Part shown: piece after piece, positions 1 through 64,000 of the stretch
How positions within the stretch are numbered: position 1 is the first letter of the stretch
How the letters are laid out: every line of letters starts with the position of its first letter
Notes under the pieces: model-generated
Told to the model about the DNA's origin: nothing
Database searches by the model: none
Seen by the model: the letters and a program-made list of their open reading frames with translations, nothing else
Source: Escherichia coli
Lineage (GTDB): Bacteria; Pseudomonadota; Gammaproteobacteria; Enterobacterales; Enterobacteriaceae
DNA length: 64,000 bases
Assembly (NCBI RefSeq): GCF_041886205.1
Contig: NZ_CP169029.1
Strand: one strand, 5' to 3'
Made by a program: the position numbers and the translations under genes

Positions 1-1313
1 GCGATCTGGCCTCTAACATCCTGCTGGATATTGGTACGCTTTATCTTTTGAAGTTTTATACCGACGTTCTGGGGCTACCTGGCACCTATGGCGGCATTAT
101 CTTTTTGATCTCGAAATTCTTTACCGCCTTTACCGATATGGGAACCGGCATCATGTTGGATTCCCGGCGTAAGATTGGCCCGAAAGGTAAGTTCCGCCCT
201 TTCATTTTGTACGCGTCATTCCCGGTCACCTTATTGGCAATCGCTAACTTTATCGGCACACCGTTCGATGTCACTGGTAAAACGGTGATGGCCACTATTC
301 TGTTTATGCTCTACGGGCTGTTTTTCAGCATGATGAACTGCTCCTATGGCGCGATGGTGCCTGCTATTACCAAAAACCCCAACGAGCGCGCATCACTGGC
401 GGCATGGCGTCAGGGAGGCGCTACGCTGGGCCTGCTGCTGTGCACGGTGGGATTCGTGCCGGTTATGAATCTTATCGAAGGTAATCAGCAACTTGGCTAT
501 ATCTTCGCCGCCACGCTGTTTTCACTGTTCGGCCTGCTGTTTATGTGGATCTGCTACTCGGGCGTGAAAGAGCGTTATGTCGAAACCCAACCAGCCAATC
601 CGGCGCAAAAGCCTGGCCTGCTGCAATCTTTCCGCGCAATTGCCGGTAACCGCCCACTGTTCATTCTGTGCATTGCCAACCTCTGCACTTTAGGGGCGTT
701 TAACGTCAAGCTCGCCATCCAGGTCTATTACACCCAGTACGTACTTAACGATCCCATCCTGTTGTCATATATGGGATTTTTCAGCATGGGCTGTATTTTC
801 ATCGGTGTGTTCCTGATGCCTGGCGCAGTCAGGCGTTTTGGTAAGAAGAAGGTCTATATCGGCGGCCTGCTGATTTGGGTGCTGGGCGATCTGCTCAACT
901 ATTTCTTCGGCGGCGGTTCGGTCAGCTTCGTGGCGTTCTCCTGCCTGGCGTTCTTTGGCTCAGCGTTTGTTAACAGCCTGAACTGGGCGCTGGTTTCCGA
1001 CACCGTCGAGTACGGCGAGTGGCGCACCGGCGTGCGTTCGGAAGGAACGGTCTACACCGGTTTTACCTTCTTTCGCAAAGTGTCTCAGGCGCTGGCTGGT
1101 TTCTTCCCCGGCTGGATGCTGACGCAAATTGGCTATGTGCCGAACGTCGCACAGGCTGACCACACCATTGAAGGGTTACGCCAGTTGATCTTCATCTATC
1201 CAAGCGCACTGGCGGTAGTCACCATTGTGGCGATGGGTTGCTTCTACAGCCTGAACGAGAAGATGTATGTCCGCATTGTGGAAGAGATAGAAGCCCGTAA
1301 ACGCACGGCGTAA
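1..1313 (+). CDS. yihP: MFS/GPH-family sugar transporter, 5'-truncated by window edge (sulfoquinovose cluster member)
   Basis: ORF 48..1313 stays open to the window start in the same frame; paralogous to the next ORF (shared LKFYTD...GGIIFL...FTAFTDM...GPKGKFRPF motifs); position upstream of yihO-ompL. Confidence 0.8.
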   Translation, partial: DLASNILLDIGTLYLLKFYTDVLGLPGTYGGIIFLISKFFTAFTDMGTGIMLDSRRKIGPKGKFRPFILYASFPVTLLAIANFIGTPFDVTGKTVMATILFMLYGLFFSMMNCSYGAMVPAITKNPNERASLAAWRQGGATLGLLLCTVGFVPVMNLIEGNQQLGYIFAATLFSLFGLLFMWICYSGVKERYVETQPANPAQKPGLLQSFRAIAGNRPLFILCIANLCTLGAFNVKLAIQVYYTQYVLNDPILLSYMGFFSMGCIFIGVFLMPGAVRRFGKKKVYIGGLLIWVLGDLLNYFFGGGSVSFVAFSCLAFFGSAFVNSLNWALVSDTVEYGEWRTGVRSEGTVYTGFTFFRKVSQALAGFFPGWMLTQIGYVPNVAQADHTIEGLRQLIFIYPSALAVVTIVAMGCFYSLNEKMYVRIVEEIEARKRTA

Positions 1314-1355
1314 TAATAATAAACGACGCCCTGCGGGGCGTTATAAGGAGTGATT

Positions 1356-2759
1356 ATGTCTGACCATAATCCACTGACATTAAAACTGAATCTGCGGGAA
1401 AAAATCGCCTATGGTATGGGCGACGTCGGTTCGAATTTAATGCTCTGCATCGGTACTCTGTATCTCCTCAAATTTTATACCGATGAATTAGGGATGCCTG
1501 CTTACTATGGCGGGATTATCTTTCTGGTGGCGAAGTTTTTTACCGCGTTTACCGATATGCTCACCGGATTTTTACTCGACTCGCGGAAAAATATTGGGCC
1601 TAAAGGCAAATTTCGTCCCTTTATTTTATATGCAGCGGTTCCGGCGGCGTTAATTGCAACGCTCCAGTTTATCGCCACCACCTTTTGTTTGCCGGTTAAA
1701 ACGACGATTGCCACCGCGCTGTTTATGATGTTTGGACTTTCATACAGTCTGATGAACTGCTCGTATGGTGCGATGATCCCGGCAATTACCAAAAACCCGA
1801 ATGAGCGCGCGCAGCTCGCGGCTTACCGCCAGGGTGGTGCAACCATAGGGCTATTGATTTGTACCGTGGCGTTTATTCCGTTGCAGTCGCTTTTTTCTGA
1901 CTCAACCGTCGGTTATGCCTGTGCGGCACTTATATTCTCCATTGGCGGCTTTATTTTTATGATGCTGTGCTACAGAGGCGTCAAAGAGCATTATGTGGAC
2001 ACAACGCCAACCGGACATAAAGCCAGTATTCTCAAATCATTTTGCGCGATATTTCGGAATCCGCCATTGCTGGTTTTATGCATTGCTAACTTGTGTACCC
2101 TGGCGGCATTTAATATCAAACTGGCGATTCAGGTCTATTACACCCAGTATGTGCTGAATGATATTAATTTATTGTCGTGGATGGGATTCTTCAGTATGGG
2201 ATGCATCCTCATCGGCGTATTACTGGTGCCATTAACTGTAAAATGTTTTGGTAAAAAACAGGTTTATCTGGCTGGCATGGTGCTGTGGGCGGTGGGTGAT
2301 ATACTGAATTATTTCTGGGGAAGTAACTCTTTCACTTTCGTCATGTTCTCTTGTGTCGCCTTTTTTGGCACGGCCTTTGTAAACAGCCTGAACTGGGCAC
2401 TGGTACCAGATACCGTAGATTACGGTGAATGGAAAACCGGTATTCGTGCCGAAGGTTCTGTTTATACCGGTTATACCTTCTTTCGTAAAATTTCTGCCGC
2501 ACTTGCTGGCTTCTTGCCAGGCATTATGCTGACGCAAATTGGTTATGTTCCCAACATCGCGCAAAGCGATGCGACATTACAGGGTTTGCGTCAGCTCATT
2601 TTTATCTGGCCTTGTGCACTGGCAATTATTGCTGCATTGACGATGGGATTCTTTTACACACTCAATGAAAAACGGTTTGCATTGATTATTGAGGAAATCA
2701 ACCAACGCAAAAATAAAGAGATGGCGACAGAAGAAAAAACGGCTTCCGTAACGTTATAA
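1356..2759 (+). CDS. yihO: MFS/GPH-family transporter (sulfoquinovose cluster)
   Basis: 467-aa product from ATG 1356 with AAGGAG Shine-Dalgarno at 1345..1350; track ORF begins at an upstream GTG (1350); recognised YihO sequence. Confidence 0.85.
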   Translation: MSDHNPLTLKLNLREKIAYGMGDVGSNLMLCIGTLYLLKFYTDELGMPAYYGGIIFLVAKFFTAFTDMLTGFLLDSRKNIGPKGKFRPFILYAAVPAALIATLQFIATTFCLPVKTTIATALFMMFGLSYSLMNCSYGAMIPAITKNPNERAQLAAYRQGGATIGLLICTVAFIPLQSLFSDSTVGYACAALIFSIGGFIFMMLCYRGVKEHYVDTTPTGHKASILKSFCAIFRNPPLLVLCIANLCTLAAFNIKLAIQVYYTQYVLNDINLLSWMGFFSMGCILIGVLLVPLTVKCFGKKQVYLAGMVLWAVGDILNYFWGSNSFTFVMFSCVAFFGTAFVNSLNWALVPDTVDYGEWKTGIRAEGSVYTGYTFFRKISAALAGFLPGIMLTQIGYVPNIAQSDATLQGLRQLIFIWPCALAIIAALTMGFFYTLNEKRFALIIEEINQRKNKEMATEEKTASVTL

Positions 2760-2826
2760 ATGTCAATAGCCGCTATTTCCATCCTGGTGGGTGGCGGCCT
2801 CCCTACGTTTAAAAAATGGACTTATT

Positions 2827-3519
2827 ATGAAAAAGATTAATGCAATAATTTTATTATCTTCTCTGACCTCTGCCTCGGTATTTGCTGGCGCATACGTCGA
2901 AAACAGGGAGGCATATAATCTTGCCTCCGATCAGGGCGAGGTTATGCTACGTGTGGGTTATAACTTCGATATGGGCGCGGGTATTATGTTAACCAATACC
3001 TACAACTTTCAGCGAGAAGATGAACTAAAACATGGATATAACGAAATTGAAGGCTGGTATCCGTTATTTAAACCAACCGATAAATTAACCATCCAGCCCG
3101 GTGGCTTAATTAATGATAAGAGTATCGGTTCGGGTGGTGCAGTGTATCTGGACGTCAACTATAAATTTGTACCATGGTTTAATCTGACAGTACGAAATCG
3201 CTATAACCATAATAACTATAGTTCAACAGATTTGAGCGGGGAACTGGATAATAATGACACCTATGAAATTGGCACCTACTGGAATTTTAAAATCACCGAT
3301 AAATTTTCCTATACATTTGAGCCACATTACTTCATGCGAGTGAATGACTTTAATAGTAGCAACGGGAAAGATCATCATTGGGAAATCACTAACACCTTCC
3401 GTTACCGTATTAATGAACACTGGCTCCCTTATTTCGAATTGCGCTGGTTAGACCGCAACGTCGAACCGTACCACCGCGAGCAAAACCAGATCCGTATCGG
3501 GACGAAGTATTTCTTCTGA
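2827..3519 (+). CDS. ompL: outer-membrane porin OmpL
   Basis: 230-aa product from MKKINAIILLSS with a signal-peptide-like N-terminus and C-terminal aromatic residue (..KYFF); ORF track starts 12 codons upstream. Confidence 0.85.
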   Translation: MKKINAIILLSSLTSASVFAGAYVENREAYNLASDQGEVMLRVGYNFDMGAGIMLTNTYNFQREDELKHGYNEIEGWYPLFKPTDKLTIQPGGLINDKSIGSGGAVYLDVNYKFVPWFNLTVRNRYNHNNYSSTDLSGELDNNDTYEIGTYWNFKITDKFSYTFEPHYFMRVNDFNSSNGKDHHWEITNTFRYRINEHWLPYFELRWLDRNVEPYHREQNQIRIGTKYFF

Positions 3520-3528
3520 TGTGAAACT

Positions 3529-3606
<78 letters not shown>

Positions 3607-3609
3607 TAA

Positions 3610-4875
3610 TTAAGCTTCAGCCGCCAGCATCTCTTTCTTACGTTGGCTAATACGCTTAACCAGCATTACGGAAACCACCGCACCACTGAATGCGAAGCAG
3701 GCCATAATGCCAAACACGATTTTGTAGCCAATAATCCCCGGATTTAAATCCAGAATGTAGCCATACAGACTGAAGCAGAACATCGCCGGAGCGTAACCAA
3801 TAAAGCTACCCAACGCCATCGCCGCACCTGTTTTATTTTCAGCAATTTTTGCTTCGCCGATAGGTGCAAAAAATACGGCTCGCTGTGTAAAGACTATCGC
3901 GCCAAAGCCCAGCGTACATGCCATCCCTAAATAGACCGGCATACTTTCGTGCGGCAGCATAATCAACAGTACGAGCGCAGCGGTACTAATGATAAAGGTG
4001 TAGCATAGATATTTACTTGGCGATTTCAGGATCTTATCTGAAATCATGCCACCAATCGGTCCACCAATCATTTTCAGACAGTATTGGTTAATGATGCCGT
4101 AAGCCCCCACCAGCGCAACGGGCAATAGATAGATGTTTTTCAGGAATGGAATGAAGAATGTCAGGCCACAGTAAACCGCGTAAACGAAGAAGACGTTAAA
4201 AGCGATAAGCCAGATAGTTTTGTCTTTCAGCACCGAGGTCATACTGGTGTTTTTCGATGCTCCGTCTTCTTTTTTCACCTCAACGGACGGTGCCTCTTCT
4301 TTGTCATTCAGAACAAAGAAAATGATAATGCCTACGGCAATCACAATAAGGGAATAGAACCAGATGCCTGCTTTAAAACCCAATAAGCCACTGCCAAACC
4401 AGGTAAATACTGCCAACGCAGAAAATGCCACCACGGTATCGACAATGCCACGCCCTGTTTCGAAGAAGCCAAACAACCGACCTTGTTGTTCGCTATTGCC
4501 CAATCGACTTACCGACTTGAGCAAGACCGGCCAGTTCATCATGTCGCAAGTAACGCCAAATAGCGCCCAGACAAAGAGGATGCCCCAATACCCCGGCATT
4601 GTCGTCAAATAAACACCCAGTAATCCTGTCGCAATGAGTGAGAATGACATGGTGTATCTGCGCGGTAGTTTATCGGCAAAATAAATAGACAGAAAAAAAC
4701 CCACTGTCGTGACAAATGAGTTTACCGACATAGCATTACCAATTTGACCATTGGTCAAATGGAAATATTCCTGCATCGGGATATAAAACGCATCTTTCAG
4801 CGACGGTAATTTATAAATTGTACCGCCACACAATGTTAATAGACTAAATAACGCCCATTTCTTTTTCGTGAGCAT
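3610..4875 (-). CDS. yihN: MFS transporter, uncharacterised substrate
   Basis: 421-aa hydrophobic multi-span ORF; conserved position after yihM. Confidence 0.85.
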   Translation of the reverse strand: MLTKKKWALFSLLTLCGGTIYKLPSLKDAFYIPMQEYFHLTNGQIGNAMSVNSFVTTVGFFLSIYFADKLPRRYTMSFSLIATGLLGVYLTTMPGYWGILFVWALFGVTCDMMNWPVLLKSVSRLGNSEQQGRLFGFFETGRGIVDTVVAFSALAVFTWFGSGLLGFKAGIWFYSLIVIAVGIIIFFVLNDKEEAPSVEVKKEDGASKNTSMTSVLKDKTIWLIAFNVFFVYAVYCGLTFFIPFLKNIYLLPVALVGAYGIINQYCLKMIGGPIGGMISDKILKSPSKYLCYTFIISTAALVLLIMLPHESMPVYLGMACTLGFGAIVFTQRAVFFAPIGEAKIAENKTGAAMALGSFIGYAPAMFCFSLYGYILDLNPGIIGYKIVFGIMACFAFSGAVVSVMLVKRISQRKKEMLAAEA

Positions 4876-4976
4876 AACATCCCCTAAGCGATTTTTAAAA
4901 TCACTGTTTTATAGGCAATAAGATACCGACCATTCATATGGAATGGTTTTATTAACTGCGTATGAGTTAAAACTTA

Positions 4977-5957
4977 TTAGTGGTTCAGAAGATGGTTTGC
5001 CTCTTGTTTGATTTGTTGTAGTACGTTACGCACATGATTTATCTGATTAATTGCATCTTCTTTTTCTTTACGTAACCGCGCATCCAGTAAATGATTTTCT
5101 GGCAATGGTGTTTCACTCATCTGGCGATAAGGGATCCACGGATTATCATCTTCGTCTTCAAAGCGGAACGCCGGCGCATAGTAATCAACCTCTTCTTCCA
5201 GGCCATATGCCGTCACCTGCGGCTCATCATCACCCAGGCAGATAAGGTGCGTTAATAACGCTTTGAACGGCATATCACCCTGACCTGAAATACAGGCTTT
5301 ATGACCCAGGCCACCCTGTTCTTTAACGATCAAGGCATCTTTGATATGGACCTGGGTAATATGCGGTGCCATCGTTTTTAAGGCGTCGATGGGATGCTCA
5401 TTTGCATTGATCATGTTCGCAAAATCAAACAGTAAGGAAAGAGACTCCATCTCACTTTCTTTGACCAGCGACACCAGCTCATGACTTTTTAAATCTTCAT
5501 GCTGCTCGATCGTAAAAGTCAGGCCGCTGTCCTGATACGTTTCCCGTACATAGGCAATGTCGTTAGCGATAATCGATAATACGTCGCGCAAATTACCTTC
5601 ATAACGTGGATAAAAACGTACGGACGATGCCCCAGTTTTCAACGCAATGGCGACGGCTTCGTCAATAGATGCCTTATCTGAGGCGCTGGTTTCAATATGA
5701 ATATCAAGGTTCAGACGGCGGGCTTTATCTCCAAAGGCAGAGAGTTCTTTATCGTCCATATTACCAAGAGAAAAACGCTCGCCATCCAGAACATGGATTT
5801 TGACGCCACGTAGATTATTTTCACTTGCGATATCAAGTAAATCAGCAGGCAACACTCTTTCCAGCCGCATATTTAAATGAAAGGCATAAGCATGTAAATA
5901 AAGAGGAAGAGTGTCGACACGTTGTAGAATCTTTCTTGCGTTATTTATTGTCACCAT
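4977..5957 (-). CDS. yihM: sugar-phosphate isomerase/epimerase-like (xylose-isomerase TIM-barrel fold) protein
   Basis: 326-aa ORF recognised as YihM; operon position between yihL and yihN. Confidence 0.8.
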   Translation of the reverse strand: MVTINNARKILQRVDTLPLYLHAYAFHLNMRLERVLPADLLDIASENNLRGVKIHVLDGERFSLGNMDDKELSAFGDKARRLNLDIHIETSASDKASIDEAVAIALKTGASSVRFYPRYEGNLRDVLSIIANDIAYVRETYQDSGLTFTIEQHEDLKSHELVSLVKESEMESLSLLFDFANMINANEHPIDALKTMAPHITQVHIKDALIVKEQGGLGHKACISGQGDMPFKALLTHLICLGDDEPQVTAYGLEEEVDYYAPAFRFEDEDDNPWIPYRQMSETPLPENHLLDARLRKEKEDAINQINHVRNVLQQIKQEANHLLNH

Positions 5958-5964
5958 AAAACAC

Positions 5965-6675
5965 CTACAGATTAATGATGAGGTCTACGGCCTCAAATCG
6001 CCAATATTCAATATCTATCTGGACAATATTGCCTTGCTGGTCGGCGCGATGCTTTTCAATTAAGATCGCTGGCATACCCGCAGAACCGCCAAGATACTTG
6101 CTGATATCGCCCGGCATTCTGACGGGTTTGAAAATCAATTTTTTTACTACCGTCTCTTTTTGGTAGCACTTTTCCCAGACTGCAGAAAATGAGTGGTTTT
6201 CAAGTTGTTCAATAAAACCCGGAGCAACTTCAGGATTAATATATGTTTCGTGATAGAAAACTTTATGTCCTTCCAGCGCCCCCCAGCCGGTGATGCGATA
6301 GAGTTCAGTTGATGGTGTCACTGCAATCAGTGGCGCGAGCGTCTCGGGAATATCGCTGGTACGGTTTTTCTCGGTAAACCCCCAGGAAGGCTCTCGTCCT
6401 TGCTCAATTGCGGCCCGCTGAAAGCTCGCTGACAGCTCCGGACTGTAATTAAATCGCGGCTGGGTCACGAACCACCCCTTACGATCCTTACGGAAGATTT
6501 TGGATTCTGCCTCAAGGTTCAACAACGCCTGGCGCAGCGTCATACGTTTAATGCCCAGCAGTTCTCCCAGCTCTCTTTCTGAAGGGAGTTTTCCACCCGG
6601 CGTGGTGATGCCATCTTTCAACCACCGATCCAGTTTCTCTTTTGCATTTTCTACGGTGGATTGATTCTCCGCCAT
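5965..6675 (-). CDS. yihL: GntR-family transcriptional regulator (HTH + UTRA-type effector domain)
   Basis: 236-aa ORF with N-terminal GntR-like HTH (..SERELGELLGIKRMTLRQAL..); 8 bp upstream of yihM. Confidence 0.8.
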   Translation of the reverse strand: MAENQSTVENAKEKLDRWLKDGITTPGGKLPSERELGELLGIKRMTLRQALLNLEAESKIFRKDRKGWFVTQPRFNYSPELSASFQRAAIEQGREPSWGFTEKNRTSDIPETLAPLIAVTPSTELYRITGWGALEGHKVFYHETYINPEVAPGFIEQLENHSFSAVWEKCYQKETVVKKLIFKPVRMPGDISKYLGGSAGMPAILIEKHRADQQGNIVQIDIEYWRFEAVDLIINL

Positions 6676-6841
6676 TGTTTAATCCTTTTGGTTTAAACCA
6701 GATGAAGCATCTTACGCTTACGCCAAAAAAGAAAGCAATTAACGGCGTATGACTTTGCAGATAATTGTGACAAAGCTCTCTATTGACGTAATCCCAGACT
6801 TATAAGGGAGATACTCGCATTGGTGTGCGCTCACGACAGGT

Positions 6842-6874
6842 AAAAAAAAACCTGCCAGCGATGGCAGGTTTTTT
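6842..6874 (-). terminator. rho-independent terminator downstream of typA (hairpin CCTGCCAGCGATGGCAGG flanked by A/T runs)
   Basis: perfect inverted repeat 6851..6868 followed by a U-run on the minus-strand transcript. Confidence 0.6.
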
Positions 6875-6891
6875 ATAACTAAAAAACGAAA

Positions 6892-8715
6892 TTAATCGTC
6901 TTTCGGTGCGCGGTTGGCGCGACGACGATCGTTTTCAGTCAGGTGACGTTTACGAATACGGATAGAGGTCGGAGTCACTTCTACCAGTTCGTCATCATCG
7001 ATGAACTCCAGAGCTTGTTCCAGAGTCATGCGGATAGGCGGAACCAGAACAACGGCTTCGTCAGTACCGGAAGCACGCATGTTGGTCAGTTTCTTACCAG
7101 TCAGGCAGTTTACCGTCAGGTCGTTAGAGCGGCTGTGAATACCGATAATCTGACCTTCGTAAACTTCTGCACCGTGACCGAGGAACAGCTTACCGCGATC
7201 CTGCAGACCGAACAGCGCGAACGCGACCGCTTTACCCTGACCGTTAGAGATCAGTACGCCGTTCTGACGCTGACCCACTTCACCCGGACGTACGTCGTCG
7301 TAGTGGCTGAAGGTGGAGTACAGCAGACCAGTACCGGAAGTCATGGTCATGAACTCAGAACGGAAGCCAATCAGACCACGGCTTGGGATCACGTAGTCGA
7401 GACGTACGCGGCCTTTACCGTCTGGATTCATGTTTTTCAGGTCGCCTTTACGTTCGCCCAGCGCCTGCATTACAGAACCCTGATGCTGTTCTTCAACGTC
7501 CAGAGTCACGTTTTCATACGGCTCTTGTTTACGACCGTCGATTTCACGGAAGATAACTTTCGGACGGGATACCGCCAGTTCGAAACCTTCACGACGCATG
7601 TTTTCGATCAGAACAGACAGGTGTAGTTCGCCACGACCAGAAACGCGGAACGCATCAGCGTCTTCGGTTTCTTCTACGCGCAGCGCAACGTTGTGTACCA
7701 GTTCTTTGTTCAGACGATCCAGGATCTGACGAGACGTTACGAACTTACCTTCTTTACCGCAGAACGGCGAGGTGTTAACGCAGAAGAACATAGAAACGGT
7801 CGGCTCATCAACGGAGAGTGCCGGCAGCGCTTCAACGTTTTGCGTGTCGCAAACGGTGTCAGAAATGTTCAGTTCGCCCAGGCCCGTGATCGCCACGATA
7901 TCGCCAGCTTCCGCCAGATCGGTTTCGATACGTTCCAGACCGAGGTGGCCCAGCACTTTACCGACTTTCGCGTTACGGGTTTTGCCTTCGCTATCGATGA
8001 TAGTGACCTGCTGGTTCGGCTTCACTTTACCGCGCTTGATGCGGCCAATGCCGATAACGCCAACATAGCTGTTGTAATCGAGCTGAGAAATCTGCATCTG
8101 GAACGGACCGTCAAGGTCAACGTCCGGCGCAGGAACGTGATCAACAATCGCCTGATACAGCGGGGTCATGTCTTCCGCCATATCTTCGTGGTCCAGACCC
8201 GCGATACCGTTCAGCGCAGAAGCGTAAACGATCGGGAAGTCCAGCTGCTCGTCGGTCGCGTCGAGGTTAACGAACAGATCGAATACCTGATCCACAACCC
8301 AATCAGGACGCGCGCCAGGGCGGTCAACTTTGTTGATAACAACAATCGGCTTCAGGCCGTAAGCAAACGCTTTTTTGGTTACGAAGCGCGTTTGCGGCAT
8401 CGGGCCGTCAAATGCGTCAACCACCAGCAGCACTGAGTCTACCATGGACATTACACGTTCAACTTCACCACCGAAGTCGGCGTGCCCCGGGGTATCAACG
8501 ATGTTGATACGGTAATCATTCCATTTGATAGCGGTGTTTTTCGCGAGGATGGTAATCCCACGCTCTTTCTCCAAATCGTTGGAGTCCATCACGCGCTCTT
8601 GGGTTTCGGCACGAGAGTCGAACGTACCGGATTGTTGGAGCAGCTTGTCTACCAGGGTGGTTTTACCATGGTCTACGTGCGCGATGATGGCGATATTACG
8701 CAATTTTTCGATCAC
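6892..8715 (-). CDS. typA: ribosome-associated translational GTPase BipA/TypA
   Basis: 607-aa ORF with GTPase motifs ([18 protein letters not shown]); divergent from glnA. Confidence 0.95.
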
Positions 8716-8866
8716 AACTTTGCCTCAGGCATTAGAAATAGCGCGTTATTGTACACGGATTAATCGCACTACAAAACAGGATCACAAACATCCTCCGCAA
8801 ACAAGTATTGCAGAGTCCCTTTGTGATCGCTTTCACGGAGCATAAAAAGGGTTATCCAAAGGTCAT

Positions 8867-8947
8867 TGCACCAATATGGTGCTTAATGTTTCCATTGAAG
8901 CACTATATTGGTGCAACATTCACATCATGGTGCAGCCCTTTTGCACG
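8867..8947 (+). promoter_or_regulatory. NtrC (GlnG) enhancer sites upstream of glnA (TGCACCAatatGGTGCt, GCACtatatTGGTGCA and a third partial site)
   Basis: matches to the TGCACCA-N3-TGGTGCA dyad at about 8867..8883, 8900..8916 and 8929..8947. Confidence 0.75.
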
Positions 8948-8988
8948 ATGTTAAGCATGATAACGCCTTTTAGGGGCAATTTAAAAGT

Positions 8989-9004
8989 TGGCACAGTTTT
9001 CGCT
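8989..9004 (+). promoter_or_regulatory. sigma-54 promoter glnAp2 (TGGCAC-N5-TCGCT)
   Basis: -24 GG / -12 GC element TTGGCACAGTTTTCGCT about 85 bp upstream of the glnA ATG. Confidence 0.8.
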
Positions 9005-9087
9005 TTATCTTTTTTACGGCGACACGGCCAAAATAATTGCAGATTTCGTTACCACGACGACAATGACCAATCCAGGAGAGTTAAAGT

Positions 9088-10497
9088 ATGTCCGCTGAAC
9101 ACGTACTGACGATGCTGAACGAGCACGAAGTGAAGTTTGTTGATTTGCGCTTCACCGATACCAAAGGTAAAGAACAGCACGTCACTATCCCTGCTCATCA
9201 GGTGAATGCTGAATTCTTCGAAGAAGGCAAAATGTTTGACGGCTCCTCGATTGGCGGCTGGAAAGGCATTAACGAATCCGACATGGTGCTGATGCCAGAC
9301 GCATCCACCGCAGTGATTGACCCGTTCTTCGCCGACTCCACCCTGATTATCCGTTGCGACATCCTTGAACCTGGCACCCTGCAAGGCTATGACCGTGACC
9401 CGCGCTCTATTGCGAAGCGCGCCGAAGATTACCTGCGTTCCACTGGCATTGCCGACACCGTACTGTTCGGGCCAGAACCTGAATTCTTCCTGTTCGATGA
9501 CATCCGTTTCGGATCATCTATCTCCGGTTCCCACGTTGCTATCGACGATATCGAAGGCGCATGGAACTCCTCCACCCAATATGAAGGTGGTAACAAAGGT
9601 CACCGTCCGGCAGTGAAAGGCGGTTACTTCCCGGTTCCACCGGTAGACTCGGCTCAGGATATTCGTTCTGAAATGTGTCTGGTGATGGAACAGATGGGTC
9701 TGGTGGTTGAAGCCCATCACCACGAAGTAGCGACTGCTGGTCAGAACGAAGTGGCTACCCGCTTCAATACCATGACCAAAAAAGCTGACGAAATTCAGAT
9801 CTACAAATATGTTGTGCACAACGTAGCGCACCGCTTCGGTAAAACTGCGACCTTTATGCCAAAACCGATGTTCGGTGATAACGGCTCCGGTATGCACTGC
9901 CACATGTCGCTGTCTAAAAACGGCGTTAACCTGTTCGCGGGCGACAAATACGCAGGTCTGTCTGAGCAGGCGCTGTACTACATTGGCGGCGTAATCAAAC
10001 ACGCTAAAGCGATTAACGCCCTGGCAAACCCGACCACCAACTCTTATAAGCGTCTGGTCCCGGGCTACGAAGCACCGGTAATGCTGGCTTACTCTGCACG
10101 CAACCGTTCTGCGTCTATCCGTATTCCGGTGGTTTCTTCTCCGAAAGCACGTCGTATCGAAGTACGTTTCCCGGATCCGGCGGCTAACCCGTACCTGTGC
10201 TTTGCTGCCCTGCTGATGGCCGGTCTTGATGGTATCAAGAACAAGATCCATCCGGGCGAAGCCATGGACAAAAACCTGTATGACCTGCCGCCAGAAGAAG
10301 CGAAAGAGATCCCACAAGTTGCAGGCTCTCTGGAAGAAGCACTGAACGAGCTGGATCTGGACCGCGAGTTCCTGAAAGCCGGTGGCGTGTTCACGGATGA
10401 AGCGATCGATGCGTACATCGCTCTGCGTCGCGAAGAAGATGACCGCGTGCGTATGACTCCGCATCCGGTAGAGTTTGAGCTGTACTACAGCGTCTAA
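9088..10497 (+). CDS. glnA: glutamine synthetase
   Basis: 469-aa ORF, recognised GlnA sequence including the adenylylation region. Confidence 0.97.
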
Positions 10498-10584
10498 TAG
10501 TTGAAGTTGTACTACCCGGCGCAACAACGCCGGGATTTAGTTGCCGTGGAAACTTTCAGCCCATCTCTGCATGGGCTTTTTTCT
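10498..10584 (+). ncRNA. glnZ: glnA 3'UTR, candidate 3'UTR-derived sRNA (GlnZ-like) ending at the glnA terminator
   Basis: 3'UTR with hairpin CCCGGCG..CGCCGGG (10515..10534) and terminator GCCCATCTCTGCATGGGCTTTTTT (10558..10584); sRNA assignment is from literature, not visible in sequence. Confidence 0.35.
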
Positions 10585-10670
10585 CCGTCAATTCTCTGAT
10601 GCTTCGCGCTTTTTATCCGTAAAAAGCTATAATGCACTAAAATGGTGCAACCTGTTCAGGAGACTGCTTT

Positions 10671-11720
10671 ATGGCAACAGGCACGCAGCCCGATGCTGGG
10701 CAGATCCTCAACTCGCTGATTAACAGTATTTTGTTAATCGATGACAACCTGGCGATCCATTACGCCAACCCCGCCGCGCAACAACTGCTCGCCCAAAGCT
10801 CCCGCAAATTGTTTGGTACACCGTTACCGGAACTGTTGAGCTACTTCTCATTAAATATCGAGCTGATGCAAGAAAGTCTGGAGGCGGGGCAAGGTTTTAC
10901 CGATAACGAAGTGACGCTGGTCATCGACGGGCGCTCGCATATCCTTTCTGTGACGGCCCAGCGTATGCCGGACGGCATGATCCTGCTGGAGATGGCACCG
11001 ATGGATAACCAGCGCCGCTTAAGTCAGGAACAGCTACAGCACGCCCAGCAGGTTGCTGCCCGTGATTTAGTGCGCGGCCTGGCACATGAGATTAAAAATC
11101 CGCTTGGCGGTTTACGTGGCGCGGCGCAGCTGCTCAGCAAAGCGTTACCTGACCCATCACTACTCGAATATACCAAAGTGATTATCGAACAGGCGGACCG
11201 GCTGCGAAATCTGGTCGACCGTCTGTTGGGGCCGCAGCTGCCCGGTACGCGCGTTACCGAAAGTATTCACAAAGTGGCTGAACGCGTGGTAACGCTGGTG
11301 TCGATGGAACTGCCGGACAACGTGCGGTTGATTCGTGATTACGATCCCAGCCTGCCGGAACTGGCGCACGACCCGGATCAAATTGAACAGGTCTTGCTGA
11401 ATATTGTGCGCAATGCGCTACAGGCGCTGGGGCCGGAAGGCGGTGAAATCATTCTGCGTACCCGCACCGCGTTTCAACTGACCTTACACGGCGAGCGCTA
11501 CCGGCTGGCGGCGCGAATTGATGTGGAAGATAACGGGCCGGGCATTCCGCCTCATTTGCAGGATACGCTGTTTTACCCGATGGTCAGCGGCCGCGAAGGT
11601 GGCACCGGGCTTGGCTTATCCATCGCCCGTAATTTGATTGATCAGCATTCAGGCAAAATTGAATTTACCAGTTGGCCAGGTCATACCGAGTTCTCGGTTT
11701 ACCTGCCTATCAGGAAATAA
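10671..11720 (+). CDS. glnL: nitrogen-regulation sensor histidine kinase NtrB
   Basis: 349-aa ORF with H-box (..[11 protein letters not shown]..) and ATPase motifs. Confidence 0.95.
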
Positions 11721-11731
11721 AGGTGACGTTT

Positions 11732-13141
11732 ATGCAACGAGGGATAGTCTGGGTAGTCGATGACGATAGTTCCATCCGTTGGGTGCTTGAACGTGCGCTC
11801 GCTGGAGCGGGGTTAACCTGTACGACATTTGAGAACGGCGCGGAAGTACTTGAGGCGCTGGCGAGCAAAACGCCGGATGTGCTGCTTTCAGATATCCGTA
11901 TGCCGGGAATGGACGGGCTGGCACTGCTCAAGCAGATTAAACAGCGCCATCCGATGCTTCCGGTCATCATTATGACCGCACATTCCGATCTGGATGCTGC
12001 CGTCAGCGCCTATCAACAAGGGGCGTTTGATTATCTGCCCAAACCGTTTGATATCGACGAAGCCGTGGCGCTGGTTGAGCGCGCCATCAGTCATTACCAG
12101 GAACAGCAGCAGCCGCGTAATGTTCAGCTTAACGGCCCAACGACCGATATCATCGGCGAAGCGCCAGCCATGCAGGACGTGTTCCGTATTATCGGTCGGC
12201 TTTCGCGTTCTTCTATTAGCGTGCTGATTAACGGCGAATCCGGCACCGGTAAAGAACTGGTCGCTCATGCCCTGCATCGCCACAGTCCGCGAGCCAAAGC
12301 GCCGTTTATCGCGCTGAATATGGCAGCTATCCCAAAAGATTTGATCGAATCAGAACTGTTTGGTCACGAGAAAGGCGCGTTTACCGGCGCGAATACCATT
12401 CGTCAGGGGCGTTTTGAACAGGCTGATGGCGGTACATTATTTCTCGATGAAATTGGCGATATGCCGCTGGATGTGCAGACGCGTTTGCTGCGCGTGCTGG
12501 CAGACGGTCAGTTTTACCGCGTTGGCGGCTATGCGCCGGTGAAAGTGGATGTGCGGATTATCGCTGCCACTCACCAGAATCTCGAACAGCGGGTGCAGGA
12601 AGGTAAGTTCCGTGAGGATCTGTTCCACCGCCTGAACGTTATCCGCGTTCATCTGCCGCCGCTGCGCGAACGTCGGGAAGATATTCCCCGTCTGGCGCGC
12701 CATTTTTTACAGGTTGCCGCGCGCGAACTGGGCGTAGAAGCGAAGTTGCTGCATCCGGAAACCGAAGCCGCGCTGACGCGTCTGGCGTGGCCAGGCAACG
12801 TGCGCCAGCTGGAAAACACCTGCCGCTGGCTAACGGTGATGGCCGCTGGGCAGGAAGTGTTGATTCAGGATTTGCCCGGCGAACTGTTTGAATCAACGGT
12901 TGCGGAGAGTACTTCGCAAATGCAACCGGACAGTTGGGCGACGCTTCTTGCGCAGTGGGCAGACAGAGCGCTGCGTTCCGGTCATCAAAATCTGCTTTCC
13001 GAAGCGCAGCCAGAGCTGGAGCGGACGTTACTGACGACCGCGTTGCGACACACCCAAGGGCATAAACAGGAAGCGGCGCGGCTACTCGGCTGGGGCCGCA
13101 ACACCCTGACGCGTAAGTTAAAAGAGCTGGGGATGGAGTGA
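11732..13141 (+). CDS. glnG: sigma-54-dependent response regulator NtrC
   Basis: 469-aa product from ATG 11732 with SD AAGGTG; receiver domain, AAA+ domain (GESGTGKE) and C-terminal HTH. Confidence 0.95.
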
Positions 13142-13252
13142 TTCACGGCTTGTGTGTAAAGATTGATTATTGAGCGCAAATTGCTGGTATTTTGCGCTTT
13201 ACTGTTCCGATAAGTTCAGTATGATCTTGCCCGGAAAACGGGGAGAGTCATT

Positions 13253-13363
13253 ATGCTGGAATCAATAATTAATCTGGTATCGAGTGGCGCAGTTGACAGC
13301 CACACACCGCAAACTGCCGTTGCTGCCGTGCTGTGTGCCGCGATGATTGGGCTGTTTAGTTGA
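13253..13363 (+). CDS. yshB: small protein YshB (36 aa)
   Basis: ORF MLESIINLVSSGAVDSHTPQTAVAAVLCAAMIGLFS preceded by GGGGAGAG Shine-Dalgarno; absent from the ORF track because of its size. Confidence 0.6.
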   Translation: MLESIINLVSSGAVDSHTPQTAVAAVLCAAMIGLFS

Positions 13364-13378
13364 AGCTCGTTGTTTATG

Positions 13379-13480
<102 letters not shown>

Positions 13481-13562
13481 AAAAGCAATAATTTCAACAG
13501 GTTTTGTTGACCAGCGCATCAGGCAACCTTGTTCTCAGCACATTGATAGCGCCATTCACTAT

Positions 13563-14936
13563 TTAAATCACCCGAGAGAACTGCTGCATCCGCGCTTTCT
13601 GGCGCAGATAGGTATCAAAGCACATGCAAATGTTGCGGATCAGCAAGCGACCTTTCGCCGTCACCTGAATCCCCTTCTCATCGACATCCACCAGCCCATC
13701 TTTTGCTAACGGGGCGAGCAGCTTGAGATCTTCCGCAAAGTAATCAGCGAAGTGCAAATCCCACTGTTTCTCAATAGGGGCGTAATCCAGACGGAAGTTG
13801 CAGATGAGCGACTTAATCACATCGCGGCGAATACAGTCATCACGCGTTAGCGCAATACCACGCCACAGCGCATTGCCTTGTTCATCCACTTGCTGATAGT
13901 ACTGCTTCAACTCTTTCTGGTTCTGCGCGTAGCAGTCGCCAATCATGCTGATGGCGGAAACGCCCATCCCCAGCAGATCGGTATCGCCCTGAGTGGTGTA
14001 GCCCTGGAAGTTACGATGCAGCACGCCTTCACGCTGGGCCACCGCCAGCTCGTCATCCGGACGGGCAAAGTGATCCATACCGATAAACTGATAGCCCGAT
14101 TGCGTCAGGAAGGCGATGGTTTCCTGCAGGATATCGAGTTTTTGCTGCGGACTCGGCAGGTCAGCATCTTTGATTTTGCGCTGAGCAGCAAAAATGGTCG
14201 GCAGATGCGCGTAGTTAAAGACACTCAGACGATCGGGGTTCAGCTCCGCCACACGTTTCAGGGTAAAGGCGAAACTCTCCGGCGTCTGTTTCGGCAGGCC
14301 GTAAATCAGGTCGATGTTGGTGGAGGTAAAACCAATCTCACGCGCATGGTTAAGCAGTGCAAAGATGAACTCTTCATCCTGCTCGCGGTTAACCAGACGT
14401 TGCACTTCTTTGTTGAAGTCCTGCACGCCCATGCTCAGGCGATTAAAGCCTTCGGCGCGTAAATGATCGAGTACATCCAGTTCGATTTCCCGCGGATCGA
14501 CTTCGATCGAAATCTCCGCATCGGCATTGAACTGGAAGTTTTCGCGCAGCAGCTTCATCAGGCGGCTGATTTGCGCTTTATTCAGATACGTCGGCGTTCC
14601 GCCGCCCCAGTGCAATTGGCTGACGTGACGCCCGGCGAACAGCGGTGCACGATGGACGATTTCTTGCTCCAGCGCGTCCAGATACTGATCGGCCTTGTGC
14701 TGCTGGCGAGTAACAATCTTATTGCAACCGCAGAAGTAACAAAGCTTATGGCAGAACGGGATATGTACGTAGAGAGATAATGGACGCTCAGGATAGCGCG
14801 CCACGGCTTGTAAAAACGCCTGTTCGCCGAAGTCTTCTGAAAACTCCAGCGCGGTCGGGTACGAGGTGTATCGTGGCCCGGAATAGTTATATTTCTGGAT
14901 CAGGGCCAGATCCCAGTCGATTTGCTGTACAGACAT
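13563..14936 (-). CDS. hemN: oxygen-independent coproporphyrinogen III oxidase (radical SAM)
   Basis: 457-aa product from MSVQQIDWD; CxxxCxxC motif (HIPFCHKLCYFCGC). Confidence 0.95.
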   Translation of the reverse strand: MSVQQIDWDLALIQKYNYSGPRYTSYPTALEFSEDFGEQAFLQAVARYPERPLSLYVHIPFCHKLCYFCGCNKIVTRQQHKADQYLDALEQEIVHRAPLFAGRHVSQLHWGGGTPTYLNKAQISRLMKLLRENFQFNADAEISIEVDPREIELDVLDHLRAEGFNRLSMGVQDFNKEVQRLVNREQDEEFIFALLNHAREIGFTSTNIDLIYGLPKQTPESFAFTLKRVAELNPDRLSVFNYAHLPTIFAAQRKIKDADLPSPQQKLDILQETIAFLTQSGYQFIGMDHFARPDDELAVAQREGVLHRNFQGYTTQGDTDLLGMGVSAISMIGDCYAQNQKELKQYYQQVDEQGNALWRGIALTRDDCIRRDVIKSLICNFRLDYAPIEKQWDLHFADYFAEDLKLLAPLAKDGLVDVDEKGIQVTAKGRLLIRNICMCFDTYLRQKARMQQFSRVI

Positions 14937-15124
14937 GCTCACTCCTTCCGATGGCGTCTCTGGCGGCTACGGCGTACCGGCGGATGCCCGTTTCGGGTCA
15001 TCAGCCGGTTGCGCAGCCACTTTTGTCGCCGCGACAACCGCTGTAGTTTAACGAATAACCACACCAGATAACATATAACCGGAAGGGTTATCAGCAGAAC
15101 GGGAAGGCCCACGGCGGCAATCCG

Positions 15125-15634
15125 TTAGTTGCCCCGCAGCAGACGCATCATGTCTTCTTGCTTCTCGTCTTCTTCCTCTTCTTCGTCATCGTCATAAGAG
15201 AGGCCGAGTTTCTGCATCAACTCATCAATACGATCCAGTTTAGCATCCACCCAGGATTGCTCTTCGGCACTCAGGGTTTCGCCTGCTTCCAGACGTTCCA
15301 GCAGCGCATCCAGACGCTCATCCGTTTCCAGTAATTCCAACTCCGCCTGCGGTGAAAGCATAGGTTTCTCACTCTTCGGTTTGTGCTGTTTGGTGACTTT
15401 TTCAGTCACGCCCAATGGAATAGGGGTTTTACTGCCAATACGTGGATCTTTTGGTGCGTTCTGGCCTTTGCTGCCTGACGTGGTGTTTCCGCCCGCTGCG
15501 CGGCTGCCCGGCGCATGACCACGACGTTTTTTCTGACGCTTGCGATCACGAGCTTCCTGATCCAGCTCCTCGCGTGTTTTTCGACGCGCTTTTGCATGAC
15601 CTTTGCTGCGTGAGTTTGAAGATGATGGTTTCAT
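15125..15634 (-). CDS. yihI: Der GTPase-activating protein YihI
   Basis: 169-aa product from [13 protein letters not shown]; strongly basic N-terminus and acidic C-terminus. Confidence 0.85.
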
Positions 15635-15702
15635 AATGGTTCGTCTTTTAGCCGTTTTATTCAGTATAGATTTGCGGCGGAATCTAACAGAAAGCAAGCA
15701 AA

Positions 15703-15945
15703 GAAAAAAGGCGACAGATTACTCTGTCGCCTTTTTTCCTGACTCATAACCCTTAACGGGTCTTACAATCCTTGCAGGCCGCCAACACACCCTGTTTTTC
15801 CTTTAGCCGGAACAATCCGTGTTGATTCCATTTCCGTTTAATTACGTCTCCGGACGTTTGTCTTCCTGACAATCCTCTGTCTTCGCCTCCTGGCGCTCCT
15901 GACCCTCATCCTGAGTCATTGTTCCTGTTAGCGTCCTCGCTCTAT
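15703..15945 (-). ncRNA. csrC: CsrC small RNA (CsrA-sequestering)
   Basis: reverse complement matches CsrC from ATAGAGCGAGGACGC.. to the terminator GGCGACAGAGTAATCTGTCGCCTTTTTT; multiple GGA motifs; between yihI and engB. Confidence 0.85.
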
Positions 15946-16215
15946 GGGTGCTACTTTACGCCTTTGCTTTAAACAAACAATCAACCGCCATCAGTATTTG
16001 CACATTTTCAGAGTTTTATATAAAAGCAATTCACTGATTTATATAGCTTATTTGACATGCATCGCAGAATTTTCTCTGCTATTTCGCATAAAGACTATCG
16101 GCAATGTCTCACAAAGCGTATGGCTTTTACTTACAACGCTCACGCCGAAAAATCCGCCTTTTATTATGGTTCAGGTATAATCGCCACAAAGCTTTGACTG
16201 ACGGAGACGACCGCT

Positions 16216-16848
16216 TTGACTAATTTGAATTATCAACAGACGCATTTTGTGATGAGTGCGCCTGATATTCGCCACCTACCTTCCGATACCGGAATTGAAG
16301 TGGCTTTTGCAGGCCGTTCCAACGCAGGTAAATCCAGTGCGCTGAACACGCTGACTAACCAGAAAAGCCTGGCTCGTACCTCAAAAACCCCAGGGCGCAC
16401 CCAGCTTATCAACCTGTTTGAAGTGGCTGACGGCAAGCGTCTGGTTGACTTGCCTGGGTACGGTTATGCGGAAGTCCCGGAAGAGATGAAGCGCAAATGG
16501 CAGCGTGCGCTCGGCGAATACCTCGAAAAACGTCAGAGCCTGCAAGGTCTGGTGGTGCTAATGGATATTCGCCATCCGCTGAAAGATTTGGATCAGCAGA
16601 TGATTGAGTGGGCGGTAGACAGCAATATCGCCGTTCTGGTGCTGCTGACCAAAGCGGACAAACTGGCAAGCGGCGCACGTAAAGCGCAATTGAATATGGT
16701 GCGTGAAGCTGTACTGGCGTTTAACGGTGATGTGCAGGTTGAAACGTTTTCTTCGTTGAAGAAACAAGGCGTGGACAAGCTGCGGCAGAAACTGGATACC
16801 TGGTTTAGCGAGATGCAGCCTGTAGAAGAAACGCAGGACGGCGAATAA
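16216..16848 (+). CDS. engB: ribosome-biogenesis GTPase EngB/YihA
   Basis: 210-aa ORF with apparent TTG start; G1 motif GRSNAGKSS. Confidence 0.9.
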
Positions 16849-16869
16849 TTTTCTTGCCTTAATGCTTGT

Positions 16870-16950
16870 GCCGGATGTGGCGTATCCGGCCCGTAAATTC
16901 AATAGATTACAATTCTACCGTTGGCCTGATAAACATAGCGCATCAGGCAT
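16870..16950. repeat. REP-like palindromic units downstream of engB
   Basis: GCCGGATGTGGCGTATCCGGC and GCCTGATAAACATAGCGCATCAGGC imperfect palindromes. Confidence 0.5.
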
Positions 16951-16973
16951 TACGGATCTTTTCTTTCGCCCAA

Positions 16974-17082
16974 TAAAAAACGCCCCAGTCATTACTGACT
17001 GGGGCGGCTAAAATATTCAGCCAAATCCGATTACGTGAAGTAAAAGGTCTGAAAGATAGAACATCTTACCTCTGTACCCTAC
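16974..17082 (-). ncRNA. spf: Spot 42 small RNA
   Basis: reverse complement matches Spot 42 (GTAGGGTACAGAGGTAAGATGTTC...) through the terminator CCGCCCCAGTCAGTAATGACTGGGGCGTTTTTTA. Confidence 0.9.
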
Positions 17083-17229
17083 GCGACTAACTTTACTCTT
17101 TTTTGTTCAGTTCAGAAAGCACTTTTTGTAATTTTTTTTCAGTTGTTGCATAGGAATTTCTAATAGCCATCACAAAACGTGACAGCTTATGTTGCTTACT
17201 TACGAAAAAAGGGCATGTTCAGGCGAATC

Positions 17230-20016
17230 TTAGTGCGCCTGATCCCAGTTTTCGCCACTCCCCACTTCCACCAGCAACGGCACATCCAGACGGGTACAGT
17301 TTTCCATCAGTTGATGAATCTGCTTCGCGACGGCATCAACATCATCTTTATGAACTTCAAATACCAGTTCATCGTGTACCTGCATGATCATACGTACACG
17401 CGGTTGCTCAGCCTGTAACCACGCATCAACGGCAATCATCGCCCGTTTGATAATGTCGGCGGCGGTTCCCTGCATTGGCGCGTTAATGGCTGCACGTTCA
17501 GCCGCTGCACGACGAGCACCATTGCTGGATTTGATATCCGGCAGATACAGACGGCGTCCGTCCAGCGTTTCAACGTAGCCCTGCTCTTTCGCCTGAGCAC
17601 GGGTGCGTTCCATATACTCCAGCACGCCAGGGTAGCGTTCGAAGTAAAGGTCCATGTACTTCTGCGCTTCTTTACGTGGAATGTTCAATTGCCGCGCCAG
17701 ACCGAAAGCACTCATGCCATAAATCAGACCAAAGTTGATCGCTTTCGCGCTACGGCGTTGCTCGCTGGTGACGGTTTCCAGTGGCAAACCAAACACTTCT
17801 GCCGCCGTTGCCCGGTGGATATCTTTTCCTTCCGCGAATGCGGTCAGCAAGCCTTTGTCACGCGAAAGATGCGCCATAATGCGCAGTTCAATCTGCGAGT
17901 AGTCCGCTGAGACAATCACATAATCCTCTGGCGCAATAAACGCCTGGCGGATACGACGACCTTCTTCGTTACGCACCGGAATGTTTTGCAGGTTAGGATC
18001 GGTTGACGATAAACGTCCCGTTGCAGTTACTGCCTGGTGATAAGAGGTATGCACACGCCCGGTTTTCGGGTTGATCATCAGCGGCAGCTTGTCGGTGTAG
18101 GTCGATTTCAGCTTCGCCAGACCACGATACTCCAGAATCACTTTTGGCAACGGATAGTCCAGCGCCAGTTCTTCCAGTACCTCTTCCGACGTTGACGGCG
18201 CGCCACCCGGCGTTTTCTTCAGCGGTTTAATGCCCTGTTTTTCAAAGAGAATGGTTTGTAACTGCTTGGTGGAAGAAAGGTTAAATTCCTCACCTGCAAT
18301 TTCATGCGCTTTCTTTTCCAGCTCAGCCAGACGAAGGGTGAGCTCTTCAGAATGATTGTGCAGCACTTTCGGATCGATCTTCACACCGTTACGTTCAATG
18401 CGTGAAAGCACCGGCACCAGCGGCATTTCGATATTCTCGAAGACGTTCAACGGCCCTTTGTGTTTTTGCAGATCCGGCCACATTTTCAGATGCAACTGCA
18501 AGGTGACATCTGCATCTTCGGCGGCGTAACGTCCGGCTTCTTCGAGGGCAATCTGGTTAAAGGTCAGTTGATTTTTGCCTTTACCAGCAATCTCTTCAAA
18601 AGTGATGGTTTTGTGCTTCAACCAACGTTCCGCGAGGCTGTCCATATCGTGACGCCCGGCAACGCTATTGAGAATGTAGGACTCCAGCATGGTATCAAAC
18701 GCAATCCCACGCAGTTCAATGCCGTAGTTCGCCAGAATACCGCGATCGTATTTCAGGTTTTGCCCGACCTTCAGCGCCTTTTCATCTTCCAGCAGCGGTT
18801 TTAGCAACTCGAGTGCACGCTCGCGAGAGATTTGATCGGGCGCATCAAGATAATCATGAGCAACCGGAATATATGCCGCTACGCCTGGCTCGATAGCAAA
18901 AGAAAGCCCGACCAGGTTAGCAGAGATGTTATCAAGGCTGTCGGTTTCGGTATCAAATGCAAATACCGGCGCTTTTTCCAGCTTCGCAATCCACGCTTTC
19001 AGTGTTTCTTCATCAAGGATGGTGACGTAGTTGTCATAAGAAATCACCGTTGCCGTCACTTCTGGCGCTTCGTCTGCAACACTGGTTTCCTGCGGTCTGG
19101 CTGCGGGTTTCGCCCCTTTAGCCTGTAACCATTTGCCCGCTTCGACATCAGCAGTCCAGCGTTTGAACTCATACTTTTTGAACAGCCCCAACAACTCTTC
19201 CGCCGCCGGTTGCTGCACTTCCAGTTGTTCACAGGTCAGCTCCAGTTCAACGTCGGTTTTAATCGTCGCCAGCTGGTATGAGAGATAAGCAACTTCTTTG
19301 TTTTGCTCGAGCTTCGCTGCCATTGTTTTCGCGCCACGGAAGCTCAACCCAGCAATTTTTTCTGGCTCGGCATACAGCGTATCCAGTCCGCCAAGACCTT
19401 GCAGCAATGCCTGCGCGGTTTTTTCACCGACGCCCGGTACGCCAGGGATGTTATCGGAGGAGTCACCCATCAGCGCCAGGAAATCGATGATCAGTTCTGG
19501 CGGCACGCCGTACTTATTCACCACCTCTTCCGGTCCAAGGATGGTATTCGTCATGGTATTGATAAGCGTAATATTTGGCGTCACCAGCTGCGCCATATCT
19601 TTATCGCCAGTGCTGATCAGCACCGGATGCCCGGCTTTTTCGGCTTCGCGCGCCAGAGTACCGATAACGTCGTCCGCTTCTACGCTAGAAACCGCCAGCA
19701 GCGGCAGCCCCATCGCTTTAACCATCGCGTGCAAAGGTTCGATTTGTGCTCGCAGATCGTCCGGCATTGGCGGGCGATGTGATTTGTAATGTTCAAACAG
19801 TTCATCACGAAAGGTTTTTCCCTTGGCGTCAAAGACCACCGCTGCATGCGTCGGTTTATATTGCATGATCAGACTGCGCAGCATGTTGAGGACACCATAC
19901 ATCGCACCGGTCGGCTCGCCTGCGCTGTTAGTCAGCGGAGGAAACGCGTGATATGCGCGATAAAGATAAGATGAACCATCTACAAGGATAAGTGGATTTT
20001 GGGGGATCTGAACCAT
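17230..20016 (-). CDS. polA: DNA polymerase I
   Basis: 928-aa ORF, recognised PolA sequence. Confidence 0.97.
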
Positions 20017-20139
20017 AATGTCCGTGCCTGTTTATCAGATTATGGGTAAAGGATGCCACAGACAGGATGAAAACATGAGTTTTTCACCGCTTTTCGTGAA
20101 AATCTTTTGTAGATCTTCTGGATCGCTCGCAAATCGTCA

Positions 20140-20148
20140 TGTGGATAA
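20140..20148 (-). promoter_or_regulatory. DnaA box (TTATCCACA) in the polA upstream region; second near-match CTATCCACA at 20281..20289
   Basis: exact 9-mer consensus on the minus strand 124 bp upstream of the polA start. Confidence 0.5.
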
Positions 20149-20379
20149 CTTTGTGCATAAATTATTTACATCGCTTTTAATTTATTATCATGCTTTTTAC
20201 AGCATGATGTTTGTCTTTGTTTTTCATGCAGTTAAAAATAAATCCATCCCTAATAATTGAGATAATGGGATTTTTTCTAATGTGGATAGATATGAATTAT
20301 TTTTCTCCTTAAGGATCATCCGTTATTTGGGTCGTTTTCTGCTAAAATCTGCGCCTTGCGCTTCTTTAGCGCACTGTCT

Positions 20380-21312
20380 ATGGCTAACCTTTTGAATAAA
20401 TTCATTATGACGAGAATACTCGCTGCGATAACCCTTTTGCTGAGTATCGTATTGACCATTTTGGTCACTATTTTTTGTTCCGTCCCGATCATCATTGCCG
20501 GGATTGTAAAACTATTGCTTCCTGTGCCAGTCATTTGGCGAAAGGTTTCGCGTTTTTGTGATTTTATGATGTATTGCTGGTGTGAAGGTCTGGCGGTATT
20601 ACTGCATCTGAACCCACACCTGCAATGGGAAGTTCACGGGCTGGAAGGGTTAAGTAAGAAGAACTGGTATCTGCTTATTTGTAACCACCGTAGTTGGGCA
20701 GATATTGTCGTACTGTGCGTGCTGTTTCGTAAGCACATTCCGATGAATAAATATTTCCTCAAGCAGCAGCTGGCCTGGGTGCCATTTCTTGGCCTGGCGT
20801 GCTGGGCGCTGGATATGCCGTTTATGAAGCGTTATTCCCGCGCTTATTTATTACGTCATCCGGAGCGACGTGGTAAAGATGTTGAAACCACTCGGCGTTC
20901 TTGTGAAAAGTTTCGCCTGCATCCCACCACCATTGTCAATTTCGTTGAAGGCTCCCGTTTCACGCAAGAAAAACATCAGCAAACCCACTCCACTTTTCAA
21001 AACTTGTTGCCACCAAAGGCGGCAGGCATTGCGATGGCGCTAAATGTGCTGGGTAAACAATTCGATAAACTGCTTAATGTTACGCTGTGTTATCCGGACA
21101 ATAACCGTCAGCCGTTCTTCGATATGTTAAGCGGTAAACTGACGCGGATTGTCGTACATGTGGATTTACAGCCTATTGCCGATGAGTTACATGGCGACTA
21201 CATCAATGACAAAAGCTTTAAGCGCCATTTTCAGCAATGGCTGAACTCACTGTGGCAGGAAAAAGACCGACTTCTGACGTCTCTCATGTCATCACAGCGT
21301 CAGAATAAGTAA
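20380..21312 (+). CDS. yihG: membrane-anchored acyltransferase (PlsC/LPLAT family)
   Basis: 310-aa product from MANLLNKF; N-terminal transmembrane segment and H(x4)D-like motif (NHRSWAD). Confidence 0.85.
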
Positions 21313-21318
21313 GTTTTA

Positions 21319-21348
21319 CTCGCCTCTGAATGAGCAGAGGCGAGTGAG
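21319..21348. terminator. bidirectional hairpin between convergent yihG and yihF (CTCGCCTCTG-aatgag-CAGAGGCGAG)
   Basis: 10-bp perfect inverted repeat in the 40-bp convergent spacer. Confidence 0.5.
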
Positions 21349-21352
21349 TATT

Positions 21353-22783
21353 TTAATGAACAAAACGTCCGGCACGAGACATAAATTCTTCTTCGCTCAT
21401 CTCCTGTCCGTTAAAAACAACTTTACCCGGTGTATAACGCAGTTGCAGCGAGGCGGTATTGTTGTCAATCGTGATTAACTGAAACATCTGACCTAATGTC
21501 ATCATCCCGCTGATTTGTTTATCAGCCTGCTTTTGCGCTTTTTCCGCATCCATTCCTTCAGATAAATTAAGCTGTTTTGCGGTTTCTGTGACGACATTAA
21601 GCGGTAACTTCACATCAAAATTGAGCGATTTGATATCTTTGTTTGTGGATGATGAAGATTTGGCTGGGTCGGCAATACTGATATCCAGATTGGCATTTAG
21701 TTCGCCGAGTGCGTTCTTCCATCTTACCGGTTGTTTAATGGTCGGCTCACTTTGTTGTAATAACGGTAAATACTCTTTGAACAATGCAGCATTCACTTCT
21801 TGCAGAGCAACTTCATCGTTTGCTAACTCAGGGTGTGCAGCAAGCTGCTTCTGCATCGCAATGTTATACTGGATGATAAATTGGCGCACTGCTGAGGGAT
21901 CAATAGATTCAGCAATCAATGACCACTCACCACTACCGAGTTGCTGATTCCCTTTTGTTAACTTATCAAGTTCGTAGGTCAGATTGACATTGATATAATC
22001 TTTGTCTTTAACGCGATCCAGCCTGGTTTTTGCAACGAAAGCATCGATTTGGGCAACGTCTTCCCCGTGATTGATAATGTTAATCTGATTAAATTTCGAC
22101 TCGCTTTCACCAACCGGAAATTTCTTTTCTTCTAATCGTGCCAGAGAATCAATGGTAAAACTTTTTGCCGTTACTTTGTTCATTGGTGATAATTGCAGAA
22201 CAATATCTTCGACTTTGCCTTCAATATCCAGGTTAGACAATGAACTACCATCACCATTAAAAGTAAACTGGCCCTCACCAAAAGAAAACTTTCCATACTC
22301 TGCAGGGGCAACATCTAATGTCGTAGAGAATGAGCCACCAAACGCGAATCGCAATGTCGCTTCCACGGGCGATTTATTTTTCGCGGCGATAAATAGCGGT
22401 TGTGTCAGTTCATTATTCACTAAGTTCACTTTTGCCGCTGCCAGTGCTGGGATGACATTACCATGCATTAACATTGTGATGGGCAACGGACCGTGCTCAA
22501 CATCCACATCAAATACAACTTTCTGGCCTGGCTTGATATTGAGATCGGGTGCACCGTTATCGAATGTCATTTGCATTTGAAAACGGGAATTAAAAAAGCC
22601 TTTGTCAAAGTTTTTATAACTTAACGTCATATCGTAGGCATGTTCACCTTTCTTTTTCGCATCGTTAAAATCTTTAATAAACTTTTCGATACCAGGCTGA
22701 ATTTGCGTACCTGTGTACCATGTGCCACCACCCCAGATTACGGCTAACGCAACAATAACACCTGTAGCTGACTTACGTATCAT
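21353..22783 (-). CDS. yihF: DUF945-family protein, likely secreted or periplasmic
   Basis: 476-aa product from MIRKSATGVIVALAVIWGGG (signal/anchor-like N-terminus); track ORF extends 14 codons upstream from a GTG. Confidence 0.8.
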   Translation of the reverse strand: MIRKSATGVIVALAVIWGGGTWYTGTQIQPGIEKFIKDFNDAKKKGEHAYDMTLSYKNFDKGFFNSRFQMQMTFDNGAPDLNIKPGQKVVFDVDVEHGPLPITMLMHGNVIPALAAAKVNLVNNELTQPLFIAAKNKSPVEATLRFAFGGSFSTTLDVAPAEYGKFSFGEGQFTFNGDGSSLSNLDIEGKVEDIVLQLSPMNKVTAKSFTIDSLARLEEKKFPVGESESKFNQINIINHGEDVAQIDAFVAKTRLDRVKDKDYINVNLTYELDKLTKGNQQLGSGEWSLIAESIDPSAVRQFIIQYNIAMQKQLAAHPELANDEVALQEVNAALFKEYLPLLQQSEPTIKQPVRWKNALGELNANLDISIADPAKSSSSTNKDIKSLNFDVKLPLNVVTETAKQLNLSEGMDAEKAQKQADKQISGMMTLGQMFQLITIDNNTASLQLRYTPGKVVFNGQEMSEEEFMSRAGRFVH

Positions 22784-22937
22784 ATAAATATTCCCTGATA
22801 AAACAGCAAAACTTTGAATATCCACTTATGCTGAAATAATGTCCAGCGGCAGGATGCATTATCAGAATGTATTTATATTTATTAAATAATAAAAAAAGCC
22901 CGTGAATATTCACGGGCTTTATGTAATTTACATTGAA

Positions 22938-23564
22938 TTATTTTTTCTCGGACAGATATTTCACCGTATCAGCATACTGCTGAACAAAAACATCCATATT
23001 GCTGGTATCCATACCCTGCGGATTCAGCTGATATTTACCGTTAACAAACATCGCCGGAACACCACGCAATTGCACATCAGCTGCGGCTTTTTCCTGCTGA
23101 GCGACCAGAGATTTCACCACGAAGCTGTTCCACGCCGCGTCGTACTCTTCACCTTTAATACCTGCATTGATAAATACATCGCGGATATCAGATGCTGAAC
23201 GAATGGTCTGGGTTTTCTGTACGCCTTCAAACAGTGGAACAGTCACTTTGTCTTCCACGCCCAGCGCCATCGCCACAGCCCATGCCTGAGTCAGATCTTT
23301 GCCCAGGTCACCCCCCATGAAGTTGACGTGGTATTTAGTCATCTTCACGCCTTCCGGCAGTTTTTTCTTCACGTTATCAGAAATATGCAGAACTTCTTCA
23401 AACTGATAGCAGTGCGGGCAGAAGAAAGAGAAAAACTCCAGCACTTGCGGCGCGCCAGCTACCGGTTTTTCCAGGGTAGTGTACTGTTTACCATCTTCAT
23501 ACTGCGCCGCCGATGCGCTAAACGCTAAAACTAAACCAGCCAGCGCCAGCCAAATCTTTTTCAT
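22938..23564 (-). CDS. dsbA: periplasmic thiol:disulfide oxidoreductase DsbA
   Basis: 208-aa ORF with signal peptide and CPHC active site ([12 protein letters not shown]). Confidence 0.97.
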
Positions 23565-23580
23565 GATCTACTCTCTCCGA

Positions 23581-24567
23581 TTAATACATAGGTGTTAATT
23601 GCAAAGGGGGTTCTTGTAGAACTTTTGCCTGTTCTATAAAAGTCGCCGTCTGTCGCAGCCAGTAATCTTCCCCGGTTAACCACGGGAAATTTTTCGGGAA
23701 CGCGGGATCAGCCCAACGCCGCATTAGCCAGGCAAGATAATAAACCAAACGCATGGCGCGTAAAGGTTCAATCAGTCCGATTTCAGCGGTGTCGAACTCG
23801 CTAAACTCTTCATAAGCTTCAATAATAGTTTCCAGTTGCATCCGCTGCTCGGCTTTATCGCCATTGAGCAACATCCACAAATCCTGAATAGCTGGACCAT
23901 TACGTGCATCATCCAGATCAACAAACATTGGACCATCGCGCCAGAGAATATTCCCGGCGTGGCAGTCTCCATGTAGCCGCAGAACGGTGAAATCTTCCCG
24001 CCAGTGTGCTGTAACGGCGGCGATCAGCTCATCTGTCGCTTTCAGGAATGCCGCTTTCAACCCGGAAGGTATCAGTGTAGCGTCCTCAAACAGCTTGCGT
24101 GGCTCAATGAGATATTCATTCAGACCGATGGTCGGGCGATGGATAAAAAGCTGTTTGCGCCCCGTCTGGTGCATACGCCCTAAATAACGCCCAACCGCTT
24201 CCATCTGATCGATATTATCAGCTTCGAACTGGCGACCACCGACGCTTGGAAAAACAGCGAAATAAAATCCCTGATGATTCAATAAAGTCTGACCGTTAAA
24301 GGCCACAGGTGCTGCGACCGGAACTTCATCATTTACCAGCTGCAACGCAAATTGATGTTCTTCGAGGATTTGATCGGCTGTCCAACGTTCAGGGCGATAA
24401 AATTTGACGACAAAACGTCGACGATCTTCGTCCTGAAATTGATAGACACGGTTTTCATAGCTGTTAAGCGGGGTAAGACCGGAATCCACCCGGATCCCTT
24501 GCTCAAACAGAGCGTCCATGATGGTATCCGGGTGTAGTGTCTGGAAAGTAAAAGCGCTGTTGTTCAT
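23581..24567 (-). CDS. srkA: stress-response Ser/Thr protein kinase SrkA (YihE)
   Basis: 328-aa ORF; dsbA lies 16 bp downstream. Confidence 0.9.
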   Translation of the reverse strand: MNNSAFTFQTLHPDTIMDALFEQGIRVDSGLTPLNSYENRVYQFQDEDRRRFVVKFYRPERWTADQILEEHQFALQLVNDEVPVAAPVAFNGQTLLNHQGFYFAVFPSVGGRQFEADNIDQMEAVGRYLGRMHQTGRKQLFIHRPTIGLNEYLIEPRKLFEDATLIPSGLKAAFLKATDELIAAVTAHWREDFTVLRLHGDCHAGNILWRDGPMFVDLDDARNGPAIQDLWMLLNGDKAEQRMQLETIIEAYEEFSEFDTAEIGLIEPLRAMRLVYYLAWLMRRWADPAFPKNFPWLTGEDYWLRQTATFIEQAKVLQEPPLQLTPMY

Positions 24568-24643
24568 CCCATCATCCGGAAAACATTACGAATGATGAAG
24601 GATATCATTTCACGATGATTTTGGTGGCGCCGCTTACAAGCTT

Positions 24644-24913
24644 TTACTCTTTAATTACGCCGCGAGCGCGTAACAGCGCCGTTTTGAAGTCTTCTTCATA
24701 ATCTTTCTGCAAACCCGGGATCACCGCATCTTTCGCGGAATCACGCATTTTCAGGTGATAGATCAGAATGTCATCCGTCAAATCCGCCAGTTCGCCGTCA
24801 AAACCTGACTCTTTCGCCAGTTTCTGCAAAAATTGCAACAGGTTAAGGTCTGGCTCTTTTTGCCAGGCTGGCTGGAGGAGTTCAATAACTTCATTCAGAC
24901 GTTTACATTTCAT
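24644..24913 (-). CDS. yihD: DUF1040 protein YihD
   Basis: 89-aa product from MKCKRLNEV; track ORF has a 10-codon N-terminal extension. Confidence 0.8.
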
Positions 24914-24982
24914 AGTGATGCTCCTTACTCTTGAGACAGACACGTTAGCAGGGTCAATCCCACAATAAAAGAGGCGATATCG

Positions 24983-25567
24983 GTGAATCTGATGACGACG
25001 ATAACAGGCGTTGTGCTGGCAGGCGGTAAAGCCAGACGAATGGGCGGCGTAGATAAAGGATTGCTGGACTTAAATGGCAAACCGCTGTGGCAACATGTCG
25101 CTGACGCGCTTATGACGCAGCTCTCTCACGTCGTGGTTAATGCTAATCGTCATCAGGAAATCTATCAGGCAAGCGGTCTGAAAGTGATTGAAGATTCACT
25201 GGCGGATTACCCAGGCCCTCTGGCAGGAATGCTTTCAGTAATGCAGCAGGAAGCTGGTGAGTGGTTTTTGTTTTGCCCGTGCGATACGCCTTACATTCCC
25301 CCTGATTTAGCAGCCAGGCTTAATCATCAGCGCAAAGATGCGCCTGTCGTGTGGGTCCATGACGGTGAACGCGATCACCCGACTATTGCTCTGGTAAACC
25401 GCGCTATTGAGCCTTTATTACTGGAATATCTGCAAGCAGGAGAACGCCGGGTAATGGTATTTATGCGTCTGGCTGGCGGTCATGCGGTTGATTTCAGCGA
25501 TCATAAAGATGCATTTGTTAACGTGAATACGCCAGAGGAGCTTGCCCGATGGCAGGAAAAACGATGA
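24983..25567 (+). CDS. mobA: molybdenum cofactor guanylyltransferase
   Basis: 194-aa ORF with [11 protein letters not shown] motif. Confidence 0.93.
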
Positions 25568-26076
25568 TACCGTTACTCGCCTTTGCCGCGTGGAGTGGTA
25601 CCGGAAAAACTACGCTTTTGAAAAAACTGATCCCGGCATTATGCGCCAGAGGGATCCGTCCAGGGCTGATTAAGCATACGCACCATGATATGGATGTTGA
25701 TAAGCCAGGCAAAGATAGCTATGAGCTGCGCAAGGCTGGCGCGGCACAAACCATCGTTGCCAGCCAGCAACGATGGGCCTTGATGACGGAAACACCAGAC
25801 GAAGAAGAGCTGGATCTACAGTTTCTCGCAAGTCGAATGGATACCTCAAAGCTGGATTTGATTCTGGTCGAAGGGTTTAAGCATGAAGAGATCGCAAAGA
25901 TTGTGCTGTTTCGCGATGGAGCCGGACATCGACCTGAAGAATTAGTGATAGACAGGCATGTTATTGCTGTAGCCAGTGATGTGCCGCTTAATCTTGATGT
26001 CGCATTACTGGATATTAATGATGTTGAGGGGCTGGCTGATTTTGTGGTGGAGTGGATGCAAAAGCAGAACGGATAA
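25549..26076 (+). CDS. mobB: molybdopterin-guanine dinucleotide biosynthesis adapter MobB
   Basis: 175-aa ORF overlapping mobA by 19 nt; P-loop SGTGKTT; alternative start MIPLL at 25564. Confidence 0.9.
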
Positions 26077-26085
26077 GCAAGAGTA

Positions 26086-26121
26086 GGCTGGATAAGACGC
26101 GCCAGCGTCGCATCCGGCATT
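26086..26121. repeat. REP element between mobB and the rrnA terminator
   Basis: GGCTGGATAAGACGCGCCAGCGTCGCATCCGGC palindromic unit. Confidence 0.7.
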
Positions 26122-26135
26122 TTTTTCTGCGCCAA

Positions 26136-26168
26136 TGCAAAAAGGCCATCCGTCAGGATGGCCTTCTG
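26136..26168 (-). terminator. rrnA operon terminator (hairpin AAGGCCATCCTGACGGATGGCCTT + U-run)
   Basis: inverted repeat immediately after the 5S 3' end on the minus strand. Confidence 0.75.
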
Positions 26169-26177
26169 CTTAATTTG

Positions 26178-26297
26178 ATGCCTGGCAGTTCCCTACTCTC
26201 GCATGGGGAGACCCCACACTACCATCGGCGCTACGGCGTTTCACTTCTGAGTTCGGCATGGGGTCAGGTGGGACCACCGCGCTACGGCCGCCAGGCA
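26178..26297 (-). rRNA. rrfA: 5S ribosomal RNA
   Basis: 120-nt match to E. coli 5S rRNA (reverse complement ATGCCTGGCAGTTCCCTACTCTCGCATGGGG...). Confidence 0.97.
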
Positions 26298-26389
26298 AAT
26301 TCTTTTTTATCAGACCGCTTCTGCGTTCTGATTTAATCTGTATCAGGCTGAAAATCTTCTCTCATCCGCCAAAACACCTTCGGCGTTGT

Positions 26390-29292
<2,903 letters not shown>

Positions 29293-29475
29293 TCACAACC
29301 CGAAGATGTTTCTTTCGATTCATCATCGTGTTGCGAAAATTTGAGAGACTCACGAACAACTTTCGTTGTTCAGTGTTTCAATTTTCAGCTTGATCCAGAT
29401 TTTTAAAGAGCAAAACTTCGCAGTGAACCTTTGCAGGTACACTCTGAAGTATTTTTTATTTAATCACTACAGAGA

Positions 29476-29551
29476 TGGTGGAGCTATGCGGGATCGAACC
29501 GCAGACCTCCTGCGTGCAAAGCAGGCGCTCTCCCAGCTGAGCTATAGCCCC
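29476..29551 (-). tRNA. alaT: tRNA-Ala (UGC)
   Basis: 76-nt match to GGGGCTATAGCTCAGCTGGGAGAGCGCCTGCTTTGCACGCAGGAGGTCTGCGGTTCGATCCCGCATAGCTCCACCA. Confidence 0.97.
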
Positions 29552-29593
29552 ATAACATGTAGTTAAAACCTCTTCAAATTTGCGGTGCAAATT

Positions 29594-29670
<77 letters not shown>

Positions 29671-29738
29671 GTAGAGGTTTTACTGCTCATTTTCATCAGA
29701 CAATCTGTGTGAGCACTGCAAAGTACGCTTCTTTAAGG

Positions 29739-31280
<1,542 letters not shown>

Positions 31281-31405
31281 AAAAGTTTGATGCTCAAAGA
31301 ATTAAACTTCGTAATGAATTACGTGTTCACTCTTGAGACTTGGTATTCATTTTTCGTCTTGCGACGTTAAGAATCCGTATCTTCGAGTGCCCACACAGAT
31401 TGTCT

Positions 31406-31425
31406 GATAAATTGTTAAAGAGCAG
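31406..31425 (-). promoter_or_regulatory. rrn leader boxA antitermination element (TGCTCTTTAACAATTTATCA)
   Basis: exact boxA-containing leader motif on the minus strand between P2 and 16S. Confidence 0.8.
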
Positions 31426-31462
31426 TGCCGCTTCGCTTTTTCTCAGCGGCGCGGGGTGTGCA

Positions 31463-31490
31463 TAATACGCTTTCCCGCTACAGAGTCAAG
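31463..31490 (-). promoter_or_regulatory. rrnA P2 promoter (-35 TTGACT, -10 TATTAT)
   Basis: minus-strand TTGACTCTGTAGCGGGAAAGCGTATTATGC. Confidence 0.75.
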
Positions 31491-31580
31491 CATTTATTTT
31501 TGCTTTCTCTGCCGGAATTCTCAGGAGAACCCCGCTGACCCGGCGGCGTGTTTGCCGTTGTTCCGTGTCAGTGGTGGCGC

Positions 31581-31608
31581 ATTATAGGGAGTTATTCCGG
31601 CCTGACAA
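31581..31608 (-). promoter_or_regulatory. rrnA P1 promoter (-35 TTGTCA, -10 TATAAT)
   Basis: minus-strand TTGTCAGGCCGGAATAACTCCCTATAATGCGCCACCACTG; upstream UP/Fis region runs into the hemG 3' end. Confidence 0.8.
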
Positions 31609-31657
31609 GAGGAAATTTAAAATAATTTTCCGACCGCGCATTTTTTATTCTTTATGC

Positions 31658-32203
31658 TTATTTCAGCGTCGGTTTGTCGGTTAAATGGGCGATTTCTCGG
31701 GCGAAATTCGCCACCTGCTCCCAATCGGTATAGACAACTTCTTTGCGCGTATCCGTTTCACCGCCTGACATCTTCATAATTAGCTTGATCATAAAACGGT
31801 CGTACCAGCGATAACGTGGGTAACGCAGCGCCCCGGCAATGACCGCGCAGCGATCGGGACGCCATTGCGAGTTCATCAGAAACTTCCGCGCGTAGCTGTT
31901 GGTCTGTGGAGTGCGCTTCTCCGGTTTACGCGCCACCAGGTTTACGGAGTAAAAGGCGCTCGGCATCGAATTCAGCCGCGTCGCATGCTTTTTGACAAAT
32001 TCCTGGAACGCAGAGTGGTAGTGACCATAGCGAATAGAAGCACCAATGACCACACGGTCGTAGTTTTCCCACTGTGGTTCTTCAATGCGGTGCACATTGG
32101 CGACATCCGCCTGGATCCCCAGTTCTTTCAGTTCCGAAGCCAAGTAGGAGGCAATCTCGCGCGTTTGTCCGTCCCTTGTTGAGAAAAGAATTAATGTTTT
32201 CAC
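31658..32203 (-). CDS. hemG: protoporphyrinogen IX dehydrogenase (menaquinone-dependent, flavodoxin-like)
   Basis: 181-aa ORF recognised as HemG; directly upstream of rrnA. Confidence 0.95.
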
Positions 32204-32214
32204 GTATTACTCCA

Positions 32215-33666
32215 TCATTCACGCCAGAAAGTCGGGGTAAAGAGCACCAGCAATGTAAAGACCTCGAGACGACCAAACAGCATGTTGGCAATCAGGATCC
32301 ATTTAGCCACCGGGTTCATACTGGTAAAGTTATCAGCAACCACGCCAAGCCCCGGCCCCAGGTTATTCAATGTCGCAACAACCGAGGCAAAAGCAGAAAA
32401 GTCATCCACGCCCGTGGCGATAATCGCCAGCATACTGACAATAAACACCAATGCATAGGCGGAGAAAAATCCCCAAACGGCTTCGAGGATACGTTCCGGC
32501 AGTGCGCGATTCCCCAGCTTAATGCTATAGACGGCGTTCGGATGCACCAGTCGTTTCAGCTCACGGTTCCCCTGCTTAAACAGCAGCAGGATGCGGATCA
32601 CTTTCAGGCCACCGCCCGTTGACCCGGCACAACCGCCGATAAAAGCTGAACATAAAAGCAGTACCGGCAAAAAGAGCGGCCAGCGGGCAATGCTGTCAGT
32701 CGTAAACCCGGCGGTTGTCGCCATCGACACCACCTGGAAAAACGCCTGGTTAATTGTCATCAGCGCCGAACTGTAGACATTGTGAAACCACAGTACGAGG
32801 GTACAAATAACCACCAGCGTAAACTGTACGCCGATAAACATGCGAAATTCCGGATCGCGCCAATAAACCTTCAGACTACGCCCACTTAACAGTGAAAAGT
32901 GCAGACCGTAGTTACAGCCGGAGATCAGCAGGAAGATAGCAATGATAGTGTTAATAGTCGGGCTGTCGAAATAACCGATACTGGCATCATGTGTCGAGAA
33001 GCCGCCAATAGCGATAGTCGCAAAGCTATGGCCGATGGCATCAAAGGCATCCATTCCGGCAAACCACAACGCCAGCGCACAGGCGACGGTCAGCAAGACA
33101 TAAATCAACCACAGGGTTTTCGCCGTTTCCGCAATTCGCGGGCGCATTTTGTTATCTTTCAGCGGGCCGGGCATTTCTGCGCGATAGAGCTGCATCCCAC
33201 CCACGCCGAGGATAGGCAGTATCGCAACCGCTAACACGATGATCCCCATCCCGCCAAACCATTGCAGCATCTGGCGATAAAAGAGGATGGCGTGAGGGAG
33301 CGAATCCAGCCCCACCAGCGTAGTGGCCCCGGTGGTGGTCAGGCCAGAGAAAGATTCAAAAAACGCATCGGTAATCGTGAGGTTCGGGCTTTCCGAGAAG
33401 ATAAAAGGGAGCGCACCGACACTACCCAGCACGGTCCAGAACAGCACCACTATCAGAAACCCCTCACGGGATTTCAGTTCGCCCTTCTCTTTACGGTTCG
33501 GCCACCACAGCATAGAACCAATGGCGAGGGCGACAAAAAAGGTCTGGGTAAAAGCGCGGCCCGCTCCATCCCGGTAGATGAGTGCTACCAGCCCAGGGAT
33601 AATCATGGTCCCTGAAAATAAGATGACCAGTAGTCCAACGATTCGGGTAATGGCGCGAAAATGCAT
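32215..33666 (-). CDS. trkH: Trk potassium uptake protein TrkH
   Basis: 483-aa polytopic membrane ORF, recognised TrkH. Confidence 0.95.
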   Translation of the reverse strand: MHFRAITRIVGLLVILFSGTMIIPGLVALIYRDGAGRAFTQTFFVALAIGSMLWWPNRKEKGELKSREGFLIVVLFWTVLGSVGALPFIFSESPNLTITDAFFESFSGLTTTGATTLVGLDSLPHAILFYRQMLQWFGGMGIIVLAVAILPILGVGGMQLYRAEMPGPLKDNKMRPRIAETAKTLWLIYVLLTVACALALWFAGMDAFDAIGHSFATIAIGGFSTHDASIGYFDSPTINTIIAIFLLISGCNYGLHFSLLSGRSLKVYWRDPEFRMFIGVQFTLVVICTLVLWFHNVYSSALMTINQAFFQVVSMATTAGFTTDSIARWPLFLPVLLLCSAFIGGCAGSTGGGLKVIRILLLFKQGNRELKRLVHPNAVYSIKLGNRALPERILEAVWGFFSAYALVFIVSMLAIIATGVDDFSAFASVVATLNNLGPGLGVVADNFTSMNPVAKWILIANMLFGRLEVFTLLVLFTPTFWRE

Positions 33667-33704
33667 CTCTGCCGCTTCCTTAGTTCTGCAAAACGAAGTG
33701 GGGA

Positions 33705-34322
33705 TTATTCTTCAATCGCTAACAATTGCAATGAACCACGGCTAAAATCCGCCAGCTTTGCGGAAAATTCAGCCACTTTCGCCGCCGGAAGCGCCACCCG
33801 CAGCAGAACGAATGCCTGATAATCACTGTTGATAATTTTGCCGTCACACTGCCCCAGCAACGCTTCAATGCCGGTTAACTGACTATATTCACATTGCAAA
33901 GTATATTCGGTTAATGGCGTCTTGCGTTGGGTCGTTAGCTGGCGCAGCGCCTGATTCACGCCGCCGCCATACGCTTTCACTAACCCACCGGTGCCAAGCA
34001 ATATGCCACCGTAGTAGCGCACTACCACAGCGGTAATTTCCCCGACGCCGCTGCCCATTAGCTGGGCGAGCATCGGTTTACCTGCCGTTCCTGCCGGCTC
34101 CCCGTCGTCAGAGAAACCCAGCTGTTGAGAATCATCCGGCGCACCCGCCACCCACGCCACGCAATGGTGGCGGGCATCGGGGTGTTCTGCCCGCACCGAT
34201 TCAACAAACGCTTTCGCCGCCTCAACGCCATCGGTATGCGCCAACAGTGTTATGAAGCGGCTCTTTTTGATCTCTTCAACGACCGTGACCGGTGCCGCAG
34301 GAATTAACCAGCTTTCCATCAC
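33705..34322 (-). CDS. yigZ: IMPACT-family protein YigZ
   Basis: 205-aa ORF; start overlaps the pepQ stop by 4 nt. Confidence 0.85.
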
Positions 34323-35650
34323 GCCAGTTTCAGATCCCGGGTCATGTTTTCCACGTTGTTTTCGTGGATCACCACGTTGTCTTCGATACGAATGCCGCCG
34401 AACGGTTTCAGTGCTTCAATTTTCTGCCAGTTGAAGTGCTTGCTGAACTGCCCTTCACGCCACGGTGCCAGTAGCGATTCAATGAAGTAGATACCCGGTT
34501 CGATGGTTAACACCATGCCCGGCTGGAGAATACGGGTGCAGCGCAGGTACGGATATTTTGCCGGTGCCGCGAGGTGTGTACCGCTATCATCCTGCATAAA
34601 ACCGGCTACGTCATGCACCTGCAGGCCCAGCGGATGACCGATACCATGCGGCATAAACGGTCCGGTGAGATTGTTTTCGACCATCGCTTCTTCACTCATA
34701 TCGGTGATGATTTGATGTTTACGCAGCAATTTGGCGATACGCTGATGGAACTGGATGTGGTAATCCACATAGCTGACGCCAGCTTTCATGGTGGCGATCA
34801 GCGCAAGTTGTTCATCATTTACGTCTTTCACCAGCTGTGCGTAGTCGTTGTCGCTTTTTGCCGACCAGGTACGGGTCAGGTCAGCCGCATAGCCGTTATA
34901 TTCGGTCCCGGCATCCAGCAGGAAGCTGCGCATCTCTTCCGGCGCCTGATGATCCAGTTTGGTGTAATGCAGCACCGCAGCGTGTTCGTTGAGCGCCACA
35001 ATGTTGCTGTAAGGCACGTCGGTATCACGATGACCGGTCGCGGTCAGATAGGCAATGTTGATATCGAACTCGCTCATGCCAGAACGGAACGCTTCTTCTG
35101 CCGCGCGATGACCGTTGACCGCCATTTTCTGCGCTTCACGCATACAGGCCAGTTCGTACTCGGTTTTGAAGGAGCGATAGTAATGCAGGTAGTCGATCAC
35201 CCCTTTCGGGTTGATGTTGCTGGCCTCAATACCCAGTTGCAGCGCACGTTCCGGCACCGGACCGATATAACCGATATTGCCGCGCGCAGCAGGCAGCAGG
35301 CTACCAATGCCATCGGCTTTCGGCAGCGCGATCACTTCCACATCTTCAGTCCAGAAGGAGGTCGGCAGCGGTTCGACGTTGTGCCAGTAATCAACCGGCA
35401 GATAGAACCACAGTTTCGGCTTATTCACGCCATCCACCAGCAACCAGCAGTTTGGTACCTGAGTTACCGGCACCCACGCTTTGAATTGCGGGTTCACTTT
35501 AAACGGATAGGGATGATCGTCGAGAAAAACGTTGAACAGTTCGCCGGAGTGAATAAGTAACGCATCCAGCTTGAAGCGCGTCAGCGCATCGCGAGTCCGT
35601 TCCTGCAATGTAGCTATATGATTTTTATAGAGCGAGGCCAGTGATTCCAT
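34319..35650 (-). CDS. pepQ: Xaa-Pro dipeptidase (prolidase)
   Basis: 443-aa ORF recognised as PepQ. Confidence 0.95.
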
Positions 35651-35797
35651 TTTTTACCCTTCTGTTTTTTTGACCTTAAGTCTCCGCATCTTAGCACATC
35701 GTTCATCCAGAGCGTGATTTCTGCCGAGCGTGATCAGATCGGCATTTCTTTAATCTTTTATTTGCATATTTTTAACACAAAATACACACTTCGATGC

Positions 35798-35814
35798 ATC
35801 TGGTACGACCAGAT
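35798..35814 (+). promoter_or_regulatory. FadR operator of the fadBA promoter (ATCTGGTACGACCAGAT)
   Basis: 17-bp palindrome 26 bp upstream of the fadB ATG. Confidence 0.8.
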
Positions 35815-35839
35815 CACCTTGCGGATTCAGGAGACTGAC

Positions 35840-38029
35840 ATGCTTTACAAAGGCGACACCCTGTACCTTGACTGGCTGGAAGATGGCATTGCCGAACTGG
35901 TATTTGATGCCCCAGGTTCAGTTAATAAACTCGACACTGCGACCGTCGCCAGCCTTGGCGAGGCCATCGGCGTGCTGGAACAGCAATCAGATCTAAAAGG
36001 GCTGCTACTGCGTTCGAACAAAGCAGCCTTTATCGTCGGTGCTGATATCACCGAATTTTTGTCCCTGTTCCTCGTTCCTGAAGAACAGTTAAGTCAGTGG
36101 CTGCACTTTGCCAATAGCGTGTTTAATCGCCTGGAAGATCTGCCGGTGCCGACCATTGCTGCCGTCAACAGCTATGCGCTGGGCGGTGGCTGCGAATGCG
36201 TGCTGGCGACCGATTATCGTCTGGCGACGCCGGATCTGCGCATCGGTCTGCCGGAAACCAAACTGGGCATCATGCCGGGCTTTGGCGGTTCTGTACGTAT
36301 GCCACGTATGCTGGGCGCTGACAGTGCGCTGGAAATCATTGCCGCCGGTAAAGATGTCGGCGCGGATCAGGCGCTGAAAATCGGTCTGGTGGATGGGGTA
36401 GTCAAAGCAGAAAAACTGGTTGAAGGGGCGATGGCGATTTTACGCCAGGCCATTAACGGCGACCTCGACTGGAAAGCAAAACGTCAGCCGAAGCTGGAAC
36501 CGCTAAAACTGAGCAAGATTGAAGCCACCATGAGCTTCACCATCGCTAAAGGGATGGTCGCACAAACGGCGGGGAAACATTATCCGGCCCCCATCACCGC
36601 AGTAAAAACCATTGAAGCTGCGGCCCGTTTTGGTCGTGAAGAAGCCTTAAATCTGGAAAACAAAAGTTTTGTCCCGCTGGCACATACCAACGAAGCCCGC
36701 GCACTGGTCGGCATTTTCCTTAATGATCAATATGTAAAAGGCAAAGCGAAGAAACTCACCAAAGACGTTGAAACACCGAAACAGGCCGCTGTACTGGGCG
36801 CAGGCATTATGGGCGGCGGTATCGCTTACCAGTCTGCGTGGAAAGGCGTGCCGGTTGTCATGAAAGATATCAACGACAAGTCGTTAGCCCTCGGCATGAC
36901 TGAAGCCGCGAAACTACTGAACAAGCAGCTTGAGCGCGGCAAGATCGATGGTCTGAAACTGGCTGGCGTGATCTCCACGATCCACCCAACGCTCGACTAC
37001 GCCGGATTTGACCGCGTGGATGTTGTGGTAGAAGCGGTTGTCGAAAACCCGAAAGTGAAAAAAGCCGTACTGGCAGAAACCGAGCAGAAAGTACGCCCGG
37101 ATACCGTGCTGGCGTCTAACACTTCAACCATTCCTATCAGCGAACTGGCCAACGCGCTGGAACGTCCGGAAAACTTCTGCGGGATGCACTTCTTTAACCC
37201 GGTCCACCGAATGCCGTTGGTGGAAATTATTCGCGGCGAGAAAAGCTCCGACGAAACCATCGCGAAAGTCGTCGCCTGGGCGAGCAAGATGGGCAAAACG
37301 CCGATTGTGGTTAACGACTGCCCCGGCTTCTTCGTCAACCGCGTGCTGTTCCCGTATTTCGCCGGTTTCAGCCAGTTGCTGCGCGACGGCGCGGATTTCC
37401 GCAAGATCGACAAAGTGATGGAAAAACAGTTTGGCTGGCCGATGGGTCCGGCATATCTGCTGGATGTCGTGGGCATTGATACCGCGCATCACGCTCAGGC
37501 TGTCATGGCAGCAGGCTTCCCGCAGCGGATGCAGAAAGATTATCGCGATGCCATCGACGCGCTGTTTGATGCCAACCGCTTTGGTCAGAAGAACGGCCTC
37601 GGTTTCTGGCATTATAAAGAAGACAGCAAAGGTAAGCCGAAGAAAGAAGAAGACGCCGCTGTTGACGACCTGCTGGCAGAAGTGAGCCAGCCGAAGCGCG
37701 ATTTCAGCGAAGAAGAGATTATCGCCCGCATGATGATCCCGATGGTCAACGAAGTGGTCCGCTGTCTGGAAGAGGGCATTATCGCCACTCCGGCGGAAGC
37801 GGATATGGCGCTGGTCTACGGCCTGGGCTTCCCTCCGTTCCACGGCGGCGCGTTCCGCTGGCTGGACACCCTCGGTAGCGCAAAATACCTCGATATGGCA
37901 CAGCAATATCAGCACCTCGGCCCGCTGTATGAAGTGCCGGAAGGTCTGCGTAATAAAGCGCGTCATAACGAACCGTACTATCCTCCGGTTGAGCCAGCCC
38001 GTCCGGTTGGCGACCTGAAAACGGCTTAA
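35840..38029 (+). CDS. fadB: fatty-acid oxidation complex alpha subunit (enoyl-CoA hydratase / 3-hydroxyacyl-CoA dehydrogenase)
   Basis: 729-aa product from [16 protein letters not shown]; track ORF begins 42 codons upstream. Confidence 0.97.
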
Positions 38030-39202
<1,173 letters not shown>

Positions 39203-39208
39203 GCACTT

Positions 39209-39392
<184 letters not shown>

Positions 39393-39452
39393 TGGTTTGC
39401 CAGATACGTCATAGATCTAAATGCCACTGAATAACAGTTTAGTTGCCGTTCT

Positions 39453-39477
39453 TCCCGCCTGTCAGGGGCGGGTTTTT
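39453..39477 (+). terminator. rho-independent terminator (CCCGCCTGTCAGGGGCGGG + TTTTTT), probably ending the fadBA transcript
   Basis: GC-rich hairpin followed by six T on the plus strand. Confidence 0.6.
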
Positions 39478-39483
39478 TATATC

Positions 39484-40185
39484 TCAGATAAATGCAAACG
39501 CATCGCCAAACAGGCGATCTTCCCGCGCATTACGCTCACTGCAAAACAGGTCACGAGCAATTTTCGCCATCTCAAAACGTCCGGCAATATAGATATCATG
39601 CTCTGCCAGCGTACCGTGATCCTGCAATACCGCCGTTAACACGGTGCCAGTACGCCCACGCCAGCCCGCTTCCGGTTGTTCAACCACCGGCACCACTTGC
39701 AGACCAGGGTGCTTTAACGAAAGCGCCTCAAGCTCGCAGAGATCATACAGATGCTGCTCTTCACGCCCGCCCCAGTAAATGGTGATATCACGGTTTGGGT
39801 TACGCGCCAACGCTGTCAGCAAAATCGAGCGGGCATAAGAGAACCCGGTGCCGCCCGCAATCAAAATCATCGGACGCTCTTCATCATCGCGCAGCCACGC
39901 TTCTCCGTGGGGAATATCGACCACGATTTGATGATCTTTGAGGATGCGGTCCATGACTGCTTTCGCGTAAAGGTTGATTTCAGAAGCGCCAATATGCAGC
40001 TCGATAAACCCTTTTTCATCCGGCGTCGAGGCCATTGAGAACGGACGTTTGTCGCGCTCATCCATCACTACCATCAAATACTGACCAGCACGAAAAGAAA
40101 AGGCCGCGTCTGGCACGATGCGGACACGATATACGGTATCCGTGATAGCTTCTACCGAGGTCACTTTACAGCTTAAGGTTGTCAT
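39484..40185 (-). CDS. fre: NAD(P)H-flavin reductase
   Basis: 233-aa product from [16 protein letters not shown]; track ORF has an 11-codon extension. Confidence 0.93.
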
Positions 40186-40230
40186 GCGCTTTCTCTGTCG
40201 GATCGATAAATAGGGCAAAACAAACGCGCA

Positions 40231-41724
40231 TCAGGCGCTTTTACCGTTGTTAAAAATAGCCAGTTCATCCCAGATGGCGTCAATATGCGCGACAACATCT
40301 GGATCTTTTTTGATGGGACGCCCCCATTCACGCTGGGTTTCCCCCGGCCATTTATTCGTGGCATCCAGCCCCATTTTTGAACCCAGCCCGGAGACAGGCG
40401 AGGCAAAATCCAGATAATCAATAGGCGTATTTTCTACCAGAACAGTATCCCGCGCCGGGTCCATACGGGTGGTAATCGCCCAAATCACATCGTTCCAGTC
40501 GCGTGCGTTGACGTCATCATCGCAAACGATCACAAATTTAGTGTACATAAACTGGCGTAAGAACGACCAGACGCCCATCATGACGCGCTTCGCGTGTCCG
40601 GCGTACTGTTTTTTGATCGTCACTACCGCCAGACGATAAGAACAGCCTTCCGGCGGCAGGTAGAAATCGACAATTTCCGGGAACTGTTTTTGCAGAATCG
40701 GCACGAACACTTCGTTCAACGCCACGCCCAGCACTGCCGGTTCATCTGGTGGACGGCCGGTATAAGTGGAGTGATAAATCGCATCTTCACGCTGGGTAAT
40801 ATGCGTCACGGTAAATACCGGGAAACTGTCGACTTCGTTATAGTAACCGGTGTGGTCGCCATACGGCCCTTCCGGCGCAGTTTCGCCTTGTTCGATATAC
40901 CCTTCCAGCACAATCTCCGCACTGGCGGGCACTTCAAGGTCATTGGAAATACACTTCACCACTTCGGTCTTGGTGCCACGTAGCAATCCGGCAAACGCAT
41001 ACTCTGAAAGCGTATCCGGAACGGGAGTGACTGCACCGAGAATCGTGGCGGGATCGGCACCCAGCGCCACAGAAACCGGGAAACGTTCGCCCGGATGCGC
41101 CGCACACCACTCCTGATAATCCAGCGCGCCGCCGCGATGCGACAGCCAGCGCATAATCAGTTTGTTTTTACCAATCAGCTGCTGGCGATAAATGCCCAGA
41201 TTCTGCCGCTCTTTATGCGGGCCGCGCGTCACTGTCAGCCCCCAGGTAATCAGCGGCGCGGCATCTTCCGGCCAGCAGGTCATAATGGGAATGCGATTGA
41301 GATCGACGTCATCGCCAGAGACGATTTTTTGTTGGCAGGGCGCACCACGCAGCCGCTTTGTCGGCATGTTCAATACTTGCTTAAACTGCGGCAGTTTATC
41401 AAACAGGTCGCGGAAACCTTTTGGCGGCTCCGGCTCTTTCAGAAACGCCAATAATTTACCAACTTCACGCAGCGCCGAAACATCTTCCTGCCCCATGCCC
41501 ATCGCCACGCGCTTTGGCGTACCGAACAGGTTGCACAGCACCGGCATTGAGTAGCCTTTAGGGTTTTCGAACAACAGCGCAGGCCCACCGGCACGCAAAG
41601 TGCGGTCAGCAATTTCAGTGATTTCCAGATGCGGATCCACCGGGAGCGTGATACGTTTTAGCTCACCCTGCTGTTCAAGCAGCGTCAGGAAGTCGCGTAA
41701 ATCGTTATATTTCATGGCGTCCAT
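40231..41724 (-). CDS. ubiD: 3-octaprenyl-4-hydroxybenzoate decarboxylase
   Basis: 497-aa ORF recognised as UbiD. Confidence 0.95.
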
Positions 41725-41845
41725 TGTAGCCTCTTAATCTGCGCCCATTATACGGCGTTCATCTTTGTGATGCTGTAAATTTGTTAAATTAGCGTGAACT
41801 CTGACGGTATAACGCAAACCGGGGAATATAATTAACTTAGCGTAA

Positions 41846-43158
<1,313 letters not shown>

Positions 43159-43199
43159 CCTGTACTCCATATGACAACCGCCCTGACGGGCGGTTGAAT

Positions 43200-43976
43200 T
43201 TATTCTTCAGTTTTTTCGCTTTCTGCTTCAGCGTCGTTTTCCTCTTCCCGATTTCGCCCTTTACCAACGTAAAAGCGTGAGAAGAAGACACCGATTTCAA
43301 ACAGACAGTACATCGGGATCGCCAACAGCGTTTGCGAGAAGACATCCGGCGGCGTCAGCAACATCCCGACAACGAATGCACCAACCAGCACATACGGGCG
43401 TTTTTTGCGTAAGTCTTCTGGCGAGGTAATCCCCATCCAGCACAGCAGCACAATTGCCACAGGCACTTCAAAGGAGACACCAAACGCCATAAACAACGCC
43501 ATAACAAAGCTTAAATAGCTGGCGATGTCGGTGGATACCTGCACCCCTTCCGGCGCGGTATTGGCAAGGAAGCCAAATGCCAGCGGAAAGACCACAAAGT
43601 AGGCGAACGCCATGCCGATATAAAACAGCAGAGAGCTGGAAACCAGCAGCGGCACCACCAGGCGACGTTCATGCTTATACAGCGCTGGGGCGATAAATGC
43701 CCACACCTGATAGAGAATCACCGGCGCTGACAGAATCAGCGACACCATAAAGGTCAGCTTGATCGGCGTAAAGAACGGCGAGGCCACGTCGGTGGCGATC
43801 ATCGTTGAACCTTGCGGCAACTGCTTGATCAATGGCGCGGATACCAGGTGATAGATGTCATTGGCGAAATAGACCAGACACAGGAATATCACGATCACCG
43901 CGATAATGCAGTTCAGCAGACGCTTACGCAGCTCAATCAGATGCGTGATAAGCGGTTGAGTATCTTCTACAGACAT
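43200..43976 (-). CDS. tatC: twin-arginine translocase subunit TatC
   Basis: 258-aa six-helix membrane ORF. Confidence 0.95.
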
Positions 43977-43978
43977 GT

Positions 43979-44494
43979 TTACGGTTTATCACTCGACGAA
44001 GGGGAAGGTGCAGCGGTTTTCGGTTCAGCGTCCGCAGCAGGTTTTACCACCGGCTCTGGCGTGGTTTCTGGCTTCTGTTCCGGCGAACTGGCCTGCGTTT
44101 GTGCAGCGGCAGGCGTTACGCCTTCATGCGCAGCTTCATTGTCTTTCACCACCGGGTTATGGATGGTGTGCGCTTCATCGCTCGCCTTTTCAGGATCGTT
44201 TGCAACGTAGGAACGCTTCATCGACTCTGCGGCCTGGCGTAATTCATCCATCGACGCTTTCAGTTCGGGCGTCAGATTAGTGAGGCTCGCCTTTTCAACC
44301 TTTTTCAGACTGTCCTGAAACTCCTGGAGTTTTAACTCCTGGGTCAGTTCGTTCTGCACCGTTGTCGCCAGTGAACGCAACGCGCGAATCCAGCCCGCTA
44401 CCGTTTTTACCGCCACAGGCAGTCGTTGCGGCCCCAGAACGACTAGGCCGATGATGAACACCAATAGCAGTTCGCTAAAACCGATATCAAACAC
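43979..44494 (-). CDS. tatB: twin-arginine translocase subunit TatB
   Basis: 171-aa [29 protein letters not shown].. Confidence 0.95.
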
Positions 44495-44497
44495 GGA

Positions 44498-44767
44498 TTA
44501 CACCTGCTCTTTATCGTGGCGCTTCGCGTCTTCTGTTTTAGCCTGTTCCTGATTCGTATCCGCCTGCTTATCGGCGATAGTTTTCGCAGTAAAATCAGCA
44601 TCCTGACTGGTTTTATCCTGCTTTGGTTCATCATCGCTCATTGCTTTTTTAAAGCCTTTGATCGACGCACCAAGATCGGAACCGATGGAGCCGAGCTTTT
44701 TGGTGCCAAAAAGCAGTACAACGATGACGGCAATAATCAATAACTGCCAAATACTGATACCACCCAT
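44498..44767 (-). CDS. tatA: twin-arginine translocase subunit TatA
   Basis: 89-aa product from [25 protein letters not shown]. Confidence 0.93.
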
Positions 44768-44845
44768 ACATGTTCCTCTGTGGTAGATGATGATTAAACA
44801 AGGCCGCATTATACGTTACACGGCCCGCCTTGAGCGATGAAAAAA

Positions 44846-47088
<2,243 letters not shown>

Positions 47089-47101
47089 TTCCGGTCTCCT
47101 G

Positions 47102-47857
47102 TCAGAACTTATAACCACGATGCAACGCCACAACCCCTGCCGTCAGATTGTAGTAGTCGACACTTTCGAATCCAGCATCCTGCATCATGGCTTTCAGGGT
47201 ATCCTGATCGGGATGCATACGGATGGATTCTGCCAGATAACGGTAGCTGTCGGCGTCGTTCGCGACCAGTGAGCCAATACGCGGCAGCACATGGAAGGAG
47301 TATGCATCATAGGCTTTGCTCAGCGGCTCGATAATTGGCTTCGAGAACTCAAGCACCAGCAGGCGGCCGCCGGGTTTCAGCACGCGATACATTGAACGCA
47401 GTGCTTTATCTTTGTCGGTGACGTTACGCAGACCAAACGAAATGGTGATGCAATCAAAGGTGTTATCCGGGAACGGCAGCGCCTCAGCGTTCGCCTGAAC
47501 ATACTCAACGTTGCCAATCACACCGATATTACGCAGCTTCTCGCGTCCCATTTTGAGCATGGATTCATTGATATCAGCAAGGACCACTTTGCCAGTTTCT
47601 CCGACCAGGCGGGAGAATTTCGCTGTCAGGTCGCCGGTGCCACCAGCCAGATCCAGCACGGTCTGCCCACGGCGTACGCCGCTGCAATCAATCGTGAATC
47701 GCTTCCACAAACGATGAATACCAAATGACATCAAATCATTCATGACATCGTATTTTGATGCCACGGAATGGAAAACGTGGGCGACCATATCCGCTTTTTG
47801 TTCCTTCGCGACGGTCTGAAAACCAAAGTGCGTCGTTTCTTGTGACTTATCCACCAT
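47102..47857 (-). CDS. ubiE: ubiquinone/menaquinone C-methyltransferase
   Basis: 251-aa ORF with SAM-binding motif ([10 protein letters not shown]). Confidence 0.95.
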
Positions 47858-47951
47858 CTCAATGCCTGCTCATCAAAAAATTGTTCCAGAAGTGTAACAG
47901 ATTGGGCGTCGATGCCCTAGATTTCTACCCGGCTTAACTACCCCCAATGGG

Positions 47952-49379
47952 CTAGCGCGACTGCTGATTATATTCATCATCGCGTTGATAAGCTTCATCA
48001 TTCGGCTGCTCCGGAACCGACCGAAGTCGATACTCTTCATCCTGGCTCACCGCCTGTTCAGCCAAATCCGGATTAATCTCGCGTTTTATTTCTACTCCTA
48101 AACCGCGAAACGCTTCTGCCTGCGCCAGCACATTTCCGCGCCCTGAAGAGAGTTTTTTCATTGCCTGCCGATAGTTATCCTGCGCTTTGTCGAGACTTTG
48201 ACCAATCGCGGACATGTCATCGATGAACAAACGCATCTTGTCGTACAGCTTGCTGGCACGATCGGCGATTTGCTGGGCGTTGCGGCTTTGATGCTCATAA
48301 CGCCACAGGTTGGCGATAGTGCGCAGCGCCACCAGCAGCGTAGTCGGGCTAACCAGCATGATATTGTTTTTCAACGCTTCGGTGATCAGCTCCGGCTGGC
48401 GGTCAAGCGCCAGTAAAAAAGCGGGTTCAACGGGAATAAACATCAGCACGTAATCCAGGGTTCGCAGCCCCGGCAGTTGTTGATAATCTTTGCGTCCCAG
48501 CAAACGGATATGGTTACGCACCGACGCGATATGTTCCTGTAGCGCGCTTTCGCGGGTGTAGTCGTCTTCGGCGTTAAAATAGCGTTCATAGGCGACCAGC
48601 GTCATTTTGGCGTCGATCACCACATCTTTTCCCTGCGGCAGCCGCACGATGACATCCGGCTGCATCCGCGAGCGGGCGTCATTTTCGATGCTGACCTGGG
48701 TTTCATATTCATACCCTTCACGCAGACCGGAAGCCTCCAGCACCCGCGTCAATACTACCTCGCCCCAGTTGCCCTGGGTTTTATTGTCGCCTTTCAGCGC
48801 GCGCGTCAGGTTGATCGCTTCCTGGGCCATTTGCGCATTGAGCTGCTGGAGATTGCGAATTTCGTGGGTCAGGGTATGGCGTTCTTGTGCTTCTTTACCG
48901 AAGCTGTCCTGAACCTGACGGCGGAAACCGTCCAGTTGTTCACGTAGCGGCGACAACAGGCTGTTCAGACTCTGACGGTTTTGCTCATCAACCCGGCGAT
49001 TGCTGTGCTCAAAAATACGGTTGGCGAGGTTTTCAAACTGCTCACTGAGGCGCTGCTCGCTGTTAATCATCTGGCGAATTTTATCGTCAGCATGTTGCTG
49101 TGCGGCTTCCATCCGCGTGGTTACTTCACGCAGATCGGCCTCCAGAGAGGTGTTAATACTTTGCAGGCTGCGCACTTCGTTATTGAGTAACTCGCACTCT
49201 GCACGCCAGTGCTCGCTTTGGGTAATTTGTTGTTTTGCCGCGCTTAACTCCGCGACCATCTCTTCACGTTCAGCTAATTGCTCGGCTTTTTGCTGCGCAT
49301 GTTGATAACTGGCAAACAGCCAGCCAATTGCCACACCCACCAACGCAATAACTGCGTAAACCATGATTGAGAAATCCAC
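47952..49379 (-). CDS. rmuC: DNA recombination protein RmuC
   Basis: 475-aa ORF with N-terminal membrane anchor and long coiled-coil. Confidence 0.9.
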   Translation of the reverse strand: MDFSIMVYAVIALVGVAIGWLFASYQHAQQKAEQLAEREEMVAELSAAKQQITQSEHWRAECELLNNEVRSLQSINTSLEADLREVTTRMEAAQQHADDKIRQMINSEQRLSEQFENLANRIFEHSNRRVDEQNRQSLNSLLSPLREQLDGFRRQVQDSFGKEAQERHTLTHEIRNLQQLNAQMAQEAINLTRALKGDNKTQGNWGEVVLTRVLEASGLREGYEYETQVSIENDARSRMQPDVIVRLPQGKDVVIDAKMTLVAYERYFNAEDDYTRESALQEHIASVRNHIRLLGRKDYQQLPGLRTLDYVLMFIPVEPAFLLALDRQPELITEALKNNIMLVSPTTLLVALRTIANLWRYEHQSRNAQQIADRASKLYDKMRLFIDDMSAIGQSLDKAQDNYRQAMKKLSSGRGNVLAQAEAFRGLGVEIKREINPDLAEQAVSQDEEYRLRSVPEQPNDEAYQRDDEYNQQSR

Positions 49380-49519
49380 AACGCCTCCTGACGCAACAAC
49401 TTACCCGCACAAAATAGAATTGTGCTGTACAAACGTCCAGTTGGAAAGGCATTTCCTGCGAGGCGCTACGCAAAAATACAAAAGGCCGAACGCGTCGGCC
49501 TTCAGACAGGAGAAGAGAA

Positions 49520-50281
49520 TTACAGCAGACGACGCGCCGCTTCCACCACGATTTTCACCGCATGGCTTTCGGTTTGTTTCATCGTCTCAGCATTCGGGAT
49601 CTCTTGCTGGGTGCGGTTAACGATAACACCCGCTACCATACCGGCACGCAGGCCCTGACTTGCACACATGGTCAGCAGGGTTGCAGATTCCATTTCATAG
49701 TTCATTACGCCCATCGCCTGCCACTCTTCCATAGAACCTTTAAAGTGACGAACTACGCGACCAGAGTAAGTATCGTAACGTTCCTGGCCTGGGTAGAAGG
49801 TATCAGAAGAAGCCGTCACGCCAACGTGAGTCGTCGCGCCAATGGATTTCGCCGCTTCAACCAGCGCAGTCGTACATTCGAAATCAGCGACAGCCGGGAA
49901 TTCCAGCGGTGCGAAGTGCAGGCTCGCGCCATCCAGACGGACAGACGCCGTGGTAACCAGGACATCACCCACATTAATATGCGGCTGAATAGCGCCCGTT
50001 GTACCGATACGCAGGAAGGTGCGAATGCCCAGCTGTGCCAGCTCTTCAACAGCAATAGAGGTAGACGGGCCACCGATACCGGTAGAGCAGACGATAACAG
50101 GTTTACCATCCAGCTCTGCACGCCAGGTGGTGAATTCGCGGTGAGATGCCAGCTTAACCGGCTTATCCATCAGCGCGGCGATCTTTTCCACACGATCCGG
50201 GTCGCCAGGGACGATGGCAAGCGTAGCCCCTTGTAAATCGTTTTTAGTGAGGCCGAGATGAAAAACATCAGACTTGGACAT
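49520..50281 (-). CDS. udp: uridine phosphorylase
   Basis: 253-aa product from [16 protein letters not shown]. Confidence 0.95.
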
Positions 50282-50542
50282 ATACAACTCCTCTGTGAAT
50301 CGGTTTAGTCAGAAGAAGCAAAAAGACACTTTACCGAAGGGTTTAACATTTTTTCGTGATACTCATCACCATGACGCAAATGCGTTGCATAAATTTACCC
50401 ACCAAAAGTGATTCAAATCACATAAATCACTCTTCATTCTGCAGGACTGCATAAAAGATGAGCCGATTCAGGCAATGTGATTTGTTGCATGCTGACTATA
50501 GTTAACATTGCGCAACATTTTTATAAGGGTACGGAGAATACC

Positions 50543-51358
50543 ATGGCAACAACACAACAATCTGGATTTGCACCTGCTGCATCGCCTCTCGCTTCGACCA
50601 TCGTTCAGACCCCGGACGACGCGATTGTGGCGGGCTTCACCTCTATCCCTTCACAAGGGGATAACATGCCTGCTTACCATGCCAGACCAAAGCAAAGCGA
50701 TGCCCCACTGCCAGTGGTCATTGTAGTGCAGGAAATTTTTGGCGTGCATGAACATATCCGCGACATTTGTCGCCGTCTGGCGCTGGAGGGGTATCTGGCT
50801 ATCGCACCTGAACTTTACTTCCGCGAAGGCGATCCGAATGATTTTGCCGATATCCCCACGTTGCTTAGCGGTCTGGTAGCAAAAGTGCCTGACTCGCAGG
50901 TGCTGGCCGATCTCGATCATGTCGCCAGTTGGGCTTCCCGCAACGGCGGCGATGTTCATCGTTTAATGATCACCGGATTCTGCTGGGGTGGACGTATCAC
51001 CTGGCTGTATGCCGCGCATAATCCACAGCTAAAAGCTGCAGTGGCGTGGTACGGCAAACTGACGGGCGACAAGTCGCTGAATTCACCGAAACAACCTGTT
51101 GATATCGCAACCGATCTTAACGCGCCGGTTCTCGGCTTATATGGCGGTCTGGATAACAGTATTCCGCAGGAGAGCGTTGAAACCATGCGCCAGGCGCTGC
51201 GGGCTGCTAATGCGAAAGCAGAGATTATCGTGTACCCGGATGCCGGGCATGCATTCAACGCTGATTATCGCCCGAGCTATCATGCCGAATCTGCGAAAGA
51301 TGGCTGGCAGCGAATGTTGGAATGGTTTAAGCGGTATGGTGGGAAGAAGTCGCTGTAA
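50543..51358 (+). CDS. dlhH: dienelactone hydrolase-family carboxymethylenebutenolidase
   Basis: 271-aa product from [11 protein letters not shown] (ATG 50543); track ORF starts 22 codons upstream. Confidence 0.85.
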
Positions 51359-51397
51359 TGAGAAAAGACCGGGTGGTATTACCACCCGGTTTGGATT

Positions 51398-53659
51398 TTA
51401 CCCCCGACGCAAGTTCTGCGCCGCCTGCACCATGTTCGCCAGTGCCGCGCGGGTTTCTGGCCAGCCGCGCGTTTTCAGGCCACAGTCCGGGTTGACCCAC
51501 AGGCGCTCTGCCGGAATGCGTTTTGCCGCTTTCTTCAGCAGGGCTTTAATCCATTCCACGCTCGGTACGTTTGGCGAGTGAATGTCATAGACGCCTGGAC
51601 CGATTTCATTCGGATAATCAAACTCTTCGAACGACTCCAGCAACTCCATGTCAGAACGCGAAGTTTCGATGGTAATCACATCCGCATCCAGCGCCGCAAT
51701 GGAATCCATGATGTCGTTGAACTCGCAATAACACATGTGAGTGTGGATTTGTGTGTCATCTTTCGCCACGGCGGCGTTGATACGGAAGGCCTCTACGCCC
51801 CACTGGAGATAGGCGTCCCAGTCGCTACGACGCAGCGGTAAACCTTCGCGCAGCGCCGGTTCGTCAATCTGGATGATACCAATCCCTGCCGCTTCCAGAT
51901 CGGCCACCTCATCACGCAGCGCCAGCGCAATCTGTTTGGCGATGGTTTCACGGCTGACATCTTCACGCGGGAACGACCAGCAGAGTATGGTCACCGGCCC
52001 CGTCAGCATCCCTTTCACCGGTTTGTCGGTCAGCGATTGCGCATACTTCGCCCACTCCACGGTAATCGGTGCCGGGCGGCTAATGTCACCAATGACAATC
52101 GGTGGCTTCACGCAGCGGGAACCGTAGCTCTGTACCCAACCGTTTTGCGTAAAGACAAATCCGTCGAGGTGCTCGCCAAAGTATTCCACCATGTCATTAC
52201 GCTCGGCCTCGCCATGTACCAGCACATCCAGTCCCAAACGTTCCTGCTCAACAATGGCCTGCTTGATATGTTCCGCAATGCCCGTGCGGTAGTTGTTGGC
52301 GTCGAGATTACCCTTTTTGAAATCCAGACGCAGGGTACGAATTTCCGTGGTTTGCGGGAAAGAACCAATCGTGGTGGTCGGCCACGCTGGCAGTTTAAAA
52401 CGCGCACGCTGGGCTTCGGCACGCACTTCATAGACATTCGCACGCTGGCTGTCCTGGGCGGTGATCGCCGCCAGACGCTTTTCTACCGCCGGATTATGTA
52501 CACGAGTAGAGTGACGACGCGCCTGAATTGGGGCGCTCCACTCTGCCAGAGCTGCCGTGTCACCACTGTTCAGCGCATCGCGCAGCAGTGCCAGTTCATG
52601 GCATTTTTGTAGGGCGAAGGCAAACCAGCTTTTCACTTCTGCATCAAGACGCGTTTCCACGCTCAGGTCGATGGGGCTGTGCAGCAACGAGCAGGAAGAT
52701 GCCACCCACAAATCACGTTTGCCGACAATGTCCTTAATTTGCGCATATTTCTCGGTAAGATCGGCGCGCCAGACGTTACGACCATTGATCAGACCCGCAG
52801 ACAGCAACCAGTCAGAAGGTAGGCGCTTGTGCAGTTCAGCAACGTCATCTTTACCATGTACAAGGTCCACATGCAGCCCCTGAACAGGCAGCGCAGTAAT
52901 CGTGTCGAGGTTTGGCGTTACGCCTTCAAAATAGGTGGTCAGCAGCAGTTTCACCTGGCCCTGGAGCGCGTCGTAAGCGGGTTTGTATGCGTCCAGCCAC
53001 GCCTGCGGTAGTTCCAGTACCAGCGCGGGTTCGTCGATCTGTACCCACTCAATGCCGCGTTTTGCCAGTTCTGCCAGCACTTGCTGATAAACCGGCAGAA
53101 TGTCGTTCAGCAGGCTCAGGCGGTCAAATTGTTCACCTTTCACTTTCCCCAGCCACAGCCAGGTAACCGGCCCCAGCAGCACAGGTTTCACCTTGTGGCC
53201 CAGCGCCAGCGCCTCGTCCACTTCGTCCAGCAGCTGCGTCCAGGTCAGTTTGAACTGTTGGCCTTTAACGAACTCCGGCACCATGTAGTGATAGTTGGTG
53301 TTAAACCATTTGGTCATTTCCGCTGCCGCCGCAGGTTCGCCAGTTGGCGCACGTCCACGACCAATACGGAACAGGGTGTCGATATCTACCGAACCATCTT
53401 TGTTCTGATGACGTGGCGGAACATTACCCAGCAGCAGACTGGTGGTCAGTACATGATCATACCAGGCAAAATCGCCCACCGGCAGCAGGTCGATACCCGC
53501 TTGCTTTTGTTGATCCCAGTGACGAGCACGCAATTCACGCCCTACCGCCAGCAGTTCTTCACGCGTGGAGTTCCCCGCCCAATAACTCTCTTGCGCTTTT
53601 TTCAGCTCGCGACGCAGGCCAACGCGAGGGAAACCGAGGGTGTGATTAAGAATTGTCAT
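51398..53659 (-). CDS. metE: cobalamin-independent methionine synthase
   Basis: 753-aa ORF recognised as MetE. Confidence 0.97.
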
Positions 53660-53764
53660 TATATGCCCCTTATGGAATTTTTAGTATTTAGCCGTCCAGA
53701 TGTTTACACATCCATAATTGGCGGTTACTGTATATTCCTCAAGCGCAAATTATTCATGCCGAAG

Positions 53765-53777
53765 TGAAGGACTTTCA
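53765..53777 (+). promoter_or_regulatory. MetR-type binding motif TGAAggactTTCA in the metE-metR divergent region
   Basis: TGAA-N5-TTCA dyad immediately abutting the metR ATG. Confidence 0.5.
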
Positions 53778-54730
53778 TGATCGAAGTAAAACACCTGAAA
53801 ACGCTACAAGCGTTGCGGAACTGCGGCTCTCTCGCAGCCGCTGCGGCGACGTTGCATCAGACGCAATCCGCCCTGTCTCACCAGTTTAGCGATCTGGAAC
53901 AACGCCTTGGCTTCCGGCTATTTGTGCGTAAGAGCCAGCCGCTACGCTTTACACCGCAGGGAGAAATCCTGTTGCAACTGGCAAACCAGGTGCTGCCGCA
54001 AATCAGCCAGGCACTGCAAGCCTGCAATGAACCGCAGCAGACGCGTCTGCGCATTGCCATTGAGTGCCATAGCTGTATTCAGTGGCTGACGCCCGCGTTA
54101 GAAAATTTCCATAAGAACTGGCCGCAGGTAGAGATGGATTTTAAATCGGGCGTGACGTTTGACCCGCAGCCTGCGTTGCAACAGGGCGAGCTGGATCTGG
54201 TGATGACCTCCGATATCCTGCCGCGCAGTGGCCTGCATTATTCGCCGATGTTCGATTATGAAGTACGCCTGGTGTTAGCGCCTGACCATCCACTGGCGGC
54301 AAAAACGCGTATTACACCGGAAGATCTCGCCAGCGAGACGCTATTAATTTATCCGGTGCAGCGTAGTCGACTGGATGTCTGGCGGCATTTTCTTCAGCCG
54401 GCAGGCGTCAGCCCGTCACTGAAAAGCGTCGATAACACCTTATTGTTGATTCAGATGGTTGCCGCGCGGATGGGTATTGCCGCGCTACCGCATTGGGTAG
54501 TAGAGAGTTTTGAGCGCCAGGGTCTGGTGGTCACCAAAACCCTGGGCGAAGGCTTGTGGAGCCGACTGTACGCCGCCGTGCGCGATGGCGAGCAGCGTCA
54601 GCCGATTACAGAAGCATTTATTCGCTCAGCGCGCAATCACGCCTGCGATCATCTGCCGTTTGTGAAGAGCGCGGAGCGACCCACTTACGATGCACCCACA
54701 GTGAGGCCAGGATCACCAGCGCGCCTGTAA
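53777..54730 (+). CDS. metR: LysR-family transcriptional activator MetR
   Basis: 317-aa ORF with N-terminal HTH. Confidence 0.95.
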
Positions 54731-55517
54731 TAAACGTTGGCCAGTGCGGCTGTTGGTGCCAGATAGCCAGGTTAACCAGCAGCCCTGCCGGAACGTGCAT
54801 ATTATTCATAATGCCCAGCGTTCCGGCGTCCACCTGCGTCGCGCCGTAGTTCCACATAAAGTAGCCAATCCCGGAAGCCACCACGCCAAGAAACACCAGA
54901 ATGCCCCATTGCAGCGTGGTTTGCGGCATTTTCTGCGCATTTCCCAGCAAGAACCATGCAATTACCGCCACCAGGAACGCGCCAAGATAGAACCACGCAA
55001 AGGCGTTATGCTGCGGCATCGGGCGAGTTTCCATCAGGCGTTTGTAACCCACCATGCCGATGGCAAAAGTGATATTGGAGAGTTGCACCAGCAACAAGCC
55101 AGTCCAGAAATGGTCGGTGACCTGATCATAGCGAATAATCCCGGCACCAATCACCGCCAACAAGGCACTAAAAGCATATCCCCAGCGCAGACGGCGCTTA
55201 CTCATGATGTCATAAATCAGCGTGATGTAGAGCGGCGTCAGTACGGTGAACAACAGCAGTTCGGAGACCGTCAGGTAGAGATAGGCGCGGAAACTCAGCA
55301 TATACATCACGCCAAGCTGCATCGCGCCCACCAGCATATACAGGCCGACTGTTTTCAGGCTATTGCCACGGGTACGCAGAAACGGCAGAAAAACGAGCGC
55401 CGCCAGGCCAACTCGCACCAGCACCGCAAAATAGCTATCGACGTGCCCCGCAAGGTACTCGCCATAAAAGCTAAAGGAGAAGGCCCACAGAATCGTGGTG
55501 ATGATAAGTAGCGCCAC
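54618..55517 (-). CDS. yigM: DMT/EamA-family transporter (biotin transporter BioP/YigM)
   Basis: 299-aa ten-helix membrane ORF; 3' end overlaps the metR 3' end by 113 nt. Confidence 0.88.
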
Positions 55518-55608
55518 ACTGGAAAACTCTTTGATTAACGAGTATCCATTGTAGCGAAGTATCAGGTTGACAACTGTTTAATGTTTGCTCAATCGTGTGC
55601 GTTTTTAC

Positions 55609-55971
55609 TCATCGTCCAACGTTACCCGCTGCAACGAAAAGTAGTTGATTAATAATGGATTCACGCGCGCTCTCCACGCTCAGATTCCAGTACTTGGTGT
55701 CGAGAGCCAGTTTCATAAAAGGCGCGTGCCAGTCTTGTTCTCTTTTTTCAAAAACCACTTCAGCGACTTTATAGCCCGTCCAGCTACGATACAAATGCAA
55801 AACGTTATTCTCAAAATAGATAAACCATTTGTATTCCATCGCTGGAGGAATAAACCCCATTTCCAGATTACGCATTTGCGCTTCATCTAACGTCAAATTA
55901 AGCTCAACCCTCTGCCAGTCAACGGTAAATGCTTTGAGGTTATGCCAGCTTTGCTTCGTCGCTTTTGTCAT
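55609..55971 (-). CDS. hypothetical protein (120 aa from MTKATKQSWHNLKAF..), not recognised
   Basis: only long ORF in the 518-bp yigL-yigM spacer; Trp-rich (6 W), AT-richer than neighbours, weak SD (AGGGAA); unclear whether it is an annotated gene. Confidence 0.35.
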   Translation of the reverse strand: MTKATKQSWHNLKAFTVDWQRVELNLTLDEAQMRNLEMGFIPPAMEYKWFIYFENNVLHLYRSWTGYKVAEVVFEKREQDWHAPFMKLALDTKYWNLSVESARESIINQLLFVAAGNVGR

Positions 55972-56035
55972 GCGTATTCCCTGCCTGGTTTTTAAGTGCT
56001 CTCCCGCAATCAACGTAATGCGGGAGAGGCTGGCA

Positions 56036-56836
56036 TTAACTGAGATAGAGTTTACGCAGATAATGCGGTACCGCGTCGTCGGCATTAGTACCAATCACTT
56101 CCAGCTCTGGATGCAGATCTTTCAGCCGTTGATGCGCGCTGCCCATAATGCAGCCTTTCCCCGCCATCGACAGCATTTCGGCGTCGTTCATCCCGTCACC
56201 AAAGGCAATACAATCCTTCAGGCTGTAGCCCAGTTTCTTCGCCACCGCTTCCAGCGCATGGCCTTTCGACACGCCGCCCGCCATCACTTCCAGACAGGTT
56301 AAGGTAGAGAAACTGACGTTGACGCGATCGCCCCAGCGAGCGTTAATCGCCTGCTCCAGCGGCAGCAGTTGTTCATGGGAATCGCAGGTGAAGAACACTT
56401 TGCTGACGCCTTCCGGCTCCAGTAATCCAGGCTCATACAGCGCATATTTGAACACCGCTTCTTTAAAAAAGCGCATCTCTTCCGGGCGATGGCGATTCAT
56501 AAACCATTCGTCGTCGCGATAAACGTTAGTAATGATGTCCGGATTGTCGTTGACCACACCAAACAGATCGCTGGCAATGTCGCGATCCAGGTTATGAGCA
56601 AAAATCAGATTACCATCCAGATCGTGAACGCGCGCGCCATTGGAGGTAATCATGTAAGACTTGATCTCCAGATTATCGCGAATTTGCCCCACATCGACGT
56701 GATGGCGACCAGTCGCAAACACAAAGTTGATACCGCGCGCGGTAAGCAGCTTCAGAGTTTCTTTGGCGTAAGGAGATAACGTATGGTCGGGAGAAAGTAA
56801 CGTGCCATCTAAATCAGACGCAACAACCTGGTACAT
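56036..56836 (-). CDS. yigL: HAD-superfamily (Cof-type) sugar/pyridoxal phosphate phosphatase
   Basis: 266-aa product from MYQVVASDLDGTLL (HAD motif I DxDGT); track ORF is extended 42 codons upstream into pldB. Confidence 0.88.
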   Translation of the reverse strand: MYQVVASDLDGTLLSPDHTLSPYAKETLKLLTARGINFVFATGRHHVDVGQIRDNLEIKSYMITSNGARVHDLDGNLIFAHNLDRDIASDLFGVVNDNPDIITNVYRDDEWFMNRHRPEEMRFFKEAVFKYALYEPGLLEPEGVSKVFFTCDSHEQLLPLEQAINARWGDRVNVSFSTLTCLEVMAGGVSKGHALEAVAKKLGYSLKDCIAFGDGMNDAEMLSMAGKGCIMGSAHQRLKDLHPELEVIGTNADDAVPHYLRKLYLS

Positions 56837-56843
56837 AAGAAAT

Positions 56844-57866
56844 TTAAACCTCTGTAGAGCGGTTTCCGCTGGGTGAGTTATGCCTGTTGAAAAAATCAAC
56901 AATGGCGTGGAGCGCGACTGAGCGCATTGCGTCCTTTTCAAAAAGGATCTCATGGTAAGCACCTTTAATTACCAACGGTCGTCCCCCTTCGACAGGATAG
57001 CCCGCGGCGGTGCGGAGTTCACAAAAACGGTCATGCATGCGGTTATCCACCACGCGTTCCTCTTCAGCCTGCAAGAGAAGCGTTGGCGTGGCGTCATCAC
57101 CCGCACCGGCTAACACCTGTTCGCCAGCCAGAATACTTTCGCGTACCCAATGGTAGGTCGGCCCACCGACGCGAATCGTTGGGTCATCAGCATAGAAGCG
57201 TAAGTTACGTCGATATCGCTGTCTGCTGTGGGTCAGTACGTTGATAGCAAACGGCAACGCGCGCCAGCGCCCGGTGCCTATTGCATAGCCATCACGGAAA
57301 CGTGGATGCGCTTCGGCCCAGTTGAGGATCTGCCGTGCCATAAATGACGGCATACGAATCACGATCCCAAACATTGGCGCAGTTAGCGCAATGGCGTCAC
57401 ATACACCTGGATGGCGTTGCAGAAATAATGTGGAGATCGCACCGCCCATCGAATGTGCCAGTATATAGCGTTTACGCCACGGACCGGGCTGAACCTCCTG
57501 CTGCCAGAATGCCGCCAGATCATCAACATAATCATTAAAGCGATTAACATGCCCGAGATGCGGATCGGCTAACAGGCGACCGGAACGTCCCTGCCCGCGA
57601 TGGTCGATGATTAAGACATCAAACCCCAAATGGAACAGGTCGTAGGCCAGTTCCGCATATTTTACGTAGCTCTCAATACGCCCCGGGCAGATGACTACCA
57701 CCCGGTCATGGTGCTGTGCGCGAAAACGGACAAAGCGCACCGGAATGTCATCCACACCAGTAAACTCTGCTTCATCACGCTGACGCCAGAAATCAGTCAG
57801 CGGTCCCATGGTAAAAGCAGCAAACGCGTTTTCTCTTGTTTCCCAGTCTTTTTGCTGCTGAAACAT
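56844..57866 (-). CDS. pldB: lysophospholipase L2
   Basis: 340-aa ORF with alpha/beta-hydrolase GHSMGG motif. Confidence 0.93.
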   Translation of the reverse strand: MFQQQKDWETRENAFAAFTMGPLTDFWRQRDEAEFTGVDDIPVRFVRFRAQHHDRVVVICPGRIESYVKYAELAYDLFHLGFDVLIIDHRGQGRSGRLLADPHLGHVNRFNDYVDDLAAFWQQEVQPGPWRKRYILAHSMGGAISTLFLQRHPGVCDAIALTAPMFGIVIRMPSFMARQILNWAEAHPRFRDGYAIGTGRWRALPFAINVLTHSRQRYRRNLRFYADDPTIRVGGPTYHWVRESILAGEQVLAGAGDDATPTLLLQAEEERVVDNRMHDRFCELRTAAGYPVEGGRPLVIKGAYHEILFEKDAMRSVALHAIVDFFNRHNSPSGNRSTEV

Positions 57867-57976
57867 CGGGTAATCTGCCTCTTAAACCACGTAAAATCGT
57901 TTTTTTTAGCGTGCCTGACACAACGCTGCGACAGTAGCGTATTGTGGCACAAAAATAGACACACCGGGAGTTCATC

Positions 57977-58597
57977 ATGACCTTAGAATGGTGGTTTGCC
58001 TACCTGCTGACATCGATCATTTTAAGCCTGTCGCCAGGCTCTGGTGCAATCAACACTATGACCACCTCGCTCAACCACGGTTATCGCGGCGCGGTGGCGT
58101 CTATTGCTGGGCTTCAGACCGGACTGGCGATTCATATTGTGCTGGTTGGCGTGGGGTTGGGGACGCTATTTTCCCGCTCAGTGATTGCGTTTGAAGTGTT
58201 GAAGTGGGCAGGCGCGGCTTACTTGATTTGGCTGGGAATACAGCAATGGCGCGCCGCTGGCGCAATTGATCTTAAATCGCTGGCCTCTACTCAATCACGT
58301 CGACATTTGTTCCAGCGCGCAGTTTTTGTGAATCTCACCAATCCCAAAAGTATTGTGTTTCTGGCGGCGCTATTTCCGCAATTCATCATGCCACAGCAGC
58401 CACAACTGATGCAGTATATCGTGCTCGGCGTCACCACTATTGTAGTCGATATTATTGTGATGATCGGTTACGCCACCCTTGCTCAACGGATTGCTCTATG
58501 GATTAAAGGACCAAAGCAGATGAAGGCGCTGAATAAGATTTTCGGCTCGTTGTTTATGCTGGTGGGAGCGCTGTTAGCATCGGCGAGGCATGCGTGA
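57977..58597 (+). CDS. rhtB: LysE/RhtB-family homoserine/homoserine-lactone exporter
   Basis: 206-aa ORF. Confidence 0.93.
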
Positions 58598-58605
58598 AAA
58601 ATAAT

Positions 58606-58635
58606 GTCGGATGCGGCGTAAACGCCTTATCCGAC
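58606..58635. repeat. REP element between convergent rhtB and rhtC
   Basis: GTCGGATGCGGCGTAAACGCCTTATCCGAC palindrome. Confidence 0.75.
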
Positions 58636-58658
58636 TTACTCTGAAGACGCGTCTGGCA

Positions 58659-59279
58659 TCACCGCGAAATAATCAAATGAATGCCAAATCCGGCAAATAA
58701 CGCCCCGGCAAAACCATCAATCCACTTCGCCAGACGTTGATAACCACGGCGCATTTGCGGCAGGGCAAACAGGCTGGCAACGACGGTAAACCACGCCAGT
58801 GTTTCGACAATAATCAACGCGAAAATGCCCCAGCGCGCGGTAGTGCCAACGTTATCGCCGACAAACAATGAGAATACCGAACCAAAATAGATAATCGCTT
58901 TCGGATTGGCGAGATTGGTCAGTAAGCCTTTCAGGAAACTGCGCCCGCTTTTCGCCAGCTCAATCTGTGGTGCAGGCGCAGATACAGCCTCTTTTTTCAG
59001 TGCACCGCGTAGCATCTGGTAACCCATCCAGCAGAGATACAGGCCTCCGCCAACCATAATCAGCGTATGCAGCCAGGCCATTTTTTCGATAATCAAATGC
59101 AGGCCAAGCAACGCAATCCCAGCCCAAACCATTACACCGCAGGTAATGCCCAGCACGCCCATCATCGCTTCTTTACGGGAACGACTGACAGCGGTCTGAG
59201 AGACAAAAAAGAAATCGGGACCGGGACTCATAAGCGCCACAATGTGCACCATGGCGACGGTGAGAAATAACATCAACAT
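58659..59279 (-). CDS. rhtC: LysE/RhtB-family threonine exporter
   Basis: 206-aa ORF. Confidence 0.93.
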   Translation of the reverse strand: MLMLFLTVAMVHIVALMSPGPDFFFVSQTAVSRSRKEAMMGVLGITCGVMVWAGIALLGLHLIIEKMAWLHTLIMVGGGLYLCWMGYQMLRGALKKEAVSAPAPQIELAKSGRSFLKGLLTNLANPKAIIYFGSVFSLFVGDNVGTTARWGIFALIIVETLAWFTVVASLFALPQMRRGYQRLAKWIDGFAGALFAGFGIHLIISR

Positions 59280-59342
59280 ACATTTGACTCGCGGGGGAAA
59301 CGTTTACGGAGTCTTCATCCTGGCACTTTTTTATGCTGCTGA

Positions 59343-61172
59343 CTACTCTTCGTCGTCGCCATCGACATGCGCACGAATCAGCGCCATAAACGGTTTACCA
59401 AAGCGTTCCAGCTTGCGCATCCCAACGCCGTTAACGCTGAGCATTTCGCTGGCGGTGATCGGCATCTGTTCAGCCATCTCAATCAAGGTTGCGTCGTTAA
59501 ACACCACGTACGGCAGGACATTACTATCATCGGCAATCGATTTACGCAGTTTGCGTAATTTGGCGAACAGTTTGCGATCATAGTTGCCGCCGAACGATTT
59601 CTGCATCGCTTTCGGTTTGAGCGCCACGATACGCGGCACGGCAAGTTGCAAAGAGGATTCGCCGCGCAGCACCGGGCGCGCGGCCTCTGTCAGTTGTAGG
59701 GCAGAATGCTGGGCAATATTTTGCGTCACCAGGCCGAGGTGAATCAGCTGGCGGATCACGCTCACCCAATGTTCATGGCTTTTATCACGGCCCATGCCAT
59801 AGACTTTCAGTTTGTCATGACCATAGTCGCGGATACGCTGGTTATTAGCACCACGAATCACTTCCACCACATAACCCATCCCAAACCGCTGATTCACACG
59901 ACCAATGGTGGAAAGGGCAATCTGAGCATCGGTTGAACCGTCGTACTGTTTCGGCGGATCGAGGCAGATATCGCAGTTCCCGCACGGCTCCTGCCGCCCT
60001 TCGCCAAAATAGTTCAGCAATACCAGACGACGGCAAGTTTGCGCTTCGGCAAAAGCGCCCATCGCATTGAGTTTATGACGTTCGATATCCTGTAACTGCC
60101 CCTGCGGCTTCTCTTCCAGGCAACGGCGCAGCCACGCCATATCGGCCGGATCGTAAAACAGCATCGCTTCCGCGGGCAGGCCATCACGCCCGGCGCGACC
60201 GGTTTCCTGATAATAGGATTCGATATTGCGCGGAATATCAAAGTGGACCACGAAGCGAACGTTTGGTTTATTGATGCCCATGCCGAACGCCACCGTCGCC
60301 ACCACAATTTGCAGGTCATCGCGCTGGAATTTCTCCTGCACGTCGGCGCGGACATTATTTTCCAGCCCGGCATGATAGGCCGCCGCGCTAATACCCTTGC
60401 TTTGCAGGCGCGCAGCGGTGTCTTCTACTTTCGCCCGGCTGTTGCAGTAGATAATGCCGGACTTACCGCGCTGTTCCTGCACGTAGCGCATCAACTGATC
60501 GAGCGGTTTGAATTTCTCCATCAGCATGTAGCGAATATTCGGACGGTCAAAACTGCTGATTTGAATCAGCGGATCGTTCAGCCCCAGCAAGCGCACGATA
60601 TCCTGGCGCGTGGTGTCGTCGGCTGTGGCAGTCAGCGCCATAAACGGCAGCGTCGGGAACCGCTGGCGCAACTGACCGAGCGCGGCATATTCCGGGCGGA
60701 AATCGTGGCCCCATTGGGAGATACAGTGCGCTTCATCAACGGCTAATAACACCGGATTCCAGTGCGCCAGATGCTCAAGAAAGTTATCCAGCATCAGGCG
60801 TTCCGGCGCGATATAAAGCAGGCGGATTTGCCCGGTGCGACAGCCTGTCATCACTTCAAGTTGCTGCTCGCGGGTTTGCGTCGAGTTAAGGCACGCCGCC
60901 GCCACGCCGTTGGCTTGCAGTTGATCCACCTGATCTTTCATCAACGAAATCAGCGGTGAAACAACCACGGTAAGGCCGTTTAGCAATAAGGCAGGAATTT
61001 GATAGCAAAGGGATTTTCCGCCACCAGTGGGCATAACAACCAGACAATCGCGACCGGAAAGCACAGTGTCGATAATTTCTTCCTGGCCGGGGCGAAACTG
61101 TTGGTAGCCAAAGGTTTCTTGTAAAACCTGTTTAGCTCCGGACTCCAGATTCAACACTTCCGCCTGCGCCAC
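59343..61172 (-). CDS. recQ: ATP-dependent DNA helicase RecQ
   Basis: 609-aa product if started at GTG ([12 protein letters not shown].. read as M); an in-frame ATG two codons upstream (61178) gives the 611-aa track ORF; helicase motifs, zinc-binding and HRDC regions. Confidence 0.95.
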
Positions 61173-61304
61173 ATTCACCCCGATTGCCTGAAATAAAAAC
61201 AGGCGCTATTTTCAGCGCCTGCGCGAGAAACTGCAATGCTTTTAGTCTCTGAGAGGGTAATCCTGGATGATGGATTCCAGATTTGCCAACCACTCAACCG
61301 TTCA

Positions 61305-62174
61305 TCAAAACAAATCGTTTAGCATAACCCCTACACCGACACGGGTCTGGTTGAAGTTATAGTCGATGAGCGATTCGCCATAGCCGCTGTAAACCTGAGT
61401 ATAAAGGCGCACATGTTTGGTGATCGGGTAACTTAAGCCTAACTCCGCGCCGCCGTAACCGGTGTTCCAGTTGTACTGTCCTTTCGCACTGAGCACCGCA
61501 TCACCGAGGTGATAGCCGATTTTAAGCTGGTAGTAACCCATATATTTGGTGATATCCGGGTTATCGTCAGTATTACCCACCACATACCACGGCTTCACCT
61601 CTACCAGCCAGTTACCGTTTTCTGCCATCAGGCGGGTATAAAGGCGGTTCCAGCTGCGGGAGGTCGGGTCGGAACGCCCGTTAGAGTCGTGGTTATACCC
61701 CATCTCCACATCGCGCAGCGTCCAACCTGCAAAACGGTAATCGGTGGCAAAACCGAGAAACAATTGCGGTTCATAGTTGGTTTCACGAAACGGTGAAGAC
61801 TCTTCGCTATTGGACAGTTGCCACCAGGATTTTTGCGTATAAGACGCACCCAACACCGAGTTTGGGCCTAAAATCCCACGCCACAGCGGAAATGCCAGGC
61901 TCAACTGAAACTTTACTTCATCCTTACGCGCATTTTCCGCCCAGTCGTAACTGGCAATCGCTTCTTTGTTCAGATCGCTGGTTTGGGTGTAGATGAGGTA
62001 GTTGGTGTCATAAGGATAGAGCGTGAACGGATTGTCATGCTCCTGCAGCATATTGGCGATAATACTGCCACGCACCGCTGGCGCGTCATGCACCTCTTTC
62101 ACCGTTGCCTCTTGTGCATATACTGCCATAGGCAACATAAACACCGGCAACAACCAGCCCTGCAGAGTCCGCAT
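61305..62174 (-). CDS. pldA: outer-membrane phospholipase A
   Basis: 289-aa ORF with signal peptide, recognised PldA. Confidence 0.95.
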   Translation of the reverse strand: MRTLQGWLLPVFMLPMAVYAQEATVKEVHDAPAVRGSIIANMLQEHDNPFTLYPYDTNYLIYTQTSDLNKEAIASYDWAENARKDEVKFQLSLAFPLWRGILGPNSVLGASYTQKSWWQLSNSEESSPFRETNYEPQLFLGFATDYRFAGWTLRDVEMGYNHDSNGRSDPTSRSWNRLYTRLMAENGNWLVEVKPWYVVGNTDDNPDITKYMGYYQLKIGYHLGDAVLSAKGQYNWNTGYGGAELGLSYPITKHVRLYTQVYSGYGESLIDYNFNQTRVGVGVMLNDLF

Positions 62175-62338
62175 CGGTCGTGTTCTCCGTAACGAATTAT
62201 TGATAAGGTGAATATTTTTCTGCGGGCTATTTTACATACTTAACTCCATTGCCGTTAGTTATCCCTTCCTAAAGTAGAAACCAACAACAAAGAAGCATAA
62301 AATCAACATTTCATTAACCAATGAAGTGTAAGGATGAT

Positions 62339-62806
62339 ATGTCTGCCGTACTGACCGCTGAACAAGCCCTGAAATTAGTGGGTGAGATGTTTGTTTATCA
62401 TATGCCATTTAACCGCGCATTGGGGATGGAACTGGAGCGTTACGAAAAAGAGTTCGCACAGCTGGCCTTTAAAAATCAGCCAATGATGGTGGGCAACTGG
62501 GCGCAAAGCATTTTGCACGGCGGGGTCATTGCATCGGCGCTGGATGTCGCCGCAGGTCTCGTGTGCGTGGGAAGTACCTTAACCCGCCACGAAACCATCA
62601 GTGAAGATGAACTACGCCAGCGGCTATCGCGGATGGGGACCATTGATCTTCGCGTTGATTATCTGCGCCCAGGCAGGGGCGAGCGTTTTACTGCTACCAG
62701 TAGCCTGTTGCGTGCAGGCAATAAAGTCGCCGTCGCCCGCGTTGAATTACACAATGAAGAACAGCTTTATATTGCCAGTGCCACCGCCACCTATATGGTA
62801 GGTTGA
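62339..62806 (+). CDS. yigI: PaaI/YigI-type hotdog-fold thioesterase
   Basis: 155-aa product from [18 protein letters not shown]; track ORF starts 6 codons upstream. Confidence 0.85.
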
Positions 62807-62857
62807 AGACATAAAAGCAGGTAAACTGCTGTTACCAATTAAAAATGAGTATTCCCG

Positions 62858-63748
62858 ATGGATGCAAAACAAACGCGGCAGGGCGTATTACTCGCTCTTG
62901 CCGCTTATTTTATTTGGGGTATTGCGCCAGCGTACTTCAAGCTAATTTACTACGTGCCCGCCGATGAGATCCTGACGCATCGCGTGATCTGGTCGTTTTT
63001 CTTTATGGTGGTGCTGATGAGTATTTGCCGCCAGTGGTCCTATTTAAAAACGCTGATTCAGACGCCACAGAAAATTTTTATGCTGGCAGTCTCTGCCGTA
63101 CTGATTGGTGGCAACTGGCTACTGTTTATCTGGGCGGTGAACAATCACCATATGCTGGAAGCGAGCCTTGGTTACTTTATTAACCCGCTGGTGAACATTG
63201 TGCTGGGGATGATTTTCCTCGGCGAGCGATTCCGCCGGATGCAATGGCTGGCGGTGATTCTGGCGATATGTGGCGTGCTGGTTCAGTTGTGGACTTTTGG
63301 TTCACTGCCGATCATCGCGCTGGGGCTGGCATTTAGTTTTGCCTTCTACGGCCTGGTACGCAAGAAGATTGCCGTTGAAGCGCAAACCGGCATGTTAATC
63401 GAAACCATGTGGTTGCTGCCCGTGGCGGCGATTTACCTGTTTGCTATTGCCGACAGCTCAACCAGCCATATGGGACAAAACCCGATGTCGCTGAATTTAC
63501 TGCTGATCGCCGCCGGTATTGTCACTACCGTACCGCTGTTGTGTTTTACCGCCGCTGCCACACGCCTGCGTCTCTCAACGTTAGGCTTTTTCCAGTATAT
63601 TGGCCCGACGCTGATGTTCCTGTTGGCTGTGACGTTTTATGGTGAAAAACCGGGTGCCGATAAGATGGTGACTTTCACCTTTATTTGGGTGGCGCTGGCA
63701 ATTTTTGTGATGGATGCAATTTATACGCAGCGTAGAACGTCCAAATAA
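62858..63748 (+). CDS. rarD: DMT-superfamily transporter RarD
   Basis: 296-aa ten-helix membrane ORF. Confidence 0.93.
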   Translation: MDAKQTRQGVLLALAAYFIWGIAPAYFKLIYYVPADEILTHRVIWSFFFMVVLMSICRQWSYLKTLIQTPQKIFMLAVSAVLIGGNWLLFIWAVNNHHMLEASLGYFINPLVNIVLGMIFLGERFRRMQWLAVILAICGVLVQLWTFGSLPIIALGLAFSFAFYGLVRKKIAVEAQTGMLIETMWLLPVAAIYLFAIADSSTSHMGQNPMSLNLLLIAAGIVTTVPLLCFTAAATRLRLSTLGFFQYIGPTLMFLLAVTFYGEKPGADKMVTFTFIWVALAIFVMDAIYTQRRTSK

Positions 63749-63842
63749 AAAATAAATATATTCTGAAAAAATATGCTGACTCTTGCATGAGAGTGGGCAT
63801 ATTGCCATGCTGACAGGAGACTAACACAAGGATGTAAAATTT

Positions 63843-64000
63843 ATGTTACGTATGTTTATCCCAACATCTAACGGTAAGATTTCAAGACGTCAGTATATAT
63901 TTTCATTTATTTTAACAAATCTGATTTGTATCCTGCTTATATCTTTTTTTTCCAATGCTGGCTCAGTATTTTTCGTTTTAATATTTACCATTCTTTTACA
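63843..64000 (+). CDS. yigG: small inner-membrane protein, 3'-truncated by window edge
   Basis: [39 protein letters not shown].. runs off the window end; position after rarD. Confidence 0.6.

Follow-up and report, generated by a model that had tools for sequence, protein, structure and literature searches.

UUG and GUG belong to the canonical start codons of bacteria; the initiator tRNA decodes them as fMet, and both fall outside the class of codons that IF3 discriminates against. In reporters they give 10-100 % of the activity of AUG. The closest described system for the engB start examined here is yihA/engB of E. coli K-12 (b3865, NP_418301.3), another strain of the same species, whose 5' region is identical, base for base, to that of the window (by which we mean the whole stretch of 64,000 nucleotides that was analyzed), and which agrees with it in protein, TTG, GGAG and length without any difference. 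The 2006 record of K-12 still started yihA at an ATG; by the 2014 record this had been changed to TTG. The UUG-initiated E. coli genes ybeZ, bisC, yhjK and ftsH (PMC4909307) resemble engB in that the alternative start was often missed in favor of a downstream ATG, but the TTG of engB was already present in the 2014 record and the gene stood outside the lacZ-fusion tests described in that paper. For recQ (b3822), the nearest counterpart is its own entry in PMC9841429, which has the same GTG in an ATGTG context, while the conserved Shine-Dalgarno-like element that we describe below was not scored by the criteria of that study. A further comparison is offered by infC, where a non-AUG start lowers or tunes expression, as those of engB and recQ would do; the AUU of infC is, however, regulated through IF3 discrimination, and unlike infC there is no sign of autoregulation for engB or recQ. 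Set beside these systems, the starts of engB, recQ and yihO in the window are almost certainly ordinary, already annotated bacterial sites, among which the two canonical alternatives to AUG are used. The non-ATG starts of engB and recQ are already known, and that of engB is experimentally verified. The first-pass annotation of this DNA had presented all of them as points of start-site annotation rather than novel biology, and we concur, as all three positions are the curated K-12/PGAP starts.

The window is a piece of the E. coli chromosome which runs from yihP to rarD in reverse K-12 orientation and is equivalent to 4.003-4.067 Mb of K-12, with the gene order yihP-yihO-ompL ... glnALG-hemN-yihI-csrC-engB-spf-polA ... 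rrnA ... recQ-pldA-yigI-rarD. The 1.7-kb stretch around the engB start found a match at 95-100 % identity in 5425 of 5426 complete E. coli genomes, and the recQ region was likewise present in 5425 of the 5426. When the K-12 annotation was mapped onto the window, 44 of the 52 CDS started with ATG, seven with GTG and one with TTG. This non-ATG share (8/52) is close to the usual E. coli start-codon shares of 83/14/3 %, and the count in this window is therefore not unusual. Besides recQ, six genes begin with GTG according to the mapped K-12 annotation; these were absent from the first-pass annotation and are located as follows.

8715, minus strand: GTG start of bipA
24983, plus strand: GTG start of mobA
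32203, minus strand: GTG start of hemG
44494, minus strand: GTG start of tatB
49379, minus strand: GTG start of rmuC
55517, minus strand: GTG start of bioP

A few observations on the neighboring genes may be recorded here. The sRNA gene csrC (15692-15945, minus strand; Rfam RF00084, 278.7 bits) is divergent from engB, and inside it, at about 15753-15919, PGAP places a pseudo-CDS ('hypothetical protein; frameshifted; internal stop'), apparently an sRNA mistaken for a protein gene. Between engB and polA comes Spot 42 sRNA (16974-17092, minus strand; Rfam RF00021, 122.8 bits); the 15-codon ORF spfP, which starts at 17064 on the minus strand, has an annotation in K-12 but in only a part of the PGAP records. 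The K-12 record of 2014 also differs from that of 2006 in the start of mobB (25549, plus strand), a gene which overlaps the end of mobA: the start was shifted upstream by 15 nt, to an ATG. In the TetRP (tetracycline ribosome profiling) table of PMC4909307 its signal, 30/7/20, is weaker and more variable.

The features of the engB start region, in order along the plus strand, are these.

16176..16181, plus strand: TATAAT, probable -10 box of the engB promoter, proposed from sequence and conservation
16195..16197, plus strand: in-frame stop TGA, which closes the frame 7 codons (-21) before TTG
16203..16206, plus strand: GGAG, core of the Shine-Dalgarno (SD) sequence, 9 nt before TTG
16216..16218, plus strand: engB start codon TTG, read as fMet; first ATG/GTG/TTG of the ORF and the start in K-12 b3865 and PGAP
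16216..16848, plus strand: engB/yihA CDS, 210 aa plus stop, MTNLNYQQ...
16252..16254, plus strand: codon 13, an in-frame ATG; K-12 start in the record of 2006, unused

The yihA gene of K-12 MG1655 and the PGAP record WP_000183349.1 are both 633 nt long, which places the start of both at TTG 16216. The first-pass annotation had likewise let engB begin at this TTG (MTNLNYQQ..), and it was right to do so, as this is the first start-capable codon after the TGA and opens an ORF of 210 codons. It was mistaken, however, in denying engB an in-frame ATG close to the 5' end, since codon 13 is such an ATG and served as the 2006 K-12 start; other in-frame start-capable codons early in the gene are TTG at codon 4 and GTG at codon 12. 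Between the TGA and the TTG, CTG 16198 and ACG 16201 are the sole candidate start codons. A consensus promoter scan near engB returned no full -35/-10 pair, so that TATAAT is put forward as a probable -10 box alone. The protein is identical at 210 of 210 residues to chain A of PDB 1PUI (E. coli EngB), falls in protein cluster P0001, which is named YihA family GTP-binding protein, and matches B. subtilis YsxC (1SUL) with E = 3.4e-34, while PF01926 is recorded for a protein identical to it. Judged by its sequence, the engB product is the EngB/YihA/YsxC ribosome-biogenesis GTPase. It may be noted that 1PUI, 7SZS and 1OYW derive from recombinant constructs and therefore give no independent evidence for a native N-terminus.

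Experimental evidence on this start has been published. Row 57 of Table S2 of Nakahigashi et al. 2016 (PMC4909307) gives TTG as the new start of yihA, at -36 nt from the 2006 ATG, in agreement with the 2014 K-12 record; the 2006 protein began MSAPDIR, that is, at the ATG of codon 13. The TetRP signal in the same study is 181/190/153 at TTG against 0/0.36/0 at the 2006 ATG. The study also lists a COFRADIC N-terminal peptide for yihA, with a value of 6 (Table S4, going by the main text), which covers residues 1-19 from the Met at TTG. Such a peptide, with Met where the TTG stands, requires that translation be initiated there. Thus N-terminal proteomics and initiation profiling, which the first-pass annotation had proposed as a check on these starts, were already in print for engB and both favor TTG (PMC4909307). 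The N-terminomics supplements of TRAINSPOTTER (PMC13245402) make no mention of yihA, engB, recQ or yihO, and the EcoGene 3.0 paper names yihA solely as an uncharacterised gene and says nothing on its start.

For comparison across species, one scan of reference genomes gave 80 engB loci, all with distinct CDS and 77-97 % nucleotide identity to the window, from Escherichia, Salmonella, Citrobacter, Klebsiella, Enterobacter, Kosakonia, Pantoea and others (Enterobacteriaceae plus Pantoea). The codon aligned to the engB start is TTG in 74 of the 80 and GTG in the remaining 6 (Enterobacter, Silvania), its second and third bases being invariant. Downstream of TTG the mean entropy at the three codon positions is 0.20, 0.23 and 0.84 bits, while upstream it is flat (1.36/1.33/1.40), and codon periodicity begins at codon 2. 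All 80 loci carry GGAG upstream of the start, with a spacer of 9 nt in 61 species, 8 nt in 11, 7 nt in five and 6 nt in three; since the spacer varies by lengths that break the frame, the stretch between SD and TTG is not coding. TATA[AC]T stands 37-45 nt before the start codon in 80/80 species. In a protein search for distant EngB orthologues, the matches listed were all at least 83 % identical. Combined together, the published initiation profiling and N-terminal peptide and the species comparison made here show that engB of E. coli starts at TTG 16216.

Two other starts have to be weighed against it. Initiation at the in-frame ATG of codon 13 (16252), which would give the 198-aa protein of the 2006 K-12 record, could be argued from the general preference for ATG and from its standing as the curated start in U00096.2, but we give it virtually no probability, as ribosome profiling signal is practically confined to TTG, the observed peptide begins twelve codons earlier, no SD precedes this ATG, and codons 2-12 are conserved in a coding manner. 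Moreover, codon 13 is ATG in just 18 of the 80 species and ACC in 47, with codon 12 start-capable in 31. On the other hand, translation might begin before the TTG, in E. coli at CTG 16198 or ACG 16201 and in some relatives at an ATG at -15, so that TTG 16216 would be an internal Leu codon. In favor of this, the in-frame codon 15 nt upstream of the start is ATG in 21/80 species and GTG in 3/80, products with an MMETTV extension are found in databases, and the conservation of GGAGACGACC exceeds that of a minimal SD. Even so this reading is extremely improbable and in E. coli is in effect excluded, as no candidates other than CTG and ACG remain after the TGA at -21. The codon at -15 shares bases with the SD and lacks a separate one, the spacer between SD and TTG differs among species by 1-3 nt, and codon periodicity is missing upstream of TTG. 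An internal Leu codon should also show CTN/TTA synonyms, as codon 4 does (TGG 42, TTG 22, CTG 13 in the 80 species), whereas codon 1 is TTG or GTG only, and the observed peptide has M at this position. For some relatives, an upstream start is possible as far as sequence alone can tell; in Kosakonia, too, the short form of EngB is favored by the changing length of the spacer and by the flat entropy before the start. TTG 16216 is the start that we retain for engB.

Public databases hold several longer forms of the protein. Kosakonia EngB occurs as MTNLNYQK of 208 aa (P0036, P0047) alongside MMETTVLTNLNYQK of 214 aa, and over-extended EngB products, with extensions of 6 or 53 residues, are represented by proteins P0002, P0024, P0044 and P0049. 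In a 263-aa E. coli form the TGA at 16195-7 reads TGG, and the call runs back to an ATG at 16057 across the promoter (16057-16215, plus strand). The 5' region of E. coli engB also has some peculiarities of arrangement. GCTTTGACT is duplicated on the plus strand at 16191-16199 and 16213-16221, 22 nt apart, with the TTG start inside the second copy, and the palindrome AAAGCTTT lies at 16189-16196 (plus strand). The GCTTTGACT/AAAGCTTT arrangement is confined to E. coli-like 5' regions (Escherichia, Salmonella and a few Citrobacter loci) and missing in other genera, and we treat it as chance. A predicted hairpin which would bury the UUG by pairing CAAAGC 16187-16192 with GCUUUG 16213-18 (MFE -14.8 kcal/mol, z = -1.43) was considered and set aside as chance too, as 19 of 200 shuffles fold equally well and in other genera its 5' arm is not kept.

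recQ lies on the minus strand, which the first-pass annotation had left out, and its start region comprises the following features.

59343..61172, minus strand: recQ CDS, 609 aa plus stop; N-terminus matches PDB 1OYW from residue 2
61170..61172, minus strand: recQ start codon GTG, as in K-12 YP_026263.3 and PGAP
61175..61181, minus strand: SD-like GGGGTGA, which contains the in-frame GTG 61178..61176, the longest-ORF start

On the minus strand this region reads ...GGGGTGAATGTGGCGCAGGCG..., and it is identical in three E. coli lineages. The recQ CDS is 1830 nt long in K-12 YP_026263.3 and in two PGAP records, which sets the start at GTG 61172..61170. Relatives were collected with a degenerate DNA pattern for 11 protein letters, which gave 120 metagenome stretches, 117 of them with enough upstream sequence, and these reduced to 65 distinct sequences; the counts below use 61 of the 65, the other four being distant homologues out of register. 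In all 61 the aligned start codon is GTG, including relatives in which just 6 of the 19 residues from 2 to 20 agree with E. coli, and an SD-like G-rich tetramer (GGGG, GGAG or GAGG) is found within -15..-4 of the start in 60/61. This comparison shows GTG 61172..61170 to be the conserved recQ start, and the protein probably begins there. The first-pass annotation had chosen the same GTG, and both the K-12 and PGAP records and the relatives uphold it; it erred in describing the start taken by the ORF track as an ATG, which is in fact the GTG at 61178..61176. The sole nearby ATG (61174..61172, minus strand) is out of frame and overlaps the start codon, giving the ATGTG context. In the searched tables of PMC4909307 recQ is missing; Table S2 there covers only genes with new start sites.

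Were recQ translated from the upstream in-frame GTG (61178..61176), which is the first start-capable codon of the longest ORF, the protein would have 611 aa and begin MNVAQAEV. We hold this very unlikely, since the triplet is not a start codon in 53 of the 61 distinct relatives: it is GTG in 8, GTT, GTC or GTA in 37, and a stop (TAG or TAA) in 4. It also lies inside the SD-like GGGGTGA, and the curated K-12 and PGAP records take the downstream GTG. It is conceivable, too, that initiation at AUGUG is ambiguous, such that the out-of-frame AUG at 61174..61172 is used as well and a short overlapping peptide damps recQ translation. Kohl et al. 2022 (PMC9841429) show dual initiation at some sites of this kind and include recQ in their Table 2 as an atGTG-starting gene of low abundance (0.594 ppm), but the entry has no SD of at least 4 nt and carries no prediction of ambiguity; ambiguous AUGUG/GUGUG sites need an SD at an aligned spacing of about 12/14 (PMC9841429), and by the rule given in that paper the short spacer after GGGGUGA favors the 3' GUG. 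The overlapping ATG is present in just 21 of the 61 relatives and absent in 40 (AAC/AGC GTG and similar), which makes it unlikely to be functional at recQ. Altogether we regard ambiguous initiation as very unlikely.

At yihO the start region is made up of two features.

1345..1352, plus strand: AAGGAG (1345-1350) and, sharing a base with it, the in-frame GTG 1350-1352 that opens the longest ORF; read from sequence
1356..1358, plus strand: yihO start codon ATG (CDS 1356..2759), as in K-12 YP_026275.1 (CDS 1404 nt) and two PGAP records

AAGGAG ends 5 nt before the ATG, and the upstream GTG begins with its final G. A GTG two codons before an SD-supported ATG was what the first-pass annotation had reported for yihO, and all three elements were found where it implied. 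The initiation region is invariant in four aligned E. coli lineages and is, for that reason, uninformative on the choice of start; from the annotation and the geometry of the SD we infer that yihO starts at ATG 1356. Apart from this, the yihP-yihO junction (1200-1500, plus strand) of the sulfoquinovose cluster was found in 3880 of 5426 complete E. coli genomes, and a GC-rich hairpin (GACGCCC TGC GGGGCGT) is present between the yihP stop and the yihO SD.

Three genes of the window share one pattern. In yihO (1350-1352, plus strand), hemN (14940-14942, minus strand) and recQ (61176-61178, minus strand) the longest-ORF GTG stands exactly two codons before the annotated start, and in each of them this upstream GTG is part of an SD-like sequence complementary to the 16S rRNA 3' end (GGAGTGA or GGGGTGA). 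Because the GTG belongs to this SD-like sequence, recQ, yihO and hemN each gain two false codons when the longest ORF is taken, and the two-codon GTG extension of these genes is a systematic artefact of longest-ORF calling. Preference for ATG is another source of error, as in the 2006 K-12 record, which shortened EngB by 12 residues; the right N-terminus, inclusive of residues 1-12, is relevant to constructs and structure work. These questions of start site are already settled in the current reference annotation, and their importance is little.

Initiation at the three genes can be pictured as follows. At engB, the GGAG 9 nt upstream would position the 30S subunit, presumably through SD pairing, and the initiator fMet-tRNA would pair with UUG 16216-16218 to begin Met-Thr-Asn-Leu, the ATG of codon 13 then being read as an internal Met. 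At recQ, initiation would take place at GUG 61172..61170 (minus strand), with the GUG two codons upstream serving as part of the SD-like GGGGUGA. At yihO it would take place at AUG 1356, 5 nt past AAGGAG, the SD that the upstream GUG overlaps. No mechanism beyond canonical initiation is called for at engB, recQ or yihO.

The persistence of the weak start codons deserves comment. The engB start codon opens with T in 74 of the 80 species and with G in the other 6, never with A. Four-fold degenerate engB sites have a median major-allele frequency of 0.59, and just 1 of 50 is as conserved as this first base, a comparison that ignores phylogenetic non-independence. The GTG of recQ is kept in 61/61 relatives, although a single transition would turn it into ATG. 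Retention of such codons runs against the general drive towards AUG start codons (Belinky et al. 2017), and it could therefore reflect selection for low levels of EngB and RecQ. That the weak start codons of engB and recQ are held by selection, and are not neutral leftovers, is in our opinion a tentative suggestion from sequence conservation, and rather doubtful than probable. If it is true, the levels of EngB and RecQ would be deliberately capped at initiation, and an ATG allele of either gene would be harmful.

What the first reader, a model, noticed from the sequence alone, without database searches (positions are those of the whole stretch)
16974..17082. Spot 42 (spf) sRNA between engB and polA
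A 109-nt minus-strand sequence with the Spot 42 5' end (GUAGGGUACAGAGGUAAGAUGUUC) and a terminal hairpin plus U-run. It sits 147 bp downstream of polA, matching the known polA-spf arrangement.
Basis: partly seen in the sequence, partly recalled or inferred. Interest (0 to 1): 0.25.

Follow-up and report, generated by a model that had tools for sequence, protein, structure and literature searches.

The report
Spot 42 small RNA gene (spf)

Summary
The observation and the interpretation are both correct. Window 16974-17082 (minus strand) matches the full Rfam Spot_42 model (RF00021) at 122.8 bits against a gathering score of 80 (E = 3.6e-24). The 109 nt are 100% identical, as a single copy, in 5424 of 5426 complete E. 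coli genomes, including K-12 MG1655, where the site is annotated spf (b3864). polA ends exactly 147 nt upstream on the same strand. yihA (engB) converges 125 nt downstream. The RNA folds into three hairpins, the last a terminator followed by a U run (-40.6 kcal/mol, z = -5.1). In 93 distinct homologues from Enterobacterales, Vibrionales and Aeromonadales, the two 3' hairpins show compensatory changes at 10 pairs, and nt 1-40 are invariant. The published CRP operator TTTTGTGATGGCTATTAGAAAT is present unchanged, centred at -84.5. Spot 42 is therefore a dual-function RNA. Nothing here departs from the known gene, so it is already known and of low interest.

The parts
16974..17082 (-). spf gene: the 109-nt Spot 42 RNA (+1 = 17082; 3' end in the U run, 16974 classical or 16972 in the RefSeq K-12 annotation)
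   Evidence: Rfam RF00021 at 122.8 bits against GA 80, full model. 100% identical in 5424 of 5426 complete E. coli genomes. Annotated spf b3864 in K-12. No mismatch to K-12.
17017..17064 (-). spfP ORF inside the RNA (AUG at RNA nt 19-21, UGA at nt 64-66): the 15-aa protein SpfP, MFYLSDLLLHVIGFG
   Evidence: Translation. Annotated as CDS spfP b4837 in K-12 and as a CDS in strain SK1144. Translation and CRP binding were shown in PMC8916003. The 15-codon frame is intact in 111 of 118 homologues.
17069..17072 (-). Shine-Dalgarno-like GAGG (RNA nt 11-14), 4 nt before the AUG; buried in the 5' hairpin
   Evidence: Read from the sequence. It is paired in the MFE structure. PMC8916003 describes an SD and start codon that may be sequestered by the stem-loop.
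17035..17082 (-). 5' hairpin (RNA nt 1-48), which carries the first two published base-pairing regions in its unpaired or weakly paired parts; nt 1-40 are invariant across species
   Evidence: MFE structure. Helices 1 and 2 are 99.8-100% paired, with only G-C/G-U and U-A/U-G changes. Nt 1-12 and 38-40 lie outside the search pattern and are invariant in all 94 aligned sequences.
17023..17034 (-). Single-stranded linker (RNA nt 49-60, GUAAUCGGAUUU): the third base-pairing region. It includes the single GGA (nt 55-57, window 17026-17028) reported as the CsrA site
   Evidence: Unpaired in both the MFE and the centroid structure. Three single-stranded pairing regions and CsrA binding at the single GGA are described in PMC12612679 and PMC8916003.
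17006..17022 (-). Middle hairpin (RNA nt 61-77, GGCUGAAUAUUUUAGCC)
   Evidence: MFE structure. Helix 3 is 95.2% paired, and 2 pairs have compensatory changes (G-C to A-U in 11 sequences).
16975..17005 (-). Rho-independent terminator: a 10-bp G+C-rich hairpin (RNA nt 78-101) followed by a run of six U (window 16975-16980). This is the usual Hfq-binding 3' module of enterobacterial sRNAs
   Evidence: Terminator scan. Helix 4 is 98.6% paired, and 8 of its 10 pairs have compensatory changes. Its role as an Hfq site comes from the literature (PMC8916003 Fig. 1B legend) and was not tested here.
17090..17095 (-). Candidate -10 hexamer TAAAGT (-13 to -8)
   Evidence: Read from the sequence. Five of its 6 bases are at least 70% conserved across 115 distinct upstream regions. 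The generic sigma-70 scan found no full promoter because the -35 is weak. This assignment is inferred.
17115..17141 (-). Conserved A-rich block, -59 to -33 (TGAAAAAAAATTACAAAAAGTGCTTTC): possibly an UP element plus a weak -35
   Evidence: Phylogenetic footprint: most positions are 80-99% conserved across Enterobacterales, Vibrionales and Aeromonadales. The function is inferred and was not tested.
17156..17177 (-). cAMP-CRP operator TTTTGTGATGGCTATTAGAAAT, centred at -84.5
   Evidence: It is the best TGTGA-N6-TCACA-like site in the spacer, with 2 mismatches of 10. The 22-mer is identical to the E. coli spf CRP site quoted in PMC3295665 from Polayes et al. 1988. It is identical in K-12.
17230..20016 (-). 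polA (DNA polymerase I), the upstream neighbour on the same strand
   Evidence: ORF list. NCBIfam NF004397 at 1251.8 bits. K-12 annotation.
16216..16848 (+). yihA (engB), a ribosome-biogenesis GTPase, the convergent downstream neighbour
   Evidence: ORF list. TIGR03598 at 252.2 bits. K-12 annotation.

Best explanation
The locus is the canonical E. coli spf gene. It has its own promoter, 147 nt downstream of polA, and gives a 109-nt transcript that ends at an intrinsic terminator. [quoted passage not shown] The RNA works in two ways. (1) As an Hfq-dependent base-pairing sRNA, it uses three exposed stretches (the 5' end, the loop region of the 5' hairpin, and the nt 49-60 linker) to pair with mRNAs for uptake and catabolism of non-preferred carbon sources and lower their expression. 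Known targets include galK, gltA, srlA, fucI, nanT and sthA. With CRP this forms a multi-output feedforward loop that sharpens catabolite repression. (2) As a very short mRNA, nt 19-66 encode the 15-aa SpfP, which binds CRP and blocks activation of operons such as galETKM and mal. This reinforces the same loop, and more so at high temperature, when the hairpin covering the SD and AUG opens. Shown here: identity of sequence, structure, ORF, operator and gene context with the characterised gene, plus structural covariation in homologues. Taken from the literature and not tested here: expression, CRP repression, Hfq and CsrA binding, target pairing and SpfP activity.
For: Rfam Spot_42 at 122.8 bits against GA 80, E = 3.6e-24, full-length model. 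109/109 identity to spf in 5424 of 5426 complete E. coli genomes, one copy each. K-12 annotation of spf (b3864) and spfP (b4837) between polA and yihA. The 400-bp alignment to K-12 differs by one inserted C outside the gene. Three-hairpin fold at -40.6 kcal/mol, z = -5.08. Terminator. Covariation on 93 distinct homologues: 98.7% of cells paired, 10 pairs with compensatory changes, 0 of 500 shuffles reaching this, and slid controls at 39-51% paired. SpfP translation MFYLSDLLLHVIGFG. The 15-codon frame with His10 is kept in 111 of 118 species. polA upstream on the same strand and yihA convergent downstream in 94 of 118 loci. Exact match to the published CRP operator. Mechanism: PMC8916003, PMC12612679, PMC3295665.
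Against: Nothing in the sequence argues against it. There are three caveats. No expression data exist for this particular strain. The generic sigma-70 scan finds no consensus promoter, so the -10 and -35 assignments rest on position and conservation. How CRP represses from -84.5 is not explained by anything examined here.
Confidence: 0.98

Rival explanations
1. A purely non-coding sRNA. On this reading the 15-codon ORF is an accident of the sequence constraints on the pairing regions and makes no functional peptide.
For: The ORF overlaps the pairing regions, and nt 1-40 are invariant at the RNA level, so ORF conservation cannot be separated from RNA conservation. Only 8 sites vary within the frame, 4 of them at third codon positions, and synonymous and non-synonymous codon differences are 7 each, which is too few to show protein-level selection. 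Early work concluded that Spot 42 is not an mRNA (Rice et al. 1987, cited in PMC3295665).
Against: PMC8916003 detected chromosomally tagged SpfP. It also showed that a recoded, pairing-deficient ORF still blocks growth on galactose, that a stop codon abolishes this effect, that His10 is critical, and that SpfP co-purifies with CRP. RefSeq annotates spfP. His10 lies outside my search pattern and is kept in 117 of the 118 homologues with a usable frame, including all 111 with the 15-codon frame.
Confidence: 0.02
2. Not an independent gene, but a processed 3' UTR or terminator module of the polA transcript.
For: It lies on the same strand as polA, only 147 nt downstream, and no other terminator-like site was found in the spacer, so some polA read-through into spf is plausible.
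Against: Conserved promoter-proximal blocks (-10 TAAAGT and the A-rich -59..-33 tract) lie at a fixed distance from an invariant +1. The published CRP operator is upstream. 5' RACE in Aliivibrio mapped the same 5' end (PMC3295665). In the Aeromonas loci tblastn found no polA upstream of spf, although 0.6-6.8 kb of upstream sequence was available, so the unit does not depend on polA.
Confidence: 0.01
3. A chance resemblance or a decayed copy of spf.
For: None.
Against: 109/109 identity to the functional K-12 gene. It is a single copy per genome at the syntenic site. The Rfam E-value is 3.6e-24.
Confidence: 0

Closest known systems
Spot 42 RNA / spf of Escherichia coli K-12 (b3864; Rfam RF00021), with the embedded spfP (b4837)
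   Same: Everything testable is the same: the 109-nt sequence, the three-hairpin fold, the terminator, the SpfP ORF, the CRP operator 22-mer, and the flanking polA and yihA genes with their orientation.
   Different: One extra C in the polA-spf spacer (CCC at 17212-17214 where K-12 has CC), which makes the spacer 147 nt instead of 146. It lies outside the RNA, the operator and the promoter-proximal blocks.
Other CRP-controlled dual-function RNAs of carbon metabolism (SgrS/SgrT, AzuCR/AzuC in E. coli; VcdRP in Vibrio cholerae)
   Same: Each is a small transcript that both base-pairs with mRNAs and encodes a small protein acting on the same pathway. AzuCR and VcdRP are also repressed by CRP, and in AzuCR, as in Spot 42, the ORF overlaps the pairing region (PMC8916003, PMC12612679).
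   Different: They are unrelated in sequence. SgrS keeps its ORF and pairing region apart and is activated by SgrR. The small proteins have different targets: SgrT acts on PtsG (from my own knowledge), AzuC on GlpD and VcdP on GltA, whereas SpfP targets CRP itself.

Membership tests
Spot 42 RNA (Rfam RF00021) | Score at or above the curated gathering threshold of the covariance model, over the full model length | tested here: met
   122.8 bits against GA 80, model positions 1-115 of 115, E = 3.6e-24 on the 64-kb window.
Spot 42 RNA (Rfam RF00021) | Sequence identity with the experimentally characterised E. coli K-12 spf transcript (109 nt, 5' GUAGGGUACAG...) | tested here: met
   109/109 identical to K-12 and to 5424 of 5426 complete E. 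coli genomes.
Spot 42 RNA (Rfam RF00021) | Three-hairpin architecture ending in a Rho-independent terminator, supported by covariation | tested here: met
   MFE -40.6 kcal/mol, z = -5.08. Terminator scan. Ten pairs with compensatory changes in hairpins 2 and 3, 0 of 500 shuffles as high, slid controls much lower. The 5' hairpin is invariant, so covariation says nothing for or against it.
Spot 42 RNA (Rfam RF00021) | Conserved genomic context: downstream of polA on the same strand, with yihA/engB convergent | tested here: met
   Window ORFs confirmed by NCBIfam. The order matches K-12. The same arrangement holds in 94 of 118 loci from other species and is described in PMC3295665.
Spot 42 RNA (Rfam RF00021) | cAMP-CRP operator upstream of the promoter (transcription repressed by CRP) | tested here: met
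   The published 22-mer TTTTGTGATGGCTATTAGAAAT is present at 17156-17177, centred at -84.5. Only the presence of the site was tested; repression itself was not.
Spot 42 RNA (Rfam RF00021) | Hfq-dependent base pairing with target mRNAs (galK and others) through three single-stranded regions | not testable with these tools
   The pairing regions are identical in sequence to K-12, and the nt 49-60 linker is unpaired in the predicted fold. Binding and regulation are known only from the literature (PMC8916003, PMC12612679). I did not look for known target genes in the 64-kb window.
Dual-function sRNA encoding SpfP | Intact 15-codon ORF with SD, AUG and UGA, including the critical His10 | tested here: met
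   MFYLSDLLLHVIGFG* from 17064 to 17017. It corresponds to the annotated spfP CDS in K-12, whose DNA is identical. The importance of His10 comes from PMC8916003.
Dual-function sRNA encoding SpfP | The peptide is translated and binds CRP | not testable with these tools
   Shown for E. coli K-12 in PMC8916003. Inferred here from sequence identity.

The most novel reading that the evidence does not exclude
Nothing about the window's own locus is new. The most novel reading left open comes from the cross-species comparison. Nt 1-40 of Spot 42 are identical in all 93 distinct homologues from Enterobacterales, Vibrionales and Aeromonadales, and the 15-codon frame with His10 is kept in 111 of 118 species. 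This could mean that the SpfP-CRP interaction, so far shown only in E. coli, is ancestral and functional across all three orders, and that triple overlapping constraints (peptide, seed regions, SD-masking hairpin) have frozen the sequence. With only 8 variable sites in the frame, my data cannot separate protein-level from RNA-level constraint.
Probability: 0.4. Interest if true: 0.2.

Novelty: already known. Interest (0 to 1): 0.05.

Why it matters
It matters only as a correct annotation. Spot 42 is one of the oldest and best-studied bacterial sRNAs. It forms the RNA arm of the CRP feedforward loop in catabolite repression, and since 2022 it has been a model dual-function RNA. Confirming it here places the window at the polA-spf-yihA-csrC region of an E. 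coli chromosome. It also shows that many RefSeq E. coli records leave spf without an annotated feature: 9 of the 10 listed hits had none under the match. No open question becomes more testable through this locus.

Tried and rejected
(1) The generic sigma-70 promoter scan of 16850-17260 found no promoter. The spf promoter has a weak -35, so I used position and phylogenetic footprinting instead.

(2) A permissive Rfam scan of 16800-17300 gave weak sub-threshold hits (PyrR 23.9, VrrA 21.4, NsiR1 20.9, ncS54 17.0, and a plus-strand Spot_42 hit at 17.7 bits). All of them rest on the terminator palindrome and were rejected as chance.

(3) A CRP-site search also gave 4-mismatch candidates at -62.5 and -26.5. 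I rejected them in favour of the -84.5 site, which matches the published operator exactly.

(4) I tried to read the primary papers on CRP repression (PMC211256) and on the pairing regions (PMC3072601, PMC3343335). None is held, so exact nucleotide limits of pairing regions I-III are not cited.

(5) The codon-position analysis of the SpfP frame was inconclusive: 8 variable sites, with 7 synonymous and 7 non-synonymous codon differences.

(6) The repeat finder with a minimum length of 8 missed the 7-bp REP-like palindromes downstream of spf. They were read by eye.

(7) The NCBIfam scan could not take the 15-aa peptide, which is below the minimum length.

Full report
**Observation.** The minus strand of window 17082..16974 reads GTAGGGTACAGAGGTAAGATGTTCTATCTTTCAGACCTTTTACTTCACGTAATCGGATTTGGCTGAATATTTTAGCCGCCCCAGTCAGTAATGACTGGGGCGTTTTTTA. 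The polA stop codon is at 17232-17230, so exactly 147 nt separate it from +1 at 17082.

**Family assignment.** An Rfam scan of the whole window at gathering thresholds finds Spot_42 (RF00021) at 16974-17092 on the minus strand. The score is 122.8 bits against a gathering score of 80, E = 3.6e-24, covering model positions 1-115 of 115. The alignment shows that the extra 10 nt at the 5' side are unpaired flank included in the model. Other families hit this stretch only well below threshold and only through the terminator palindrome.

**Identity with the characterised gene.** The 109 nt are 100% identical, as one copy per genome, in 5424 of 5426 complete E. coli genomes. In K-12 MG1655 the site is annotated ncRNA spf (b3864, 4049899-4050009), with the CDS spfP (b4837) inside it. 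It lies between polA (b3863, same strand) and yihA (b3865, opposite strand), with csrC next. A 400-bp alignment of window, K-12 and strain SK1144 shows no difference between window and K-12 except one extra C in the polA-spf spacer. A 6.5-kb stretch around the locus is 100% identical to two E. coli chromosomes and at least 95% identical in 5425 genomes. The flanking ORFs are confirmed as DNA polymerase I (17230-20016, minus; 1251.8 bits) and YihA/YsxC GTPase (16216-16848, plus; 252.2 bits).

**Structure.** The RNA folds into a long 5' hairpin (nt 1-48), an unpaired linker (nt 49-60), a small middle hairpin (nt 61-77) and a G+C-rich terminator hairpin (nt 78-101) followed by UUUUUU. The MFE is -40.6 kcal/mol and z = -5.08, and none of 200 shuffles folds as well. 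The terminator scan finds the same hairpin.

**Related sequences.** They came from Enterobacterales, Vibrionales and Aeromonadales, plus one Alteromonadales genome. 118 were usable, and they gave 93 distinct 112-nt sequences.
- Nt 1-12 and 38-40 were not fixed by the search pattern and are still invariant in all of them. All variation lies 3' of nt 40.
- Counting the window's MFE pairs on this alignment gives 98.7% standard pairs and 10 pairs with compensatory changes (8 of 10 in the terminator stem, 2 in the middle hairpin). No shuffle out of 500 reaches the observed values, and slid controls fall to 39-51% paired.
- The 5' hairpin changes only between G-C and G-U or between U-A and U-G, so it is constrained at the sequence level.
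- polA lies upstream on the same strand and yihA converges downstream in 94 of 118 loci. Most exceptions are loci cut short or Aeromonas loci, where polA is not the upstream neighbour.

**The embedded ORF.** Nt 19-66 (window 17064-17017) translate to MFYLSDLLLHVIGFG*, preceded by GAGG at nt 11-14.
- This is SpfP. Aoyama et al. 2022 (PMC8916003) showed that the tagged peptide is made, and more so at 42-45 °C.
- In that study a recoded, pairing-deficient ORF still blocked growth on galactose unless a stop codon was introduced.
- His10 was critical, and SpfP bound CRP and blocked activation of galETKM and mal genes.
- A 15-codon frame is intact in 111 of 118 species, and His10 is kept in 117 of the 118.
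- Only 6 distinct nt 1-66 sequences and 8 variable sites exist among those 111, so protein-level selection cannot be separated from RNA-level constraint.

**Regulation.** The best CRP-like site in the spacer is TGTGATGGCTATTAGA, centred at -84.5. The surrounding 22-mer TTTTGTGATGGCTATTAGAAAT (17177-17156) is identical to the E. coli spf CRP site quoted in PMC3295665 from Polayes et al. 1988. Footprinting of 115 distinct upstream regions shows two conserved blocks: TAAAGT at -13..-8, a plausible -10, and an A-rich tract at -59..-33, which I take to be an UP-element-like sequence plus a weak -35. The generic promoter scan finds nothing, which fits a non-consensus -35.

**Mechanism.** This part comes from the literature and is applied here by sequence identity.
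- With glucose, cAMP is low, CRP repression is lifted and Spot 42 accumulates.
- With Hfq, it pairs through three single-stranded regions with mRNAs for non-preferred carbon use (galK first, then gltA, srlA, fucI, nanT, sthA and others) and represses them. This forms a feedforward loop with CRP.
- CsrA binds the single GGA (nt 55-57) and protects the RNA from RNase E.
- SpfP adds direct inhibition of CRP (PMC8916003, PMC12612679).

**Verdict.** Observation confirmed, interpretation supported. The element is the known spf/spfP gene with no departure from K-12. Novelty: already known. Interest: low.

Noticed in passing
window 15692-15945 (-): CsrC sRNA (Rfam RF00084, 278.7 bits against GA 61), in the same position relative to yihA as csrC in K-12. 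In Salmonella, Spot 42 has been reported to raise CsrC levels (PMC7591399), so the two neighbouring sRNA genes are functionally linked.
   Followed up: partly
window 16870-16890 and 16924-16948: Two REP-like palindromes with 7-bp stems (GCCGGAT..ATCCGGC and GCCTGAT..ATCAGGC) lie between the spf terminator and the yihA stop codon. Strain SK1144 differs by two bases in the loop of the second. No repeat feature is listed there in the K-12 table.
   Followed up: partly
window 17212-17214: CCC where K-12 has CC. This is the only difference from K-12 in the 400 bp around spf, and it makes the polA-spf spacer 147 nt instead of 146. Strain SK1144 shares the CCC.
   Followed up: yes
window 26180-31280 (-): A complete rRNA operon (16S, two spacer tRNAs at 29479-29551 and 29597-29670, 23S, 5S). 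There is also a StyR-44 hit (29300-29408) in the spacer just upstream of 23S.
   Followed up: no
window 13400-13477, 39261-39338, 8797-8904, 46483-46734, 6839-6907 (all -): Other Rfam hits above gathering: two naRNA4 copies, ES222, Erse (313 bits) and STnc370. STnc370 is borderline at 54.9 bits against GA 54.
   Followed up: no
L072 12965-13048 (-), Bowmanella yangjiangensis: A truncated Spot 42-like element. Nt 1-40 are identical to E. coli, followed directly by its own G+C hairpin and T run. It lacks the nt 49-60 linker and the middle hairpin. The Rfam score is 50.6, below GA 80.
   Followed up: partly
L013, L029, L031, L032, L046, L048, L059, L070, L122 (Aeromonas and similar sequences): Aeromonas-type spf. 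tblastn found no polA upstream although 0.6-6.8 kb was available. The linker GGA (the reported CsrA site) is GAA, and SpfP ends ...HVIECG. L013 still scores 109.1 bits on the Rfam model.
   Followed up: partly
L017, L069, L091 (Vibrio breoganii, V. ezurae and a similar sequence): These variants have Tyr3 changed to His and have lost the UGA at codon 16, so the ORF runs to 24 or more codons (MFHLSDLLFHVIRI...). The middle hairpin sequence has diverged. L017 still passes Rfam at 99.2 bits.
   Followed up: no
L003 393-458 (+), Vibrio hannami: A RyhB-like hit just below gathering (50.8 against 55), about 3.4 kb upstream of spf. This fits the report that RyhB lies in the neighbouring intergenic region in Aliivibrio (PMC3295665).
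   Followed up: no
E. coli genome collection: Nine of the 10 listed RefSeq records carry no annotated feature under the 100%-identical spf sequence, and one annotates only a CDS named 'spot 42 RNA, inhibition of DNA synthesis'. Two of 5426 genomes gave no match, and two matches lie on records labelled plasmid.
   Followed up: no

Follow-up and report, generated by a model that had tools for sequence, protein, structure and literature searches.

A spacing-locked three-box DnaA module upstream of polA in Escherichia coli and related Gammaproteobacteria, probably a looped activating region

Between polA and the divergently transcribed yihG of Escherichia coli lies a short AT-rich spacer which, in our reading, is a DnaA-responsive and probably looped upstream activating module for polA; we put the probability of this reading at roughly 0.75. 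On the comparative evidence, one end of this module of ~160 bp is a double DnaA box and the other is a single box of the same orientation at ~142 bp. Binding of DnaA to the polA control region is very probable and the distal box is likely to be a functional part of that region, while looping by way of a central bend falls slightly short of even odds. The core feature, a DnaA box at the polA promoter that is occupied in vivo, is already known biology. To this the comparison of species adds a spacing held to ~1 bp in three bacterial orders, in which the DNA between the boxes has been rewritten, and a phasing of the boxes to a conserved core-promoter motif. The comparative results (the spacing-locked module, the IHF-like island within it, the linkage to polA and the phasing) are robust as computational observations. 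In the searchable literature we found no earlier report of a distal box at a fixed 141-142 bp, of the IHF-like island, of conservation across orders or of phasing to the TGGCATnCT motif, and none of a link between polA and IHF.

The polA-yihG spacer

The analysis covered a stretch of 64,000 nucleotides of E. coli DNA, here called the window, and coordinates refer to it unless MG1655 is named. The RefSeq annotation and the list of open reading frames agree that polA is a 928-aa reading frame on the minus strand (17230..20016) and that yihG (20380..21312) is read divergently from the plus strand. We take polA to lie about 120 kb from oriC. The divergent spacer between the two genes (20017..20379) is 363 bp long and has a GC content of 0.353 overall and of 0.29-0.37 in 200-bp windows, against ~0.5 in the flanks. 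The 601 bases that span it (19900..20500) match E. coli chromosomes at 100%, and of 5426 complete E. coli genomes 5421 contain them at a coverage of at least 80%.

Other elements were sought in the same DNA. The spacer gave no Rfam match at E <= 1, and CsrC and Spot 42, at their expected places downstream of polA, were the sole nearby matches to reach the gathering score. An inverted repeat at 20073..20110 was considered as an RNA hairpin and dropped: it was not recovered by RNAalifold, its single-sequence folds come to ~-7 kcal/mol with z between -0.7 and -2.7, and it is absent in some species. A terminator-like palindrome at 20187..20208 is disrupted in E. albertii and was set aside as no part of the conserved module. 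Scanning 19900..20500 with the sigma-70 consensus returned no promoter at the scan thresholds.

DnaA boxes in the E. coli spacer

The spacer holds three DnaA boxes with at most one mismatch, all of them on the minus strand. The proximal box, TTATCCACA (20140..20148; read as TGTGGATAA on the plus strand), is an exact R-type consensus and the sole exact copy in the window, situated 132 nt upstream of the polA ATG. Next to it is a partner box, TTATGCACA (20152..20160, minus strand), which has one mismatch and fits the relaxed consensus TTWTNCACA. The two share one orientation and are separated by a 3-bp spacer (TTATGCACA-aag-TTATCCACA), and so form a double DnaA box as it has been defined, with two boxes of the same orientation 2 or 3 bp apart (PMC11317965). 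The distal box, CTATCCACA (20281..20289, minus strand; TGTGGATAG on the plus strand), again has this orientation and lies 141 bp upstream of the proximal box. Its one mismatch is at position 1, which places it outside the relaxed consensus. The distal and proximal boxes were also found as a direct repeat with a spacing of 141. The stretch that separates the double box from the distal box (20161..20280) is AT-rich, and across species its length is kept and its sequence is not. A preliminary description of this DNA had given the coordinates of the AT-rich 363-bp spacer, of the exact box and of a one-mismatch copy at 20281..20289, all of which proved correct when the sequence was checked again; both of the sites that it named stand, but it left out the functional partner at 20152..20160.

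Could the boxes be chance matches in AT-rich DNA? A lone exact 9-mer in 64 kb is not significant, with 0.44 copies expected and at least one in 38 of 100 shuffles. Within the spacer, 20,000 dinucleotide-preserving shuffles gave P = 0.004 for at least one exact box and P = 5e-5 for three or more boxes with at most one mismatch. The latter value, together with conservation over three orders and occupancy in ChIP-seq, refutes chance as an explanation, and we give it practically no weight. Over the whole window, boxes with at most one mismatch number 25 against 12.5 expected.

Several smaller features surround the boxes. In E. coli the partner box is preceded, 1 bp upstream, by an inverted match with two mismatches, TTATTTACA, which is degenerate in the Citrobacter alignment. 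Two GATC (Dam) sites can be read at 20112..20115, inside an AGATCT (20111..20116), and at 20121..20124. The DNA downstream of the proximal box was also checked for an array of low-affinity DnaA sites with 11- or 12-bp periodicity; no conserved match was found there and the array was rejected. The sole product of that search was AGATCTACA, a 6-of-9 match specific to E. coli.

Occupancy by DnaA and its effect on polA

Published ChIP-seq of DnaA in MG1655 tabulates 16 bound regions (PMC11317965, 2024). At polA the peak is centred at MG1655 4046831 and reaches 123-fold over control, and the 'double DnaA box' listed for it in Table 1 of that study is tTTATGCACAaagTTATCCACAt. This sequence is found at 20139..20161 of the window on the minus strand, and its two boxes correspond to MG1655 4046822..4046842. 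The preliminary description had called a DnaA box in the polA promoter a known feature, which the published double box under this peak bears out, and it had looked to DnaA occupancy as the check, with absence counting as refutation; the site is occupied, by a 123-fold peak on tTTATGCACAaagTTATCCACAt (PMC11317965). The polA signal ranks sixth among the 16 values, just under purH (124) and behind peaks at oriC, datA and DARS2, and it is far above those of other promoters such as dnaA (5), nrdA (14) and mioC (25) (PMC11317965). The distal box, at MG1655 4046693, has no peak of its own. A single peak was called at polA, though peaks 137 bp apart were separated at oriC (PMC11317965), from which it follows that, under the conditions of that study, the distal box does not act as a strong site of its own in E. 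coli. The 9-mer of the distal box, CTATCCACA, is itself tabulated as a DnaA box of DARS2 in the same study (PMC11317965).

In the reviews that cite Quinones et al. (1997), polA transcription is said to be enhanced by DnaA during stationary phase. When datA, DARS1 and DARS2 are deleted, most proteins of the DnaA regulon stay at wild-type level (PolA is not given individually), which suggests that any control that DnaA has over these promoters during growth is weak or saturated. Control of polA by DnaA may accordingly be saturated or conditional. The authors of the ChIP-seq study describe transcription activation by DnaA as poorly understood (PMC11317965), and the three-box architecture would give this process a concrete form. 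A second study places polA within an oriC-proximal region of high DnaA-box density, and its authors consider that boxes in promoters may act by titration too (PMC12371093).

Conservation of the three-box arrangement

The 5' regions of polA from 80 gammaproteobacterial species and E. coli (n=81) were scanned upstream of the start codon. Of the 81 species, 47 have an exact TTATCCACA no more than 200 nt from the polA ATG. This proximal box is present in nearly all Enterobacterales, in Vibrionaceae and in many Alteromonadales (Shewanella, Pseudoalteromonas, Idiomarina, Rheinheimera, Alteromonas and others); in the same scan it was missing in Pasteurellaceae, Pseudomonas, Halomonas, Marinomonas and Cellvibrionales. 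Every species with the proximal box retains the partner box at a 3-bp spacing, with 1-4 mismatches and always with an ACA end (mostly CACA). A distal box, taken as a TCCACA core or a match with at most one mismatch on the strand of the proximal box, occurs in 42 of these 47 species; it lies 127-148 bp farther upstream, the commonest distance being 142 bp. The spacing is 141-148 bp in 37 of these 42. Of four shorter spacings, those of 129, 131 and 132 bp fall roughly a turn of the helix short of 142, and the other is 127 bp. In the 240 nt that were scanned there were almost no further box-like matches on either strand.

The spacing agrees to within 1 bp across Enterobacterales and Vibrio. The distance from the proximal box to the ATG varies between species from 92 to 185 nt; the inter-box spacing is fixed. 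The inter-box DNA has a GC content of 0.20-0.40 across species, and in those 16 species whose boxes are exactly 142 bp apart its median ungapped identity is 0.31 once the IHF-like island is set aside, compared with 0.27 after shuffling. With the sequence between the boxes saturated but its length kept to ~1 bp, the spacing is selected and not inherited. GATC sites concentrate in the module: at least one lies within ~45 nt downstream of the proximal box in 18 of 22 Enterobacterales sequences, E. coli included, and at least two in 14 of the 22 (manual count); in Vibrio the GATC cluster adjoins the distal box instead.

At the distal box, positions 4-9 (TCCACA) are invariant and positions 1-3 read CTA, ATA, TTG, TTT, AAG, AAA or GTT. 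If it were bound by a protein other than DnaA, with its likeness to a DnaA box a coincidence, the freedom of the first three positions would be accounted for, as would the single ChIP-seq peak at polA (PMC11317965). Yet the proximal box and the invariant hexamer share a strand, and the hexamer is exactly the 3' two-thirds of the consensus for DnaA. In addition, CTATCCACA is a DARS2 box (PMC11317965), the commonest enterobacterial form of the distal box, ATATCCACA, occurs in the datA region, and several Alteromonadales have an exact TTATCCACA at the distal position. A different protein at this site is in our view highly improbable.

The distal box might alternatively serve the divergent gene. 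The preliminary description had allowed that it could affect yihG, and in E. coli the position would suit such a role, with the box 91-99 bp upstream of the yihG ATG and, on a reading of the sequence, a -10-like hexamer TAAAAT at 20343..20348 that would place the box near -70 of a yihG promoter. The neighbours of polA, identified by tblastn with the E. coli neighbours, speak against it. The divergent neighbour is yihG in Escherichia, Citrobacter, Enterobacter-like genera, Mangrovibacter and Budvicia. In Pseudescherichia, Pantoea, Brenneria, Pectobacterium, Photorhabdus, Providencia, Rosenbergiella and Acerihabitans the neighbour is a co-directional dsbA, and in some Enterobacterales it is a yihF-like gene that is likewise co-directional with polA. 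In Vibrio and Alteromonadales, tblastn found no E. coli polA neighbour gene nearby. The distal box occurs in all three situations. In Pantoea, Brenneria, Pectobacterium, Photorhabdus, Providencia and Pseudescherichia, where dsbA lies upstream and yihG is absent there, it keeps its strand and spacing, and it also occurs in genera whose neighbours are unrelated, such as Vibrio and Shewanella. Because the distal box is kept whatever the neighbour, we regard it as part of a module linked to polA and not as belonging to yihG. Its retained orientation and 141-143 bp spacing beside dsbA or yihF-like neighbours and in Vibrio thus disfavour the suggestion that the distal copy serves yihG, and a role as its DnaA operator is very unlikely; an extra effect on yihG in E. 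coli may still occur.

A central IHF-like island

In the Enterobacterales alignment and its column profile, a single island is conserved between the boxes. It is TAAcnnAnTGAtttaAA, at +53..+70 from the start of the distal box, and it fits the consensus for IHF when that is read as YAANNNNTTGATW. The E. coli copy, TTTCATGCAGTTA (20222..20234, plus strand; MG1655 4046748..4046760), has 2 mismatches to WATCAANNNNTTR. An exact match to the IHF consensus is found between the boxes in 9 of 42 species, against 2% of shuffles, and a match with at most 2 mismatches stands at +55/+56 in about 20 of 22 Enterobacterales sequences (manual count). In Alteromonadales and most Vibrio the best IHF-like matches are at +67..+72, in the opposite orientation, and thus 73-77 bp upstream of the proximal box. 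The position of the site is fixed within each clade.

An IHF site is asymmetric, and the centre of the bend lies just 5' of WATCAA. Reasoning from the established structure of IHF, this asymmetry would bring the bend close to the module's midpoint whichever way the site is turned. The central island is a putative IHF site, of which the E. coli copy is a weak one.

The polA promoter motif and the phasing of the boxes

A second conserved element lies downstream of the boxes, close to polA. In 43 species the motif TGGCATnCT is found 36-67 nt upstream of the polA ATG; its background is ~2.6 copies per 64 kb on both strands. An exact proximal box accompanies it in 42 of the 43, and the remaining species (Budvicia) has a version with one mismatch; in the comparison of 81 species, the motif is missing from every taxon without the proximal box. 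The E. coli copy is TGGCATCCT (20050..20058, minus strand), which is probably the extended -10 (TGn followed by CATCCT) of the main polA promoter, with a predicted start near 20043 (MG1655 4046939). Another candidate, TTGCGA-N15-17, would place the start beside the proximal box. Taken as an extended -10, the general motif consists of TGn and then CATnCT and retains the critical A at -11 and T at -7. Aliivibrio and Psychromonas have a DnaA box without TGGCATnCT, and in its place stands TATAAA or TATAAT, which supports this reading. On balance we favour TGGCATnCT as the -10 element of the polA promoter, if with some reserve. Readings of TGGCATCCT as a sigma-54, sigma-32 or sigma-E element were rejected on comparison by eye with consensus sequences, as the -12 or -35 elements misfit.

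The distances between the proximal box and this motif shift in steps of ~10.5 bp and fall into clusters of 47-52, 56-61, 69-72, 79-82 and 88-92 bp, gathered around 49, 59-61, 71, 81 and 91; in Providencia the distance is 137 bp, an outlier that is out of phase. Among periods of 7-16 bp, those of 10.25-11 bp fit best; with each lineage counted once (n=21), R = 0.49 and p ~0.006. Collapsed by lineage in this way, the statistic for phasing is only moderate. If TGGCATnCT is the -10 element, the centres of the proximal boxes would come to lie near -60, -71, -82, -92 and -102, with E. coli at -101. Class I CRP sites lie at -61.5, -71.5, -82.5 and -92.5. Promoters with class I activators would then resemble polA in that their sites move in steps of one turn on one face of the helix. 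They differ in that the activator there is CRP, whereas the candidate at polA is DnaA, which might contact RNA polymerase. The distances would therefore be compatible with a geometry of the class I type at polA.

Proposed mechanism

The following sequence of events would bring these parts together. A cooperative pair of DnaA molecules would bind the double box. IHF or a similar protein would bend the centre and so fold the AT-rich spacer, and DnaA on the distal box could then touch the pair and stabilise a small looped complex. Lying on one face of the helix, this complex would help RNA polymerase at a weak, non-consensus extended -10 promoter in a geometry of the class I type. The helical phase of the distal box relative to the double box would matter for such a complex to form. 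The GATC sites within the module might further link control of polA to Dam methylation and SeqA after passage of the replication fork.

Some observations speak against this main reading. In E. coli the proximal box would be centred near -101, far for a direct contact with RNA polymerase, the IHF-like site has degenerated by 2 mismatches, and ChIP-seq shows a single peak at polA (PMC11317965).

A different account of the same parts is that the module mainly controls DnaA itself, in the manner of datA, through titration or hydrolysis of DnaA-ATP, and that it stands beside polA for positional reasons. The architecture resembles that of datA in its double box, IHF site and same-orientation box, and the spacing inside the module stays fixed as its distance from the polA ATG ranges from 92 to 185 nt. 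The ChIP signal of 123 at polA, far beyond those at dnaA, nrdA and mioC, would suit a site of this kind, as would the enrichment of the window in boxes with at most one mismatch and the remarks on oriC-proximal box density and titration by promoter boxes (PMC12371093). Yet the parts come in another order than in datA, and no replication phenotype has been tied to the polA locus in the literature examined. Above all, the module occurs together with the core-promoter motif of polA and in helical phase with it, and this is difficult to reconcile with polA as a bystander. We consider control of DnaA as the main function improbable, though a role in it and a role in control of polA are compatible and not exclusive.

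A broader version of the activating module can also be formulated, in which the polA region is an ancient looped DnaA-IHF module common to Enterobacterales, Vibrionales and Alteromonadales and acts as a datA-type sensor or sink of DnaA. This is a speculative extension that we think unlikely, if clearly less so than a DnaA-controlling module with polA as a bystander. If it were true, the module would couple synthesis of Pol I to the status of the initiator or help to buffer DnaA, and polA would be an overlooked locus of DnaA control, conserved more widely in these data than any locus with which it was compared.

Comparison with known systems

The polA box of the published accounts is the same locus and has the same sequence as the tTTATGCACAaagTTATCCACAt pair (Quinones et al., 1997; PMC11317965). 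Those accounts that we examined treat the proximal or the double box only, and the distal box, the island and the phasing go unmentioned in them.

DARS1 and DARS2 are similar to polA in being clusters of DnaA boxes in promoter regions (uvrB and mutH), and DARS2 moreover uses IHF and contains CTATCCACA, the 9-mer of the distal box at polA. Fujimitsu is said to have found in 2009 that the DARS core needs oppositely oriented boxes. At polA the three conserved boxes share one strand, so that the opposite orientation of the DARS type is not seen there.

The comparison also raises the question of whether some of the strongest DnaA sites, polA and purH, might work like datA as looped complexes of DnaA and IHF. 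At purH (124-fold peak) a box with two mismatches lies 135 bp upstream of the double box, but between these boxes there is neither an AT-rich spacer nor an IHF-like site. A module of the polA type was therefore rejected at purH, as the architecture is not shared, and on that evidence we do not generalise.

The closest relative is datA. In MG1655 its double box, TTGTAAACA-gag-TTATCCACA, is at 4392732..4392752, followed downstream by an exact IHF site at 65 bp and, at 162 bp, by a box of the same orientation, TTATTCACA. In the published model, IHF mediates a loop between the DnaA molecules on boxes 2 and 3 of datA. Like polA, datA thus combines a double box, a single site of the IHF type and a further box in the same orientation, at 162 bp in datA and at 141 bp in polA. 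The orientation of the IHF site relative to the boxes is the same in the two loci, both of which are oriC-proximal and have top-tier ChIP signals. The order of the parts differs, being single box, IHF-like site and double box at polA, and double box, IHF site and single box at datA. They differ too in that the IHF site is exact at datA and degenerate at E. coli polA, and in that the polA module is coupled to a promoter. Judged by its sequence, polA nonetheless appears to have the layout of datA, with boxes of the same orientation that flank a single IHF-like site at a constrained spacing.

Gene Content Around the polA Upstream Region

The genes lying between dsbA and polA vary among the Enterobacterales loci compared here (L003-L024). 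E. coli and E. albertii carry both yihF and yihG; Citrobacter, Enterobacter and others have only yihG, and Superficieibacter only a yihF-like gene. Pantoea, Brenneria, Photorhabdus and others have no gene in this interval. Whatever the gene content upstream, the DnaA module adjoins polA in every case.

On the other side of polA, two small RNAs were recovered on the minus strand in their expected place downstream of the gene, CsrC at 15692..15945 (278.7 bits) and Spot 42 at 16974..17092 (122.8 bits). A 72-aa open reading frame on the minus strand (20316..20534) overlaps the yihG start. One RefSeq genome lists it as a hypothetical protein and sets the start of yihG later, at the equivalent of position 20437. 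Because the DNA around it shows no conservation as coding sequence, this reading frame is probably spurious.

Probable Promoter Motif, GATC Sites and Inverted Repeats

Comparison of polA upstream regions revealed that 43 species have the motif TGGCATnCT 36-67 nt 5' of the polA ATG. An exact upstream DnaA box accompanies it in 42 of them. Its instance in the window is TGGCATCCT (20050..20058, minus strand). The motif is probably an extended -10 element whose hexamer departs from the consensus, and its C at -8 with the TTA after it is reminiscent of sigma-S-type -10 regions.

A short way downstream of the proximal DnaA box (20140..20148, minus strand) lies a pair of GATC sites spaced 9 bp apart (20111..20124), the first of which is within AGATCT, a hexamer of the ATP-DnaA-box type. 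Most Enterobacterales retain the pair at the same place; in Vibrio, a GATC cluster adjoins the distal box, not the proximal one.

Between the GATC pair and TGGCATCCT is an inverted repeat with 15-nt arms that are 80% complementary (20073..20110). Folded as RNA, it reaches about -7.6 kcal/mol with weak z-scores. Close relatives show some apparent compensatory changes in the repeat, but RNAalifold did not recover a hairpin at this position. A perfect 8-bp palindrome, ATCATGCT-N6-AGCATGAT (20187..20208), has a terminator-like score when read along the plus strand. As it is already broken in E. albertii, we place it outside the conserved module.

DnaA Boxes Beyond polA

DnaA boxes are known to be dense around oriC (PMC12371093), which fits their enrichment across the window. 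With at most one mismatch allowed, the whole 64 kb holds 25 boxes against 12.5 expected, a number reached in 0 of 100 shuffles.

The polA start lies about 2 kb lower in NC_000913.2 than in NC_000913.3. When mapped in NC_000913.3, the double boxes of polA, datA and purH fall within a few bp of the peak coordinates in Table 1 of PMC11317965, the footnote of which gives NC_000913.2 as the coordinate reference. This match, together with the offset, suggests that the footnote names the wrong version.

The region upstream of purH (L085; MG1655 4207300..4208200) has a double DnaA box with 124-fold ChIP enrichment, and a two-mismatch box, TGATTCACA, is found 135 bp upstream of it on the same strand. 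Unlike the polA module, the purH arrangement has a spacer that is not AT-rich and is without an IHF-like site.

Follow-up and report, generated by a model that had tools for sequence, protein, structure and literature searches.

Results

Gene context of the pepQ/fadB intergenic region

The window, i.e., the whole 64-kb stretch of DNA analyzed here, is part of the E. coli chromosome, and the region under study is the pepQ / fadB-fadA locus. According to the ORF list and RefSeq, positions 35651-35839 constitute a 189-bp intergenic gap between the divergently oriented genes pepQ and fadB, with fadA following as the second gene of the fadBA operon (Table 1). In RefSeq, both K-12 MG1655 and a 100%-identical genome are annotated with the same genes flanking the gap, pepQ to one side and fadB-fadA to the other. 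A segment of 701 bp around the operator described below found a match in 5425 of 5426 complete E. coli genomes, in one case at 100% identity. Over positions 35400-36100, an identity of 99% or more to the window was reached by only 323 of these 5425 genomes, so the window derives from a minority lineage. The fadR gene, which is located outside the window, is present in 5422/5426 complete E. coli genomes.

Relative to K-12 MG1655, the intergenic region differs at three bases only. One is an A (G in K-12) at 35760, which falls within the ArcA repeats as published; the other two are the dinucleotide TG (CT in K-12) at 35795-35796, corresponding to positions -3/-2 directly 5' of the operator. From 35797 up to the fadB ATG, operator included, the two sequences are identical. 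Small ORFs in the gap are confined to one of 30 aa on the minus strand that overlaps the pepQ start, and to the spurious extension of fadB dealt with below.

Elsewhere in the window lie an rRNA operon (16S, tRNA-Ile, tRNA-Ala, 23S, 5S) and the genes of the small RNAs CsrC, Spot 42, Erse, ES222, and STnc370. The Rfam family naRNA4, a REP-derived nucleoid-associated RNA, is represented by two minus-strand matches, at 13400-13477 and at 39261-39338, the latter in the fadA-fre gap just downstream of the fadA stop codon.

Table 1. Coordinates of genes, regulatory elements, and RNA genes in the window.
Feature	Position	Strand	Basis or remark
pepQ CDS (Xaa-Pro dipeptidase)	34319-35650	-	ORF list (443 aa) and RefSeq of the 100%-identical genome
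Spurious 42-codon N-terminal extension of fadB (promoter and 5'-UTR DNA)	35714-35839	+	GTG start of the mechanically called ORF
Conserved block (T/C)GTGATC-N4-YWGCA-(A/T)3 with CRP-like half-site	35726-35747		Alignment; center 35736.5
ArcA-P site, four direct repeats, core box GTGTTAAAAATATGCAAA	35747-35789	-	Published 43-mer, 1 mismatch (35760)
Putative FIS site TTGCATATTTTTAACACAA	35762-35780	+	Exact single match in the window
Likely -35 hexamer TTGCAT	35762-35767	+	Inferred from spacing
Likely weak -10 hexamer CACACT	35785-35790	+	Inferred; 17 bp after TTGCAT, 7 nt before +1
fadBA transcription start (+1)	35798	+	Derived from the numbering of two papers
FadR operator ATCTGGTACGACCAGAT	35798-35814	+	+1 to +17; K-12 identity, literature, conservation
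Shine-Dalgarno GGAG	35830-35833	+	6 nt before the fadB ATG
fadB CDS (729 aa; alpha subunit of the fatty-acid oxidation complex)	35840-38029	+	RefSeq; PDB 6tnm/1wdk; tblastn
fadA CDS (387 aa; thiolase; operon gene 2)	38039-39202	+	ORF list and RefSeq
rRNA operon	26180-31280		
CsrC	15692-15945		
Spot 42	16974-17092		
Erse	46483-46734		
ES222	8797-8904		
STnc370	6839-6907		

The inverted repeat and its identity with the K-12 fadBA operator

A first-pass annotation, made from the sequence, had placed a FadR operator at the fadBA promoter. The 17-mer ATCTGGTACGACCAGAT is indeed found on the plus strand at precisely the coordinates given there, and base for base it equals the characterized fadBA operator of K-12. 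Its description as a perfect 17-bp palindrome had to be corrected, as the reverse complement of the 17-mer differs at 3 positions: two 7-bp arms, ATCTGGT and ACCAGAT, form exact inverted repeats around a non-symmetric ACG, in which positions 8 (A) and 10 (G) are non-complementary, which leaves symmetry at 14 of the 16 pairable positions. For matches to the 17-mer with no more than 3 mismatches, 0.09 occurrences are expected by chance in the 64-kb window, and this site alone was found when both strands were considered. Likewise, a perfect CTGGT-N3-ACCAG occurs nowhere else in the window. Three GATC (Dam) sites occur in the intergenic region (35732-35735, 35737-35740, and 35812-35815), the last one overlapping the right end of the operator.

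The literature on this element is extensive. The identical 17-mer is given as the FadR operator 'fadO' used in synthetic biosensors (PMC7372789), and the FadR-DNA crystal complex contains FadB operator DNA, CATCTGGTACGACCAGATC, with base-specific FadR contacts made through the TGG of each half-site (PMC3592433). A fadBA EMSA probe carrying the same 17-mer was bound by wild-type FadR and not by the W60G mutant (PMC4259882), and a fadBA-lacZ fusion was derepressed 5-10-fold by fadR deletion (PMC3460868). In a 2022 review (PMC9329746), the FadR consensus is given as aaCTGGTCnGACC(T/A)Gtt, and the site at fadBA is described as overlapping the start of transcription. Compared with the published core consensus CTGGTCNGACCWG, the operator fits at 12/13 core positions and is the sole match with one mismatch in the 64 kb; matches with two mismatches numbered 8, versus 5.7 expected, and thus were at chance level.

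The K-12 fadBA operator (also termed 'OB' or fadO; crystal structures, e.g., PDB 1H9T) shares with the present one not only the 17-mer but also the 3' flank up to the ATG, and it is placed alike relative to the -35/-10 elements, the ArcA site, and the fadB start; the window strain departs from it merely by the three bases upstream of the operator mentioned above. The FadR sites of other E. coli genes (fadL, fadD, fabA, fabB) resemble the fadB site in being laid out as a 17-bp dyad with CTGGT as its left half, and the repressing ones among them overlap -10/+1, as is the case at fadBA. The fadB site differs from them in its right half (ACCAGAT), which is far more symmetric, and in having A rather than C at position 8. 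It further differs from the fabA and fabB sites in its effect, since these activate from an upstream location whereas the fadB site represses. Taken together, we consider it practically certain that positions 35798-35814 represent the FadR operator of the E. coli fadBA operon, which is a textbook site and as such already known.

Promoter anatomy and the ArcA site

The fadBA promoter was placed on the basis of published coordinates and of conservation. Feng and Cronan (2012) reported TTGCATATTTTTAACACAA as a putative FIS site spanning -36 to -18 of the fadBA promoter (PMC3460868); as this sequence maps to 35762-35780, +1 corresponds to 35798. An ArcA site at fadB, detected by ChIP-seq, is included in the supplementary tables of Park et al. 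(2013); it consists of four direct repeats, extends from -50 to -9, and is represented by the 43-mer GTGTGTATTTTGTGTTAAAAATATGCAAACAAAAGATTAAAGA; with its -9 end at 35789, +1 comes to lie at 35797/35798. In the part of the Kim 2012 genome-wide transcription start supplementary data that was available, there was no fadB or pepQ entry. The original footprinting paper from 1992 reportedly may number the operator slightly further downstream, by a few bases.

With +1 at 35798, the operator covers +1 to +17 and directly follows the likely weak -10 hexamer. Its location between promoter and fadB ATG, as originally proposed, is therefore borne out by the hexamers lying upstream and by the published numbering. 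A scan of positions 35500-36000 with the sigma-70 consensus found no promoter, consistent with a weak, heavily regulated promoter. The CACAC block of the likely -10 hexamer is 97% conserved across 24 genera. The ArcA site overlies the weak -35/-10 elements just upstream of the FadR operator, and in the alignment of 24 genera the blocks TTTGCA and TTAACA, 11 bp apart, were invariant and, together with CACAC, coincided with the TGTTA-like ArcA repeats and the promoter hexamers. Further upstream of the promoter, a 9-bp direct repeat, GAGCGTGAT, occurs twice with 16 bp between the start points (35710-35718 and 35726-35734).

Conservation of the operator

A FadB search of representative bacterial genomes yielded 80 loci, 72 from Enterobacterales and 8 from Vibrionaceae, all of which matched from residue 1. 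The motif TCTGGT-N3-ACCAG was present at every one of the 72 Enterobacterales fadB loci (about 40 genera), located 22-28 nt and mostly 25-26 nt before the ATG. In the 24-genus alignment, the majority fractions amounted to 1.00 and 0.99 for the two arms, as opposed to 0.58 for the center triplet and 0.63-0.73 for the flanks. The fadB loci of Vibrionaceae (n = 8) have consensus-like sites of the AACAGGTCAAACCAGTT type instead, at a distance of 39-57 nt upstream. Within the species, the 30-mer encompassing the operator (35797-35826) was found unchanged in 5414/5426 complete E. coli genomes. Comparison of this number with the 5425 matches to the region points to about 11 complete genomes in which the operator, or the sequence immediately 3' of it, is altered.

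The center triplet (35805-35807 and its homologs) follows a pattern of its own. It reads A-N-G (ATG, ACG, AAG) in Enterobacteriaceae and Erwiniaceae, and the reverse complement thereof, C-N-T (CAT, CGT), in Yersiniaceae, Hafniaceae, and Morganellaceae. Thus, a TGGTC half is paired with a TGGTA half in each of the 72 operators, irrespective of orientation, and the fully symmetric center C-N-G was encountered in 0/72 Enterobacterales fadB operators. This distribution probably reflects one or two evolutionary events only.

The translation start of fadB

The mechanical ORF caller assigned fadB a GTG start and a length of 771 aa (35714-38029), and the first-pass annotation had regarded this ORF as over-extended through the operator, naming instead the ATG at 35840, preceded by GGAGACTGAC, as the real start. 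We arrive at the same assignment. The sequence GGAGACTGAC followed by ATG is present as described, the complete stretch between operator and start codon being CACCTTGCGGATTCAGGAGACTGAC, and the annotated protein has 729 aa in RefSeq as well as in K-12. A GGAG core precedes the homologous ATG at 80/80 loci, in nearly all of them as AGGAGA. On the protein level, alignment of the 771-aa ORF with the FadB structure from Pseudomonas fragi (1wdk) pairs residue 43 of the ORF with residue 1 of the structure, and in the crystallized E. coli FadB construct (6tnm) the sequence MLYKGD directly follows the tag.

That GTG 35714 would nevertheless be the true start of a 771-aa FadB, with the operator inside the coding sequence, draws on the open reading frame from 35714 in E. 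coli and on nothing more, and we regard it as scarcely credible. The published +1 lies 84 nt downstream of this GTG, which also precedes the -35 element and therefore cannot be on the fadBA mRNA. In most loci outside the genus, the frame upstream of the ATG stays open for just 1-29 codons, and the variable operator-ATG distance (22-28 nt, mostly 25 or 26) entails 1-nt indels that break the frame. Together with the 729-aa annotations and the N-termini in 1wdk and 6tnm, these upstream stops and frame-breaking indels make the start of fadB at ATG 35840 secure.

Position weight matrix scans

A FadR matrix scan, which had been suggested as a check of the site, proved uninformative. The leave-one-out PWM was trained on six other EMSA-proven E. 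coli sites, taken from the primer sequences in PMC4259882. With this six-site matrix, the fadB site ranked 10-21 among 127,968 positions, and no position in the window exceeded the maximum of the shuffled sequences, the training set being small and the right halves of its sites degenerate. In a dyad model, with the better-conserved left half applied to both halves, the fadB site came first, at a score of 15.2 bits that was still inside the range of the shuffles (13.4 +/- 1.5). Motif scoring on its own would not have identified the fadB operator. As a PWM built from few and degenerate sites is non-discriminating, the identification rests on operator identity and conservation.

The top match of the symmetrised FadR PWM, likewise at 15.2 bits, was a near-palindrome downstream of rarD (AACAAATCTGATTTGTA, 63914-63930). 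This match is probably due to chance, considering that shuffled sequences scored 13.5 +/- 1.3 with a maximum of 17.3.

A conserved CRP-like block upstream of the promoter

Besides the operator, the alignments revealed a second, upstream element that is as conserved as the operator itself and whose distance to the operator is fixed at 67-69 nt in all 73 sequences (the 72 Enterobacterales loci plus the window). Among the 58 distinct 22-mers derived from these 73 sequences, GTGATC and CA were invariant. The center of the block, 35736.5, corresponds to -61.5 relative to +1 at 35798, which is the position of class I CRP sites. When compared with the motif TGTGA-N6-TCACA, one half-site agreed well (4-5 of 5 positions on the left) and the other poorly (2-3 of 5 on the right), with C16 never present, so that the motif with both half-sites is not matched. 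Seen against class I CRP sites such as that of lac (centered at -61.5), the fadBA block thus has the same center, an invariant (T)GTGA half, a variable spacer, and invariant C18/A19; it differs in lacking C at position 16 throughout and in having mostly G at position 17, and E. coli itself has CGTGA.

It has been reported that crp deletion lowers expression of fadBA-lacZ; the authors found no CRP site and proposed an indirect effect via FIS (PMC3460868). CRP control of fadBA was listed as an open gap in the 2022 review (PMC9329746). The available portion of the CRP ChIP-exo supplementary data held no fadB or pepQ entry. Judged from its sequence and position, the putative block at 35726-35747 might be the 'missing' direct cAMP-CRP site of fadBA, composed of one strong and one degenerate half-site, an assignment that we put forward tentatively and with the balance somewhat against it. 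An alternative, which we considered by eye, is that the block constitutes the -35/-10 region of pepQ on the minus strand; GTGATC would then sit in the spacer, leaving its invariance unexplained.

Discussion

The location of the operator suggests how repression and derepression of fadBA may proceed. In the absence of long-chain fatty acids, a FadR dimer would occupy +1 to +17, adjoining the weak -10 element, and the bound protein would block productive binding or escape of RNA polymerase, keeping fadBA off; steric occlusion as the repression step is what we infer from the geometry of the site. Upon import of fatty acids, FadD would generate long-chain acyl-CoA, whose binding to FadR would cause its release from the DNA and hence derepression. 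ArcA-P, bound at the adjacent upstream site, would add anaerobic repression, in line with a report that ArcA-P repression is synergistic with that by FadR at fadBA (PMC3460868). For this scheme, the present analysis supplies the identity of the operator sequence, its location and conservation, the fadB start codon, and the finding that E. coli possesses fadR; FadR binding, acyl-CoA-induced release, the transcription start, and ArcA binding are derived from the literature.

If +1 is the first base of the operator, the fadBA mRNA begins with these 17 nt, which raises the question of whether the repeat exerts its effect mainly, or in addition, as RNA, in the form of a 5'-terminal hairpin. 5'-terminal stem-loops stabilize E. 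coli mRNAs, and a hairpin at this position could shield the derepressed transcript from 5'-end-dependent decay (RppH, RNase E). The predicted fold of positions 35798-35860 indeed includes, at nt 2-16, a stem of 6 bp capped by a 3-nt loop, leaving one unpaired 5' nucleotide, at a total of -16 kcal/mol compared with -10.5 +/- 2.4 for shuffled sequences (z = -2.3). Against such a function stands that the Vibrionaceae sites are imperfect palindromes (AACAGGT/ACCAGTT), which fits a protein motif better than a helix, and that FadR binding already explains the conservation fully. As the arms never vary in Enterobacterales, they offer no covariation that would separate RNA pairing from protein contact. 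An Rfam scan of the pepQ/fadB intergenic region gave no family match. On the whole, we consider a role of the repeat in RNA unlikely, and we favor its function as a DNA operator.

It might also be asked whether the operator serves another regulator of the GntR family that recognizes a GGT-N3-ACC core, such as the pyruvate-sensing PdhR, which would then replace FadR or compete with it. The box of PdhR, AATTGGTnnnACCAATT, belongs to a paralogous GntR/FadR-family system; it has the TGGT-N3-ACCA core and the half-site spacing in common with the fadBA operator, which agrees with it at 10/14 specified positions, and differs in the flanks (AAT/ATT versus ATC/GAT in the fadBA operator). Results from gSELEX, as far as the accessible parts of the study go, show PdhR on several other FadR-bound fad promoters (PMC7660256). 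In those same parts, however, the fadB mentions found all belong to the description of the pathway and six fad genes are placed under PdhR, and fadBA appears not to be among the PdhR targets (PMC7660256). Moreover, binding of FadR to exactly this sequence has been established structurally and by EMSA (PMC3592433, PMC4259882). An assignment to PdhR or a related regulator is hence very improbable, and the site is best regarded as a FadR operator. A chance inverted repeat devoid of function, in favor of which one could cite the weak PWM discrimination and nothing else, can be dismissed as practically negligible in view of the 0.09 sites expected in the window, the invariance of the arms across Enterobacterales, and the identity to a biochemically defined operator.

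The result re-identifies one of the best-characterized E. coli operators along with a routine ORF over-extension. In this instance, a regulatory site was recognized and a start codon corrected from sequence alone, without tools. A naive PWM scan would have missed the confirmation, which was supplied by operator identity and phylogenetic footprinting.

With respect to the biology of the operon, the CRP-like block offers a lead. If it binds CRP, activation of fadBA by CRP would be direct and not mediated via FIS as suggested by Feng and Cronan (2012), and the block turns the question of direct versus indirect CRP action at fadBA into a simple experiment.

What the first reader, a model, noticed from the sequence alone, without database searches (positions are those of the whole stretch)
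50282..50542. udp-dlhH divergent region with two CRP-like palindromes
Two TGTGA-N6-TCACA-like motifs (GTGATTCAAATCACAT near 50408..50423 and TGTGATTTGTTGCAT near 50475..50490) lie upstream of udp (minus strand), a known CRP/CytR-regulated gene, and directly ahead of the dlhH start on the other strand. The spacing and which gene each site serves are unclear from sequence alone.
Basis: partly seen in the sequence, partly recalled or inferred. Interest (0 to 1): 0.25.

Follow-up and report, generated by a model that had tools for sequence, protein, structure and literature searches.

The report
Known udp CRP/CytR promoter, one site misplaced

Summary
The window is E. coli: rmuC, udp (minus strand, 49520-50281), ysgA/dlhH (plus strand, 50543-51358) and metE.

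It has one core mismatch and is the best PWM hit in the 64 kb.

- It has three core mismatches and ranks 70th by PWM.
- 29% of shuffled copies of the region contain an equal or better site.
- Its right half is not conserved, and a published CRP ChIP-seq peak does not list it.

The two real sites are 52 bp apart. From a conserved -10 hexamer I infer that they lie at -41.5 and -93.5. They flank an exact copy of the published udp CytR operator (50367-50398). The pair is present at the same spacing in all 79 Enterobacterales sequences compared.

Motif 2 lies about -26.5 from the inferred ysgA start, so it most likely belongs to the ysgA core promoter.

This is already known biology and of low interest. 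One side observation: a published antisense start inside ysgA sends RNA across the whole region.

The parts
49520..50281 (-). udp (uridine phosphorylase) coding sequence; ATG at 50281
   Evidence: The ORF list gives the protein [11 protein letters not shown]... RefSeq annotation of identical DNA names it udp.
50288..50294 (-). udp Shine-Dalgarno sequence (AGAGGAG on the minus strand)
   Evidence: Alignment columns C10 T11 C12 C13 T14 are invariant in 79 Enterobacterales sequences. Sequence confirmed.
50321..50321 (-). Inferred udp transcription start (plus or minus 2 nt), equal to NC_000913.3 position 4016391
   Evidence: This is inferred, not measured here. It lies 7 nt downstream of the conserved -10 hexamer and places the two CRP sites at -41.5 and -93.5.
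50328..50333 (-). udp -10 hexamer TAAAGT
   Evidence: The first, second, fourth and last bases of the hexamer (T, A, A, T; window 50333, 50332, 50330, 50328) are invariant in all 79 sequences, and the fifth base is nearly invariant.
50355..50370 (.). CRP1, the promoter-proximal CRP site CGTGATACTCATCACC, centred at 50362.5 (inferred -41.5).
   Evidence: It has 2 core mismatches and scores 13.1 bits, PWM rank 3 of the window. Its reverse complement GGTGATGAGTATCACG is listed under the ysgA/udp ChIP-seq peak. The GTGA and TCAC columns are invariant or nearly so (one at 90% or more) in 79 sequences.
50367..50398 (-). Published udp CytR operator oligonucleotide (CytO). The two octamer half-sites with their 3-bp spacer lie at 50373-50391 (GACGCAAA-TGC-GTTGCATA).
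   Evidence: The 32-mer GTAAATTTATGCAACGCATTTGCGTCATGGTG from bioRxiv 10.1101/2021.02.28.433298 matches exactly. The ATTGCAT half is conserved in Enterobacteriaceae.
50407..50422 (.). CRP2, the distal CRP site AGTGATTCAAATCACA, centred at 50414.5 (inferred -93.5).
   Evidence: It has 1 core mismatch and scores 16.0 bits, PWM rank 1. Its reverse complement TGTGATTTGAATCACT is listed under the ChIP-seq peak. It is paired with CRP1 at 52 bp (53 bp in six Yersinia) in all 79 sequences. MG1655 differs only at 50413, in the spacer.
50476..50491 (.). It is a CRP half-site only and probably belongs to the -35 region of the ysgA promoter. It also contains GTTGCAT, a CytR-type heptamer.
   Evidence: It scores 5.6 bits and ranks 70th, which is chance level. 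At the homologous position in Escherichia, Citrobacter and Salmonella the score is 0.4-7.7, and no site is found there in most other genera. Conservation of the right half is 30-60%. GTTGCAT occurs 10 times in the window against 13 expected.
50496..50505 (+). ysgA/dlhH -10 region CTATAGTTAA (hexamer TATAGT at 50497-50502, with C at -13)
   Evidence: Conservation is 80-99% across Enterobacteriaceae. The motif is found at a similar distance from CRP2 in many genera.
50510..50510 (+). Inferred ysgA transcription start, 33 nt upstream of the ATG
   Evidence: It is homologous to the -31 start of the Salmonella dlhH::gfp fusion (PMC5137417 Table 1; S. arizonae sequence). The edge of a published dsRNA locus maps to window 50517.
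50543..51358 (+). ysgA (dlhH), dienelactone hydrolase family protein
   Evidence: ORF list and RefSeq annotation.
50712..50725 (-). Upstream promoter inside ysgA that reads in the udp direction: -10 hexamer TACAAT at 50725..50720, with published antisense starts at 50713 and 50712
   Evidence: The Thomason antisense start 4014022(+) and the Conway promoter 4014023 (U00096.2 coordinates) are quoted in PMC7373196 Table S1. The coordinate map was verified. The hexamer is not conserved outside Escherichia.

Best explanation
The region is the classical udp promoter (udpP), a CRP-CytR-CRP regulatory module.

In the published model, cAMP-CRP bound at the imperfect proximal site CRP1 (50355-50370) activates RNA polymerase. 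I infer that this site is centred at -41.5, the class II position. A second, stronger CRP dimer binds CRP2 (50407-50422) exactly 52 bp upstream, at an inferred -93.5.

The CytR repressor recognises its weak operator between the two sites (50373-50391). It is held there by protein-protein contacts with both CRP dimers, which masks CRP1 and switches udp off. Cytidine releases CytR, and CRP-dependent activation resumes.

Both real CRP sites therefore serve udp.

Its conserved TGTG(A/G) left half lies at about -34 to -30 of the divergent ysgA promoter (-10 region CTATAGTTAA, start near 50510). It is most simply read as part of that promoter's -35 region.

Shown here: the sites, their scores and statistics, the spacing, conservation, identity with the published operator, and identity with the ChIP-seq motifs.

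Taken from the literature: CRP occupancy in vivo, CytR repression and cytidine induction.

Inferred: the exact udp and ysgA start points, and the role of motif 2 as a -35 region.
For: 1. Locus identity. 5,425 of 5,426 complete E. coli genomes hold this DNA, annotated udp and ysgA.

2. Site strength. The two sites rank 1 and 3 of the 64-kb window on a PWM built from 105 independent ChIP-seq sites. Only 3 sites in 64 kb reach 13 bits, and 2 of them lie in this 261-bp gap. No shuffle out of 20,000 gave such a pair.

3. In vivo binding. The ETEC H10407 CRP ChIP-seq peak for ysgA/udp lists exactly these two 16-mers (PMC4287617).

4. CytR operator. The published natural udp CytR operator 32-mer matches 50367-50398 exactly.

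5. Geometry. The centre-to-centre distance is 52 bp. This equals the 30-31 bp gap between 22-bp CRP operators reported as conserved for udp (PMC3454398).

6. Conservation. In 79 Enterobacterales sequences the pair is always found, at 52 bp (53 bp in six Yersinia). The GTGA/TCAC cores, four bases of the -10 hexamer TAnAGT and the Shine-Dalgarno sequence are invariant, with a few core columns at 90% or more.

7. Relative strength. The distal site is the stronger one, as reported for most CytR-regulated promoters.

8. Mechanism in the literature. The mechanism is described in PMC3454398 and PMC4581735.

9. Motif 2. Its score is at chance level, its right half is not conserved, and it lies at -26.5 of the inferred ysgA start (start evidence).
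Against: - The udp start point was not measured here, and I could not open the primary paper (Brikun et al. 1996). The -41.5 and -93.5 positions rest on the conserved -10 hexamer and on my recollection of the literature.
- The simple promoter scanner found no sigma-70 consensus promoter in the region. That is expected for an activator-dependent promoter, but it gives no positive support.
- A ChIP-seq peak cannot exclude weak CRP occupancy at motif 2, about 70-120 bp away from the two strong sites.
- The best -35 candidate overlapping motif 2 (ATGTGA, 16-bp spacer) matches TTGACA at only 3 of 6 positions.
Confidence: 0.93

Rival explanations
1. The reader's motif 2 (50476-50491) is a genuine but weak third CRP site. 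Because it overlaps the -35/spacer region of the ysgA promoter (centre about -26.5), CRP bound there would repress ysgA. Alternatively it could extend the udp nucleoprotein complex upstream.
For: - The left half TGTGA is perfect, and 'GGCAnTGTG' is conserved in Escherichia, Citrobacter, Salmonella, Enterobacter, Leclercia and Kluyvera.
- In S. arizonae the homologous 16-mer is TGTGGTTTGTTACACA, with 2 core mismatches and 6.4 bits.
- A similar sequence, TGTGATCTACAGCATG, is listed as a secondary site at the yibI/mtlA ChIP peak.
Against: - It scores 5.6 bits, below 93% of ChIP-defined sites, and ranks 70th.
- 29% of shuffled regions contain an equal or better site.
- Scores at the homologous position are 0.4-7.7 within the closest genera, and no site is found there in most others.
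- The right half is only 30-60% conserved.
- MEME did not report it at the ChIP peak.
- Its position is -162.5 from the inferred udp start and -26.5 from the inferred ysgA start. Neither is an activating position.
Confidence: 0.07
2. CRP2 is shared between the two divergent promoters. Besides its role at udp, it would activate ysgA as a distal class I site.
For: - CRP2 lies 81.5 bp upstream of the ysgA -13C, which is about -95.5 from the inferred start.
- That 81-82 bp distance recurs in many genera even where the DNA in between is not alignable.
- CRP sites in the ChIP-seq study cluster near -40.5 and -92.5.
- PhyloScan lists ysgA among predicted CRP targets.
Against: - A position of -95.5 is two bases off the usual -93.5 face.
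- The distance is 73, 75, 80, 84, 88, 91 or 95 bp in other genera, so helical phase is not kept.
- The PhyloScan and ChIP listings merely reflect the shared intergenic region.
- Sources that I could read place ysgA in the RpoS regulon and under FNR, not under CRP.
- The -10 region CTATAGTTAA resembles the sigma-S type. That resemblance is my own knowledge of the consensus, not a test done here.
Confidence: 0.1
3. Motif 2 is a composite outpost of the CytR system. A CRP half-site (TGTGA) abuts a CytR-type heptamer (GTTGCAT, 50484-50490) that lies exactly 100 bp from the identical heptamer in the CytR operator. A CRP-CytR complex could then also close the ysgA promoter.
For: GTTGCAT occurs twice in the 261-bp region, at 50384 and 50484. 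One of these is the best half of the known operator. About 0.04 extra copies are expected by chance in 261 bp (computed).
Against: - The heptamer is not enriched in the window: 10 found against 13 expected.
- It changes to GTTGCAC, GTTACAC or GTTAACC in close relatives.
- CytR needs a properly placed, full CRP site within a few bases (PMC3454398), and none is present here.
Confidence: 0.03

Closest known systems
E. coli udpP, the CRP1-CytO-CRP2 module of the CytR regulon (Brikun et al. 1996; Gavigan et al. 1999; reviewed in Sernova & Gelfand 2012, PMC3454398)
   Same: It is the same locus. The sequence is identical to the published CytR operator and to the ChIP-seq CRP motifs, with the same 52-bp spacing. 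Across window 50182-50800 it differs from K-12 MG1655 at three bases, two of them in the intergenic region and none in a core motif.
   Different: Nothing of substance. The window strain carries T instead of G at 50413, in the non-contacted spacer of CRP2, as does ETEC H10407.
deoP2 promoter of the deoCABD operon (CRP sites at -41.5 and -93.5 flanking a CytR operator)
   Same: It has the same architecture and the same 52-bp centre-to-centre spacing of tandem CRP sites with CytR in between. The deoP2 positions come from my own knowledge. The general scheme is in PMC3454398.
   Different: The spacing of the CytR half-sites differs: 0 bp at deoP2 against 3 bp at udp (bioRxiv 10.1101/2021.02.28.433298). 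The gene and sequence are also different.
Divergent 5'-overlapping transcript pairs ('excludon'-like loci) catalogued in E. coli (Conway 2014; Lybecker 2014; Huang 2020, PMC7373196)
   Same: The ysgA/udp pair is itself listed there as a 5' overlap locus with abundant RNase III-derived dsRNA.
   Different: This concerns the upstream antisense start at 50713 inside ysgA, not the CRP motifs. No regulatory role has been shown for it.

Membership tests
CRP-CytR-CRP regulatory module (CytR regulon promoter) | Two CRP sites about 52-53 bp apart centre to centre | tested here: met
   The centres are at 50362.5 and 50414.5, 52 bp apart. The same spacing holds in all 79 Enterobacterales sequences (53 bp in six Yersinia). 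It matches the 30-31 bp inter-operator gap in PMC3454398.
CRP-CytR-CRP regulatory module (CytR regulon promoter) | CytR operator (repeat of a TGCAA/GTTGCATT-type motif) between the CRP sites and within a few bases of one of them | tested here: met
   The published udp CytO 32-mer matches 50367-50398 exactly. The half-sites at 50373-50391 begin 3 bp from CRP1.
CRP-CytR-CRP regulatory module (CytR regulon promoter) | Proximal CRP site at the class II position (-41.5) of the regulated promoter | tested here: inconclusive
   The geometry fits: a -10 hexamer with four invariant bases at 50333-50328 gives a start near 50321 and puts CRP1 at -41.5. No 5' end data for udp could be retrieved.
CRP-CytR-CRP regulatory module (CytR regulon promoter) | CRP occupancy in vivo | tested here: met
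   This comes from the literature, not from a new experiment. A CRP ChIP-seq peak at ysgA/udp in ETEC H10407 carries exactly these two motifs (PMC4287617).
CRP-CytR-CRP regulatory module (CytR regulon promoter) | CytR-dependent repression relieved by cytidine | not testable with these tools
   Reported for udp in PMC3454398 and PMC4581735, which cite Brikun 1996. It cannot be tested from sequence.
   It has 3 core mismatches, all in the right half. It scores 5.6 bits, below 93% of 105 ChIP-defined sites.
   It ranks 70th in the window. About 0.26 such sites are expected per 246 positions, and 29% of 20,000 shuffles of the region contain one.
   The left half is moderately conserved, and the right half is 30-60% conserved. 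Homologous scores are 0.4-7.7, in three genera only.
   It lies at about -26.5 from the inferred ysgA start and -162.5 from the inferred udp start.
Class I CRP-dependent promoter (applied to ysgA with CRP2) | CRP site on the correct helical face upstream of the start, with the phase conserved | tested here: inconclusive
   CRP2 lies at about -95.5. The distance to the -10 is 81-82 bp in many genera but 73-95 bp in others. No expression data were available.

The most novel reading that the evidence does not exclude
The region may be more than a one-gene switch. A promoter inside ysgA reads in the udp direction (-10 hexamer TACAAT at 50725-50720; published starts at 50713 and 50712). It sends RNA across the ysgA promoter and through the CRP-CytR-CRP module, and it yields one of the most abundant dsRNA clusters in stationary-phase cells.

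If the CRP-CytR complex acts as a roadblock to this transcript, or if the transcript interferes with ysgA, then nucleoside and cAMP signals would control udp and ysgA reciprocally in an excludon-like manner. The half-CRP/half-CytR motif at 50476-50491 could contribute to such control.
Probability: 0.06. Interest if true: 0.4.

Novelty: already known. Interest (0 to 1): 0.08.

Why it matters
It matters little beyond correct annotation. The udp promoter is a textbook case of combinatorial control, in which an activator (CRP) is converted into a co-repressor by CytR. Its sites have been mapped by genetics, footprinting, NMR and ChIP-seq.

The useful outcome here is a correction. Both sites serve udp. 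The weak motif near ysgA should not be annotated as a CRP site.

The check also shows that scanning by eye for TGTGA picks up half-sites at chance frequency and can miss imperfect but real sites such as CGTGA-N6-TCACC.

Tried and rejected
- The simple sigma-70/terminator scan of 50200-50620 found nothing. That is uninformative for activator-dependent promoters.
- The Rfam scan of the whole window found no RNA family in the intergenic region.
- I tried to open the primary papers (Brikun 1996, PMC177846; Pedersen & Valentin-Hansen 1997, PMC1169813; Thomason 2015, PMC4288677). None is held.
- The Kim 2012 TSS supplement is truncated before this locus. The Conway 2014 supplements are not held. The cap on papers stopped a look at Cappable-seq data. 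As a result, no direct 5' end data for the main udp or ysgA promoters were obtained.
- I considered motif 2 as an FNR site, because ysgA appears under FNR in a RegulonDB-derived list. By eye, GTGAT-N4-TGCAT matches TTGAT-N4-ATCAA poorly in the right half, so I did not pursue it. CRP2 resembles an FNR site (8 of 10) but carries the G/C positions typical of CRP.
- I considered the second GTTGCAT heptamer as an extra CytR half-site. I rejected it because it is at chance level and not conserved.
- At first I mis-indexed one sequence line and thought the published antisense start fell inside its own -10 hexamer. One search corrected this.
- I decided against a within-E. coli polymorphism analysis of the three sites. 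At 99% or higher identity in most genomes, it would carry little information.

Full report
**Identity of the locus.** The window around the finding holds rmuC (minus strand), udp (minus, 49520-50281), a dienelactone-hydrolase gene (plus, 50543-51358) and metE (minus). The 461 bases spanning the gap are present in 5,425 of 5,426 complete E. coli genomes, at 95% identity or more in every one (99% or more in 4,450), and are annotated udp and ysgA (annotation). Across 50182-50800 the window differs from K-12 MG1655 at three bases. One of them, 50413, lies in the spacer of a CRP site.

**Checking the two motifs.** A scan for TGTGA-N6-TCACA allowing up to two mismatches finds two sites in the gap: CGTGATACTCATCACC at 50355-50370 and AGTGATTCAAATCACA at 50407-50422.

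To score the sites without relying on memory, I built a symmetric position weight matrix. It uses the 105 CRP sites in Table 1 of a CRP ChIP-seq study in ETEC H10407 (PMC4287617), with the two udp sites left out.

| Site | Coordinates | Score (bits) | Rank in window |
|---|---|---|---|
| CRP1 (missed by reader) | 50355-50370 | 13.1 | 3 |

Motif 2 scores below 93% of the training sites. Only three sites in 64 kb reach 13 bits, and two of them are in this 261-bp gap. In 20,000 shuffles of the gap, a best site of 16 bits or more arose in 0.015%, and a second site of 13.1 bits or more never arose. A site of 5.6 bits or more arose in 29%. Motif 1 is therefore real and strong. Motif 2 cannot be told apart from chance.

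**Agreement with published data.**
- The ChIP-seq table lists, under the ysgA/udp peak, GGTGATGAGTATCACG and TGTGATTTGAATCACT. These are the reverse complements of 50355-50370 and 50407-50422.
- The natural udp CytR operator used in NMR work, GTAAATTTATGCAACGCATTTGCGTCATGGTG (bioRxiv 10.1101/2021.02.28.433298), matches 50367-50398 on the minus strand exactly. Its two octamers are separated by 3 bp and lie at 50373-50391, between the two CRP sites.
- A comparative study of the CytR regulon reports that the gap between the 22-bp CRP operators of udp is conserved at 30-31 bp. That equals the 52-bp centre-to-centre distance found here.
- The same study reports that udp uses one CRP site for activation and two for repression, and that the distal site is usually the stronger one (PMC3454398).

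**Conservation.** I fetched udp loci from 80 genomes and aligned the upstream regions of 78 species with the window.
- In all 79 sequences, the best pair of PWM hits lies at the same place relative to the udp ATG, 52 bp apart (53 bp in six Yersinia).
- The proximal site is always imperfect (nearly always CGTGA...TCAC(C/T), 9.7-14.3 bits). The distal site is usually near-consensus (mostly 14-20 bits).
- The invariant columns are the GTGA and TCAC cores of both sites, the udp Shine-Dalgarno sequence, and four bases of a hexamer, TAAAGT on the udp strand (50333-50328), whose first, second, fourth and last positions never change. A few core columns are at 90% or more rather than strictly invariant.

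Taking that hexamer as the -10 element puts the udp start near 50321, CRP1 at -41.5 and CRP2 at -93.5. These positions match the -40.5 and -92.5 clusters reported in the ChIP-seq study. The start point itself is an inference, because I could not retrieve primary 5' end data.

The divergent gene has a strongly conserved CTATAGTTAA at 50496-50505. In Salmonella, a dlhH::gfp fusion begins at -31 from the AUG (PMC5137417). In this plasmid system that position is normally the mapped start; this is my own knowledge. In the S. arizonae sequence it is the G eight bases after TATAGT. The homologous base in the window is 50510. The edge of a published dsRNA locus maps to 50517, which is consistent with an mRNA 5' end there.

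Motif 2 is then centred at about -26.5 of the ysgA promoter and -162.5 of the udp promoter. Neither is a position from which CRP activates. Its left half, within 'GGCAnTGTG', is moderately conserved across several genera, while its right half is only 30-60% conserved. PWM scores at the homologous position are 0.4-7.7 in Escherichia, Citrobacter and Salmonella, and no site is found there in most other genera.

The simplest reading is that the conserved TGTG(A/G) belongs to the -35 region of the ysgA promoter: ATGTGA matches TTGACA at 3 of 6 positions with a 16-bp spacer. The motif also contains GTTGCAT, the same heptamer as the better CytR half-site 100 bp away. That heptamer occurs 10 times in the window against 13 expected, and it changes in close relatives, so I treat it as coincidence.

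**Which gene each site serves.** Both real sites serve udp. CRP2 could in principle also act on ysgA from about -95.5. The 81-82 bp distance from CRP2 to the ysgA -10 does recur in many genera. However, it is 73, 75, 80, 84, 88, 91 or 95 bp in others, so helical phase is not preserved. Sources that I could read list ysgA in the RpoS regulon and under FNR, not under CRP. Its mRNA is a target of the small RNAs SdsR and GcvB. I give shared use of CRP2 about 10%.

A study of RNase III-derived dsRNA (PMC7373196; reference genome U00096.2, where udp is at 4014454-4015215) lists a cluster at 4014014-4014166. It ranks sixth among the protein-coding-gene clusters listed for stationary phase, and it is classed as a 5' overlap of ysgA and udp. 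The same table quotes:
- a Thomason antisense start at 4014022(+);
- a Conway transcript running from a promoter at 4014023 to a terminator at 4015230, just past udp.

With the coordinate map verified, the cluster is window 50569-50721 and the start is 50713/50712 on the minus strand. That is 7-8 nt downstream of TACAAT (50725-50720). So a udp-direction RNA begins 431 nt upstream of the udp ATG, inside ysgA, and crosses the ysgA promoter and the CRP/CytR module.

The hexamer lies on Ile-Val codons (ATT GTA). Its first T, a third-codon position, is kept only in E. coli, E. albertii and a few other genera. The promoter therefore looks lineage-specific and may be incidental. Whether it has any function is unknown.

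**Comparison with known systems, and verdict.** This is not merely similar to the udp CRP-CytR-CRP module; it is that module, with sequence identity to the published operator and ChIP motifs. It shares its architecture with deoP2, which from my own knowledge also has tandem CRP sites 52 bp apart flanking a CytR operator. The CytR half-site spacing differs: 3 bp at udp against 0 bp at deoP2.

The finding is already known. Interest is low. The only reading with some novelty is an interplay between the upstream antisense transcript, the ysgA promoter and the CRP-CytR complex. I rate that at about 6%.

Noticed in passing
window 50712-50725 (minus strand), with dsRNA over 50569-50721: Published antisense starts (U00096.2 4014022 and 4014023) map 7-8 nt downstream of a TACAAT hexamer inside ysgA. 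The resulting udp-direction RNA crosses the whole intergenic region. It forms one of the most abundant stationary-phase dsRNA clusters with the ysgA mRNA (PMC7373196). The hexamer is not conserved outside Escherichia.
   Followed up: partly
window 50496-50505 and 50510: The ysgA/dlhH -10 region CTATAGTTAA, with C at -13, is highly conserved across Enterobacteriaceae and resembles the sigma-S type of -10 element (my knowledge of the consensus). ysgA is listed in the RpoS regulon in one paper (PMC5098033) and under FNR in another (PMC2710865). It is a target of the SdsR and GcvB small RNAs.
   Followed up: partly
window 50446-50480: A moderately conserved block (TGCAyAAAAGATAG...GGCAnTGTG) lies between CRP2 and the ysgA -10, at about -64 to -30 of the inferred ysgA start, in Escherichia, Citrobacter, Salmonella, Enterobacter and Leclercia. 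No factor is assigned. It could be an upstream element or a regulator site for ysgA.
   Followed up: no
window 50306-50326: The first part of the inferred udp 5' UTR (GTCAGAAGAAGCAAAAAG on the plus strand; pyrimidine-rich CUUCUUCUGAC in the mRNA) is as conserved as the CRP cores. In Salmonella, a MarA ChIP-seq peak in dlhH<>udp was assigned the motif GCTTCTTCTGACAAA, which corresponds to this stretch (PMC10268841).
   Followed up: no
window 8822-8837: TGTGATCGCTTTCACG is the second-best CRP PWM hit in the window (14.1 bits, 1 core mismatch). It lies in the glnA-typA intergenic region and inside the Rfam match to ES222 sRNA (8797-8904, minus strand). From memory, this is the known CRP site upstream of glnAp1.
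   Followed up: partly
window 50626-50641: A CRP-like 16-mer, TGTGGCGGGCTTCACC (2 core mismatches, 7.1 bits), lies inside the ysgA coding sequence, within the dsRNA-forming region. It is probably chance.
   Followed up: no
window 6839-46734: Rfam matches elsewhere in the window: an rRNA operon with two tRNAs (26180-31280, minus), CsrC (15692-15945), Spot 42 (16974-17092), two naRNA4 repeats (13400-13477 and 39261-39338), Erse (46483-46734) and STnc370 (6839-6907).
   Followed up: no
L059 and L061 (Yersinia artesiana, Y. aldovae), upstream of udp: In these two Yersinia species an insertion of about 130-200 bp lies between the udp Shine-Dalgarno region and the CRP1 site. CRP1 therefore sits 209 and 281 bp from the ATG, instead of about 80-87 bp. 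The CRP1-CRP2 spacing is still kept at 53 bp.
   Followed up: no

Follow-up and report, generated by a model that had tools for sequence, protein, structure and literature searches.

The interval between metE and metR in the window (the whole 64-kb stretch of E. coli chromosome that was analysed) is very probably the ordinary Escherichia coli metE–metR divergent control region, in an allele without the ERIC element found in the K-12 metE leader. The control region is an already known system, and its operator sequence appears in the published K-12 table. Our analysis adds one point to it: the compactness of the interval is that of an ERIC-less majority allele, and the locus is polymorphic both within E. 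coli and across the Enterobacteriaceae. All known control elements lie within the ~90 bp adjoining metR (53690..53778); the features are collected in Table 1.

The metE start codon lies at 53659 on the minus strand and the metR start codon at 53777, leaving an intergenic region of 117 bp (53660..53776). Strain LHM10-1 is 100% identical to the window over 601 bp around this junction, and its RefSeq annotation gives identical gene boundaries. An earlier note on this DNA had stated that 117 bp separate the divergent starts, and both the ATG positions and the LHM10-1 annotation bear this out.

Table 1. Features of the metE–metR region, in window coordinates
Feature	Position	Strand	Basis
metE coding sequence (cobalamin-independent methionine synthase, 753 aa)	51398..53659	-	Open reading frame; annotated metE in matching E. 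coli genomes
Stretch from metE ATG to MetJ operator (30 bp; within the metE 5' leader, short form without ERIC)	53660..53689	-	Alignments with K-12
MetJ operator (predicted), three tandem metboxes AGCCGTCC / AGATGTTT / ACACATCC	53690..53713		Published matrix
metE -10 hexamer AATTAT (predicted)	53714..53719	-	Read from sequence; conservation 0.91
metR -10 hexamer TATATT (predicted)	53731..53736	+	Read from sequence; conservation 0.93
metE -35 hexamer TTGAGG (predicted)	53737..53742	-	Read from sequence; conservation 0.99
MetR proximal, weaker site IR2 ATGAATAATTTGCGC (putative)	53743..53757	-	Position, conservation
MetR distal, better-conserved site IR1 GTGAAGGACTTTCAT (predicted; core dyad 53765..53777)	53764..53778		Consensus, conservation, literature
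metR coding sequence (LysR-type activator, 317 aa)	53777..54730	+	Open reading frame; annotated metR in matching genomes

The predicted MetJ operator

Metboxes were located by scanning the whole window with the information-weight matrix and thresholds of PMC3228920 (Table 3; consensus AGACGTCT). An array was defined as at least two tandem, in-phase 8-bp boxes, each scoring at least one-quarter of the consensus score and together reaching at least the consensus score of 12.58 bits. The predicted operator contains three such boxes, which score 7.25 bits (AGCCGTCC), 9.34 bits (AGATGTTT) and 4.47 bits (ACACATCC), giving a total of 21.06 bits, and which match the consensus at 6/8, 6/8 and 5/8 positions, respectively. 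The array lies between metE and metR, upstream of methionine-regulon genes, and is conserved in orthologous regions. Of 300 dinucleotide shuffles of the complete 64-kb window, 2 yielded an array of this strength.

The 24-bp array is letter-for-letter the one published for K-12 metR/metE in the supplement to PMC3228920, where the entry has three boxes, 21.08 bits and distances of 63 bp to the start of metR and 149 bp to that of metE. The corresponding distances in the window are 63 bp to metR and 30 bp to metE. Text passages of PMC3228920 describe reporter and gel-shift assays of ‘the known E. coli genes’ and leave metE and metR unnamed among the operators assayed.

The earlier note had suggested that degenerate octamers in this region may be MetJ boxes, and had named a MetJ matrix scan and a comparison with the characterised K-12 operators as checks, with a lack of significant MetJ or MetR scores speaking against it. 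Since the published matrix calls a three-box operator within the quoted stretch, and the 24-mer is identical to that of K-12, the suggestion holds in substance. Its details required correction: the coordinates given (53683..53705) are wrong, and the quoted octamers (CCGTCCAG, ATGTTTAC and ACATCCAT) are located at 53692..53715, where they score -26.0, -5.0 and -7.8 bits and match the consensus at 0, 2 and 3 positions. The true metbox register is displaced from them by 2 nt to the left.

The window holds two metbox arrays only. The second is a marginal pair, AGATTTCA AGACGTCA, at 63877..63892, downstream of the 62858..63748 open reading frame, with a score of 12.86 bits relative to the threshold of 12.58 bits. 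The expectation from the same matrix is 0.74 arrays per shuffled window (300 shuffles); the pair falls within this and was rejected as a MetJ operator.

Predicted MetR sites and their conservation

The metR start is overlapped by a perfect TGAA-N5-TTCA dyad, TGAAGGACTTTCA, whose last position coincides with the first base of the ATG. It is the sole sequence of this form in the whole 64 kb, for which the expected number is 1.36; by our own arithmetic, the expectation within a given 117 bp is ~0.0025. The dyad is the core of IR1, a 15-bp site that has a single mismatch to the MetR consensus ATGAA-N5-TTCAT and that covers the metR Shine-Dalgarno sequence AAGGA together with the first two bases of the ATG. 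The consensus comes from comparative regulon reconstruction (PMC4239095) and phylogenetic footprinting (PMC5002191).

PMC5002191 describes two MetR sites relative to the E. coli metE transcription start: the distal IR1, at -63, is the better conserved, and the proximal IR2, at -41, is the weaker. For Salmonella (S. typhimurium), the same source reports that footprints and mutations place MetR on two tandem TGAAnnTnnTTCA repeats and that full activation of metE requires both, and it cites work in Salmonella on homocysteine-dependent activation of metE by MetR with footprint protection. By its account, the two-site footprinting was carried out in Salmonella, rather than directly on the E. coli metE–metR region. 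Given IR1 centred at 53771, ATGAATAATTTGCGC is the only sequence in the window that fits the position of IR2. Its centre at 53750 is 21 bp from that of IR1, and the site adjoins the predicted metE -35 hexamer. Considered as a motif, IR2 has three mismatches to the consensus and is indistinguishable from chance by score. A loose scan for the MetR 15-mer, allowing up to two mismatches, gave 34 matches in the window against 33 expected, with no enrichment, so IR2 cannot be supported by motif alone; its support comes from position and conservation.

Conservation was assessed with one genome per species. A degenerate pattern for the MetR N-terminus identified 120 loci, of which 112 had a metE start that could be placed. 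The metbox array occupies positions -87..-64 from the metR ATG in nearly every locus (~110 species), as it does in the window, and the TGAA-N5-TTCA dyad is found at -12 in almost all of the 112 species. Column conservation, calculated from 88 distinct colinear sequences, is 0.88 to 0.99 for the metboxes, 0.99 for IR1 and 0.90 for IR2, and just 0.53 for the metE-proximal leader. Tatumella has a different arrangement: its intergenic region of 205 to 212 bp contains four metboxes and lacks both the ERIC core and a perfect dyad.

The earlier note had placed the dyad exactly at 53765..53777, beside the metR ATG, and had called it MetR-type and consistent with autoregulation. Its MetR-type character is supported by its place as the core of IR1, by the single mismatch to the consensus and by its recurrence at -12 across species. 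Autoregulation fits, but the dyad is first of all part of a metE activator site.

A dyad in this place could also be conserved solely as a translation signal, through the metR Shine-Dalgarno sequence and start codon and without MetR binding. The overlap with AAGGA and ATG means that translation signals alone would preserve part of it. We regard this as very improbable, because the outer arm bases GTGAA and the spacing are likewise invariant (0.99) and the site fits a MetR consensus derived independently from many regulon members. The site also lies at the reported distance of IR1 from the metE start and 21 bp from a second, half-conserved site, a separation usual for LysR-type regulators, and the Salmonella footprints and mutations reported in PMC5002191 put MetR on two tandem TGAAnnTnnTTCA repeats here.

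An origin of both the 8-bp repeats and the dyad as chance matches in AT-rich intergenic DNA is scarcely credible. Loose motifs are common in the window, as the counts for the MetR 15-mer illustrate, and the marginal metbox pair at 63877..63892 is matched by the 0.74 arrays expected per shuffle. Against this, the strength of the operator was equalled in so few shuffles of the 64 kb, the exact dyad is unique, and the metboxes and the dyad both lie in the single 117-bp interval that should hold them and are both conserved in ~110 species. Together with the identity to the published K-12 metboxes, these observations already refute a chance origin.

Promoters and proposed mode of regulation

Hexamers for both promoters can be read from the sequence (Table 1). 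The predicted metE -10 and -35 elements are separated by 17 bp. Transferring the reported IR1 and IR2 distances (-63 and -41; PMC5002191, a secondary source) onto the K-12-identical sequence puts the probable metE transcription start at ~53707..53709. The -10 hexamer TATATT suggests a metR start at ~53743, and with a 17-bp spacing the putative metR -35 region would fall on metbox 3. PMC5002191 describes the metE and metR divergent promoters as overlapping, in agreement with these assignments. The metE leader would then be ~49 nt long here, compared with ~168 nt in K-12. A generic sigma-70 scan returned one minus-strand site directed towards metE (ATGAAA, an 18-nt spacer and AATAAT, 53778 to 53749, 9/12 matches). 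This site (53749..53778) lies over IR1 and IR2 and was rejected as the metE promoter because it disagrees with the spacing reported between MetR sites and metE start.

In the arrangement proposed here, the metboxes would span +1 to ~+19 of metE as well as the predicted metR -35 region. Because the array covers both the probable metE start and the metR -35 region, a single MetJ–SAM array would repress both genes: MetJ with S-adenosylmethionine, bound at this one operator, is expected to repress metE and metR together. MetR would bind IR1 and, with homocysteine, also the weaker IR2. At IR2 it would touch the metE -35 element, the usual place for a LysR-type activator, and could in this way activate metE. 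Both sites would lie inside the first ~35 nt of the metR transcript, with IR1 over the Shine-Dalgarno sequence and ATG, an arrangement that would fit autorepression of metR. The binding of MetJ and MetR at these sites, and its effects, are taken from the literature, while the sequence, positions, statistics, K-12 identity and conservation come from the present analysis.

The layout resembles that of other LysR-type divergent promoters (group one of PMC5002191, comprising gcvA–gcvB and metR–metE) and of the glyA–hmp MetR sites, in which a strong distal and a weak proximal site are placed about two helical turns apart. As in group one, the putative proximal site is next to the predicted -35 element of the promoter under activation, with the distal site lying partly over the regulator's own promoter or leader. 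What sets the window apart is that the distal site extends over the regulator's start codon and ribosome-binding site as well. Salmonella (S. enterica subsp. arizonae, L102) shares the dyad at -12 and the three-box array at -87..-64. Its intergenic region is of the long form (248 bp) and carries a more divergent ERIC variant, and its leader is 66.5% identical to the E. coli long allele.

Two forms of the metE leader

The intergenic region is 236 bp long in K-12-type genomes, compared with 117 bp here, and the extra 119 bp belong to the metE 5' leader. From 53687 through the metR start, the window is 100% identical to K-12 (b3829/b3828), including the metbox array 63 bp from the metR ATG, IR1 and IR2. 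All of the additional K-12 DNA is situated between the metboxes and the metE ATG, where K-12 has 149 bp and the window 30 bp. Relative to the short form, the long form contains an insert of ~115 bp, a different 16-bp segment adjoining the ATG (TTTTTCTTCCTCTAAT, ribosome-binding) and a few small changes. The metE Shine-Dalgarno sequence of the window is likely AAGGGG, the reverse complement of 53666..53671.

The K-12 insert is a dispersed repeat: across E. coli genomes, a sensitive search detected it at 39,924 positions, with a median of 8 in each genome, and alignments of the other copies cover ~589..704 of L001, a K-12-type allele. It carries a ..GAGCTTAC..AGTAAGTGAC.. core. ERIC/IRU elements were defined as imperfect palindromes of ~115 to 127 bp with this core and with several copies per genome, and the dispersed, multi-copy nature of the insert together with its core identifies it as an ERIC/IRU element within the K-12 metE 5' leader. 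The core is the target of the ERIC-PCR primers. By blastn and by a search with the primer sequences, no ERIC-like sequence is present in the 64-kb window; at most ~20 bp resemble one ERIC terminus. A literature search for ERIC at metE returned nothing relevant. The early ERIC/IRU surveys may list the metE–metR locus.

The earlier note had called the region compact. This is no special design but the ERIC-less allele of a region that measures 236 bp in K-12. The short form is present in 3325 of 5425 complete E. coli genomes (61%), including O104:H4 and APEC O1:K1:H7, and the long form in the other 2100 (39%), including K-12, BL21, O157:H7 and O145. With 61% of genomes carrying it, the compact form is the majority E. 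coli allele and is not peculiar to this strain. K-12 is thus a reference for the minority form, and coordinates from K-12 do not carry over directly to the metE leader in annotation, in the design of promoter reporters or in regulon models. The direct importance of the region is small, in that textbook methionine regulation is confirmed and the MetJ register corrected.

No Rfam family matches 53660..53776 at the gathering score, and the K-12 long allele gives only sub-threshold matches, to Ysr49 and V_AS5, over the ERIC-holding stretch. The short leader RNA is predicted to be essentially unstructured (-5.9 kcal/mol, z +1.55), with no significant difference from shuffled sequences. The K-12 leader folds at -42.5 kcal/mol (z -0.77), which is likewise non-significant relative to shuffles, and in its minimum-energy structure an arm of the ERIC element pairs with the Shine-Dalgarno sequence. 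Since this fold does not stand out from shuffles, sequestration of the K-12 Shine-Dalgarno sequence by the ERIC arm is only a lead.

The variation between metE leaders with and without an ERIC element may have functional consequences instead of being neutral. The recurrence of both haplotypes across many genera, the high conservation of the ERIC leader and the different predicted folds of the two leaders would be in keeping with a functional difference, which we nevertheless consider rather improbable. If it exists, metE mRNA would be translated or stabilised differently in strains with the short allele than in K-12, which would then be unrepresentative of most E. coli for control of the very abundant MetE enzyme. 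The locus provides a natural allele pair for asking whether a transcribed ERIC element affects a highly expressed gene.

Distribution and origin of the two forms

Among the 112 loci with a located metE start, intergenic length has a bimodal distribution across the Enterobacteriaceae, with a short class of 107 to 118 bp (52 loci) and a long class of 186 to 262 bp (60 loci). Short and long forms both occur within Escherichia, Citrobacter, Enterobacter, Kluyvera, Leclercia and Pluralibacter. Almost all long forms contain the ERIC core, in constant orientation.

The long leaders were compared using positions 589..704 of the K-12-type allele L001 together with L016, L024, L041, L056, L081 and L109. 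Against the leaders of Citrobacter youngae and Citrobacter sp. Cu233, that of the E. coli long allele shows 96.6 to 98.0% identity. For the flanking coding DNA of E. coli and Citrobacter the figure falls to 82 to 86%, and for third codon positions to 56 to 65%. The allele difference extends into the metE coding sequence. Codons 3 and 4 of metE read ATATTG in K-12, as in Citrobacter and Salmonella, and ATTCTT or ACTCTT in short Escherichia alleles; the difference between the window and K-12 is synonymous and switches with the allele. Conservation of the ERIC leader fits either strong constraint or exchange of a ~165-bp patch between genera.

The short form might have arisen by secondary deletion of an ERIC-bearing leader, leaving a ~20-bp remnant of the left terminus. 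This question concerns the origin of the allele and not the function of the operator. The window segment CTTATGGAATTTTTAGTATTTAG (53669..53691) is similar to CCTATGGATTTTGAATTTAG, the left terminus of the ERIC copy in K-12, the homology of other ERIC copies begins at exactly that CC, and the element occupies a constant place and orientation in many genera. The resemblance is AT-rich, however, and could be due to chance. In addition, the short alleles found in the various genera resemble one another in length (115 to 118 bp) and are mutually alignable, which argues against independent deletions and points to a common origin. E. albertii, E. whittamii and Escherichia sp. E1V33 are all short, and the outgroup Xenorhabdus is short as well (107 to 108 bp) without the terminus-like segment. 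The E. coli long allele, at 97 to 98% identity to that of Citrobacter and with Citrobacter/Salmonella-like metE codons 3 and 4, would fit import as a long patch. On balance we consider a deletion origin possible but somewhat unlikely, and as to the direction of the indel (insertion or deletion) the sequence evidence points both ways.

Other features of the window

A ~440-bp segment between bioP/yigM and yigL (55577..56020) contains a small hypothetical gene of ~120 aa that starts MTKATKQSWHNLKAF; the open reading frame is listed at 55609..56094 on the minus strand. The segment is found in just 8 of 5425 complete E. coli genomes. The gene product matches no Pfam family and has only 7 homologues among 5.8 billion proteins. 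This is a very rare, orphan-like accessory gene.

Rfam matches at the gathering score span 6839..46734 of the window. An rRNA operon (5S, 23S, two tRNAs and 16S) occupies 26180..31280 on the minus strand, and CsrC (15692..15945), Spot 42 (16974..17092) and Erse (46483..46734) are also recognised. Further matches in the window are to ES222, STnc370, StyR-44 and two copies of naRNA4.

Follow-up and report, generated by a model that had tools for sequence, protein, structure and literature searches.

Anatomy, conservation and transcription of a 113-nt convergent overlap between the metR and bioP (yigM) coding regions of Escherichia coli

Conserved convergent overlapping gene pairs were reportedly defined by Rogozin et al. 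in Trends Genet in 2002, with a threshold of more than 15 nt. The same authors are said to have found that the phase in which codon position 2 of one gene faces position 3 of the other is over-represented and is the least mutually constraining one. Bidirectional intrinsic terminators located between convergent genes have reportedly been described by Ju et al. in 2019. Long overlaps of this kind are scarce. A survey of 338 genomes retained 54 plausible convergent overlaps of more than 60 bp, most of which were conserved only among very close species (Pallejà, Harrington & Bork, 2008; PMC2478687). For the convergent genes mscL and arfA, experiments demonstrated regulation by antisense RNA and located RNase III sites within a defined stem-loop (Morra et al., 2023; PMC10070815). 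Finally, termination by head-on collision of RNA polymerases was described between convergent genes (Wang et al., bioRxiv 10.1101/2022.10.23.513370).

Here we describe the convergent overlap of metR and yigM (bioP) in a 64-kb stretch of E. coli DNA, which was analyzed as a whole and is referred to as the window. MetR is a LysR-type regulator and YigM is a biotin transporter of the EamA/DMT type with 10 TM helices and 299 aa; both functions are established (PMC5120140, PMC4049904). The pair shows every testable feature of a conserved convergent overlapping gene pair: two real and conserved genes, 113 nt shared on opposite strands, conservation of the overlap and a 123:132 codon phase. Both the annotation and the literature already contain the overlap; Côté et al. 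(2016, mBio, PMC5120140) remarked on it, without analysis of its conservation, its codon-level constraints or its transcription. What we add are details of modest interest, namely the codon reciprocity (ATA, GTG and ATT) and two independent resolutions of the overlap.

Anatomy of the metR-bioP overlap

A preliminary description of the window had reported a 113-nt 3'-3' overlap of the two coding regions. The ORF list, the raw sequence, the RefSeq/PGAP limits in a strain that is 100% identical to the window and the MG1655 annotation (NC_000913.3; bioP 4011076..4011975, metR 4011863..4012816) all agree on this length (Table 1). Both TAA stops match the reference annotation and are conserved, the yigM stop reading tta on the plus strand in the six-frame ORF list as well as in the raw sequence. 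The same description had noted that the overlap is far longer than the others nearby, and this was borne out, since no second long overlap exists in the window. Besides metR/yigM, just one convergent pair overlaps, rfaH (+) and tatD (-), which share 4 nt at 42376-42379, and the longest co-directional one is the 19-nt overlap of mobA and mobB at 25638-25656 (RefSeq annotation of the window-identical strain).

Table 1. Coordinates of the features discussed, as positions in the window
Feature	Position	Strand	Remarks
metR CDS	53777..54730	+	317 aa, LysR-type regulator; stop TAA 54728-54730; ORF list, RefSeq, MG1655
yigM/bioP CDS	54618..55517	-	299 aa; GTG start 55515-55517; stop TAA 54618-54620
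metR/yigM convergent CDS overlap	54618..54730	both	113 nt; ORF list and sequence
Overlap part A	54621..54664		MetR core aa 282-296 (last effector-domain helix) sets the sequence
Hinge	54665..54676		MetR codons 297-300 (KSAE) against YigM codons 282-285 (PRSS)
Overlap part B	54677..54730		YigM core aa 263-281 (end of last TM helix) sets the sequence
YigM V268-I269 codons	54711..54716	-	choice among synonyms here keeps the metR frame open or closes it
Hexamer TTTATT	54617..54622		MetR F281-I282; opposite: last two bases of YigM E299 (GAA), TAA, next base
MetR V296-K297 codons	54662..54667	+	GTT or GTC before AAR would stop yigM, giving a 284-aa YigM
Rho-dependent termination region, approximate centre	54889	-	PMC7815308 coordinate mapped from MG1655; resolution +/-800 nt

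Both proteins are well represented in the databases, with thousands of homologues each and modal lengths of 317 and 299 aa. The NCBIfam equivalog model NF011950 matches MetR over residues 1-317, while the Pfam domains HTH_1 and LysR_substrate cover residues 5-63 and 86-288. In YigM, the TIGR00950 match spans residues 11-273 and Pfam EamA reaches residue 275. The metR/yigM region was found in 5423 of 5426 complete E. coli genomes. In E. coli NIPH17_0020 (NZ_AP024560.1, 976-2524), metR and bioP are both annotated as C-terminally incomplete pseudogenes, with the overlap region deleted or exchanged for other sequence; the match extends over only 61% of the query (87.5% identity). This strain may represent a natural double knock-out that arose from one event at the shared segment.

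Two further ORFs were noticed next to the pair. A 255-aa ORF at 54744-55511 (+) runs antisense to nearly all of yigM, with codon position 2 facing position 2; its length probably reflects chance, yigM being a G+C-rich gene for a membrane protein. Between bioP and yigL, at 55609-55971 (-), lies a gene for a 120-aa hypothetical protein (WP_000158817.1) which gave no Pfam match. MG1655 lacks this gene and has a gap of merely 75 nt in the bioP-yigL interval. Of 5426 complete E. coli genomes, only 8 cover at least 80% of the surrounding 501-nt segment, which looks like a rare small insertion.

Frame arithmetic and nucleotide diversity both place the two genes in the '123:132' phase, with metR position 1 facing yigM position 1, metR position 2 facing yigM position 3 and metR position 3 facing yigM position 2. 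We calculated the diversity at each codon position from 71 sequences that were mutually less than 95% identical. In non-overlapping metR, diversity at positions 1/2/3 was 0.115/0.048/0.438, and the first part of the overlap (MetR 281-300) retained this metR-frame pattern with 0.105/0.079/0.365. In the second part (MetR 301-317) the values were 0.145/0.425/0.119, which is the pattern of non-overlapping yigM in the same frame numbering (0.185/0.474/0.087), a consequence of yigM position 3 lying opposite metR position 2. The governing frame changes at the hinge, which is variable in both frames, as seen from per-site diversity and sliding windows.

The frame switch at MetR codons 297-300 coincides with the ends of the two folds. 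LysR_substrate ends at residue 288, the solved effector domain of Neisseria meningitidis MetR (PDB 4ab5) aligns to MetR residue 296, and EamA and TIGR00950 end at YigM residues 275 and 273. These boundaries were taken from Pfam, NCBIfam and PDB domain ends rather than from AlphaFold2 models, which were built on shallow alignments and reached mean pLDDT values of 44.7 (MetR) and 45.7 (YigM), too poor to judge disorder in the tails. The MetR core ends at about residue 296 (~54664) and the YigM core at about residue 281 (~54675), some 10 nt apart. Hence the conserved cores adjoin without overlapping, and what overlaps is a tail of 18-21 aa of each gene with the last structural element of its partner. 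The YigM tail (~aa 286-299) is the antisense reading of part A, and the MetR tail (aa 301-317) together with the metR stop is the antisense reading of part B. Each stop codon is likewise made by codons of the partner. The yigM TAA spans the invariant MetR residues F281-I282 (TTT|A), where TTC would give TGA, and the metR TAA spans YigM I263-T264 (ATT|A). Because position 2 of each tail lies opposite position 3 of the partner, tail sequence for the most part follows the synonymous drift of the partner.

The explanation we favour, with a probability of roughly 70%, is an ancient tail-to-tail overlap of two unrelated functional genes that is a product of compaction and carries no dedicated regulatory device. 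The cores end about 10 nt apart with no spacer between the genes, and each frame runs on into the antisense of its partner's last structural element and takes its stop from the partner's codons. Selection holds the ORF ends while most of the tail sequence drifts. Each mRNA would enter the other gene and probably be ended diffusely, through the action of Rho, for which there is published evidence on the yigM strand, and perhaps also through colliding polymerases. In this view the overlap is a frozen product of genome compaction. The codon-position pattern is accounted for by two abutting genes with run-on tails, and a regulatory function is not needed to explain it.

Conservation and codon choice at the two ORF ends

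We scanned one genome per species, which gave 80 Enterobacterales loci. In 76 of them the unit bounded by the metR and yigM starts spans 1741 bp without gaps and has the stops at equal relative positions; it occurs in Enterobacteriaceae, Yersiniaceae, Pectobacteriaceae and Hafnia. The overlap measures 95-116 nt in 74 of the 80 species loci. Its length is 113 nt in most Enterobacteriaceae and in Yersinia, 116 nt at loci with a 318-aa MetR and 95-98 nt mainly where MetR has 311-312 aa (Rahnella, Hafnia, Dickeya, Pectobacterium, Brenneria and Samsonia); Pectobacterium fontis, with a YigM of 284 aa, has an overlap of 50 nt. The 311-312-aa MetR is fixed in Pectobacteriaceae, Rahnella and Hafnia, and a YigM of 284-285 aa occurs sporadically, in a Kluyvera, a Citrobacter and some Salmonella. 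As shorter natural forms of both proteins exist, the constraint on length is real but not absolute.

Loci with a different arrangement were found in a few lineages. In Serratia and Erwiniaceae the two genes are convergent and adjacent with gaps of 5-32 nt and no CDS overlap, in Pantoea they are separated by a DUF1456 gene, and the yigM of S. rubidaea does not lie next to metR. YigM-like proteins at about 51% identity are encoded elsewhere, away from metR; homologues at 51% identity or less have about 270-300 aa and align only to about residue 270-290. Since the frame and the stops are common to Enterobacteriaceae, Pectobacteriaceae and Yersiniaceae, the parsimonious reading is that the overlap was ancestral and was secondarily resolved in Serratia and Erwiniaceae. 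In Serratia sp. PL17, the 32-nt spacer (3952-3984) holds a hairpin-like GGGCTTCC...GGAGCCC followed by a T-rich stretch, and the MetR tail (RPGAGVTSVKPLASQP) is still like the Yersinia-type tail. Tail and spacer together suggest that the overlap was resolved there via duplication of the shared segment.

We also determined how readily the frames would stay open by chance. When the partner's synonymous codons were resampled in E. coli, the YigM tail remained open with a chance of 0.67 and the MetR tail, up to codon 317, with a chance of 0.61. Once the genes abut, the run-on in E. coli alone is therefore close to chance. What goes beyond chance is the ungapped geometry across families, together with codon signals that keep the ORF ends.

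One of these signals lies in YigM V268-I269. GTT or GTC at codon 268, or ATT or ATC at codon 269 before a codon starting with A, would create a stop at MetR codon 313 or 312. Among the 25 taxa with I269-M270, 21 use the rare ATA at I269, and the remaining four are precisely those whose MetR has 311 aa. ATA accounted for 4 of 300 codons at 12 Ile positions that served as controls in these taxa, and where the codon after I269 does not start with A, ATC, ATA and ATT were used 21, 14 and 6 times. Fisher tests gave p=1e-4 for the effect of context and p=3e-25 against the control sites, values that are optimistic, as are the other p-values for codon choice, because these tests treat related taxa as independent. 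V268 is GTG in 61 of 63 taxa vs 60% at control Val sites (p=1e-6), and the single GTT occurs together with a truncated MetR.

On the opposite side, the hexamer TTTATT was invariant in 71 of 71 taxa, with a third-position diversity of 0.00 at both codons, vs none of 245 control synonymous sites with zero diversity and a control median of 0.46. The third base of MetR I282 (ATT) fixes the last YigM residue as Glu299, and in non-overlapping lineages that keep Ile the codon is ATC in 3 of 4. F281 is encoded by TTT not only in the 71 overlapping taxa but also at the 5 loci without an overlap that were examined, so its invariance does not stem from the yigM stop alone and may have another cause. At MetR V296, GTG or GTA was present in 22 of 23 at-risk taxa, and the lone GTC belongs to Pectobacterium fontis L077 with its 284-aa YigM; the direction is as expected for stop avoidance, with no significant difference from taxa not at risk (p=0.15). 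Taken together, ATA at YigM I269, GTG at V268 and ATT at MetR I282 show that the ORF ends are under selection. We regard the overlap as real, ancient and weakly maintained by selection.

Selection that keeps both ORFs open means that the tails, or the positions of the stops, are not fully neutral. A rival reading is true dual coding, in which the overlap persists since both C-terminal tails are functional peptides. The candidates would be the charged cytoplasmic tail of YigM, which might serve topology or stability, and the proline-rich tail of MetR, which might serve activity. The stop-avoiding codons, with the rare ATA and the invariant ATT that fixes E299, the lengths of 317 and 299 aa kept in most taxa and the ancestral-like MetR tail that Serratia sp. 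PL17 retains after resolution are all compatible with this idea. However, the variable sites within each tail are exactly the synonymous sites of the partner, with near-normal synonymous diversity, and the conserved tail residues are those imposed by the partner's constrained positions. Where the overlap is resolved (Serratia, Erwinia and Pantoea), MetR tails are hypervariable in sequence and in length (308-316 aa), and YigM drops its tail wholly, ending 3-8 residues past the last helix at 286-289 aa. The occurrence of the shorter natural variants described above also speaks against a need for the full tails, and we consider dual coding doubtful.

Transcription through the shared segment and consequences for gene deletions

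As there is no intergenic DNA, full-length metR and yigM mRNAs are complementary over at least 113 nt. The preliminary description had pointed out that the transcripts would be antisense over each other's 3' coding regions, and had added that this allows antisense or transcriptional interference between methionine regulation and the biotin transporter. The first statement stands. The second is unsupported by the data presented below, in which no conserved RNA structure, terminator, mapped 3' end or dsRNA-table entry links metR to bioP. It was likewise asked there whether one of the proteins terminates earlier or whether both transcripts end before the overlap, and we found evidence of neither.

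No terminator fits between the genes, so each mRNA presumably runs into the other gene. A consensus scan of 53600-55700 returned 0 terminator-like sites for intrinsic termination and one promoter-like site only, in the vicinity of the metE/metR control region. Within 300 nt 3' of either stop, the 71 taxa had neither a conserved hairpin nor a T run of more than 6, and a bidirectional intrinsic terminator (a GC-rich hairpin with A and T tracts) was found neither between nor within the 3' ends. A 9-bp inverted repeat at 54787-54795 / 54819-54827 was considered as a terminator and rejected: it derives from PAG/AGT coding motifs, has no T tract and is fully paired in just 7 of 71 taxa. Folding of the overlap RNA was unremarkable on both strands, with z-scores of -0.11 and -0.16. 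RNAalifold on 25 species gave a weak consensus structure (-13.9 kcal/mol per 200 nt; covariation term -0.73), and Rfam returned no match on the locus at E<=1.

In published data (Adams et al., 2021; PMC7815308), the yigM strand has a coarsely mapped region of Rho-dependent termination at MG1655 position 4011704 (score 5.07, p=1.3e-12), and no Term-seq 3' end is listed at 4011600-4012199 under any condition. The Rho region suggests that Rho limits antisense read-through from the yigM strand into metR. Modestly C-rich stretches are present at 54811-54970 in the metR RNA and at 54458-54617 in the yigM RNA; they are compatible with rut sites and are not evidence for them. In the ten supplementary tables of a p19 dsRNA capture study neither gene is named, although low expression could hide dsRNA (PMC7373196). 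The best reading is that transcription would end by diffuse Rho-dependent termination, possibly helped by polymerase collision.

Against this background we weighed a cis-antisense or transcriptional-interference module that would couple MetR, and thereby methionine/SAM status, to the biotin transporter through an RNase III duplex or through collision. Three steps of biotin synthesis use SAM, which would lend such a coupling a conceivable metabolic logic. The two mRNAs are necessarily complementary, convergent adjacency is kept across several families, even those without a CDS overlap, and there are precedents in mscL-arfA (PMC10070815) and in head-on collision (bioRxiv 10.1101/2022.10.23.513370). 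On the other hand, the overlap carries no conserved RNA structure and is no more conserved than its coding constraints demand. The pair is absent from the p19 tables, the region has no mapped 3' ends and Rho seems to curtail read-through on the yigM strand. In addition, Pantoea has a gene inserted between the two and S. rubidaea has lost the adjacency. Antisense cross-regulation is thus geometrically possible and unsupported, and we hold the module to be unlikely. Were a coupling to be demonstrated it would add a methionine-biotin regulatory link; no finding of ours points there.

A related idea is that the overlap is kept for a function at the level of RNA or translation, the strict stops reflecting a need for ribosomes to translate through the shared segment. 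If so, translation through the overlap could shield each mRNA from Rho or from the antisense transcript, and MetR (methionine/SAM status) and biotin uptake would be coupled via convergent transcription and translation. We judge this quite improbable. An annotation or sequencing artefact in which a frameshift or a lost stop has lengthened one ORF at its 3' end (group iii of Pallejà et al.) can practically be dismissed, for although many long annotated overlaps in prokaryotes are artefacts (PMC2478687) and distant, non-syntenic YigM homologues, and only these, are about 10-15 aa shorter, 3' ends are set by stop codons rather than by the choice of a gene caller, the stops are identical in 5423 E. 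coli genomes and more than 70 species, orthologue lengths agree across families with no indels, codon-level selection keeps both ends, and deletion of metR disrupts yigM function (PMC5120140).

The last point has a practical side. In the Keio metR deletion the 3' end of bioP is lost as well; the deletion phenocopies that of yigM and shows synthetic lethality with bioA (PMC5120140; Côté et al., 2016), a phenotype that is explained by the physical truncation of yigM. Conversely, a yigM deletion should, by the same geometry, cut MetR short from about residue 288. Neither gene can be deleted cleanly here, as removal of one damages the other.

Comparison with known convergent gene pairs

We compared metR-bioP with the described classes of convergent pairs. 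Like the pairs of Rogozin et al. and of Pallejà et al., it has a 3' overlap of more than 60 nt that is conserved in several genomes, and its tails apparently arose by reading on into the neighbour. Unlike most of the overlaps of the 2008 survey, its geometry is identical across at least three or four families. The names metR and yigM are absent from the supplementary tables of that survey (PMC2478687).

Transcription of metR-bioP must stop within the shared region, as in the convergent pairs that end at bidirectional terminators or by collision of polymerases. Unlike pairs with a bidirectional terminator, the E. coli pair lacks a spacer, a GC-rich hairpin and U/A tracts, and hairpin-like spacer sequence is found only in Serratia sp. 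PL17, where the overlap is resolved.

The resemblance to mscL-arfA (Morra et al., 2023; PMC10070815) is one of geometry and taxonomic distribution. In both cases unrelated genes lie tail to tail and the arrangement is enriched in Enterobacterales, and in mscL-arfA, too, the 3' coding regions overlap in some species, with a spacing that ranges from overlapping to proximal among families. The experimentally demonstrated antisense regulation of mscL-arfA, with its RNase III sites in a stem-loop, sets the pairs apart, as we found no such stem-loop in metR-bioP. With abutting cores, run-on tails, the least constraining phase, reciprocal synonymous constraints and two lineages in which the overlap was resolved, metR-bioP illustrates, with a clarity that is unusual for a natural case, how long convergent overlaps can persist.
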